Source of the DNA: Nitrosospira multiformis ATCC 25196
GTDB lineage: Bacteria > Pseudomonadota > Gammaproteobacteria > Burkholderiales > Nitrosomonadaceae
Assembly: GCF_000196355.1 (NCBI RefSeq)
Contig: NC_007614.1
Coordinates: 690,001 to 722,000 of the forward strand
Length of the DNA: 32,000 bases
Reading direction: 5' to 3'
The notes beneath the pieces were generated by a model. The model had not been told where the DNA came from. It was given only the letters and a program-made list of their open reading frames with translations, and did not search any database. The position numbers were made by a program, and so were the translations under genes. Of the stretch, positions 1-32,000 are shown piece by piece; within the stretch, counting starts at the first letter, position 1; each line of letters begins with the position of its first letter.

Positions 1-1
1 C

Positions 2-625
2 ACAGGGGGCAAAGAGCGCATCCTTCATTTCATGGAACATCATGTTCCCGAGGAATTGAACAGAAGCGAACTGGGCGAATGGATCGCGCGCCTGCATAAG
101 ATAAAAACCAGGCATTATGTCGGCATGCTGGAAAGTGGCGGTATTCCGCTAAGACCGGGCGTAGCTCGCCTGATCCGGCATCTGCGTGACAGAAACATAA
201 AAATCGCGATTGCAACCACCACCACCCCGGAGAACGTGACCGCGCTTTTGAAATCCACCCTGGGGGAAGATTCTCCCGGCTGGTTCGACGTTATCGGGGC
301 AGGAGACATCGTTCCCGGAAAAAAACCGGCACCCGACATCTATCACTGGGTCCTGGATCAACTGAAATTGCCGGCAAAACAGTGCATTGCCGTTGAAGAC
401 TCGGAAAACGGGCTCAGAGCATCGCTTGCCGCGGGGCTGGACACAGTGGTTACGGTAAATGGATATACCCGGTTTCAGGATTTCACGGGGGCGAAGCTTG
501 TCTTGTCCGACCTGGGGGAGCCGACGAAGCCCTTCAGCGTGCTGGAAGGAGAGGCAGGAGTGGCAAACGGCATAAACGGCAGCGGCTGGGTGGATATGGA
601 CCTGATGCTGAAGCTTAAGGGGTGA
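2..625 (+). CDS. cbbY: HAD-superfamily phosphatase, CbbY-like; 5' end lies outside the window
   Basis: The frame is open from position 2 (TGGKERILHF...) with no stop, so the N-terminal DxDG motif must lie upstream. The translation carries HAD motifs: IAIATTT, GKKPAPDIY, AVEDSENGL. Overall collinearity with CbbY-type proteins was judged from memory. Confidence 0.7.
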   Translation, partial: TGGKERILHFMEHHVPEELNRSELGEWIARLHKIKTRHYVGMLESGGIPLRPGVARLIRHLRDRNIKIAIATTTTPENVTALLKSTLGEDSPGWFDVIGAGDIVPGKKPAPDIYHWVLDQLKLPAKQCIAVEDSENGLRASLAAGLDTVVTVNGYTRFQDFTGAKLVLSDLGEPTKPFSVLEGEAGVANGINGSGWVDMDLMLKLKG

Positions 626-793
626 AGGCCGTGAGGAAGCGGTCTAAAAGAATTACGGCCAATTCTGCGGACGCTCATCCCCGGTTTGCATCATCCCAAA
701 TTGGAATTGTCACCTGGAACAGGTAGTATAGTAAGTAACTAGTGACTTACCCAGGTTACCCAGGCATCCAGGCCATCCTGACAAGAAGAACAA

Positions 794-1243
794 ATGCTGC
801 AAGCCCGCACAATCAACTATTCACGGCGCCTGCTTCAATTTTTTGAAGGTGTGGGTCTCGTCGTGATTGCACTCGCCACCATATTTGCGGGGTATCAGGA
901 AACCATGCTGATGATTCACAACGGCAGAGTGAACCTTGCAGACCTGCTGCTCATGTTTCTCTACCTCGAAATCCTGACGATGGTCGGGCTTTATTTTGAA
1001 TCGGGCAAGCTGCCGGTAAGGTTTCCCCTCTATATCGCCCTGGTGGCATTGGCGCGTTATATAACCGTGGACGTCAAGGAGATGGACAACATCCGCCTGC
1101 TGGGCGTTTCTGCCGCTATCGTGCTGATTGCGCTCGGGGTGCTCGTCATCCGTTACGGGCACGTGCGCTATCCTTACGTGGAAGATCTGGAGGAACTGAC
1201 AGAGGCGGCTTCCAAGGAAAGAGAACAAAAAATTCGCGATTGA
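794..1243 (+). CDS. PsiE-family (phosphate-starvation-inducible E-like) small membrane protein
   Basis: 149 aa with about four hydrophobic helices. The pattern [11 protein letters not shown]...[11 protein letters not shown] is typical of the PsiE family. Its stop lies 1 nt before the purE ATG. Confidence 0.65.
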
Positions 1244-1244
1244 T

Positions 1245-1748
1245 ATGGAAGGCCAAATCAACAAGCCCCAAGTGGGTGTCATCATGGGCAGCAGCAGCGA
1301 TTGGGAGGTCATGAAGCATGCTGTGGAAGTATTGAAGAAATTCCATGTGCCTTACGAAGCGGAGGTGGTTTCCGCTCATCGAACCCCTGATCGCATGTTC
1401 GAATATGCGGAAACTGCCGGCGGGCGGGGGCTGAAATGCATCATTGCCGGTGCAGGCGGGGCAGCGCATCTTCCGGGAATGGTCGCCGCGAAAACGCTCC
1501 TGCCCGTGCTGGGCGTGCCGGTTACTTCCCGGCAGCTTCAAGGGCTGGATTCGCTTTTGTCCATAGTACAAATGCCGAGGGGGATACCGGTTGCCACCTT
1601 CGCCATAGGCGAGGCGGGCGCGGCTAACGCGGGGTTGTTTGCCGTTGCGCTGCTGGCGATGGAAGATGCGGGCCTGGCCAGGCAGCTTGCCGAGTTTCGG
1701 GAAACCCAGATGGCGACGGTGGCTTCCATGACTTTACCCCTCTCATGA
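1245..1748 (+). CDS. purE: N5-carboxyaminoimidazole ribonucleotide mutase (class I PurE)
   Basis: [26 protein letters not shown] and [16 protein letters not shown] are hallmark PurE motifs. An ATGA overlap couples it to purK. Confidence 0.95.
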
Positions 1749-2965
1749 GTACGCGGCCTGGGGCGATGCTGGGGTTGCTGGGCGGCGGCCAGCTCGGCAG
1801 GATGTTCACCATGGCGGCCCAAAGCCTGGGTTACAGCGTGACCGTTCTTGATCCCGAGGAGCGGAGCCCGGCGGGTAGCATCGCTGAGCGGCACCTGCGC
1901 GCCGATTACCTCGATCGCGAGGCATTGAATGAGCTCGCATCCACCTGCGCAGGCGTCACCACCGAATTCGAAAACGTACCTGCCGAGGCACTCAGAGTAC
2001 TGGCTGAACGCTGCATCGTCAGTCCCGCTGCCGAGAGTGTCGCCATCGCGCAAGATCGCATTCTGGAGAAGAATTTTCTCGCTGCCAACGGCTTTGGGGT
2101 CGCGCCTTATACAGTGATACAGAACGCGCGCACTTCGCAGGATGCGACCAATCCGGATGGGGCATTACCCCAGAGGCAACCGCAATTTTTTCCTGACCTC
2201 TTCCCCGGAATTCTCAAGGTAAGCCGGTTTGGATATGACGGCAAAGGCCAGGTGCGTGTAAGTAATGCATCAGAGCTTGACAGCGCATTTGCAGGTTTGA
2301 ACCGGGAATCCTGCGTCCTGGAAAAACTGCTGCCCCTGGAGCGCGAGGTATCCGTCATCGTATCCAGGGGATTTGATGGCGAAGTGGTTACTTTTCCCGT
2401 ATCCGAGAATCAGCACTGTAACGGTATCCTCGACATCAGCATCGTTCCCGCCAGAGTATCGCCTGAAATTGCCCGAAACGCCTGCGATATTGCGATTCGC
2501 ATTGCCGAGAAGCTGGATTATCGCGGCGTATTATGCGTCGAGTTTTTTGTGCTCGCGGAGGGACGCCTGCTGGTGAACGAGATCGCTCCTCGTCCTCATA
2601 ATAGCGGGCATTACTCGATCAATGCCTGCGTTACCTCTCAATTCGAGCAGCAGGTGCGCATACTTTGCAGAATGCCCCTCGGCAGTACTTCCATGCATGG
2701 AGCGGCGGTAATGGTGAATCTGCTGGGCGATCTCTGGCAGAAGGGAGAGCCGGAGTGGGAACAGGTGCTGCGGCATTCCGACGTCAAATTGCATTTATAC
2801 GGCAAGCGCGATGCCAGACCCGGACGGAAAATGGGGCACTACACGGTATTGGCAGAAACGACCGACGCCGCGTTGCGGCTGGCGCTGGAAATCAAGCAAT
2901 CGCTGCAACCCTCTCATAGTACTCTTGAAACACATGAGTCTCCCCGGAACGAAAGTCGAAACTGA
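1745..2965 (+). CDS. purK: N5-carboxyaminoimidazole ribonucleotide synthase (ATP-grasp)
   Basis: It has the [10 protein letters not shown]-terminus, the ATP-grasp core (GYDGKGQ, EFFV...[15 protein letters not shown]) and RKMGH near the C-terminus. The start overlaps the purE stop (ATGA). Confidence 0.92.
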
Positions 2966-3857
2966 CCAGCCCGCGCTGTTTGAAACGAGCATACAGAGTC
3001 TGCCGCTTCTGCATCGCGGAAAGGTACGGGATATCTACGGTGTGGATGAAGACAAGCTTTTGATCGTCCAGACAGACCGGCTTTCCGCATTCGACGTGAT
3101 CCTGCCTACTCCCGTACCCGGCAAGGGTAGGCTGCTGACTGCCTTGTCCAGTTTCTGGTTTGAAAAACTTGAGCATATCGTTCCCAACCATCTTACCCAC
3201 ATCGCCCCCGAATCCGTGGTAACGGAAGACGAACGCGGGCAGGTGACCGAGCGGGCATTTGTAGTAAAGCGGCTCAGGCCCCTTCCGATCGAGGCGATCG
3301 TGCGCGGTTATGTCGTGGGCTCCGGCTGGAAGGATTACAAAAAAACCGGCATGATTTGCGGTATCCCACTCCCTGCCGGATTGGAGGAAGCCGGCAGGAT
3401 CCCGGGTGGAGCCCTCTTTACCCCCTCGACCAAAGCTGCCCAGGGCGCGCATGATGAAAATATCCCGTTTGCGGAGGCGGAAAAGCTGTTGAATGAAGGG
3501 GGCGAGGGGCTGGCTGCGCAGGTGCGGGATATAGCACTGGCTTTGTATACCCAGGCGGCGGATTATGCGATCACAAAAGGCATTATTATCGCCGATACCA
3601 AGTTCGAATTCGGCCAAGATCAGGCCGGCAGGCTCTACCTCATCGATGAAGCGCTTACGCCGGATTCATCGCGCTTCTGGCCTGCTGACCAGTACGCGCC
3701 GGGAAAAAACCCGCCGAGCTATGACAAACAATTCGTGCGTGACTGGCTCGAGACGCAGAACTGGAACAAGAAAGCACCCGCTCCCGCCTTGCCGCCCGAG
3801 GTGCTCGCCAAGACAGCGGAAAAATACCGGGAAGCCCTGCACCGCCTGGTAGACTAG
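2934..3857 (+). CDS. purC: Phosphoribosylaminoimidazole-succinocarboxamide (SAICAR) synthase, long form
   Basis: [28 protein letters not shown] and [12 protein letters not shown] are present. I chose the start at ATG 2934 (MSLPGTK...) rather than the ORF-track start at 2811. The gene overlaps the purK 3' end by 32 nt. Confidence 0.92.
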
Positions 3858-4651
3858 AAAAGTCGTAGCAACATCCTCGTCCCCAGCAGATAAAGCAGCA
3901 CTACAAAAATTTTCCTGAGCGTGGCCGTTTGCATGACGTGCGTCGTTTTTGCACCAAGGGGTGCGGTCAGCGTGCTGCCCAGGACGATCCAACCCAGTGC
4001 CGGCAGGTAAACATATCCCAGGCTGTATTCCGGCAGTGGTTGGGGCTGCGCCATGCCATTGATCATATAGCCGATACCTCCAGCCACAGCGATGGGGAAA
4101 CCTACCGCGGCAGCGGTACCGATGGCATGTTGCAGCTTCACGTTGCACAGCGAGAGAAACGGGATCGTCAGCAGGCCTCCTCCGATTGCAACAAAGCTGG
4201 AAATCGCGCCGATGACGCTCCCCGCGGCAAGCATGCCGAGCCTTCCCGGAAGCGTGCGACTCGGTTTGGGACGGATATTGAGCAACATCTGCGTCGCCGC
4301 GTAATAAATGAAGACGACAAAAACGATGCTGAGAAAGCGGCTGGATAGCATGCTCACTACCGTTGCGCCTCCAAGCGTCCCCAGGATGATTCCCGGCGTA
4401 ATGAATTTCACGACTTGCCAGTTCACTGCACCGTGAACATGATGAGTGCGCAGACTGGCGGCGGAGGAGAAAATGATGGCTGCCATGGTGGTGCCAAGGG
4501 CGAGGTGAAGGATACGGTCGGGAGGGAAGTCTTGGGCAGTAAAAATAAAGGTAAGCACGGGGACGATGACCAGCCCGCCCCCTATGCCCAGCAGGCCGGC
4601 AAAGAAGCCAACCACGGTGCCCAATATCAGGTATGCCGGCCACCACTCCAC
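3854..4651 (-). CDS. TauE/SafE-family (sulfite-exporter-like) membrane permease
   Basis: The protein is polytopic and contains [18 protein letters not shown] plus a second GGG-containing repeat ([15 protein letters not shown]). The ORF-track start (4825) would overlap the EVE gene. I propose a GTG start at 4651 ([11 protein letters not shown]...), so the start is uncertain. Its stop overlaps the purC stop within CTAG at 3854-3857. Confidence 0.75.
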
Positions 4652-4733
4652 GTTAGGCCATACCGCCGCAGATACCGGGATTCGAAGCTGTACAACGATT
4701 ACCCAACCTGGAAATCTTCCCCTGAGTCTGCCA

Positions 4734-5198
4734 TTACAGAATTCCCATGATGAAATCCCACTCTGCCGGATCGATCGGCGTAATAGACAGCCGGTTGCCT
4801 TTTTGCAGAATACGCATGTTCGCAAGCTCGGGGTAACCGCGTAACTCCTTGATGCCGACCAAGCGGGTTTTCTTGATCAGGCGCACATCTACATTGAACC
4901 AGCGCGGATTTTCCGGAGTGGCTTTCGGATCGAAATATTTGTTTTCCGGCTCAAACTGGGTGGCATCCGGGTAGGCCAGCTTGCTCACTTCCGCAATCCC
5001 GGCTATTCCCGGCTCCTCACAGGTAGAATGATAGAAAAAAACCCTATCGCCGACGCGCATCTGGTCACGCATGAAATTTCGCGCCTGATAATTGCGCACC
5101 CCATACCACGCCACTGTTTGATCGGGCATCGAGGCGAGGTCGTCAATACTTACGTCGGAAGGTTCCGATTTCATCAGCCAGTAACGCATTTCCATCAT
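4734..5198 (-). CDS. EVE (PUA-like) domain protein
   Basis: MRYWLMKSEP..., WYGVRNYQARNFMRDQMRVGDRVFFYHS and GIAGIAEV are a classic standalone EVE-domain layout of about 150 aa. The start could be 5198 or 5189. Confidence 0.85.
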   Translation of the reverse strand: MMEMRYWLMKSEPSDVSIDDLASMPDQTVAWYGVRNYQARNFMRDQMRVGDRVFFYHSTCEEPGIAGIAEVSKLAYPDATQFEPENKYFDPKATPENPRWFNVDVRLIKKTRLVGIKELRGYPELANMRILQKGNRLSITPIDPAEWDFIMGIL

Positions 5199-5348
5199 TA
5201 ACTATACTTAGGTCAGAATTCAGTACTTGTGAAACTGAATGAACTATGAGCTCTATGAGCTTTGTATCAGCAAGATTCCCCAGGCAAAATTTCCCTGGAT
5301 GGAAGGCTCTCACATAAACAATCAATAGTACAGCAAGACGGAGGATCA

Positions 5349-6932
5349 ATGATAAACAATAAGTTAATGACTCGTCTTCTGAAGTTCCTGTGGCGGATAG
5401 GCGAAAGCTGGCCGTGGTTGGGCAGGAAATTAAACGAATTTGCAATCAATCGGGTAGTAAATGTGTGCCGCCACCGGCCGCATCCGTGGAGCACCGTTCA
5501 CCCCTATACCTCTTGGACCTCACTTACAGATCAGCACTGGAGCGCACGCCATTTGCCGCCGAAGAAGCAGCCGGCACAGCTTCCGTCTTCCAGCGAACTA
5601 CTCGGGCTTTTCAGGCAGCAGGACGGAAAGCAGCGATTATCCGACAAATCGACCCTGCTTTTTCCCGCGGTTGCCCAATATCTGACCGACGGTTTTATCC
5701 GCACGCGCATGCCGCAGGCAGGAGAACCCGAGACAGTTCGACTGCAAAATACATCCAATCATCAGATAGACATGTGTCCGCTTTACGGAAGGCTGCCGGA
5801 GCAGACCGCCGCCCTTCGTCTCAAAAGCGAAACCAAGGGAGAACGGGGGCGATTGAAGTCGCAGTTTATCGCCAGGGAGGAATTCTCGCCTTTCCTTTTC
5901 GATAACGGGAAACCGAAGCAGGAATTTGCCGTTCTCGACGAGCCCCTTGGATTGGAGAGGGCGTTGGATAGAGTGCCCGAGCGCCGGGAAGAGTTGCAGG
6001 CTCATATTTTTGCCTTTGGAGGGGACCGAACAAATGCCGTTCCTCAGGTGGCGATGCTGAATACCTTGTTTCTGCGGGAGCATAACCGGCTTGCAGGCGA
6101 AATAGAACGGATGCATCCCCAGTGGGATGACGAGCGCGTCTTCCAGACCGCCAGGAATAACGTCATCGTGATATTCATCAAGATTATCGTGGAGGAGTAC
6201 ATCAGCCATATCTCTCCATTGGTGCCCTATCGGGCTGACCCTTCAGTGGCCTGGAATGCCCCGTGGAACAAACCGAACTGGATCACGACCGAATTCAGTT
6301 TGCTGTATCGCTGGCATTCACTCGTTCCGGATGCCATCACCTGGAACGGACACTTGTATCTCCTGGGAGAAACCTCCATGAATAACAAGCTGCTGCTGGA
6401 CGGAGGGTTGCGACGCGCCTTTGCCGACATGAGCAGCCAGCGTGCCGGTCGTCTCGGCCCCTTCAACACGGCGGAGTTCCTATGGGAAATCGAAACACGG
6501 GCAATAGAGCAGGGCCGTCTGGCAGAACTGGCACCCTATACGGATTACCGTCATTATGTTTCCCTGGAGCGTCCCCAGGATTTTGCAGATATCTCCACGG
6601 ACCCGCGAGTGGTCGATTTTCTGAGAAAGACGTACCGGCGCGTGGAGGACATCGATTTTTACGTCGGTCTGTTTGCCGAGGATCTGGTGGAAGATTCCCC
6701 CCTGCCGTCACTCATGCTCAGGATGGTGGCAGTGGATGCTTTTTCCCAGGCTTTGACCAATCCCTTGCTGTCACAGTACGTTTATAACGAAGAAACCTTT
6801 TCTGTTCCGGGCTGGGCGGCAATCCAGAGCACGGGAACACTTTGGGATGTTCTGGACAGGAACGCACCTTCCGATCAGCGTGGGGATTTATACATCGGCT
6901 TGACCTTGCCTGATTGGATGCCTTCTTCCTGA
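5349..6932 (+). CDS. Animal-haem-peroxidase family protein, cyclooxygenase/fatty-acid dioxygenase-like
   Basis: The translation is collinear with vertebrate COX-1 recalled from memory: [31 protein letters not shown] vs [43 protein letters not shown] vs [27 protein letters not shown] vs EFNHLYHWHPLMPD. The start at ATG 5349 is preceded by GGAGGA. Confidence 0.85.
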   Translation: [527 protein letters not shown]

Positions 6933-7160
6933 TTCAAAACGTGAAAATGAGGTTGCCCGATGGGGTTACCTATCGGTCGCTCATTACCCGCTATAAGTTA
7001 AGGGCAGATCCATGAATATCGCTTGCCGGTGTTGCAGTGGTGTTCTTTATTATCTCCGGGAAGTCTCTTGGCGACGTCCAGCGATAGGTTCAGGAATAGA
7101 CATAAACACCAAAACAGGTTCCCCCTCAAACGACATGCGAGCTCACGTACCATACTTTAT

Positions 7161-8495
7161 TCAGGGGCTCGTGGTCGAGATGAGAATGAGTTGCTTGATA
7201 AATTCGATAATGCGGCCGTCATCGATATGAGTATGATCCGTAATCAGGTTTTTATCGACTCTCGTAACGAGGTAGGGATTGCGTGGGGCGGATATATTGC
7301 TCCTTTCCAGTGTAAGGTTCGCAATAGGGATCTTGCTGCCAGGTTTGTCGTCTTCCCATGCGGACTTTGCAGCCAGGCCGGAACTGACACTCTCACTACT
7401 GCTCGATTGACCCGCAACTCCCTTTGGCAGAGCATGGGACGGATAGAGTCTGTGAGTCTCATACGGCTGGAAGAGGCCAACAGCGGTTACGTTTGCCTCG
7501 CCCTCGTCGATGATTTCTTCCTGTCCGGTTACGGCATTCGTTCGCCTGATGTCGCGATCTTTCTCAAAAAAGGTAGATAGATGGCGGCCAATGGGAAACG
7601 AGTTGCGAAGGGCCTTATCGGCCTCCGATGTTAGTATGGCCATGACAGGCAATTGGGACTTGAAGTAAGTGCCACGCTCCGTGGACATATCACTGAGCGA
7701 TGAAAATTGTAAGGCTTCGAAGGCGGGGTTTATGAGTACAACCAGATTCCCAAACCCTTCCACGTCGCTCTGCACGCCCACCGGCCCCATTGTGCGAACG
7801 AACCGATTTTCGAGTATTTGAACCAATGAGGCATGTACGATAGCTCCCCCGAAGCTGTGTCCGACAATTACCAGACGAGTATTGCTGTTACCCTCCGAAA
7901 CATTTTCCTTAACGCGCTTGAGTAGTTCGAGGCGGTTCAATACCTCAGTAACGCCGCCCCGGCTGACTTTCTGAGCGGTATTTTTCCGGTCCCAGAAGGT
8001 CAGGTCCTCAACCACGGGCATGGTAATGGACTCACCACGCCAGCCTAGATAAATACCGGCTACCTGTCGTGCCGGGCGCCCCGTTTTTTTGCTGATAAGA
8101 AGTTCGTTCTCACTCAACCCGGCAAGAACGTTACGAAAAGTCTGGATATTTTTGTCGGTATGCTTCGCATTATGCTTCCAGCCATGAACGAATACCGTTA
8201 TTAACAAATCTTTGCTGGCGGCTTCAGCCGAAAGCTTATCGATAACGGACCACATTTGCCTGCGATCCCAAAGCTGGCCCTGGTCATCGAATTCAATAAA
8301 ATTCAAGAGATAGCGCGCTCCATCTGCTGCGGGAAATTCCAGGATGGCGTGGTTTTCGCACTCCCGAGATAATTCCGAGGTCGGGTTAACGCATAAATCA
8401 TACTCCGTCCGATACTGTACAAACGGGGCACACCCGCCAAGTACCATCAGGAGAATGAGAACAGTGACATGCAATTCGACGGAGTGGAATTTCAT
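7161..8495 (-). CDS. Lipoprotein alpha/beta-hydrolase (DUF900-like esterase/lipase)
   Basis: The signal peptide ends in the lipobox LGGC. A nucleophile elbow is present (VGHSFGGA). The VFVHGW...WRG...FWDR arrangement resembles the DUF900 hydrolase fold. The sequence is visibly more AT-rich than the flanks. Confidence 0.7.
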   Translation of the reverse strand: MKFHSVELHVTVLILLMVLGGCAPFVQYRTEYDLCVNPTSELSRECENHAILEFPAADGARYLLNFIEFDDQGQLWDRRQMWSVIDKLSAEAASKDLLITVFVHGWKHNAKHTDKNIQTFRNVLAGLSENELLISKKTGRPARQVAGIYLGWRGESITMPVVEDLTFWDRKNTAQKVSRGGVTEVLNRLELLKRVKENVSEGNSNTRLVIVGHSFGGAIVHASLVQILENRFVRTMGPVGVQSDVEGFGNLVVLINPAFEALQFSSLSDMSTERGTYFKSQLPVMAILTSEADKALRNSFPIGRHLSTFFEKDRDIRRTNAVTGQEEIIDEGEANVTAVGLFQPYETHRLYPSHALPKGVAGQSSSSESVSSGLAAKSAWEDDKPGSKIPIANLTLERSNISAPRNPYLVTRVDKNLITDHTHIDDGRIIEFIKQLILISTTSP

Positions 8496-8827
8496 GGTAT
8501 CTATTTAATCCGAAGAGATGTTCTTGCAACCTGTACCAGGGAATGACCGCATGTTCCTGAAATGCGTTTCGTATCGGGTGGAAATCCGCATATTCTCTGC
8601 CAGGACGGAAGGCGCATTCATAATGAAGGTTAGTAGTGTTAGTAGTATATGTCTATGCTGATTTGGCAAGTGTATTTTCGGATTTATTACCGCAGATCAG
8701 GCGTGCGTGTGAACACGCTCGCTACTCAGCGCGCACTAGGGACACCGAGGGGAACCGAGTAACTGGAGTAAGTGACCGAGCTCATGCTACCGGTTTGTTG
8801 AACTTCTGATGGCAAGGTGGGCGGAAA

Positions 8828-10189
8828 ATGGCATTAGCAAACGTATTCCGGCCCCACCCGTGGCAGAGCTTGCAGTCCAAACGGGGTGCTGTCGTGAAGC
8901 ATACTGAAAACGCTGGACATCAACTGGAACGACGTCAATTTATCGTCTCTACACTTTCGGCGGGATTCGCCATGACGGTAGGTCCGCTCTACGCCCAAGC
9001 CGTGCGGGACGGTGTCCAGATTTCTGTAAAGAATGGGGATCAGACCGCTCCTGGTCCTCGATCGCCGGGCGGACATACTTCGATCAAGTTATTTCTCTGT
9101 GGCGATGTCATGACGGGCAGAGGCATAGACCAGGTCTTGCCTCACCCCGGCAATCCCATTCTTTTTGAGGGGTACATGAAAAGCGCAACAGGCTATGTTG
9201 AGCTTGCCGAAGAGGCAAACGGGCCGATTCCGCACCCAGTCCCTTTTTCCTATATCTGGGGAGATGCGCTTGCCGAACTGGAGCGTAGAAAGCCCGATGT
9301 TCGCGTCATTAACCTCGAAACCGCGCTTACCCGTAGTGACGAAGTGCAGGACAAGGCAGTGAACTACCGCATGAATCCGGATAATATCCCCTGTATCACT
9401 GCCGCGAAGATCGATTGCTGCGTGCTGGCGAACAACCATGTTCTGGACTGGGGGTATGAAGGTCTCGCCGAGACGTTGAAAACGCTCAAACGAGCCGACA
9501 TAAAAATAGCTGGCGCCGGCTTAAACGTTCAAGAGGCGCGGCAACCCGCGGAGATGACAGTTCCCGGAAAGGGACGTGTACTGGTTTTCTCGCTCGGATC
9601 GGAAACAAGCGGCATACCCTGGAACTGGGCGGCTCGAACAGACCGGGCAGGCGTGAATCTGTTGCCGGATTTTTCAGCAAAAACGGTTCGGGAAATTCGC
9701 GACAGAATAAAGCAGGTCCGCCTGCCCGGTGACATTGTGGTTGCTTCAATCCATTGGGGTAATAACTGGGGTTATGCAATTCCAGTCGAGCAACAGGATT
9801 TTGCACACGGCCTGATCGATGAAGCGGGTGTTGACGTCATCCACGGCCATTCATCGCATCATGTGAAGGGCATCGAGGTTTACAGGGGAAAGCTCATTCT
9901 TTATGGATGCGGCGACTTCCTGAATGATTATGAAGGCATCTCAGGGCACGAGACTTATCGGGGTGACCTGACGTTGATGTATTTCGTGAGCGCGGAGCCG
10001 CAGACCGGCAAACTCGTCAGCCTGTCGATGGTGCTCATGCAGGTCAGGCATTTCAAATTGAATCGGGCATCTGATGTCGATGCTTCCTGGCTGAAGAATA
10101 TCCTGAACAGGGAGGGGAAGAAGCTGGGGACGTCGGTGGAACTGACGGCGGATAATACCTTGATGCTCCGATGGATGCTCCAAGGATAG
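8828..10189 (+). CDS. CapA/PGA_cap-family metallophosphatase with twin-arginine signal
   Basis: It has a Tat-like ERRQFIVSTLSAGFAMTVGPLYAQA signal. The motif series is GDVMTGRG, NLETA, ANNHVLDWG, IAGAG, SIHWGNNWGY and HGHSSHH. An AAGGTGGG RBS precedes the ATG. Confidence 0.85.
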   Translation: MALANVFRPHPWQSLQSKRGAVVKHTENAGHQLERRQFIVSTLSAGFAMTVGPLYAQAVRDGVQISVKNGDQTAPGPRSPGGHTSIKLFLCGDVMTGRGIDQVLPHPGNPILFEGYMKSATGYVELAEEANGPIPHPVPFSYIWGDALAELERRKPDVRVINLETALTRSDEVQDKAVNYRMNPDNIPCITAAKIDCCVLANNHVLDWGYEGLAETLKTLKRADIKIAGAGLNVQEARQPAEMTVPGKGRVLVFSLGSETSGIPWNWAARTDRAGVNLLPDFSAKTVREIRDRIKQVRLPGDIVVASIHWGNNWGYAIPVEQQDFAHGLIDEAGVDVIHGHSSHHVKGIEVYRGKLILYGCGDFLNDYEGISGHETYRGDLTLMYFVSAEPQTGKLVSLSMVLMQVRHFKLNRASDVDASWLKNILNREGKKLGTSVELTADNTLMLRWMLQG

Positions 10190-10424
10190 CACAAGTCAAA
10201 GATGATCTATGAAGGCAGCTCGCTGCTGTGGGGAACTGACTGTCATTGGGACTCGTACCACCCCTGATAATGAAAGAAACTATGGGGTGGAAGGCAGCGG
10301 GAGGAGGTCGCGCAATTTTCACCGGTGAGGCCACTCAGTTTGATTTTCTATCTGACCAGATTGATGCCCCATCAGGCAGTTGGTTCGGTCATCCTATTGC
10401 GGTAGGGATGATGTTAAATGCGAG

Positions 10425-10449
10425 TCCCTTGCCGCTCCGCAAGGGATTT
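10425..10449 (-). terminator. Hairpin just downstream of the cytochrome-porin gene (possible terminator)
   Basis: An 8-bp stem tcccttgc/gcaaggga with a 6-nt loop lies 17 nt after the stop at 10464. The U-tract on the minus strand is poor; a short TTT follows on the plus strand. Confidence 0.4.
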
Positions 10450-10463
10450 ATCCAGGAATCCCC

Positions 10464-11831
10464 TTAGAACGCCATCCAGCCGTTCAGATATACCGTATCG
10501 TTACCAGGCGCATTGCGGGAGAAGCCGTCATAATTGCGAAAACCTCCGTTGAACTGGAAGTAATGAATGTACTGCGCCGTAAGTTTGAGATTCGCAAACG
10601 TAGACAGGACGGAAGTACTCTTGCCGAATGGGATATAGCTCACCTCAACCGTAAATGCCTGACTATTTGGCTTGCCTGATAAACTGCCATCAATAGGATC
10701 GGGAGAGTATATGACATTATCCCGTGTGCCCGAGGTCTGGGCATACGCTAGATTGAGCGAATAAGTCTGGAGGAAAGTATATCCGCTTCTGACGCGAACC
10801 ACGTCCAGGCTTCCATGTCTTTTTTCTGCAAATCCCAATCCCACGCTGGCATTCAGGTCGCGGTGCTCCCGGATGTAAGTGGCATTGAGTTCAAGGATAT
10901 GCCTGGGATTCGCCAGATATTGGTAGGTGGCGTCAAACCCGAAATCGGTGTACTGGTCGGTACTCGCACCTTGAATCCGCTGTGGATTGGCATTTGCTCT
11001 CATGCCGAAGGAGCCGATGGCACCGTAATGGCCTTGCCAGTTGTTTTGTAGCGCCACCCGCCCGTAAGGCGCACCGCCATCGATCCGGTTTTGTCCCGCG
11101 TCAAACGTTCCAATCCCTTGCTGAATGTTCCGCGGAAGGCTGGTGTAGCCCCCTCCCTCAACGTATAACATATCATTCCACATCGTATAGACCGTTGCAC
11201 CGACGACTTGGCTGCCAAGAGACTCAATGAATAGTCCCGCAGCAGGGGTGGGGGCAAGTGGGGATGACGCCCAAGGGAAACCCCAGGCAGGAGTGGTGTT
11301 CCAGAGATCCTGAACGGTAGGGTTATTATTCACAGAAATGCCATAAACGAGGCGATTACCGGCCAGGTCGGCCCCATTGGCAAAACGAATATCGGTGTTA
11401 TCGAGCGCTCCCGTATTGCTTACGCCATCATAGGTCCCCTGCGCGAAAGCGCCGATTTTGGACGTAATGCGGCCAGCATAAAAAATCGAGGCTTCGTCGA
11501 TAGTTGCGTTATTGTTGGGGCCGAAGCGGTCAGCCGCGCCGCCAAGCTGGCCGTTATTGGTATGGGTAAACGAGCCGCGTATCATGCCAGTGATCGGGAT
11601 GAATTTGGTTCTATCGGGGTTCACATCGGTGTAACCGGATAGCTTGAAATTGCGTCCGATAGACGTAAGGAGCGGTCCAAAAGCCTGCACATGGCAGGTG
11701 CTGCACGGCATGCCGGTCTGGCGCGCAAAGCTGGGCACCGCTTTGACTTCGGCGCTTGATAGCGTAAGGAGCATTCCCGCCAGGATAAGAACGGGAGAGA
11801 TAACGCTTCTGGAGATGAGCATTTCCCGCAT
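10464..11831 (-). CDS. Outer-membrane beta-barrel protein with a single N-terminal CxxCH haem motif (Cyc2-like fused cytochrome-porin)
   Basis: A signal peptide (..LSSAEVKA) is followed by VPSFARQTGMPCSTCH. The next ~400 aa are rich in alternating aromatic/polar strands, and the protein ends ...YLNGWMAF (terminal Phe, an OMP signature). I am confident this is a real gene. The Cyc2 assignment is from remembered family architecture only. Confidence 0.6.
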   Translation of the reverse strand: MREMLISRSVISPVLILAGMLLTLSSAEVKAVPSFARQTGMPCSTCHVQAFGPLLTSIGRNFKLSGYTDVNPDRTKFIPITGMIRGSFTHTNNGQLGGAADRFGPNNNATIDEASIFYAGRITSKIGAFAQGTYDGVSNTGALDNTDIRFANGADLAGNRLVYGISVNNNPTVQDLWNTTPAWGFPWASSPLAPTPAAGLFIESLGSQVVGATVYTMWNDMLYVEGGGYTSLPRNIQQGIGTFDAGQNRIDGGAPYGRVALQNNWQGHYGAIGSFGMRANANPQRIQGASTDQYTDFGFDATYQYLANPRHILELNATYIREHRDLNASVGLGFAEKRHGSLDVVRVRSGYTFLQTYSLNLAYAQTSGTRDNVIYSPDPIDGSLSGKPNSQAFTVEVSYIPFGKSTSVLSTFANLKLTAQYIHYFQFNGGFRNYDGFSRNAPGNDTVYLNGWMAF

Positions 11832-12308
11832 CTGGCGGTTCCAGCGCTAAATACTCGAGTGGACTATAGGACTAAAGCATAGTAAATGTTGAGAAAATGT
11901 CCAGTTGAATGCACTGAAATTGTGAAGCTTAACCGCATCCACCAGTGGGATGCGTGGCACGTCAAAAACGCGCAAGAAGGATGTCGGTGATGCCCAATGG
12001 TTGGCAATGCTGGCGTGTGTTGGTCTGCTGCGTGGAAAAAGTGAGCGAAAAGCTTTGGAGAGGGGTGCAGGTATTGGGCCAGGAATCGGAACGCTGTATT
12101 CAAGCCGAGCCCACCAGCAAACAGGGAGAAGAAATTAGGCTGGCTTGGCTGATGTAGAGTACCGGGAATTGGCCTTCGGTTGCAATTTAGGTGTAATCGC
12201 GGCAGGCAGGGCGCCAAAATTCCCTGCTTAATGCAATCCACGATACTAAAATTTCCAATAAGAGATATCCATCTATCCACAGCGCAGCGAACCATTGGGG
12301 AGGTGCAC

Positions 12309-12911
12309 ATGAACACACATTCTGATTCAGCGGCGCAGACAGACCCTCGCCGGTCTTATTTGACCTTCCAGGATATTCTGGAAACGGTGAGCCACGAACC
12401 AGGGCAAGGCCATTTGCTTGAGCAAATCGAAAAAATTGTAAGGGTCCAGCAGCGGGAACGCTTATATGGCATTCTGTCGCAAATCTCGGAAGACCAACTC
12501 CTGCCTGTACAGGTCTTGCTCGAGCGCGACCTGCCGCAGAGGGGAAAATGCAATTCGGCCTATAACCGCTTTCGTATTCCATCCTGGAAAAGATACGACG
12601 ACATCTATTGGCAATCGCTAATCGACTATACGATCCTTGCGCTTCGCACATTCAAGGAAATCGACTTCTGCGCGATTCGCGGGAAGCTCGTGCTGCATTA
12701 TTTTGATATTCCCGGTGGGACGTCCCGAGTTCAAGATGTCATCCGAAGACTGGTCTGGCTGATCGATAATGACCATTTGTCCGTCGACTTTACGCGATCC
12801 CGTTGGATGGAAAGCTGGAGTCATACTGTGGCAAGCATGAGCCGTGAGGAAATATTCACGGCTGCCAGCATCGTCGAGGTCGCCCCTAAATTGTTGCTGA
12901 GTGGAGAATAG
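12309..12911 (+). CDS. Hypothetical protein, no recognised domain
   Basis: A 200-aa ORF starts at ATG 12309, preceded by GGGGAGG, and has coding-like composition. It ends 32 nt before the MaoC-like gene on the same strand. Confidence 0.5.
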   Translation: MNTHSDSAAQTDPRRSYLTFQDILETVSHEPGQGHLLEQIEKIVRVQQRERLYGILSQISEDQLLPVQVLLERDLPQRGKCNSAYNRFRIPSWKRYDDIYWQSLIDYTILALRTFKEIDFCAIRGKLVLHYFDIPGGTSRVQDVIRRLVWLIDNDHLSVDFTRSRWMESWSHTVASMSREEIFTAASIVEVAPKLLLSGE

Positions 12912-12943
12912 TATTGAATAAGCTAGAAAATGAGGCGACAGCA

Positions 12944-13417
12944 ATGCCCCTTCCCCGGGATGCACCACCTGCCCGTTATCTGGACGATATGAAAGTAGGG
13001 TTGCGCTTCGCTGGAGATCCACGTGTCGTGCAGGAACAAGAAATCATTGCTTTTGCCAGGCAATTCGATCCCCAACCCTTTCATATTGACGCCGCCCTGG
13101 CTAGTCAAACTTTATTTGGCGGCCTGATCGCCAGTGGCTGGCACACGGCAGCCATGACGATGCGGTTGCTGCTTGAAGCCTTCCCTATAGGGGATGGCAC
13201 GATCGGACTTGGTGGCGAAGCGGCTTGGCCCAATCCGGTGCGTGCCAATGATGCCATTCACATCGAAGGGGAAGTCAGCGCCGTCAAACCTTCACGGTCG
13301 CATGATGATCGCGGCATTGTCACGGTCCGCACTGAAACCAAAAACCAGAATGGTGACGTCGTACAAACCTTGACAGCCAATCTTCTTGTTTTTCGCCGCA
13401 AAAGTAAATCCGCATAA
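12944..13417 (+). CDS. MaoC-like (R)-hydratase/dehydratase, hot-dog fold
   Basis: FARQFDPQPFHID...GGLIASGWHTAAM...G(E)V..V...R....GIVTVRTE is a typical MaoC_dehydratas pattern. ATG 12944 with an upstream GAGG is preferred over TTG 12914. Confidence 0.8.
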   Translation: MPLPRDAPPARYLDDMKVGLRFAGDPRVVQEQEIIAFARQFDPQPFHIDAALASQTLFGGLIASGWHTAAMTMRLLLEAFPIGDGTIGLGGEAAWPNPVRANDAIHIEGEVSAVKPSRSHDDRGIVTVRTETKNQNGDVVQTLTANLLVFRRKSKSA

Positions 13418-13485
13418 AGTAACCCCTGACCCCCTTCCGTTATCTCCGGCTCAATTAGCATACCTGATTTGATTACACTCAGAAA

Positions 13486-13507
13486 CTAGGCTCAGGACTC
13501 ATTAATT
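13486..13507. repeat. IS terminal inverted repeat (left end of a second IS427-group element type)
   Basis: ctaggctcaggactcattaatt matches the reverse complement of 15596-15617 at 20 of 22 positions. Confidence 0.7.
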
Positions 13508-13688
13508 TCATGATTCACGAATAGAATCAGATGTGATTGACAATCCCGAGCTGAGCGAGAAGGAAGGAAATGCTCAGTGGGGTTTTCTTAGGGCATTTCT
13601 CGAACTCATCTATATTTATGAATACAGCTGACTAGGGCCTGTTCACAGTAGTTGATTTGTGTTTACATCCGGAATTTGGATGTGGGTC

Positions 13689-14443
13689 ATGGATCGGGAC
13701 ATGTTGAGCGATGCGCAGTGGGCTCGTATTTCGGGACTATTGCCGGGCAAGCCAACCGACAAGGGAGGGCGAGCGGCGGATAACCGGTTGTTCGTTGAGG
13801 CGGTGCTATACACGGCGCGGGTTGGAAACCCCTGGCGCGACCTGCCGCCGAAGTTTGGGAACTGGCATTCGGTGTATGTGCGCTTCGCGCGCTGGGAAGC
13901 CAACGGCGTGTGGTCGCGTGTTGCCGAAGCGCTCCAGGGCGAGGCCGATCTGGAAGAGCTATTCATCGACTCAACCGTCGTGCGTGCGCACCAGCACTCG
14001 GCTGGCGCGTCAAAAAAAACGGTAGCGATCAGGCGATCGGCCGCTCGCGTGGTGGGCTGACTACCAAGATCCATGCATGCGTGGATGCCTTGGGCAATCC
14101 ATTGCGCCTGATCCTCACCGGTGGCCAAGTAGCCGACATTACACAAGGGCCCGCACTGATCAATTCCATCAAGACTGATGCAGTTGTCGCCGACAAGGGA
14201 TACGACAGCCACGTGTTCGTCGCAGTGATCACCGAGACGGGGGCTGAGGCCGTCATCCCGTCTCGGAGCAACCGATGCGCCTCGCGCGAGTTCGATCGGG
14301 AGCGGTACAAAGCGCGTAACCTGGTGGAGCGATTCTTCAATCGGCTCAAACAATTTCGTCGCCTCGCGACCCGCTACGACAAACTCGCCAACCGCTTCAA
14401 TGCTTTCTTGCATCTGGCTTGCGCCTACATCTGGCTACTGTGA
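13689..14443 (+). CDS. IS427-group DDE transposase, OrfA-OrfB joined by programmed -1 frameshift
   Basis: OrfA reads MLSDAQWARISGLLPGK...NRLFVEAVLYTARVGNPWRDLP (DUF4096-type N-terminus). OrfB reads GRSRGGLTTKIH...ADKGYDS...RYKARNLVERFFNRLKQFRRLATRYDK (DDE_Tnp_1). The frames overlap at the A8 run 14012-14019 and OrfB is in the -1 frame. The start could be 13689 or 13701. Confidence 0.9.
14012..14019 (+). other. Slippery A8 heptamer-type -1 ribosomal frameshift site of the IS transposase
   Basis: In the OrfA frame tca aaa aaa acg reads SKKT. Shifted by -1 it reads V KKN GSD, which continues the conserved transposase sequence. Confidence 0.7.
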
Positions 14444-14601
14444 ACACGCTCTAGCCCCTATGCTTTACGGATGCGAAAAACTACCGGCTTGTCTCCAGGA
14501 AGATCCGGGAGAACAAATGACAGCCCTCTTTTGATTATGGATATGTCACGAGCAGCTGACAAGCAAACAACGTGATGCCCTGAAGATCAACCATGCGTGG
14601 C

Positions 14602-14883
14602 TCAGTCGCCATCCTCATTCTCCTGCGCAAGTTGCGACTTGAGATGATAGGCATCGATGTCAAAGTCTCTGCTGTCCGAGACCGCGGCCAGTACTAGGGG
14701 TGTAACGCGCTCCCGCTCCTCCTCGGTCTCGAAGTTTGTGAAGTTGGCCGCAGCTGCCTCGGCGAACAGTTTCTCCGACAGCCGCTTTGCCTTTACTTCA
14801 TAACTCTCTATGTCGGAATTGGCGCCGGGAGGGATGTTTTCCTCGATCCATGTCTTGGCCCACCTCAGGAAGCGATTGCTCAT
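14602..14883 (-). CDS. Small acidic protein, DUF768-like
   Basis: 93 aa from ATG 14883, with a G-rich RBS upstream. The N-terminus MSNRFLRWAKTWIEENIP... and acidic C-terminus resemble DUF768 proteins as I recall them. It sits between IS fragments. Confidence 0.45.
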   Translation of the reverse strand: MSNRFLRWAKTWIEENIPPGANSDIESYEVKAKRLSEKLFAEAAAANFTNFETEEERERVTPLVLAAVSDSRDFDIDAYHLKSQLAQENEDGD

Positions 14884-15129
14884 GACTGCCCCCCATCTTC
14901 TGTGTTGAGTTCGGCGCCCGTCGCCCCTCATGGGAGCATTTTACTCATGATAAAATAGGTTATCAACTGTAAAAATCCACGTAAACTCGTCCTCATTTCT
15001 ATCTTAAGTGAGTTCTTGCTGGGAAAACACGGATATTAGCTTGAGGAGGAAGGTTAATCATGCCTGATGGAAGTAAGCCTCAATAAGCGCTTAATTTTTT
15101 CGGGTACTTTATGAGATTCTTTCTTTTTT

Positions 15130-15601
15130 ATGAAGGATTTGTTTTACCTGTCGGAAACACAGTTCAACCGTATAAAGCCATATTTTCCCTTGTCTCACGG
15201 GTTCCCCGGGTTGATGATCTGCGGGATCATCTACGTGATCCGCAATGGCCTGCAATGGAAAGATGCGCCCAGGGAATACGGGCCGCACAAGACACTGTAT
15301 AACCGTTCGTGCGCTGGAGCCGACTGGGCGTGTTCAACCGCATCTTTGCGGAACTGCCTGGTAAAGAGGAAACGTCCGACCGCTGGTAATCGATTCCACG
15401 CCTCTTAGGGCCCACCCACGGTAGCCAGCCTGCTAAAAGAGGGGATGTTCCCCGCCCGGTCGCACGAAGGGCGGCCTGAACTCGAAGCTTTATGTGGTCT
15501 GCCACGCTAGGGGAAGCCTGTGGCCATGCTCCTGTCGAGGCGCAGATGAGCGATTACAAGGGAGCACGTGTGCTGCTGCCGTCATCTTCTATCTCAATTA
15601 A
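15130..15601 (+). pseudogene. IS427-group transposase pseudogene
   Basis: The N-terminus MKDLFYLSETQFNRIKPYFPLSHG is followed by frame switches (PRVDD in another frame, then IIYVIRNGLQWKDAPREYGPHKTLYNR). Later remnants read GRTKGGLNSKL..., MSDYKGA and a terminal VIFYLN*. In-frame stops are present and the DDE core (D..GYD..RYDR) is missing, which indicates an internal deletion of ~350 bp. Confidence 0.75.
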
Positions 15602-15617
15602 TGAGTCCTTAACCTAG
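15596..15617. repeat. IS terminal inverted repeat (right end)
   Basis: aattaatgagtccttaacctag is the inverted partner of 13486-13507. The transposase remnant's stop lies at or inside this repeat. Confidence 0.7.
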
Positions 15618-15619
15618 AT

Positions 15620-15916
15620 TCAGTCGGGATCAACAAAACCGCCTTGACCTACCCGACCGCCCTCAGGCGGCTGGCCACCTTTATAATTCTCGGTCTTCAT
15701 CAGCTCTTGCTTTGATTTCTTCTTTTCCTTTTTTTTTGCTTCGTTTGTTGCATCACTCTTATTCGAAAGCTTTTCTTCGGTTACTACCGGTTTTGGCGTA
15801 TTTTCACCGTTAATATTTTGCGACTGGGCATTTACCATACTTATGGAGCCCAGAAGCAGGGTGTTAAAAACAATTGCTTGAAGCTTTTTACTTCCAAAGG
15901 AAAAGAGATGGTTCAT
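15620..15916 (-). CDS. Small secreted Lys-rich protein (hypothetical)
   Basis: A strong AAGGAG RBS precedes ATG 15916. The signal peptide reads ...ISMVNA/QSQ. The mature part is low complexity (KKKEKKKSK, GGQPPEGGRVGQGG). The surrounding patch is AT-rich. The stop lies 2 nt from the IS end. Confidence 0.55.
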   Translation of the reverse strand: MNHLFSFGSKKLQAIVFNTLLLGSISMVNAQSQNINGENTPKPVVTEEKLSNKSDATNEAKKKEKKKSKQELMKTENYKGGQPPEGGRVGQGGFVDPD

Positions 15917-16087
15917 GGCGGCTCCTTTATTTAACTTTTAACTCACTTCATTCAGATGCATTTCTACTATGGATTACGAATTTGCGACGAAGGGACCGAC
16001 TTGAGTTTGCCGGGTGAATCCACTCCGCCCCCTTCATGAGTAATGCATTAAGGACTGATCCAGTGTGATTCAAAGAATCTCTGGCGA

Positions 16088-17563
16088 TCAAGGCTGGCCG
16101 GCTCCGGGCAGATTGAGGAACTCGCGCCGCGTCTTTGGTCCGTAGGTGAGGAAATGCGGCTGCGGGTGTTCGAGGTAAGCAAGCCGTTCGTGTGCAATGC
16201 GGTCGCGCCCGGTATATTTTTTTACTTCCTCCAGGCTGATCGAATAAACCCTGGCAGCATTGAGACCAAAAATCTTCGCCCGGAGCTGTGGAGTAATTTC
16301 CGGGTAGTCGTACCTTGCGCGTAATTCAGAGGCGATCTGAAAGGCGCGAAACGCCTGGATCTGGTCTTGCGGCGAGCCATACCAGATAGAATCCGTCCCC
16401 CACAGGACATTATCCTCCCCGCAATACTTCAGTAGCTTCCCCAACACGTGCGCTGCGGCTTCAGGGTTGCGCATCAGATATCGCCAGGTACTGCCGAGTT
16501 CGGCGTAAACATTCCTGTTGGGAGGAACATCATTGTCGATGAGTGAGCGGATCAAGGTATCAACGCCCTCATCTGCGCCCTGTCCCTGGAAGGGGCCCTC
16601 GGGGACACTTGTTACGAAGCCTGAGTGGTAGACCAGAAATGCAACATCAGGAAATCTTTTGGCTGCCACGCCGATGTCGGTACATTTGCTGTGCTCGTAG
16701 GATTGCCTGCCGAAGGGCAGGCCCTTGTGCACGCAGATTACTTTCACCCCGAGACTGCGCGCCTTCTCGATAAAGCGCGTTCCAGTTTCATCCGACAGAA
16801 AGTAGCCTTTTCCTTCGGGCCCGAATTGCGTGTAAGTCTTCCAGGCGGATACGCCCCAGCGGTCCTTCAACTCATCCATCCGCTCCAGGTCACCTTGCTG
16901 ATTGGGGTTGACACGTCCGTGCAGCAGCACGCGGTGTGTTCCTTCCATTCTGTCGACGATCCTGCGCACTGCATCCGCCTCCTGGATGGTAAGCGGCTCC
17001 GCATCGGGCCGCGATGGTACGAAAGAGAGCACCATCATATCCGTATCCGAGTCAAGGAACACGTCCTTGATGAACTCATCCGGTCCGAGGCACTGTAAAT
17101 AGCTATGTGAACCTGATTCCAATCCAAGGGCGCATTCGGTCTTGGGCATTTGGCTCAAAGGTTTTGCACCGGGAACAAGCTTTTGCAGCCACGCGCCTTT
17201 CGGGTTCACAAAGTGGCCTTGCACGTCAAAAATAAATTCGCCTTTATCGCCAATCTCCGCCTGGGCCAATGCAGGTTCGAGCGCGGCTTCCTTTGTCAGA
17301 TCGAAAAATCCGCCTGTCCTGCCTGCGGCCGCATTCGCGGCATTGAATGCAAGAAGGGTGGAAGCGGCATCGCAAGCGGAAATGAGAAAATGCCGCCGTG
17401 AAACTCCTGTGCGTTTTGCGTTTGTATCAGCCGCTTCGTGGGCGAGACGATTCGCGGCAAGATTTGCAGGCGATAACGGGACCGGCGCGAATTCTCCGTT
17501 GGAGGTCGTGTCGAGCTTGATCGGCAGGCGATTACCGTCGGGATCGAGCTGAACTGGGTTCAT
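16088..17563 (-). CDS. Amidohydrolase_2-like (TIM-barrel metal-dependent hydrolase) with internal twin-arginine-like motif
   Basis: 491 aa. SRRHFLISACDAASTLLAFNAANA is followed by a domain with HG..NP, VHKG and WGTDS patterns typical of PF04909-type amidohydrolases, as recalled. Confidence 0.75.
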   Translation of the reverse strand: MNPVQLDPDGNRLPIKLDTTSNGEFAPVPLSPANLAANRLAHEAADTNAKRTGVSRRHFLISACDAASTLLAFNAANAAAGRTGGFFDLTKEAALEPALAQAEIGDKGEFIFDVQGHFVNPKGAWLQKLVPGAKPLSQMPKTECALGLESGSHSYLQCLGPDEFIKDVFLDSDTDMMVLSFVPSRPDAEPLTIQEADAVRRIVDRMEGTHRVLLHGRVNPNQQGDLERMDELKDRWGVSAWKTYTQFGPEGKGYFLSDETGTRFIEKARSLGVKVICVHKGLPFGRQSYEHSKCTDIGVAAKRFPDVAFLVYHSGFVTSVPEGPFQGQGADEGVDTLIRSLIDNDVPPNRNVYAELGSTWRYLMRNPEAAAHVLGKLLKYCGEDNVLWGTDSIWYGSPQDQIQAFRAFQIASELRARYDYPEITPQLRAKIFGLNAARVYSISLEEVKKYTGRDRIAHERLAYLEHPQPHFLTYGPKTRREFLNLPGAGQP

Positions 17564-18054
17564 GGGGGGATGGATTCATGCGGACAGTTTCCCAAAAAGG
17601 AAAGTAAACATGGAATTTCACAAGTTGAGTCAGTCTGCCTCAACTTCAGGGTAGTACGTCAGATCGGATTTGGCAAAGAGATCCGCCCTCCCTTTCGTCG
17701 CCTCCCTTTCCGTGGTTGCGATCTGCGGTATCTTGATGGGGATATATTGTTGCTTCTTCAGGGTTTGATTTTCCCTTTGTTTCAGGTGCGATGCTATCGA
17801 GTTCATCGGATCAACCCAGCCAGTTGATCCCTCAATTCTCTTTTTCCGACAATTTTTCAATTGGATTCAGCAAGAACTTGCCTATGGGGCAGATGAACGG
17901 TTCTGCACGGGGGTATACGATTGACCCGGATAGCAGGCTACCGAGGTGGAGGTGCTCAAGCTCGCGGCAGCGATGAAGTTATTTCCGCGTGGATTGAGCA
18001 GATGAGTGAAGCGTAATCCGGGAGTCAGTGGGGTCAACTCTGGGAGAAGCCGAC

Positions 18055-18080
18055 AAAAAAAGCGGCACTGCCGCTTTTTT
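18055..18080. terminator. Bidirectional rho-independent terminator
   Basis: The sequence is aaaaaaagcggc-act-gccgctttttt. The GC stem is flanked by an A-run and a T-run, so it reads as a hairpin plus U-tract on both strands. It lies ~15 nt downstream of the 6S RNA 3' end on the minus strand. Confidence 0.75.
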
Positions 18081-18094
18081 GCCTTTCCTGAATA

Positions 18095-18275
18095 AAGTCC
18101 CCGCAAATGCCGTCAGGTCGTTTATCTTGAACCTTAAGGTTCAAGGTGGTCACTCGCCGGATGCATCAGGCACTTCCGCATGGGACGCGCACAACAGCAT
18201 CACTTTGGTTCGCAACCGGTTCTCAAAAAGTTGGTTCAAAGAATATAGACCTTGACAAACACCGCAGGGAACAAC
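18095..18275 (-). ncRNA. ssrS: 6S RNA
   Basis: It lies immediately downstream of zapA on the same strand, the conserved proteobacterial position. The minus strand reads 5' GUUCCCUGCGGUGUUUGUCAAGG ... CACCUUGAACCUUAAGGUUCAAGAUAAACGACCUGACGGCAUUUGCGGGGAC 3'. That parallels E. coli 6S (..CACCUUGAACCAAGGGUUCAAGGGUUACAGCCUGCGGCGGCAUCUCGGAGAUUC). The 5' and 3' ends pair to form the closing stem. Length is ~180 nt; the ends are accurate to about 5 nt. Confidence 0.7.
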
Positions 18276-18353
18276 TCTTATCACTTCCGCGGATATTCAG
18301 CTTAACCCGCAAATGCGACATCTGTTCAGTTGCTTCAAAGTTTGATTTCCTAT

Positions 18354-18668
18354 TTAAAACAGTTTGTCCTGCTCCGGCATGGCAGCATCGAGCATTGCCT
18401 GCATGTGATCGATTCTACGCCTAAATTCTTCCGTGTCAAAGCCTTCCTTGCTTCTTGCCTTGAGCAACTCATGGGTGATATTCAGGGCTGCCATGACAGT
18501 GATGCGCTCAGAGCCGAGTACTTTGCCGCTGTCCCTGATTTCGCGCATCTTCTTGTTGAGATAGGCTACCGCTTGCAGCAACCCCTCGCGATCTTCATCC
18601 GAGCAGCTCACCCTGAATTCACGCCCCATGATAGTGACATCCAGGGGCTTGCCTGTGCCTGTATTCAT
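18354..18668 (-). CDS. zapA: Cell division protein ZapA
   Basis: 104 aa from ATG 18668: LDVTIMGREFRVSCSDEDREGLLQAVAYLNKKMREIR......ERITVMAALNITHELL, a typical ZapA. The ORF-track N-terminal extension was rejected. The start overlaps the upstream gene's stop (ATGA). Confidence 0.9.
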   Translation of the reverse strand: MNTGTGKPLDVTIMGREFRVSCSDEDREGLLQAVAYLNKKMREIRDSGKVLGSERITVMAALNITHELLKARSKEGFDTEEFRRRIDHMQAMLDAAMPEQDKLF

Positions 18669-18868
18669 TCTTTGCTCTCGGGAATGCGCGACAAAAGAAC
18701 TTCGAGCTGTGAGGCAGCCGCACCTATTTTTTCCACCAATAGCCGGTTGTGGCTCGTAGTAACTGCCAGTTGCTGGCGCAACTGAATATTCTCCGTGCGC
18801 AGTTGCTGACACAAGCGTACGAATTGGGTGATTTTTTCTTCCAGAGTATCCAGTTCGGGTTCCATCAA
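18665..18868 (-). CDS. ZapB-like / TIGR02449-type small coiled-coil protein
   Basis: A 67-aa heptad-repeat protein (LEEKITQFVRLCQQLRTENIQLRQQL) that is translationally coupled to zapA. Confidence 0.6.
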   Translation of the reverse strand: MMEPELDTLEEKITQFVRLCQQLRTENIQLRQQLAVTTSHNRLLVEKIGAAASQLEVLLSRIPESKE

Positions 18869-19020
18869 GGCACTATAGTTTGGAAATCCTCAGTCAGTCA
18901 ACTACTAACCTGGTCTTTCGAATATGGCTCCAGGAAAGGTGTGGAATATATGAGACAGCTCAGCTTCCGGCAAGGGTTTTCAATCATTTCGCATGATTTA
19001 TTCTACGGTTCTGGTAGAAT

Positions 19021-19245
19021 GCCGCCTCGTTTGAGGTGCCTGATCGCTTCCGCGGTCGGGTTAAACGGGAACCAGGTCAGAGATCGATGAAGGTCTCCGG
19101 ATGCCTGGGCTGCCCCCGCAACGGTAAGCAGGCGTGGACGTATCAGGGAAGCTTCTCAAGGTTTCCTAATGCCACTGTGAATTCTTCAATTCATGGGAAG
19201 GCGATACGTCAAATCCTGCGAGCCCGGATACCGGCCTCGGATGCG
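19021..19245 (+). promoter_or_regulatory. Cobalamin (B12) riboswitch
   Basis: The conserved core elements appear in order: gttaaacGGGAAccaGGTcagA..., cctgGgCTGcCCCCGCAACGGTAAgc, GCCACTG...GGGAAGGC, and the B12-box-like gAGCCCGGATACCGGCC. This parallels the E. coli btuB leader recalled from memory. A possible extended -10 promoter (TGgTAGAAT, 19012-19020) lies just upstream. The element sits 5' of a TonB-dependent receptor. Confidence 0.85.
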
Positions 19246-19361
19246 TACGGACATATCGCGTGGGGCGGTATCCGATCGATATTTCTTTCGTTCGAAGCTC
19301 CCACGATATTTTCCTGTTTCCTTGTTCTCACGGCGGGGATGCATATTCCCGGGCAATTATC

Positions 19362-21428
19362 ATGGGTTTGTTTCGCAGGCATCTCTTGCCATGGATGTTT
19401 ATTTCCGTTCCTTCAGGGGCTCTTGCCGTATCCAGCGATCCGGCGGAGAGATTGCTCCCTGATGTCGTTGTCACAGCAACCCGCTTCAGCGAGTCCATCG
19501 ACAAACTGCCCAGCGGAGTTTCCATCGTCAATGCGGAACAGATCAGAAACAGCGCCGCTACGACTTTGCCGGAGTTGCTGCAACAACTGTCTGGCATACA
19601 CACGAGAAATGTCGATGGCAGCCCCGACCCACAGATCGATATACGCGGATTTGGTATCACCGGCGACCAGAACACCCTGGTTTTGCTGGATGGTCAACGC
19701 ATGAACGAAAATGAATTGACCGGTATCCGCTGGTCGACGATTCCTCTCGATACTATCGAACGCATCGAAGTATTGCACGGCAGCGGTAGCGTCGTTTATG
19801 GAGCAGGAGCCACCGGGGGTGTCATCAATATCGTTACACGCGCTGCCAAGCCGGGTCGCATATCGGGTACGGGGGGAGTTTCCTTCGGCAGCTACAGCGG
19901 CACGGAATTCAACGGAACGTTCAACGCGGCAGGAAACAACGTTGGGCTGGCGCTCACGGCCAATGCGTTGCGAACAGATAACTACCGCGTGAATAACGCG
20001 TTGCGTCAATCGAATCTGCAGGGCGATCTGCGTTACCTGTTCAGCAGCGGCAGGGCGTTGCTGAAGTTCGGACTGGATGATCAGAAGCTGGAACTCCCTG
20101 CCAATCGCACTGAAGCACAGTTGCAAACCGACCGGAAAGGCACCTCGACTCCTCGCGATTTCAGCACCCGCCAAGGTGCCTACGTCACACTGAGAGGAGA
20201 GAAAGAGACGGAATTCGGTGATCTTGCCGCGGACCTTTCATTTCGGGACAACCACCGTACCGCATTATTCGACGATTACAATCTGGACGGCTTCAACGCC
20301 AAAACATTCGTCAATTCCCGCTCAGACCAGTGGCTGTTCAACCCGAGGATGAAGCTGCCCTTTGCGGCTTTCGGCATGGAGCACGAACTGGTACTGGGCG
20401 TGAATTTCGAATGGTGGGATTATCGATCGAGACGGTTTACCGGACCGGAAACAGTACCAGGTTCGGCATCCGCCGATATCCCGAGAACGGATGTAGTGGC
20501 GACCCAGCTAAACCGTGCCATTTATTTTCAACACGCCTCCACTTTACCTAAAGGTACCGTTGTCAGCCTTGGAGGGCGACTGCAATGGGTAGACAACCGG
20601 GCGAATGACCGTTTCAATCCCGCTGTCTACGCCAGCGGCCGGCAGAGCCGTATGGTTTATGCCTATGATGCAGGTCTTCGCCAGCCTCTGGGGGAAGCTT
20701 TTTCGGCCTATGGCAGATTTGGGCGCAGTTTCCGGATAGCGACAGTGGACGAAAACTACAACCAGTTTGGCGGTCCAATGTTCGATTCCATAGTGAAGAT
20801 TCTCGAACCGCAAACTGCCCATACTGGGGAGCTCGGACTGGATTACAAGCAGAAGTCCCTACGTGCGCGCGCTTCGCTTTACCGCACCAACCTCAACAAT
20901 GAAATCAGCTTCATAAACATAGACCCATTCCTGTTTTTTGCCAACGTCAATCTGCCGCCCACGCGACGGCAAGGTTTCGAGCTGGAAGGTTCATGGACGG
21001 TAACGGGCGCACTCGATATATTCGGCAGCTATACGTTTATCGATGCACGCTTTCGGAAGGGAGACTTTGGCGGTGTGGATGTATCCGGAAATCTCGTTCC
21101 GCTGGTGCCGCGCCACAAGGTCTCAGCGGGTGGTACATACCGGTTGGGATCCAGTACCCGTGCGGCAGTAGTCATGAATTATGTAGGTGAACAGGTTTTC
21201 GATAACGATCAAGCCAACACCGCCACGGGTCGTATGCCGGATTATGTCACGGTAGATCTCAAGGTGACTCATCAGATGAGGAAACTGCTGTTGAGCATGG
21301 CGGTGAACAACCTGTTTGATGAAAAGTATTTTTCCTATGCCATTCGCAATTCAGCGGGTACGAGCTTCAGTGCGCTACCTGCCCGGGAACGCAACGTCTG
21401 GCTGACGGTAAAGTATCAATTCGACTGA
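19362..21428 (+). CDS. TonB-dependent outer-membrane receptor, BtuB-like by riboswitch context
   Basis: A signal peptide is followed by a TonB-box/plug start DVVVTATRFSE. Plug motifs are present (RGFG...TLVLLDG, IERIEVLHGSGSVVYG), followed by a long beta-barrel. The start at ATG 19362 is preferred over 19260. Confidence 0.9.
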   Translation: MGLFRRHLLPWMFISVPSGALAVSSDPAERLLPDVVVTATRFSESIDKLPSGVSIVNAEQIRNSAATTLPELLQQLSGIHTRNVDGSPDPQIDIRGFGITGDQNTLVLLDGQRMNENELTGIRWSTIPLDTIERIEVLHGSGSVVYGAGATGGVINIVTRAAKPGRISGTGGVSFGSYSGTEFNGTFNAAGNNVGLALTANALRTDNYRVNNALRQSNLQGDLRYLFSSGRALLKFGLDDQKLELPANRTEAQLQTDRKGTSTPRDFSTRQGAYVTLRGEKETEFGDLAADLSFRDNHRTALFDDYNLDGFNAKTFVNSRSDQWLFNPRMKLPFAAFGMEHELVLGVNFEWWDYRSRRFTGPETVPGSASADIPRTDVVATQLNRAIYFQHASTLPKGTVVSLGGRLQWVDNRANDRFNPAVYASGRQSRMVYAYDAGLRQPLGEAFSAYGRFGRSFRIATVDENYNQFGGPMFDSIVKILEPQTAHTGELGLDYKQKSLRARASLYRTNLNNEISFINIDPFLFFANVNLPPTRRQGFELEGSWTVTGALDIFGSYTFIDARFRKGDFGGVDVSGNLVPLVPRHKVSAGGTYRLGSSTRAAVVMNYVGEQVFDNDQANTATGRMPDYVTVDLKVTHQMRKLLLSMAVNNLFDEKYFSYAIRNSAGTSFSALPARERNVWLTVKYQFD

Positions 21429-21714
21429 GCCCCTGAGCATTTGAGTGTGCCCCCTTCCGGCTCCGCCAGGTCACGCGCCCACGCTCCGGTCGCCATTTGG
21501 CTGCCTTTCCCGAGCCTTCTGGCATCGTTCCCATGTAAATTGTCGGCCTGTACGCGCATCGCGCGCGTTCTGATCATTCTGATTTCGCCAGCAATGAGCC
21601 GTGCGAGGGGTTTACAAAGATTGCCTGAACTCCCGTTGCTTTCCACACTTTATCCCCCGCCAAGGCGAGTGCCATAATACGGCTTTTGCCAAACCTGCCG
21701 CATCTGCTCCCACA

Positions 21715-23586
21715 ATGCGGCCTGTACGTCTCATGCAAAATACACAAAATACCGGCGCCCGACAGTTATGCCTGCGCCTGACGAGATACGTTGCGCCGTA
21801 CTGGGACGCGATCATCCTTGCAACAGGGTGCATGATCGCGACAGCGGCGACCGTTCCCATGCTGGCGGCGTTGATGCAGCCGACCATGGACGAAGTTATC
21901 GCGAACAGGAACCCCGAGTTGCTGCAACTCGTGCTTTTGGGAATCATCAGCTTGTTTGCAGTGCGCGCAGTAGCCGGACACCTCGCGACTTACGTACTCC
22001 ATTGGGCGGGCAGCAAACTGGCAGTGGATTTACTCTGCGAGATATTCGACAAGCTGCTCGTATTGCCGCATTCGTATTACGAATCCTGCCCCGGCAGCAA
22101 TCACATTTCGGTCGATCATGTCTCCAGGATAACATCGGATGCTCCGGAGGTAGCGCGCGCTTTTGTCAACGTGATGACGGTCATGATCAGAGACACATCC
22201 ACCGTCATTGGCTTGCTTGGCTGGATGTTTTATCTCAATTGGCCGCTTGCCCTGCTGATTTTGTTGATGTCATCGGTGATTCTGCTGGTCACGCAATTGC
22301 TTGGAGAGCGGCTGCGGGAAATGGGACGGGAAAGCGAGCGAGCGATAGAGGGTCTCACCCGGATTCTGAAGGGCGCTGCACTGAACTTCATGGTGGTCAA
22401 GCTCTATGGCGGTGAGCAGTATGAGAACCAGCGCATGAGGGAACAGGCGGAGGAGGCACGCCGATTTTTCATGAAGCGGGCTGCTGTTGCCTCTCTTTAT
22501 GTTCCCTTGATACAAACCATTGGTGCTGCCGCTATAGTCCTCACCCTTTATTTTGCCGCAAATGAAGCAGTCGCCAGTGAACTCACGACAGGAAGCTTTG
22601 CTTCTCTTATTACGGCCATTCTGCTGCTGATTGTTCCGGGGAGGCGAATAGCTGAAGTGGGAGGAACCTTCCAGCGCGGGCTGCTCGCGGCTGGAAGCCT
22701 GTTCTCGTTACTTGACGGGGAAGTGGAATCGGAGACAGGAACCGTCGTGATTCAGCGGGTGCGTGGAGAGCTGCAATTCGAGGAAGTCGGCTACGGCGAA
22801 CGTACAGAGCGTAATCCAGGCACCTCGTTAAAGGTTCGCTCCCTGGGGAATTCCGATCCTGCAGCAGTACTGAGACGTGGACTAAATTCCGGATTGCATG
22901 ATGTTACCTTGATCATTCAGCCGGGCGAGACGGTGGCGGTGGTTGGCTGCGCGGAAACCATGGATGTACTTACGTATATGGTGCCGCGTTTCCTTACTCC
23001 CACATCCGGGAGAATTCTCCTGGACGGACATGATCTCAGGAGCATCACGCTGGCGAGCTTGCGGGCCAACATTGCATTAGTATCTCCGCACACGACGCTG
23101 TTCAATGACACTGTCGCGGCGAATATTGCATATGGTGCAATGGGGCGGGCCACTGAAGCACGGATTACGTGGGCAGCTCGCGCTGCTCATGCATCCGAGT
23201 TCATCCGGAAGCTGCCGGATGGGTTGCAGACTATGGTCGGGGATGGCGGCGTAGAACTCCCCGTGAGTCAGCGGGTGCGCATCGCCGTTGCGCGGGCGCT
23301 TCTGAAAAATGCACCTCTATTGATCCTGAACGAGAAGCTGGGAATGCTCGAGCCGGATTCTGTGCCTCTTGTGCAGGCAGCATTCGATACCGTGATGCAA
23401 GGTCGTACCACGTTCGTTATTGCAGATCGTTTATCCACTCTGGAGAAAGCAGATCAGGTTGTCATGGTGGACAAGGAGCGCATTGTGGACAGGGGCTCAC
23501 ATCGGGAGCTGATGGCAAGAGATGGGGCTTATACCCGGTTGATCCGCAGAGTATTCGGTTCAAAAACTGCGGTAGCCGCCCGGTAA
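21715..23586 (+). CDS. MsbA-like ABC exporter half-transporter (TMD-NBD) with degenerate nucleotide-binding motifs
   Basis: The TMD is collinear with MsbA (six helices, ...YGGEQYENQR... region). The NBD scaffold is conserved (LDGHDLRSITLASLRANIALVSP..LFNDTVAANIAYG), but the Walker A, signature, Walker B and H-loop motifs are all replaced (see findings). The start is uncertain (21715 or 21733; no clear RBS). Confidence 0.88.
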   Translation: MRPVRLMQNTQNTGARQLCLRLTRYVAPYWDAIILATGCMIATAATVPMLAALMQPTMDEVIANRNPELLQLVLLGIISLFAVRAVAGHLATYVLHWAGSKLAVDLLCEIFDKLLVLPHSYYESCPGSNHISVDHVSRITSDAPEVARAFVNVMTVMIRDTSTVIGLLGWMFYLNWPLALLILLMSSVILLVTQLLGERLREMGRESERAIEGLTRILKGAALNFMVVKLYGGEQYENQRMREQAEEARRFFMKRAAVASLYVPLIQTIGAAAIVLTLYFAANEAVASELTTGSFASLITAILLLIVPGRRIAEVGGTFQRGLLAAGSLFSLLDGEVESETGTVVIQRVRGELQFEEVGYGERTERNPGTSLKVRSLGNSDPAAVLRRGLNSGLHDVTLIIQPGETVAVVGCAETMDVLTYMVPRFLTPTSGRILLDGHDLRSITLASLRANIALVSPHTTLFNDTVAANIAYGAMGRATEARITWAARAAHASEFIRKLPDGLQTMVGDGGVELPVSQRVRIAVARALLKNAPLLILNEKLGMLEPDSVPLVQAAFDTVMQGRTTFVIADRLSTLEKADQVVMVDKERIVDRGSHRELMARDGAYTRLIRRVFGSKTAVAAR

Positions 23587-23824
23587 ACTGCAACAGATCA
23601 TGGACGTTCTATCTGCCATGAGGCTTAGGCTCGGAACCCACTACGCCCAGAAATATTTCTGTCGGTATTTGTCAGCTCATAGATGCCCTGAGGGGAAAGC
23701 GCGAGCATCATCTTCTACATTGCCGGAGCCGTTTCCGTTCAATCAAGCGCGAGTACGGATACATCCAAGACGAGTTTCTGTCGGTGGCGCGGAAGATTGC
23801 ATGAGAAACTTTCATTGAGCTTGC

Positions 23825-23835
23825 GGGGGGGGGGG
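23825..23835. repeat. G11 homopolymer tract
   Basis: Eleven consecutive G in a non-coding or decayed region downstream of the ABC gene. Confidence 0.95.
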
Positions 23836-25309
23836 CAGTTGAAGTGAGCTTTATTCTGACTGAGGAAAGGACAACGTTTTCTGGCTGTCTTGAAGGAGGA
23901 AAAGCTGTAACTATTTAGTGTCGAGTTCCCAGTGGAGCCCAGGACTTTATCCAGATAACTGCGGCGCTTTTGCAAGGAACCGATTTGCGAGTCACTCTGG
24001 CTCTTCGTGAGTGGACAGGGGAAAATTTGCCATCTTCATTACGGCAGGCATGGCGAAATTAATGGAGTAATCCTGTCGGACGGCACGAGTGTCCGCTTTC
24101 CGCGCGAAGTATTACCAATTCGAGCCAATGTTAAAAGTCGGACAGAGCATTACGGCATCGGGCTACGGCACCAAAATCAATTCGCCCAAGCACTAGAGGC
24201 ACCCAGCTAGGCTTTTCAGGGCAACAGGATAGTCTCTCGTATTCCTCAATATCCCCGATGTGGAGCAAGGAATAGCTTGCCGATGTTGCGTCAGCCGAGA
24301 GTCAACCTAATATACCTGTCCCGCTTTCAAGAAGCTGGATTCAGAGCGTTAATATCTGTTCTGCATTAGGCTGCCGGTACCTCATCTTATGGCTCCCTTT
24401 AGGGTTTAGGGGCGTGGAAAGATTGCTACCTTTAACCGGCTATTGGCATGAGGGAAACCTTAAATTCGAAAAAGCATCCAGTCTGGTTAAATTTGTATAC
24501 GCATATTCGAACTTTCAGGCTGCACCCCACCTCACCGGCTTTAGTCGGTAGTTATTGGGCGAATTATTGGGCAAATACCCTATCAAACAAGAAAAACACG
24601 GTCCACTGACGTGGTGGAACTTATCATCATCTCGTGCCCCTCCATCTTGAATGCAAGTGAATACTGGGAACTGGAGAAGGTGAGGTTACGAACAGAACTT
24701 CAAACATCCTGGAGTTATTATGCGTTCAGCAGGCAAAAAATGTCCTGCTGCTGTTGAATTCTGTAAACAGAGTTTTATCTGCAGTACATGGAGAACAAGC
24801 AATCATTATTTTTCTCGAACATGGAACAGCATAGGTTTCAATGCTACAAGTTTTTACCGGTACACCTACAGCCAGGCCCTAGTTAAACCACTCTATTCAA
24901 GGCTTGGAGTTTTTCTACAGAGGAAGGGCCAGGAGTAGATTTCTGCTTTGTTATCCACCTCCGTTACTCCATTACCCTTCAATGTCAAAATCCTTATGGA
25001 GGGCTTTCGTGTTTATCAAGGATAGCGAATAGCGAAACAGCCTGTTTCTACGCTTACTCCAGCTGGGTGTGGATGCTCCTTGTTCGTTTCGCAACTGGTT
25101 TCTCCGGTCATAAGCTCCAACTAAGGACACGATCAGGAGCAACGCTACTGTGCTGCTACGAATACATGGGACAGGGATAGTCGCGTTTATTCCCGTACCT
25201 GAAGTCCGCGTGCCCATTAAATATGTTTATATCGAAAATCACAGATTGATTCGTCCCGATCAGGAAGAGGAAAGGACAGATAGAGCATGGATAAGAAAAA
25301 CGAAAAAGC

Positions 25310-27409
25310 ATGAAAAAAGAGTTTGAATTGAATTACTCACTCTCCGTGCTGAAAGCAGCGATAGAGGCAACGGTTGACGGCCTTCTGGTTACAGATAGAC
25401 GGGGCAAGGTGCTTTGCTACAACCAGCTTTACGTGAATATGTGGCCCATTCCAGGTGAACTCCTGGCTCATGCGAGACACCAGGCAATCCTGGGCTATTG
25501 TGCCGGGCAATTAAGAGATCCCGAGCAATTCCTGCGCTCAATCGAGGAAATTTATGCGACCTTGGCACCAGAAAGCTTTAATGTCTTTGAATTTCGCAAT
25601 GGCAGGGTATTTGAGCGATGTGCAAAAGTCAAAACTCTGGAAGGATCTGACATCGTGCTCGTTTGGAGCTTCAGGGACATTACTGAACGAAGACAGGGGG
25701 AGAGCTACAAAGCGCAGTTAGCGGCAATCGTCGAGTCCTCGAATGACGCCATCATTGTCAAGGATCTCAACGGCATTATTACCGGTTGGAATGCCGCGGC
25801 AGAAGAGCTTTTTGGATATCGTTCCGGCGAAATAATAGGCTCTTCCATATTGACGCTGATTCCGCCCGACCGCCTGGAGGAAGAGGACAGAATCATGAAC
25901 CTCGTCAAGAGCGGGAAACGCACGGACCATTTTGAAACCGTGCGATGGGGGAAGGGCAAGAAATCGATTGATGTCTCCGTCACGATATCCCCGGTGAAGG
26001 ATAGCGCCGGCAATATCATTGGTGCATCAAAGATTGCACGGGATATCACTCAGCGCAAGGAATCACAAGAACGTATCGAGTATCTCGCCCATTACGATTT
26101 GCTGACCGGCCTGCCCAACCGCGCGCTGTTCACCGACCGCATGAGGATCGCGATCGAGAACGCCAGCCGCTATGCCTTCCGGCTGGCATTACTATTCGTG
26201 GACCTCGATCGCTTCAAGCTGATCAACGATTCGCTTGGTCATGCAATCGGCGACAAGCTGCTCAAGGCAGTTGCAGAGCGCATGCAGTCCACGGTTCGCC
26301 AGGCGGATACAGTCAGTCGGCTGGGGGGGGATGAGTTCGTTGTCCTGCTGGGCCGGATTCATACAGCGACGGAGGCGGCGCGAGTTGCCGAGAAGCTTAT
26401 TGCAGTCTTGTCTCAGCCCTATCAAATAGAACAGCATGAACTCTTGCTGACCGCAAGCGTCGGGATCAGCATTTATCCGGATAGCGGTAAGGACGTCAAC
26501 AGCTTGATGCGCAATGCCGACGTTTCGATGTATTCGGCCAAGGGGCAGGGCAGGAACCGCTACCAGTTCTATTCTGAAGATTTGACTTCCGGCGCAGACG
26601 AGCGGCTCAGGCTGGAATACGACCTGCGCAGCGCTCTTGCGCGTGACGAAATTTTCCCGGTCTACCAGCCACAGCTGGAGCTTGCTACCGGACGCGTGGT
26701 AGGCGTGGAGGCGCTCATGCGCTGGAAGCACCCCGAGCGAGGGCTAGTCTCCCCTGCAAGCTTTATTCCCGTAGCCGAGGACAGCGGTTTGATTCTGTCT
26801 CTGGGGGAGCACATCCTGAGGGAATCCTGCCTGCAGGCACGCCAATGGCATGAGCAGCAGGGATTCGAGGGAACAATCGCGGTAAACGTTTCAGCAGTAC
26901 AATTCCGTCAGAATGATTTCACGGATGTTGTACTGCGCGCACTTGCAGACAGCGGTCTTTCGCCAGAATGCCTGGAACTCGAGTTGACCGAAAGTGTGGT
27001 GATGCATGGAGTGGAATCGGCTACACAGAAAATGTGCTTCCTGGAGTCCCGGGGTATAAAACTGGCTATTGACGATTTCGGTACCGGCTATTCCAGTTTG
27101 TCCTATTTGCGGCAATTTGCCATTGACCGGCTAAAAATAGATCGAAGCTTCGTTCGTGATCTCCCCCAGGACACTGATGCCAAAGCTATTATTCGCGCCA
27201 CTGTGGCAATGGGGCGCAGCCTTGGCTTACGTGTAATGGCGGAAGGTGTAGAGACGGAAGGGCAAGCGGAGTATTTGCGAAGCGTTCAATGCGATGAAAG
27301 CCAAGGCTATCTGTATGCAAGGCCAATGAGGCCAGATGATTTTGAAGCCTGGCTAAAGGGTAGGAAGCCAGATTTTAGGGGCTCGCGCTATCAAATGGCG
27401 CAATCGTAA
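25310..27409 (+). CDS. PAS-PAS-GGDEF-EAL signalling protein (diguanylate cyclase/phosphodiesterase)
   Basis: There are two PAS modules ending RDITERR and ARDITQRK. The GGDEF domain has an intact RLGGDEF and an RxxD I-site (RQAD) five residues upstream. The EAL domain has EALMRW, DDFGTGYSSL, KIDRSF, EGVET and QGY. Confidence 0.95.
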   Translation: MKKEFELNYSLSVLKAAIEATVDGLLVTDRRGKVLCYNQLYVNMWPIPGELLAHARHQAILGYCAGQLRDPEQFLRSIEEIYATLAPESFNVFEFRNGRVFERCAKVKTLEGSDIVLVWSFRDITERRQGESYKAQLAAIVESSNDAIIVKDLNGIITGWNAAAEELFGYRSGEIIGSSILTLIPPDRLEEEDRIMNLVKSGKRTDHFETVRWGKGKKSIDVSVTISPVKDSAGNIIGASKIARDITQRKESQERIEYLAHYDLLTGLPNRALFTDRMRIAIENASRYAFRLALLFVDLDRFKLINDSLGHAIGDKLLKAVAERMQSTVRQADTVSRLGGDEFVVLLGRIHTATEAARVAEKLIAVLSQPYQIEQHELLLTASVGISIYPDSGKDVNSLMRNADVSMYSAKGQGRNRYQFYSEDLTSGADERLRLEYDLRSALARDEIFPVYQPQLELATGRVVGVEALMRWKHPERGLVSPASFIPVAEDSGLILSLGEHILRESCLQARQWHEQQGFEGTIAVNVSAVQFRQNDFTDVVLRALADSGLSPECLELELTESVVMHGVESATQKMCFLESRGIKLAIDDFGTGYSSLSYLRQFAIDRLKIDRSFVRDLPQDTDAKAIIRATVAMGRSLGLRVMAEGVETEGQAEYLRSVQCDESQGYLYARPMRPDDFEAWLKGRKPDFRGSRYQMAQS

Positions 27410-27474
27410 GCATTCCAACCACCATTCAGCATTTGGGTCAAAAGCTGCAACGGCAATGCAACAAGAAGCAGCGC

Positions 27475-29508
27475 CTATGCGATACGAGACTCGCGAACCT
27501 GGGAAACGGGGATAACTGATTCCGCGCTCACGTATTCCGGAACCCATCTGGGCAGCTCCCGCTTGACCTCTTCGTCGCTCAGGGCGGGATGCTCCTCAAG
27601 CCACGCCAGCAGAGCTGTCAGCCATTTTCTGTCTACCTGACGTGCTTGCGCGATACGCAATTTGGGGTGGGGCGTGGGAAGCGTATTTTCGTCATCCGCC
27701 AACAGTTCTTCGTAGAGTTTTTCGCCGGGGCGCAAGCCATTGTAAACAATTTTTATTTCATCCTCGCTCAATCCGGAAAGACGAATCAGATCTCGCGCAA
27801 GATCGGCGATTTTAATCGGTTCGCCCATATCCAGCACGAAAATTTCCCCCCCCCGCCGCTTGCCGCCCATCAAGCCGGCCTGTAGAACCAACTGTGCTGC
27901 CTCAGGTATGGACATGAAATAACGGGTGATTTCCGAGTGCGTTACCGTTATCGGTCCCCCTTTTTCAATCTGCTCCCTGAATTTGGGAATCACGCTGCCC
28001 GCACTGCCCAGCACATTACCGAAACGCACCATGACGAATCGTGGCTCCTGCCTCCTTTCAAGCCTGCTGCCCAGAACAATTTTGCCGGAGGCGTTTTCGG
28101 TGGGACTGTCAGGAGATGCAATCGACTGCTGTAACGCCTGGCATACCATTTCAGCCAGGCGTTTACTCGCGCCCATGACATTGGTCGGGTTGACGGCCTT
28201 GTCGGTCGAAATCAGGACGAATTTCTCCACCCCGTACCGGATGGCGGTTTGCGCCAGGACATAGGTTCCCCGCACGTTGTTCAGCACCGCCTGCCATGCA
28301 TTTTCCTGTTCCATCAGGGGCACATGCTTGTAGGCAGCCGCATGAAACACAATAGCCGGCCGGTATTGCAGGAATACCTGTGATAGCCGCGCTTCATCCT
28401 TGACATCGCCAATGGCGAATATCATGGGAATCTCTGGAAAATCGGCCTGGAATTCCTGCTCTATGCTGTACAGCGCAAATTCATTCAATTCAAACAGTAC
28501 CAGTTGAGCCGGTGCGAATTTGACGATCTGTCGGCATAACTCCGATCCAATCGAACCCCCCGCGCCTGTAACCAATACCGTTTTTCCCGTCAGTAAATCG
28601 TGCAGTCCATCGTTATCCAGCACGACAGGATCCCGCCCCAGCAAATCTTCAGGCTCGACTGTCCGGATTTGTGACACCTTGATGTTGCCGCTCACCAGGT
28701 CGTTATAGGAAGGGACGATCAAGGCCTTTACCCCTGCCGCTGCACACAGTTGCAAGGCTCGACGTCGGTCGCGCAGGAGGCGGTCGGGGCGGCGGCGATC
28801 AGAGTGGGTGCGATAGGATTTGCGGCGATCTGAAGCGGAGGAGGTGAGAGCGATAATGGCATGCGCGACACCCAGTTTCCGGGCTACCTCCGGCAGATCG
28901 TTGATGCGGCCCAGTACTTTGAATCCGTGCAGCATCAGCCCCCGCTTGGCCGGATCGTCGTCAAGGAAACCCGCGACGCGCCATTCCACATTGCGCGCCA
29001 GCTCTTTTACCAAGCCGACAGCAGCATCACTTGCTCCTATCACCAGAACGAGATTGCCTCCCGTTTTACTGCGGCCGTAAAGCCGGTGTTCTTTCCAGAA
29101 CCGGTAAGCGAGACGGCTGCTTCCCATGATGAACAGCAGCAGGATGGGGGCCAGTATCAGCACAGTTCTGGGGACACCGACCAGTATCTGCAACATGTAT
29201 AGCACCAATGGGACGGCTGCAGCCGAAGCGGATACAGCAAACAGGATGCGCCGCAAATCGGGCAGGCTTGCGTAATGCCAGAGTCCACGATACAGGCCAA
29301 AGAATAAGAAGGCTGCTGCGTGTATCGGGACCACCCACGGCAGAATCTCTTCCAAAGATGCCAGATAAACGAAGGGTATCTCGAAATTGAAGCGGAACAG
29401 ATAAGCCAGGGACCAGGCGATGGCGGCAGCTACAACATCATGCCCGAATGCAATAACCGTCCTTATGTTGAGTTTGGGCGCGGGCATGCTATGGACTATC
29501 CGGGGCAT
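27475..29508 (-). CDS. Membrane-anchored nucleotide-sugar 4,6-dehydratase (WbpM/PglF/CapD family polysaccharide biosynthesis protein)
   Basis: It has four N-terminal TM helices and two Rossmann regions (LVIGASDA; VLVTGAGGSIGSEL). Also present are FHAAAYKHVP, STDKAVNPTNVMGASKR, RFGNVLGSAGSV and GGEIFVLDMGEP. An alternative start lies at 29487. Confidence 0.9.
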   Translation of the reverse strand: MPRIVHSMPAPKLNIRTVIAFGHDVVAAAIAWSLAYLFRFNFEIPFVYLASLEEILPWVVPIHAAAFLFFGLYRGLWHYASLPDLRRILFAVSASAAAVPLVLYMLQILVGVPRTVLILAPILLLFIMGSSRLAYRFWKEHRLYGRSKTGGNLVLVIGASDAAVGLVKELARNVEWRVAGFLDDDPAKRGLMLHGFKVLGRINDLPEVARKLGVAHAIIALTSSASDRRKSYRTHSDRRRPDRLLRDRRRALQLCAAAGVKALIVPSYNDLVSGNIKVSQIRTVEPEDLLGRDPVVLDNDGLHDLLTGKTVLVTGAGGSIGSELCRQIVKFAPAQLVLFELNEFALYSIEQEFQADFPEIPMIFAIGDVKDEARLSQVFLQYRPAIVFHAAAYKHVPLMEQENAWQAVLNNVRGTYVLAQTAIRYGVEKFVLISTDKAVNPTNVMGASKRLAEMVCQALQQSIASPDSPTENASGKIVLGSRLERRQEPRFVMVRFGNVLGSAGSVIPKFREQIEKGGPITVTHSEITRYFMSIPEAAQLVLQAGLMGGKRRGGEIFVLDMGEPIKIADLARDLIRLSGLSEDEIKIVYNGLRPGEKLYEELLADDENTLPTPHPKLRIAQARQVDRKWLTALLAWLEEHPALSDEEVKRELPRWVPEYVSAESVIPVSQVRESRIA

Positions 29509-30481
29509 GCCGCAGACGGCGATCGCAAAGGCATATCATGACCAGATAAATTCCGATCCACGCGGTCACCATTCCGAACTGAACGTTCGTGTGCTGCTGA
29601 GTCGCCCAGAGGGCGCTGATGGCTGTGGCTGACATCAGAACGTAGCCGATCAGAGCCGTATTGCGATGACCCAGACCGCTTCGCACTAGGCGCTGGTAAT
29701 AATGCTCGCGATGCGCTCGCCAGATTTTTTCGCCTCGCAGTCCGCGTTTTATCAAGGTGACGGAAGCATCGACGATAAACGGCGAAAATACGAGCAAGGG
29801 AAACCATGGAGGCCAGCAGCCATTTATCCATCCCATCATACCTAATGCTGCAGCAAGGAACCCGAGCGGAATCGAGCCCGCGTCTCCCATGAAAATGCGT
29901 GCGGGATGAAAATTAAACAACAGAAAAGCTCCTGCTGCTGCGGCAATACAGAAGTTGGCGATTGCAAAGGCCTCGTTTCCGGAAATCCATGCTGTCGCTC
30001 CGTAGCAACTGAAACCGATCAGTGTCATGCCGCCTGCCAGTCCATCCGAACCGTCCATGAAATTATAGAGGTTGAGCATCCAGGTAATGCAGAGTGCGGC
30101 TGCTACGGCGACAAGCCAGCCGTAGGTGGCAGCAAGGGTTACGGCAGAAAACCAGATTCCAAGTCCTGTGTAAATGACGAGCCTTGGCCATACCGGCAGG
30201 CTGCGTACATCATCGGCGAAAGATATCGTTACCAGCAGCACAATCGCAACCCATATCGACACCGGCGGTTTTACCGGCAGAAACGTCCATGAGACGAAAA
30301 TCCCCGACATCAGCCCCAGGCCTCCCGTGCGGGGAACGGGACGAGTATGCAGCGATCGGGAATTCGGCTGGTCCAGGATTTTGAGAATATTCCCTTTGAT
30401 CAGACACGAAATCGTTCCTAGCGACACGGCAAACGCTATGAATGGCGGGATCAGATATAAAATCGGGGAGCCGGAATTCAT
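29489..30481 (-). CDS. Glycosyltransferase family 4 polyprenyl-phosphate sugar-1-phosphate transferase (WbpL/WecA/MraY-like)
   Basis: The protein is polytopic, with HTRPVPRTGG, NLYNFMDGSDGLAGG and FMGDAGS motifs. I chose the start at ATG 30481 (MNSGSPILY...). It lies tail-to-head with the dehydratase gene. Confidence 0.9.
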   Translation of the reverse strand: MNSGSPILYLIPPFIAFAVSLGTISCLIKGNILKILDQPNSRSLHTRPVPRTGGLGLMSGIFVSWTFLPVKPPVSIWVAIVLLVTISFADDVRSLPVWPRLVIYTGLGIWFSAVTLAATYGWLVAVAAALCITWMLNLYNFMDGSDGLAGGMTLIGFSCYGATAWISGNEAFAIANFCIAAAAGAFLLFNFHPARIFMGDAGSIPLGFLAAALGMMGWINGCWPPWFPLLVFSPFIVDASVTLIKRGLRGEKIWRAHREHYYQRLVRSGLGHRNTALIGYVLMSATAISALWATQQHTNVQFGMVTAWIGIYLVMICLCDRRLRHAPDSP

Positions 30482-30719
30482 GATCGGATTATAGCCTTGA
30501 TGACTTATGAGGCGCATGCATGCATACTTCAGCCCATGCCAGTCCATTGCGCGGGAGAATGAGGTAAATAATACCGATTTTCGATCTCCCCCCGCCAGCA
30601 CCTTATCTGCCCTGCACAGCCCGCTTCCAGTCCCAGATCAGGTTCGACATTGTCGGGAGAAGATTCTGAGAATGTCTGTACGAGTTCGCACATATCAGCG
30701 CAAATCGTAAAAAACATTA

Positions 30720-31988
30720 ATGAAAAAAATCTCGCTCAATACGCAAATATTATGGGGTGTATTCGCCGGCCTCTTCCTGGGCCTGGGTTTATCCCTGCTC
30801 GATGAAGAATCGGTGATTTTCCGAGCCGGATTATATGGCGCCGAGCTGCTTGGCACGCTGTTTATCGACCTGTTGAAAATGGTGCTCATTCCGCTCGTGT
30901 TCACATCGATCGCAGTAGGCGTGGCCAACTTGCGGGCGCACCAGCAGATGCATAAGGTATGGAAAGCAACGCTTGGTTTCTTCCTGTTTTCGATGGCGCT
31001 GGCTATTCTGCTGGGTTTGACCGCAGCCAACATTGTCCGTCCCGGAGAAGGGCTGCAGCTCGCCATGTTCCAGGATGACATGCAGAACTTCCAGGCCGGG
31101 CAGATGCCTTTAACGGAGTTTGTTGCGCAACTGCTTCATTCGCTGTTTCAGAACCCCATGACCGCCCTGGCTCAGGGGAATGTGCTCGCAGTGGTCGTTT
31201 TCGCGCTCCTGCTGGGCATTGCAATGGTGGTGGGCGGGGAGCGCTACGCCAACATCCTCATACTGCTGCAGGAGCTGCTGGAGCTGATGCTGATGCTGGT
31301 TGGCTGGATCATGCGCCTTGCTCCGCTCGGCATCATGGGACTGCTGGTAAAACTCGCTGCCACACAGGACGTGACTTTGCTTGCCACATTGGTCGAGTTC
31401 ATCGCGGTGGTGATTGGAGCCACTCTGCTGCACGGGATGGTAGTGCTCCCGCTGATTCTTTATTTGGTCACGGGAATGACGCCGTTCAAATTCTGGCGCG
31501 GCGCCCGCGAAGCACTGCTAACAGCTTTTGCGACCAGCTCCAGCTCAGCCACCTTACCCGTCACTTTACGCTGCGTGGAACAGCACCTGCACGTCAAACG
31601 CGACATTGCCGGATTTGTCATCCCGTTGGGTGCAACACTGAACATGGATGGCACTGCTTTGTACGAAGCCGTGGCAGCATTGTTCGTGGCCAACCTCATC
31701 GGGATAGAACTTAATCTCGCACAGCAGATGATCGTGTTTTTGACTGCGATGCTGGCTGCCATGGGTGCTCCGGGCATACCCAGCGCGGGAATGGTCACCA
31801 TGGTAGTCGTGCTGCAATCGGTCGGCTTGCCGGCGGAGGCTATCGCCATTCTGCTGCCGGTCGACCGCTTACTGGATACATTCCGCACCGCTGTGAATGT
31901 CGAGGGGGACATGGTGGGCAGCCTCGTCGTGCAGAAATGGGTGAGGAAGGAGTCCATACGAGGTTCCAGAAGCGATTCCGAAGGGTAA
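30720..31988 (+). CDS. Dicarboxylate/amino acid:cation symporter (DAACS family, GltP/DctA-like)
   Basis: 422 aa with ATSSSSATLPVT, NMDGTALYEAVAALF and AGIPSAGMVTMVVVL motifs. Confidence 0.9.
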   Translation: MKKISLNTQILWGVFAGLFLGLGLSLLDEESVIFRAGLYGAELLGTLFIDLLKMVLIPLVFTSIAVGVANLRAHQQMHKVWKATLGFFLFSMALAILLGLTAANIVRPGEGLQLAMFQDDMQNFQAGQMPLTEFVAQLLHSLFQNPMTALAQGNVLAVVVFALLLGIAMVVGGERYANILILLQELLELMLMLVGWIMRLAPLGIMGLLVKLAATQDVTLLATLVEFIAVVIGATLLHGMVVLPLILYLVTGMTPFKFWRGAREALLTAFATSSSSATLPVTLRCVEQHLHVKRDIAGFVIPLGATLNMDGTALYEAVAALFVANLIGIELNLAQQMIVFLTAMLAAMGAPGIPSAGMVTMVVVLQSVGLPAEAIAILLPVDRLLDTFRTAVNVEGDMVGSLVVQKWVRKESIRGSRSDSEG

Positions 31989-32000
31989 GAGGTATTAAGA

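Follow-up and report, generated by a model that had tools for sequence, protein, structure and literature searches.

Cyc2 of A. ferrooxidans (AfCyc2) is an outer-membrane Fe(II) oxidase that works at pH about 2. Its gene heads the rus operon (cyc2-cyc1-cox-rus), and the protein belongs to Cluster 2 of the family (McAllister 2020; Keffer 2021). Cyc2PV-1 of Mariprofundus ferrooxydans, a Cluster 1 member, has been shown biochemically to be an Fe(II) oxidase with an Em of 208 mV, and Fe(II) was oxidised by all three Cyc2 proteins tested biochemically so far (Keffer 2021, PMC8406198). Keffer et al. (PMC8406198) described the motif AxPxFAR[Q/K][T/Y] ahead of the haem-binding CxxCH as unique to Cyc2, and listed a PxL motif about four residues past CxxCH and a length of at least 365 aa as further characteristics, with OprP and OprO given as structural templates. 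Published sequence identities are 18-23% between Cyc2 clusters and 27-30% between AfCyc2 and its own cluster mates. Cyc2 is used in metagenomics as a marker gene for microbial iron oxidation, for example in FeGenie, and Keffer et al. (PMC8406198) warned that function is uncertain outside the well-supported iron-oxidiser clades. Electrons also cross the outer membrane in the MtrAB, MtoAB and PioAB systems, each consisting of two proteins, a 26-strand barrel and the decahaem c-type cytochrome that it houses.

Here we describe a Cyc2-type gene of Nitrosospira multiformis, an ammonia oxidiser from soil, located in a 32-kb stretch of the genome (32,000 nucleotides, hereafter the window). The homology of the N. 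multiformis protein to Cyc2 was already known, as the 455-aa protein of N. multiformis Nl4 is tabulated as a homologue of AfCyc2 (30.08% identity, E 2.9e-40) by He et al. (2017, Supplementary Table 2). In the literature searched, that supplementary table was the sole record of a nitrifier Cyc2, and no main-text discussion was found. Given this tabulation, and since the broad distribution of the family is a stated theme in the Cyc2 literature, the gene adds little as a sequence observation. However, a conserved Cyc2 in cultured nitrifiers such as N. multiformis extends the reach of the marker past iron oxidisers, and provides a culturable organism in which a poorly verified part of the family can be probed.

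Organization of the gene and its product

The features of the locus are summarized in Table 1. An identical protein is called on contig FNVK01000035.1 of the NCBI assembly GCA_900108135.1. The first-pass annotation had divided the product into a Sec signal peptide, a short segment with the only CxxCH of the protein and a porin-like remainder ending in NGWMAF, and each of these parts was recovered here. The n-region is basic (R2 and R8) and is followed by a hydrophobic core at approximately aa 9-24 and by an A-x-A-like site, VKA|V, at aa 29-32, as judged by heuristic inspection. An AlphaFold helix at aa 11-24 falls inside the predicted signal peptide, and the equivalent junction in the Mariprofundus protein reads SEA|IPAFARQ. 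The only two cysteines of the protein, C43 and C46, both belong to the single CxxCH (CSTCH, aa 43-47), which sits within AVPSFARQTGMPCSTCHVQAFGPLL. The translated C-terminus is ...YLNGWMAF.

Table 1. Features of the cyc2-type locus (positions are those of the window)
Feature	Position	Strand	Details and basis
Cyc2-family fused monohaem cytochrome-porin CDS	10464..11831	-	Complete, ATG start, 455 aa plus stop (ORF list, translation)
Signal peptide, aa 1-31, predicted cleavage VKA|VPSFARQ	11739..11831	-	Heuristic sequence inspection
Small haem-binding (cytochrome) domain, aa 32-79	11595..11738	-	Sequence motifs, short predicted helices
CxxCH haem c attachment site, TGC AGC ACC TGC CAT = CSTCH	11691..11705	-	Direct sequence reading
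Predicted 16-strand outer-membrane beta-barrel (porin) domain, aa 80-455, C-terminal Phe	10467..11594	-	AlphaFold2, Foldseek
Divergent intergenic region upstream of the gene	11832..12308	.	477 bp
Perfect 8-bp inverted repeat, TCCCTTGC / GCAAGGGA, 6-nt loop	10425..10446	.	Inverted-repeat search

Homology and placement within the Cyc2 family

A Cyc2 reference sequence from M. ferrooxydans was retrieved by means of the published mass spectrometry peptides of Cyc2PV-1. The reference is a close relative of Cyc2PV-1, with several of the PV-1 peptides present, some of them with one or two substitutions. BLASTP aligned the Nitrosospira protein with this reference over aa 30-131 (E 1e-14), and profile-profile alignment with hhalign gave a probability of 99.5% and an E value of 3.5e-23 over 315 columns, so the homology reaches into the barrel. 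Together with the published match of the Nl4 orthologue to AfCyc2, these significant matches bear out the assignment to Cyc2 that had been proposed from the sequence pattern. On sequence grounds, the protein is a genuine member of the Cyc2 family.

Identity to Cluster 1 proteins was 21-23%. Compared with the 30% identity between the Nl4 orthologue and AfCyc2, this suggests that the protein belongs to the large and functionally least-verified part of the family. It is probably a member of Cluster 2 as defined by McAllister and Keffer, and not of Cluster 1, the clade made up of dedicated neutrophilic iron oxidisers; membership of the latter is ruled out by the low identity and by the absence of Gallionellaceae and Zetaproteobacteria among the 80 nearest species. 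The homologues (E<=1e-30) formed 449 clusters at 50% identity. In a neighbour-joining tree the Nitrosospira and Nitrosomonas sequences were monophyletic, and their sister clade consisted of homologues from gammaproteobacterial methanotrophs (Methylobacter, Methylomonas, Methylomicrobium and others) sharing 45-48% identity. A Bacteroidetes homologue (L081) was basal.

Cyc2 motifs and their conservation

Every published sequence or structure characteristic of Cyc2 (Keffer 2021) that was checked was found in the Nitrosospira protein. The family motif is present as AVPSFARQT (aa 31-39), three residues ahead of C43, with A31 being the last residue of the signal peptide, and the spacing between motif and CxxCH equals that in the Cyc2PV-1 peptide QTGAACLSCH. 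At 455 aa the protein also exceeds the minimum length. The PxL motif is represented by PLL (aa 53-55), but the insertion of one residue, G52, puts it five residues past H47 instead of four. Five residues is the rule among the top homologues listed, although the distance is three in a few, P0091 and the L081 protein among them. The departure from the published spacing counts against the explanation favoured below.

The haem-binding segment is the best conserved part of the protein. Among the best 120 homologues, the CxxCH and its flanking motif were found in all 114 sequences that include the N-terminus, the other six being N-terminally truncated fragments. In a 65-sequence alignment of homologues, A31, P33, Q38, C43, C46 and H47 were invariant. 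Across thousands of homologues, the CxxCH with the surrounding 30-residue motif was invariant or nearly so, and the barrel was less conserved. The earlier proposal was to fall if close orthologues lacked the CxxCH; all full-length orthologues examined have kept it. A plain porin carrying a CxxCH by chance is ruled out by this conservation. When the haem domains of the Nitrosospira protein family and Cluster 1 were aligned, the two had no Met or His in common that could act as a conserved distal haem ligand, a further point against the favoured explanation. M83 is almost invariant in the Nitrosospira protein family but not in Cluster 1. K63 is invariant in the alignment of the family, and the Cluster 1 consensus likewise has a K after its invariant GRxF. 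Judging from dN/dS values of 0.14 against a second locus of the same species (L002) and 0.06 against a further homologous locus (L003), the gene is maintained and under purifying selection.

Predicted structure

The AlphaFold2 model, built from the 65-sequence alignment, had a mean pLDDT of 86.5 and a pTM of 0.83, and consists of a small N-terminal helical domain and a barrel of 16 strands, the number that the first-pass annotation had anticipated. The haem domain contains two short helices, at aa 34-39 and aa 57-64 (pLDDT 71-88). When the model was compared with the PDB using Foldseek, 16-strand porins were retrieved, including Omp32 (E 2.4e-9) and OmpF, as well as OprP (2o4v, E 2.4e-8, rank 8) and OprO (4rjx, E 4.3e-7, rank 29). 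The predicted fold is thus the C-terminal 16-strand barrel of OprO/OprP type given for Cyc2. A sequence search of the PDB returned no match at E<=10, and no family, the Pfam porin families included, was matched in Pfam and NCBIfam scans.

Genomic context and regulatory sequences

The gene had been described as monocistronic, preceded by a non-coding region of about 480 bp and with no periplasmic cytochrome gene adjacent to it, and this description holds. Both neighbours are on the opposite strand, with a PGA_cap gene downstream (8828-10189, plus strand, convergent) and a divergent gene upstream (12309-12911, plus strand). In the 477-bp gap, the NCBI gene caller placed a 55-aa ORF, which is unsupported. 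No other genuine CxxCH-bearing gene was found in the 32-kb window; three further matches to the pattern fall within real genes but in a different reading frame.

A promoter scan of the upstream region identified two overlapping sigma-70-like sites on the minus strand (11903-11876 and 11892-11863). The sites are weak evidence because their count was not above shuffle expectation. No Fur-box-like site was found upstream, the best match (11/19) being equal to that of shuffled sequences, and this counts against the explanation favoured below. Conservation of the upstream region was uninformative because only the same-species locus L002 aligned. The inverted repeat listed in Table 1 lies 18 nt beyond the stop codon, in the gap that separates the convergent gene pair. 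The terminator scan called no intrinsic terminator and the 8-bp hairpin has no T-run; the repeat is possibly a weak bidirectional terminator.

Adjacent redox-carrier genes were identified at 50 of 71 loci outside the ammonia-oxidiser clade, and at none of the ten loci within it (Fisher p 2.4e-5). The carriers comprise cytochrome c, dihaem cytochrome c, cytochrome b561, azurin-like cupredoxin, HiPIP and multihaem cytochromes, mostly encoded on the same strand at a distance of about 0-600 nt. Such linkage resembles the cyc2-cyc1-rus arrangement of A. ferrooxidans and the cyc2-HiPIP cluster of Bradyrhizobium, and by association supports a role in electron transfer. The lack of an adjacent carrier at all ten nitrifier loci is a point against the explanation favoured below.

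Proposed function and alternatives

We consider it most probable, at roughly 55%, that the gene encodes an outer-membrane protein of the Cyc2 family through which electrons from Fe2+ enter the cell, built from a Sec signal peptide, a domain of approximately 48 residues with one haem c and a 16-strand porin barrel. By family precedent, the barrel would reside in the outer membrane with the haem domain as a plug or cap at its periplasmic mouth. The pore would admit a small dissolved reductant, most probably Fe2+ if the nitrifier protein behaves like the Cyc2 proteins tested, and this reductant would donate one electron to the haem, which would hand it on to soluble periplasmic carriers. No such carriers are encoded beside the gene in the nitrifier clade. 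Ammonia oxidisers possess a periplasmic pool of c-type cytochromes, and the electron partners would be drawn from this pool. Fe(II) oxidation is suggested for the nitrifier clade by analogy with the family, and no report of lithotrophic Fe(II) oxidation by nitrifiers was found in the literature searched. The candidate functions in nitrifiers are Fe(II) oxidation, export of electrons out of the cell and exchange with humic substances.

The same structure may operate in the reverse direction, which we regard as unlikely. It would then be an outlet through which an obligately aerobic nitrifier short of oxygen discharges its periplasmic cytochromes to Fe(III), Mn(IV), oxidised humic substances or electrodes outside the cell. 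Nitrosomonas communis has been reported to keep its activity on a poised anode and to show haem staining of the outer membrane, and the study concerned screened only cytochromes with at least two haems, so a monohaem Cyc2 would be missed; the argument presupposes, however, that N. communis has a Cyc2 gene. The first-pass annotation had foreseen that, in an ammonia oxidiser, the gene would imply an unappreciated capacity for extracellular electron transfer. Nitrosospira is an ammonia oxidiser, but "unappreciated" is only partly apt, as the 2017 table already contains the homologue and there is a report of extracellular electron transfer by N. communis, although with attention to multihaem cytochromes only. 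He et al. (2019) proposed an outward role of exactly this kind for the Methylobacter and Methylotenera with Cyc2 that live in anoxic bog water. The methanotroph homologues form the sister clade of the nitrifier sequences, and some relatives adjoin genes for multihaem cytochromes (10 haems at L020 and 5 at L059). Against this, no Cyc2 is known to work in reverse, and Keffer argued that a solid acceptor is out of reach for one haem positioned at the periplasmic mouth of so narrow a barrel of 16 strands, which would leave only soluble acceptors or shuttles. Electrons might also flow inward from a donor other than iron, such as reduced humic substances or dissolved organic matter, or Mn(II). Keffer et al. 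(PMC8406198) allowed for additional functions, and in Methylobacter sp. S3L5C the expression of cyc2 rose with added dissolved organic matter, alongside faster methane consumption; these data are an expression correlation from another clade, at about 45% identity, and bulky humic molecules are unlikely to fit a pore of porin size. As for manganese, a Cyc2 homologue has been put forward as the Mn(II) oxidase of Ca. Manganitrophus, but that protein is a Cluster 3 member. A non-iron donor is a rather doubtful reading.

It is very improbable that the protein is an ordinary diffusion porin in which the haem motif is vestigial or serves a non-respiratory purpose such as sensing or the handling of iron or haem. 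The fold does match general porins in Foldseek, and the nitrifier loci have no dedicated partner gene. However, the haem motif is better conserved than the barrel, purifying selection is strong, the genes of relatives stand regularly beside those of electron carriers, and the Pfam porin families gave no match. A broader and quite speculative idea, to which we give little credence, is that the nitrifier and methanotroph clades form a distinct subgroup acting as a general outer-membrane "electron valve" in bacteria that depend on O2-requiring monooxygenases, with the Nitrosospira/Nitrosomonas version plugging directly into the periplasmic c-cytochrome pool; this would explain the missing partner gene. 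If so, such cells could give electrons to, or take them from, dissolved iron, iron chelates or humic shuttles at oxic-anoxic interfaces, and the protein could be the outer-membrane part so far missing from explanations of the electrode activity and outer-membrane haem staining of N. communis. More generally, if the protein moves electrons across the nitrifier outer membrane, the nitrogen cycle would be linked with that of iron (or humic substances) in soils, and the survival of obligate aerobes at low oxygen could in part be explained.

Comparison with known systems

The general purpose of MtrAB, MtoAB and PioAB, to carry electrons across the outer membrane via a barrel housing a c-type cytochrome, would be shared by the Nitrosospira protein. 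It is, however, one polypeptide with 16 predicted strands and one haem site, and a complex of the Mtr/Pio type is ruled out by both numbers. The porins Omp32, OmpF, OprP and OprO are the best structural matches to the barrel, but sequence identity among the matches is about 10-15% and none of the four has a haem domain. With regard to the iron-oxidation operons, the rus operon and the Bradyrhizobium cluster (cyc2-HiPIP-cytochrome c), an adjacent gene for a periplasmic carrier is typical of such operons without defining the protein family, and it is absent at the nitrifier loci. The methanotroph homologues, which are named cyc2 in the literature, agree with the Nitrosospira protein in length and motifs. 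At 17 methanotroph loci the gene that follows cyc2 codes for a conserved product, about 250 aa long and bearing one CxxCH, that is absent from the nitrifier loci. The single copy of this partner that was read has four hydrophobic segments, and no Pfam or NCBIfam family was found for it.

The haem domains of the Nitrosospira protein (AVPSFARQTGMPCSTCHVQAFGPLLTSIGRNFK) and its Mariprofundus counterpart (AIPAFARQTGAACLSCHFQTF-PALNSFGRAFK) are nearly superimposable in sequence, and the 16-strand barrel is common to Cyc2PV-1 and the Nitrosospira protein. The two differ in their low overall identity (21-23%), in the G52 inserted before PxL and in the position of the Nitrosospira protein outside the iron-oxidiser clade. 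AfCyc2 differs in setting, as the Nitrosospira gene is monocistronic, lacks a carrier gene beside it and comes from a neutrophilic nitrifier. With AfCyc2 the protein shares the signal peptide, the single CxxCH with its PxFARQT motif and the fused barrel, and the identity of the Nl4 orthologue to AfCyc2 resembles the published values between AfCyc2 and its own cluster mates.

The cyc2 gene and its product

An intact ORF of 455 aa with an ATG start, cyc2, was identified in the window (coordinates of all features are collected in the table). The N-terminus of the product follows the n/h/c organisation typical of Sec signal peptides, with VKA-V at aa 29-32, and its only two cysteines, C43 and C46, make up a single CxxCH (CSTCH) within AVPSFARQTGMPCSTCHVQAFGPLL, while the C-terminal end reads YLNGWMAF. 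The ORF, the signal peptide, the sole CxxCH and the NGWMAF end are thus as described in the first-pass annotation. The CxxCH is not a chance feature: of the 120 best database homologues, all 114 that bear an N-terminus keep it together with the motif around it, the six without it being truncated fragments, and an alignment of 65 sequences shows no variation at C43, C46 or H47. With dN/dS values of 0.14 and 0.06, the gene is under strong purifying selection.

Sequence searches of Pfam, NCBIfam and PDB gave no match to the protein. Cyc2 proteins are defined by a signal peptide, one CxxCH, a length of at least 365 aa, the motif AxPxFAR[Q/K][T/Y] upstream of the CxxCH, said to be unique to Cyc2, PxL downstream of it, and a 16-strand barrel resembling OprO/OprP (Keffer et al. 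2021, PMC8406198). At 455 residues the window protein exceeds the minimum length, and it carries AVPSFARQT (aa 31-39) and PLL (aa 53-55). A confident AlphaFold2 model (mean pLDDT 86.5, pTM 0.83, 65-sequence alignment) starts with short helices at the N-terminus and then shows exactly 16 beta strands, where about 16 had been expected, and in Foldseek searches against PDB it matched 16-strand porins including OprP (2o4v) and OprO (4rjx). Using concatenated mass spectrometry peptides of Cyc2PV-1, a characterised Cyc2, from Keffer Table S1 as query, we recovered Mariprofundus ferrooxydans Cyc2 proteins, one of which shares 37% identity with the window protein over aa 30-131 (BLASTP, E 1e-14). Profile-profile comparison of the window-protein family with 38 Zetaproteobacteria Cyc2 covered 315 columns (probability 99.5%, E 3.5e-23), and the homology therefore reaches well into the barrel. 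Compared with the Mariprofundus haem domain, the sole structural difference is a one-residue insertion (G52) before PxL. The defining features, the 16-strand model and the homology to M. ferrooxydans Cyc2 all support the earlier assignment; the identification was correct, and the protein is of a known kind.

Table. Features of the window, and a methanotroph protein encoded next to cyc2 homologues
Feature	Position	Strand	Remarks
Haem peroxidase	5262-6932	+	bacterial member of 'animal haem peroxidase' family; PF03098, E 5.9e-43
Lipase-like alpha/beta hydrolase	7161-8495	-	adjoins haem peroxidase gene
65-aa ORF	10270-10467	+	NCBI gene call on source contig; overlaps cyc2 stop
cyc2	10464-11831	-	fused monohaem cytochrome-porin
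CSTCH codons	11691-11705		within cyc2
55-aa ORF	11990-12157	+	NCBI gene call on source contig; in cyc2 upstream gap
200-aa protein	12309-12911	+	divergent cyc2 neighbour; no Pfam/NCBIfam family
256-aa protein	13643-14413	-	no Pfam or NCBIfam family
Interval (~1.6-1.7 kb)	14444-16087		no ORF >=120 aa in any frame; no Rfam family, no tRNA
6S RNA (SsrS)	18094-18273	-	RF00013, 70.4 bits, full length
Cobalamin riboswitch	19017-19253	+	RF00174, 89 bits
TonB-dependent receptor	19260-21428	+	Plug and barrel domains
Fused ABC transporter	21601-23586	+	
Interval (~1.6-1.7 kb)	23622-25309		no ORF >=120 aa in any frame; no Rfam family, no tRNA
Methanotroph ~250-aa protein	L011:7563-8342	+	equivalent place in L012, L014-L019, L021-L026, L029, L032, L033

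Host and genomic context

An identical protein is encoded on contig FNVK01000035.1 of NCBI assembly GCA_900108135.1, and the nearest species-level relatives are from an N. multiformis MAG (96%), other Nitrosospira (77-87%) and Nitrosomonas (63-67%). This places the host among the betaproteobacterial ammonia oxidisers, a possibility that the first-pass annotation had raised conditionally.

The genes surrounding cyc2 have unrelated housekeeping and miscellaneous functions (purE, purK, purC, an EVE-domain protein, the haem peroxidase, the lipase-like hydrolase, a PGA_cap protein, the 200-aa protein and a MaoC dehydratase). Since the adjoining gene on either side is on the opposite strand, one of them convergent and the other divergent, cyc2 must be monocistronic, as proposed; the upstream gap measures 477 bp (earlier 480 bp), and no second genuine CxxCH-bearing gene turned up when all six frames of the 32-kb window were scanned, in agreement with the reported lack of adjacent periplasmic cytochromes. 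Promoter-like sites 30-70 nt upstream of cyc2 do not exceed the number expected by chance. No Fur-box-like site was found upstream and no canonical terminator downstream of the gene; an 8-bp hairpin lies 18 nt past the stop codon. The 55-aa and 65-aa ORFs, which have no supporting evidence, are probably over-calls.

The 200-aa protein gene is shared with the locus of the same-species MAG, where the haem peroxidase and hydrolase genes, neither matching NCBIfam, are also syntenic. The riboswitch, directly upstream of the receptor, together with the receptor and the ABC transporter looks like an ordinary B12-uptake unit.

Place in the Cyc2 family

This is a large family: exhaustive searching of representatives at 50% identity yielded 2,467 clusters at E<=1e-3, 1,202 at E<=1e-10 and 449 at E<=1e-30. 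Global identity to Cyc2 of Cluster 1, that of the neutrophilic iron oxidisers, is 21-23%, the published between-cluster range. In Suppl. Table 2 of He et al. (2017, PMC5566968), homologues of Acidithiobacillus ferrooxidans Cyc2 are tabulated for bacteria that are not recognised as Fe(II) oxidisers; among them are N. multiformis Nl4, with a 455-aa protein at 30.08% identity (E 2.9e-40), N. lacus APG3, Nitrosomonas sp. Is79A3 and Nm120, and several methanotrophs. Since A. ferrooxidans Cyc2 shares ~30% with its own cluster mates, the value for the Nl4 orthologue is at within-cluster level, from which we infer that the window protein probably belongs to Cluster 2.

No Gallionellaceae or Zetaproteobacteria iron oxidisers were present among the 80 nearest species. 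In a neighbour-joining tree of homologues from these species, a distance tree without support values, Nitrosospira and Nitrosomonas form one clade, sister to Methylococcales methanotrophs, and a long branch parts all of these homologues from Cluster 1. Because the nitrifier clade groups with methanotrophs rather than with other Betaproteobacteria, the topology may reflect exchange of the gene between ammonia oxidisers and methane oxidisers.

Possible function and comparison with known systems

The most economical reading is that the window protein would serve as an outer-membrane one-electron gate with periplasmic partners encoded elsewhere; the pool of c-type cytochromes in the periplasm of ammonia oxidisers is unusually rich. 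By family precedent its substrate would be dissolved Fe2+: all three Cyc2 proteins tested oxidised Fe(II), although Keffer et al. (2021, PMC8406198) caution that what Cyc2 does beyond the clades of iron oxidisers is unverified. A soluble substrate is favoured by the single haem and narrow barrel. Electrons may instead be exported outward under hypoxia, a role proposed for Cyc2-bearing methylotrophs; a study of Nitrosomonas communis, which took only multihaem cytochromes into account, reported electron transfer to the outside of the cell and haem staining of the outer membrane. The protein may also take up electrons from reduced humic matter, dissolved organic matter up-regulating cyc2 in Methylobacter S3L5C, or it may oxidise Mn(II), as proposed for Ca. 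Manganitrophus.

At 50 of the 71 non-nitrifier loci, a redox-carrier gene lies within a few hundred nt of the homologue, mostly on the same strand, encoding a class I or dihaem cytochrome c, cytochrome b561, azurin-like cupredoxin, HiPIP, DUF2231-cytochrome c fusion or multihaem cytochromes. None of the ten nitrifier-clade loci has an adjacent carrier (Fisher p 2.4e-5 versus other loci), and their flanks show no conservation across species. A conserved protein of ~245-260 aa is encoded after the homologue in 17 Methylococcales loci, on the same strand in 14 and convergently in 3; it matches no Pfam or NCBIfam family and is absent from nitrifier loci. In the one copy read, from methanotroph locus L011, there are four hydrophobic segments, one at the N-terminus and three towards the C-terminus, with a single CxxCH (CIKCH) in the loop; this protein may act as an inner-membrane acceptor dedicated to electrons from methanotroph Cyc2.

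The Cyc2 family, its architecture and its wide spread beyond iron oxidisers are established, and the N. multiformis orthologue had already been tabulated (He et al. 2017, PMC5566968); in the literature searched we found no paper that discusses nitrifier Cyc2 or puts it to the test. Our additions are modest: the nitrifier clade is monophyletic in the tree and sister to the methanotroph clade, is under purifying selection, and has uniformly lost, or never had, adjacent carrier genes. The non-nitrifier loci mirror the cyc2-cyc1-rus operon and the Bradyrhizobium cyc2-HiPIP cluster, both with a carrier beside cyc2, and this linkage supports an electron-transfer role for the family to which the window protein belongs.

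What the first reader, a model, noticed from the sequence alone, without database searches (positions are those of the whole stretch)
21715..23586. Intact MsbA-like ABC exporter in which every ATPase motif is degenerate (pseudo-NBD)
The protein aligns end to end with E. coli MsbA as I remember it, and the scaffold residues of the NBD are well kept. The catalytic positions are not kept:
- Walker A GRSGSGKST is replaced by GCAETMDVL.
- The Q-loop VSQ is VSP.
- The signature LSGGQRQR is LPVSQRVR.
- Walker B ILILDEATSALD is LLILNEKLGMLE.
- The switch histidine AHRLST is ADRLST.
- A ~20-aa insertion (ERTERNPGTSLKVRSLGNSDPAAVLRRGLNSG) precedes the Walker A position.

The 623-codon frame has no stop or frameshift, so selection is keeping the protein while ATP binding and hydrolysis look lost. 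Known heterodimeric exporters have one degenerate site. A subunit with all motifs lost on both faces is unusual. It suggests an ATP-independent exporter-fold facilitator, or an obligate regulatory or structural partner of another half-transporter.
Basis: partly seen in the sequence, partly recalled or inferred. Interest (0 to 1): 0.72.

Follow-up and report, generated by a model that had tools for sequence, protein, structure and literature searches.

The report
MsbA orthologue with dead ATPase motifs
In the soil ammonia oxidiser Nitrosospira, the gene at the conserved chromosomal position of msbA (the normally essential, ATP-driven lipid A flippase) keeps its fold and lipid A pocket under purifying selection but has lost its ATP-binding and hydrolysis motifs, so this lineage either moves lipid A without this protein's ATPase or has given the protein a new role.

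Summary
Window 21733-23586 (+) encodes an intact MsbA-type half-transporter. It has no Walker A, Q-loop Gln, LSGGQ, Walker B Asp, D-loop or H-loop His, and carries a ~25-aa disordered insert after the A-loop position.

It is not an error or a dying gene. Six independent Nitrosospira multiformis-clade sequences give dN/dS of about 0.19 overall, 0.14 in the NBD and about 1 in the insert.

It is the positional orthologue of canonical msbA. The block tauE-EVE-zapA-zapB-(B12 riboswitch-btuB)-msbA-(wbpM-GT4) is shared with Gallionella, Sulfuricella and Ferrigenium, where the gene is canonical.

All 90 Nitrosospira/Nitrosovibrio protein clusters carry the insert and show graded decay. Three keep all five motifs and ten keep none. 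Sister lineages decayed independently, and some have deleted the P-loop.

The lipid A ring is kept: R78, R/K148, D/E149, Q256 and K/R299 are 98-100% conserved.

My best reading is an MsbA-derived pseudo-ATPase that still handles lipid A without hydrolysing ATP itself. I could not test whether a canonical flippase exists elsewhere in these genomes. I found no prior report. I class it as a new variant of a known kind, interest about 0.74.

The parts
21733..23586 (+). CDS of the MsbA-derived pseudo-ATPase. It is 617 aa from the conserved ATG at 21733. Alternative starts are ATG 21715 (623 aa, the numbering used in this report) and GTG 21601.
   Evidence: Orthologues P0002/P0005 start at the Met that corresponds to 21733, and the codon at 21715 is Ile in L006/L007.
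21811..22632 (+). Transmembrane domain (ABC_membrane, six long helices). It carries the lipid A ring equivalents R84(=Ec R78), R159(=R148), D160(=E149), Q267(=Q256) and R310(=K299).
   Evidence: Pfam, AF2 model and ring conservation.
22087..22119 (+). ICL1 (first coupling-helix region). It holds a 5-residue insertion found only in the multiformis clade and is modelled with low confidence.
22801..22893 (+). Lineage-specific disordered insert after the A-loop position (RTERNPGTSLKVRSLGNSDPAAVLRRGLNSG).
   Evidence: pLDDT is about 30. dN/dS is 0.25-1.4. Length varies across the family and the insert is absent in the sister clade.
22891..23559 (+). Nucleotide-binding-domain scaffold (pseudo-NBD). 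It is well conserved apart from the catalytic motifs, and the X-loop TMVGDGG is kept.
   Evidence: NBD dN/dS is about 0.14.
22945..22971 (+). Walker A remnant GCAETMDVL. It has no Lys, no Ser/Thr, and is one residue shorter than the canonical P-loop.
23077..23094 (+). Q-loop remnant LVSPHT (Gln replaced by Pro).
23257..23280 (+). Signature remnant LPVSQRVR (LSGGQRQR in MsbA). Positions 482-484 still drift within the clade.
23317..23352 (+). Walker B and D-loop remnant LLILNEKLGMLE. Asp is replaced by Asn, the catalytic Glu is kept, and SALD is replaced by GMLE.
23419..23439 (+). H-loop remnant IADRLST (His replaced by Asp).
19017..21428 (+). Upstream context: cobalamin riboswitch (19017-19253) and a BtuB-like TonB-dependent receptor (19260-21428). 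No terminator-like site was detected before the msbA-like gene.
   Evidence: The same arrangement precedes canonical msbA in L001, L025 and L031.
18094..18865 (-). Conserved synteny anchor: zapB-like ORF (18674-18865), zapA (18354-18650) and 6S RNA (18094-18273).
27475..30601 (-). Downstream synteny anchor: WbpM/PglF-type polysaccharide dehydratase (27475-29508) and a family-4 glycosyltransferase (29489-30601).

Best explanation
SHOWN: This is the Nitrosospira orthologue of msbA, the lipid A-core flippase gene. It sits at the ancestral msbA position and has the MsbA fold. It keeps the MsbA lipid A-binding ring and the X-loop that couples NBD to TMD. Its NBD has become a pseudo-ATPase: the residues that bind and hydrolyse ATP and that form the ATP-sandwich dimer are gone, while the rest of the NBD and the TMD stay under purifying selection. 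The loss is graded across the genus and recurs in sister lineages. Selection on ATP hydrolysis was therefore relaxed in a common ancestor, but selection on the protein was not.

INFERRED (most likely mechanism): The protein still binds lipid A/LPS precursors in its chamber. It acts as a homodimer that lets them cross or leave the inner leaflet without hydrolysing ATP itself, as a facilitator or scramblase-like flippase. Direction would come from downstream ATP-driven extraction by LptB2FGC, from periplasmic modification, and/or from the proton gradient. The dead NBDs would serve as a structural and gating module. Remodelling of the D-loop (universal in the family) and of TMD residues (E41, P45, P68 and P176 lost in this clade) would be the changes that uncoupled transport from hydrolysis.
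For: Identity and fold:
- The best family is TIGR02203 MsbA and the best solved structures are MsbA.
- The AF2 model matches MsbA structures at TM 0.65-0.72.

Motif loss is shown.

Selection (NG86 dN/dS, six sequences):
- Whole protein 0.14-0.22, TMD about 0.18, NBD about 0.14, insert about 0.3-1.4.
- Neighbouring genes give 0.08-0.11.

Orthology:
- The order tauE-EVE-zapA-zapB-riboswitch-btuB-msbA-(wbpM-GT4) is shared with many Betaproteobacteria whose gene is canonical.
- In the NJ tree the family is monophyletic, nested in betaproteobacterial MsbA, and sister to canonical P0076/P0098.

Graded decay:
- Across 90 clusters, Walker A is intact in 5, the signature in 13, the Q-loop in 27, the H-loop in 31, Walker B in 72 and the SALD D-loop in 0.
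- All five motifs are intact in 3 clusters and none in 10.
- The TIGR02203 score falls from 779 through 639 and 604 to 515 and 472.
- Decay is independent in a no-insert sister clade, which includes P-loop deletions, and in lower-GC Nitrosomonadaceae-like lineages.

Site specificity: canonical-invariant NBD columns inside the motifs keep the canonical residue in 0.54 of family members, against 0.83 elsewhere in the NBD.

Substrate site: R78 100%, R/K148 100%, D/E149 100%, Q256 100%, K/R299 98%. These residues form the lipid A ring in MsbA (PMC8660845).

Precedents:
- One D-loop substitution turns TAP into a passive nucleotide-gated facilitator (PMC4242082).
- MsbA-MD, which lacks the NBD, is described as drug-transport active (PMC8660845).
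Against: - In E. coli, ATPase-deficient MsbA (deltaK382) and NBD-less MsbA do not rescue an msbA mutant, and lipid A flopping in proteoliposomes is ATP dependent (PMC8660845). A canonical MsbA therefore cannot work this way.
- No transport, binding or expression data exist for this protein.
- I could not establish that it is the only MsbA-type protein in Nitrosospira genomes. If a canonical flippase exists elsewhere, the case for flipping by this protein weakens.
- dN/dS is about twice that of neighbouring genes, so constraint is reduced.
- Strong conservation of the NBD scaffold and of the catalytic Glu (99%) is not explained by a purely passive pore.
- The facilitator precedent (the TAP D-loop mutant) still needs nucleotide binding, and this clade can hardly bind nucleotide.
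Confidence: 0.4

Rival explanations
1. Non-catalytic subunit or regulator. The protein pairs with a canonical ABCB half-transporter encoded elsewhere. That partner could be a true MsbA paralogue or a TIGR02204 'MsbA_rel' exporter, and it supplies the ATPase. The dead subunit supplies half of the lipid A chamber or modulates activity.
For: - Heterodimeric type IV exporters with a degenerate site are common (PMC7756269).
- In one related low-GC locus (L143), a fully canonical MsbA_rel (838.9 bits, above the 780.4 cut-off) lies 2.8 kb from a degenerate MsbA.
- The conserved NBD scaffold and X-loop suggest the NBD still takes part in a conformational cycle.
Against: - No ABC gene lies within about 10 kb of the gene in the window or in L005-L008, L037 or L146. 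Heterodimer partners are normally adjacent.
- In this clade both faces are dead: Walker A, Walker B Asp and H-loop on one face, and signature plus D-loop on the other. Any heterodimer would therefore have no consensus site.
- The signature is not preferentially kept in the family: it is intact in 13 of 90 clusters.
- The L143 MsbA_rel lacks R78, Q256 and K299 equivalents.
Confidence: 0.2
2. Repurposed remnant. Lipid A flipping was taken over by another transporter in an ancestor of these ammonia oxidisers. The old MsbA is kept for an ATP-independent job that still needs lipid A binding, for example sensing or sequestering LPS precursors, regulating lipid A synthesis, or a structural role.
For: - ATPase constraint was relaxed in several sister lineages at once, which points to a shared cause in an ancestor.
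- Evolution is accelerated relative to neighbours: the gene is 48% identical to P0076, while flanking genes of the same loci are 63-78% identical.
- dN/dS is twice that of neighbours.
- The ring residues are kept.
Against: - No replacement flippase was identified. No Nitrosospira-labelled canonical MsbA appears in three homologue lists of 120 hits each, although those lists were saturated.
- Retention of the full NBD and coupling elements for so long is more than a binding or sensing role obviously needs.
Confidence: 0.25
3. Inner-membrane component of vitamin B12 uptake. The gene follows a cobalamin riboswitch and btuB, and ABC-exporter-fold proteins can import cobalamin (Rv1819c/BacA; from my own knowledge).
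For: A riboswitch-btuB pair lies directly upstream with no detected terminator, and the arrangement is conserved.
Against: - The same adjacency holds for fully canonical msbA in Sulfuricella, Ferrigenium and L001, so it predates the decay.
- L146, L144 and L145 keep the degenerate gene without btuB.
- The conserved chamber residues are those that bind lipid A.
Confidence: 0.05
4. Decaying pseudogene, or a sequencing or assembly artefact in the motif region.
For: All motifs are lost and the TIGR02203 score is below the cut-off.
Against: - The same degenerate motifs occur in six independent assemblies and in 10 close protein clusters with no stops or frameshifts.
- dN/dS is about 0.19, and 0.14 in the NBD.
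- The gene is conserved over divergences down to about 50% identity across a genus.
Confidence: 0.03

Closest known systems
MsbA, the lipid A-core flippase (E. coli, Salmonella, V. cholerae; NCBIfam TIGR02203)
   Same: - Best sequence and fold match, aligned end to end.
- Six-helix type IV exporter TMD plus NBD.
- Lipid A ring residues kept (R78, R/K148, D/E149, Q256, K/R299).
- X-loop kept.
- Same chromosomal position as canonical msbA in related Betaproteobacteria.
   Different: - No Walker A, Q-loop Gln, LSGGQ, Walker B Asp, D-loop, H-loop His or A-loop Tyr.
- A 25-aa disordered insert in the NBD and a 5-aa insert in ICL1.
- Loss of E41, P45, P68 and P176 in the TMD.
- Score below the equivalog cut-off (515 against 602).
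Heterodimeric type IV ABC exporters with one degenerate nucleotide-binding site (TM287/288, TmrAB, BmrCD, PatAB, TAP1/2)
   Same: Catalytic motifs replaced in an otherwise conserved NBD, and a non-hydrolytic NBD retained by selection.
   Different: - Those keep one consensus site, with complementary degeneration in two adjacent genes.
- Here both faces of the same subunit are degenerate and no partner gene is adjacent.
- The catalytic Glu, which is usually the first residue to go, is the one kept.
TAP D-loop mutant (D674A), a passive nucleotide-gated facilitator (PMC4242082)
   Same: It shows that an ABC exporter can translocate substrate without ATP hydrolysis once the D-loop is altered. The D-loop is altered in every member of this family.
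   Different: It is an engineered mutant that still needs nucleotide binding. The natural protein here lacks the P-loop lysine altogether.
SbmA/BacA-type transporters and NBD-less MsbA-MD/LmrA-MD (from my own knowledge, and PMC8660845 for MsbA-MD)
   Same: An exporter-type membrane domain working without its own ATPase, driven by the proton gradient.
   Different: Those lack the NBD. Here the NBD scaffold is retained and is the most constrained part of the protein.
CFTR and SUR (ABC proteins repurposed as a channel and a regulator; from my own knowledge)
   Same: An ABC exporter fold used for something other than primary active transport.
   Different: Both still bind ATP, and one site hydrolyses it. 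They are eukaryotic full-length ABCC proteins.

Membership tests
MsbA (NCBIfam TIGR02203 equivalog) | Whole-protein score at or above the curated cut-off of 602 bits | tested here: not met
   The score is 514.7 bits. Family members range from 639 (P0050) to 472 (P0297), and canonical P0076 scores 779.
MsbA (NCBIfam TIGR02203 equivalog) | Type IV ABC exporter half-transporter architecture (six TM helices plus a C-terminal NBD) and the MsbA fold | tested here: met
   Pfam finds PF00664 and PF00005. The AF2 model has six long helices and an NBD. The top Foldseek hits are MsbA structures at TM 0.65-0.72.
MsbA (NCBIfam TIGR02203 equivalog) | Lipid A-binding ring of the central chamber (R78, R148, E149, Q256, K299 in E. 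coli; PMC8660845) | tested here: met
   The query has R, R, D, Q and R at these positions. Across the family they are 98-100% conserved as R, R/K, D/E, Q and K/R. D41/E41 is lost in this clade.
MsbA (NCBIfam TIGR02203 equivalog) | Orthology by gene position and phylogeny with canonical msbA | tested here: met
   Flanks are shared with canonical loci. The family is nested in betaproteobacterial MsbA in the NJ tree.
MsbA (NCBIfam TIGR02203 equivalog) | ATP-dependent lipid A flipping and essentiality | not testable with these tools
   This needs biochemistry and genetics.
ABC ATPase (PF00005) | Walker A G-x4-GK[ST], Q-loop Gln, signature LSGGQ, Walker B hhhhDE, D-loop SALD, H-loop His | tested here: not met
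   None is present except the Walker B Glu. The Pfam domain still scores 46.9 bits, above its 25-bit cut-off, because of the scaffold.
Heterodimeric exporter with one degenerate site | A partner half-transporter gene adjacent in an operon | tested here: not met
   There is no second ABC gene in the 32-kb window or within 10 kb in L005-L008, L037 or L146. The only case of a nearby canonical exporter is L143.
Heterodimeric exporter with one degenerate site | One face kept consensus (an intact signature and D-loop donated to the partner's Walker A/B) | tested here: not met
   The signature is LPVSQ and the D-loop is GMLE in this clade. The signature is intact in only 13 of 90 family clusters and the D-loop in none.
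Pseudogene | Stops or frameshifts in orthologues and dN/dS near 1 | tested here: not met
   There are no stops in six orthologous DNA sequences, and dN/dS is 0.14-0.22.
SbmA/BacA-like NBD-less transporters | Absence of an NBD | tested here: not met
   A full NBD scaffold is retained and constrained.

The most novel reading that the evidence does not exclude
Nitrosospira, and probably much of the Nitrosomonadaceae, has no ATP-hydrolysing MsbA at all. Its only lipid A flippase is this pseudo-ATPase. It would move lipid A-core across the inner membrane by facilitated or proton-coupled flipping, with LptB2FGC extraction as the sink. That would be a natural ATP-independent solution to a step thought to need ATP in Gram-negative bacteria that make LPS.
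Probability: 0.25. Interest if true: 0.9.

Novelty: new variant of a known kind. Interest (0 to 1): 0.74.

Why it matters
MsbA is a model ABC exporter and an antibiotic target. Its ATPase is required for the essential lipid A flip in E. coli.

This finding is a natural series from nearly canonical to P-loop-deleted orthologues, all still under selection and all keeping the lipid A chamber. It is a ready-made evolutionary experiment on three questions:
- What the MsbA membrane domain can do without ATP hydrolysis.
- Which changes uncouple transport from hydrolysis.
- What a dead NBD is kept for.

If no other flippase exists in these genomes, it would show that LPS export can be fed by an ATP-independent step. 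If one exists, this is a clear bacterial case of an ABC exporter turned pseudo-enzyme.

There is also a practical point. Annotation pipelines name some family members 'MsbA' and others 'ABC transporter transmembrane domain-containing protein', so metabolic reconstructions of ammonia oxidisers treat the same gene inconsistently.

Tried and rejected
1. Looking for a canonical MsbA in Nitrosospira.
- I ran three homologue searches, with the query, with canonical P0076 and with P0108. Every Nitrosospira- or Nitrosovibrio-labelled hit belonged to the degenerate family.
- The lists are capped at 120 and saturated by Gallionellaceae, so absence is not proven.

2. Literature.
- No paper holds both 'MsbA' and 'Nitrosospira'.
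- The eight papers with 'Nitrosomonas' and 'MsbA' look irrelevant from their titles and abstracts; I did not open them.
- Searches for Swiss-Prot-style names found nothing.
- Proteomics supplements of PMC5960693 have no MsbA entry.

3. Two MsbA copies in Ferrigenium kumadai. P0104 and P0107 are the same protein with different starts.

4. MsbA_rel (TIGR02204) next to a degenerate gene in L143 as the replacement flippase. It is canonical but lacks the R78, Q256 and K299 equivalents, and it was seen in only one locus.

5. B12-transport role from the riboswitch-btuB adjacency. The adjacency is older than the decay, and btuB is missing in some degenerate loci.

6. A hidden canonical Walker A or B elsewhere in the protein or in the insert. 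None was found.

7. The 1.7-kb gap downstream (23587-25309). It has no Pfam hits and only patchy non-coding conservation with other strains.

8. The AF2 model is only moderate (pLDDT 68.5), so I used it for the fold and for the disorder of the insert only.
Full report
**Observation**

The window holds an uninterrupted ORF on the + strand from 21601 (GTG) or 21715 (ATG) to 23586. Several searches place it with MsbA:
- Pfam finds the ABC exporter membrane domain (PF00664, 1.6e-38) and a weak ABC_tran hit (46.9 bits).
- The best NCBIfam family is the MsbA equivalog TIGR02203 at 514.7 bits, below its curated cut-off of 602.
- The best solved relatives are MsbA chains from V. cholerae, E. coli and Salmonella (E about 1e-100), aligned end to end.

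- Walker A GRSGSGKST is GCAETMDV(L), one residue shorter.
- Q-loop Gln is Pro.
- LSGGQRQR is LPVSQRVR.
- ILILDEATSALD is LLILNEKLGMLE.
- H-loop His is Asp.
- The A-loop Tyr is lost as well.

Only the Walker B catalytic Glu survives. No G-x4-GK[ST], hhhhDE or SGG occurs anywhere else in the protein.

The insert is about 25 residues (aa 363-393). It lies after the first NBD strand. The ATG at 21715 is Ile in the orthologues, so the conserved start is ATG 21733, giving 617 aa.

**Organism and distribution**

The closest proteins are from Nitrosospira multiformis (91%). Every named member of the family is Nitrosospira or Nitrosovibrio.

All 90 protein clusters of this family carry an insert at the same site and show graded degeneration:

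| Motif | Clusters with it intact (of 90) |
|---|---|
| Walker A | 5 |
| Signature | 13 |
| Q-loop Gln | 27 |
| H-loop His | 31 |
| Walker B | 72 |
| D-loop SALD | 0 |

Three clusters keep all five motifs. Ten keep none, and these are the query's clade.

The replacements differ between subclades. Examples for Walker A are GFSGCGKAA, GLSERDKAT, GFRGSAAA, DSSGAKAT and GCAETMDV. This looks like independent drift after a common relaxation. The TIGR02203 score falls stepwise from 779 (canonical P0076) through 639, 621, 604 and 560 to 515 (the query) and 472.

**Not an artefact or a pseudogene**

I compared six independent DNA sequences of the multiformis clade: the window, two isolate genomes (L006, L007) and three metagenome contigs (L086-L088). 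None has a stop.

| Region or gene | dN/dS (NG86) |
|---|---|
| Whole protein | 0.14-0.22 |
| TMD | about 0.18 |
| NBD | about 0.14 |
| Insert | 0.25-1.4 |
| Flanking genes in the same genomes | 0.08-0.11 |

The protein is therefore under clear, somewhat relaxed, purifying selection. The insert is close to neutral. The AF2 model agrees that the insert is disordered (pLDDT about 30), while the rest has the MsbA fold (Foldseek TM 0.65-0.72 to MsbA structures).

**Positional orthologue of msbA**

The gene order tauE-EVE-zapA-zapB-like-(cobalamin riboswitch-btuB)-msbA, often followed by wbpM and a family-4 glycosyltransferase, is found in Gallionella, Sulfuricella, Ferrigenium sp. UT4, Pelomicrobium and many Burkholderiales MAGs. 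In all of these the gene has every canonical motif. The same order holds in Nitrosospira and Nitrosovibrio, where the gene is degenerate.

A neighbour-joining tree places the degenerate family as one clade nested inside betaproteobacterial MsbA. Its sister is a pair of canonical metagenomic proteins (P0076/P0098) that share the synteny, and P0076 already has a short insert at the same site.

The gene evolves much faster than its neighbours. It is 48% identical to P0076, against 63-78% for the flanking genes of the same two loci.

**Wider decay**

- A sister clade without the insert includes an NCBI 'Nitrosospira sp.' MAG protein, MCX7183931. It is degenerate too, and several members have deleted the P-loop altogether (536-561 aa).
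- A 43% GC 'Nitrosomonadaceae bacterium' lineage with the same btuB-msbA-wbpM order has GSSDDSKNV and H-loop Arg.
- The all-against-all representative search shows more diverged MsbA-type proteins with no recognisable motifs at loci of 38-45% GC, and one at a locus of 64% GC. Two of them share the wbpM-GT4 flank, and one shares zapA-zapB-...-wbpM-GT4-SDF.
- I could not name the taxa of these more diverged lineages.

**What is kept and what is lost**

I looked at NBD columns that are invariant in 127 canonical relatives. Columns inside the ATP-site and D-loop motifs keep the canonical residue in 0.54 of family members. Other NBD columns keep it in 0.83, with a median of 0.93. The Mann-Whitney p is about 1e-5, but the sequences are related, so that value is only indicative.

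The X-loop, the QR.R part of the signature helix and the catalytic Glu stay near 100%.

In the membrane domain, the ring that binds the lipid A phosphates and glucosamines in MsbA (PMC8660845) is retained: R78 100%, R/K148 100%, D/E149 100%, Q256 100%, K/R299 98%. The insert clade has specifically lost E41, the partner of R78 in the outward-facing state, and three conserved prolines (P45, P68, P176).

**Interpretation**

Shown:
- This is an msbA orthologue whose NBD has become a pseudo-ATPase.
- The fold, the coupling elements and the lipid A chamber remain under selection.

Inferred:
- The protein still binds lipid A-type substrates and works without hydrolysing ATP itself.
- The most economical mechanism is a facilitator-like flippase. 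Its direction would be set by ATP-driven extraction by LptB2FGC, by periplasmic modification, or by the proton gradient.

Precedents:
- A single D-loop substitution makes TAP a passive facilitator (PMC4242082).
- NBD-less MsbA is reported as drug-transport active (PMC8660845).

Against:
- In E. coli, ATPase-dead or NBD-less MsbA cannot replace MsbA, and lipid A flopping is ATP dependent. The Nitrosospira protein would therefore need a remodelled conformational landscape.

**Rivals**

- Non-catalytic partner of a canonical half-transporter. This is weakened because no ABC gene is adjacent. Both faces of the NBD are dead in this clade, and the signature is not preferentially conserved. One related locus (L143) does carry a canonical TIGR02204 MsbA_rel 2.8 kb away, but that protein lacks most of the lipid A ring.
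- Repurposed remnant after functional replacement. This stays open because I could not search whole genomes.
- B12-uptake role. The upstream riboswitch-btuB suggests it, but it is unlikely. The adjacency also holds for canonical msbA, and several degenerate loci lack btuB.
- Pseudogene or artefact. This is excluded.

**Limits**

- The decisive unknown is whether these genomes encode another competent lipid A flippase.
- Three capped homologue lists showed no Nitrosospira-labelled canonical MsbA, but they were saturated by Gallionellaceae sequences of near-equal score.
- The genome scan was truncated.
- The tree is distance-based.
- dN/dS comes from one shallow clade.
- The structural model is of moderate confidence.
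- I found no publication describing this: no paper combines 'MsbA' with 'Nitrosospira'. The review of degenerate sites in type I exporters gave no hit for 'two degenerate' and, in the passages I read, describes only transporters with a single degenerate site.

**Verdict**

This is a new variant of a known kind, an MsbA-derived pseudo-ATPase fixed across a bacterial genus and probably beyond. It is of high interest to ABC-transporter and envelope-biogenesis specialists.

Noticed in passing
window 19017-19253 (+) and 19260-21428 (+): A cobalamin riboswitch (89 bits) lies directly upstream of a BtuB-like TonB-dependent receptor, which is immediately followed by the msbA-like gene with no terminator-like site between them. 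The same riboswitch-btuB-msbA order precedes canonical msbA in L001, L025 (Sulfuricella) and L031 (Ferrigenium UT4).
   Followed up: partly
window 18094-18273 (-), 18354-18650 (-), 18674-18865 (-): 6S RNA (70.4 bits) lies downstream of zapA, preceded by a small ZapB-like coiled-coil ORF. This zapB-zapA-ssrS unit is the conserved left anchor of the msbA locus across Betaproteobacteria.
   Followed up: partly
window about 5200-18050: About 13 kb separates EVE/tauE (3860-5189) from zapA. These genes are adjacent in most other Betaproteobacteria examined. The block holds an animal-haem-peroxidase homologue (5262-6932), a PGA_cap protein (8828-10189), an Amidohydro_2 protein (16088-17563), and two long ORFs with no Pfam match (10464-11831 and 13643-14413).
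   Followed up: no
window 23587-27409: A PAS-GGDEF-EAL gene (25310-27409) and 1.7 kb of apparently non-coding, lower-GC sequence lie between the msbA-like gene and wbpM. The non-coding stretch is only patchily conserved with other strains. This occurs only in the multiformis clade (also L007). In Nitrosovibrio Nv4 and Nsp11, wbpM follows directly.
   Followed up: partly
The Met at 21733 is conserved and is the start of the 617-aa orthologues.
   Followed up: yes
L143 1173-2942 (+) and 5730-7394 (+): In a 38% GC assembly (GCA_021774055.1), a fully canonical TIGR02204 'MsbA_rel' exporter (838.9 bits) lies 2.8 kb from a strongly degenerate MsbA-type gene (P0558). The canonical protein lacks the R78, Q256 and K299 equivalents.
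   Followed up: partly
P0293-P0302 (no-insert sister clade); L037 10001-11740: A sister clade of the family has no insert but is also degenerate. Several members have the whole P-loop deleted ('DSA'/'DST' in place of GxSGSGKTT) and the H-loop region scrambled, yet they keep R78, R148 and K299.
   Followed up: partly
L037 (CAMDAX010000007.1) versus L005 (OCMZ01000001.1): A lake MAG labelled 'Nitrosovibrio sp. Nv4' carries the no-insert type of the gene. The Nv4 isolate genome carries the insert type, which is 45% versus 56% identical to the query. The MAG's organism label looks unreliable, as do 'Bordetella parapertussis' and 'Streptomycetaceae' labels on other MAG loci in the same scan.
   Followed up: no
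L146 (GCA_900119085.1, FPIQ01000004.1) 9439-16339: An isolate assembly with 64% local GC has zapA-zapB-msbA-like-wbpM-GT4-SDF with no btuB. Its MsbA-type protein is degenerate and divergent (P0428: GASAADKNI, LTGGQRLR, IVLVNE). I did not identify the organism.
   Followed up: no
family-wide, E. coli positions 485-488 and 506: The catalytic Glu (99%) and Q485, R486 and R488 of the signature helix (96-100%) stay conserved, although the residues they normally work with are gone. Q487 is replaced by Leu in essentially all members of both degenerate Nitrosospira clades.
   Followed up: no
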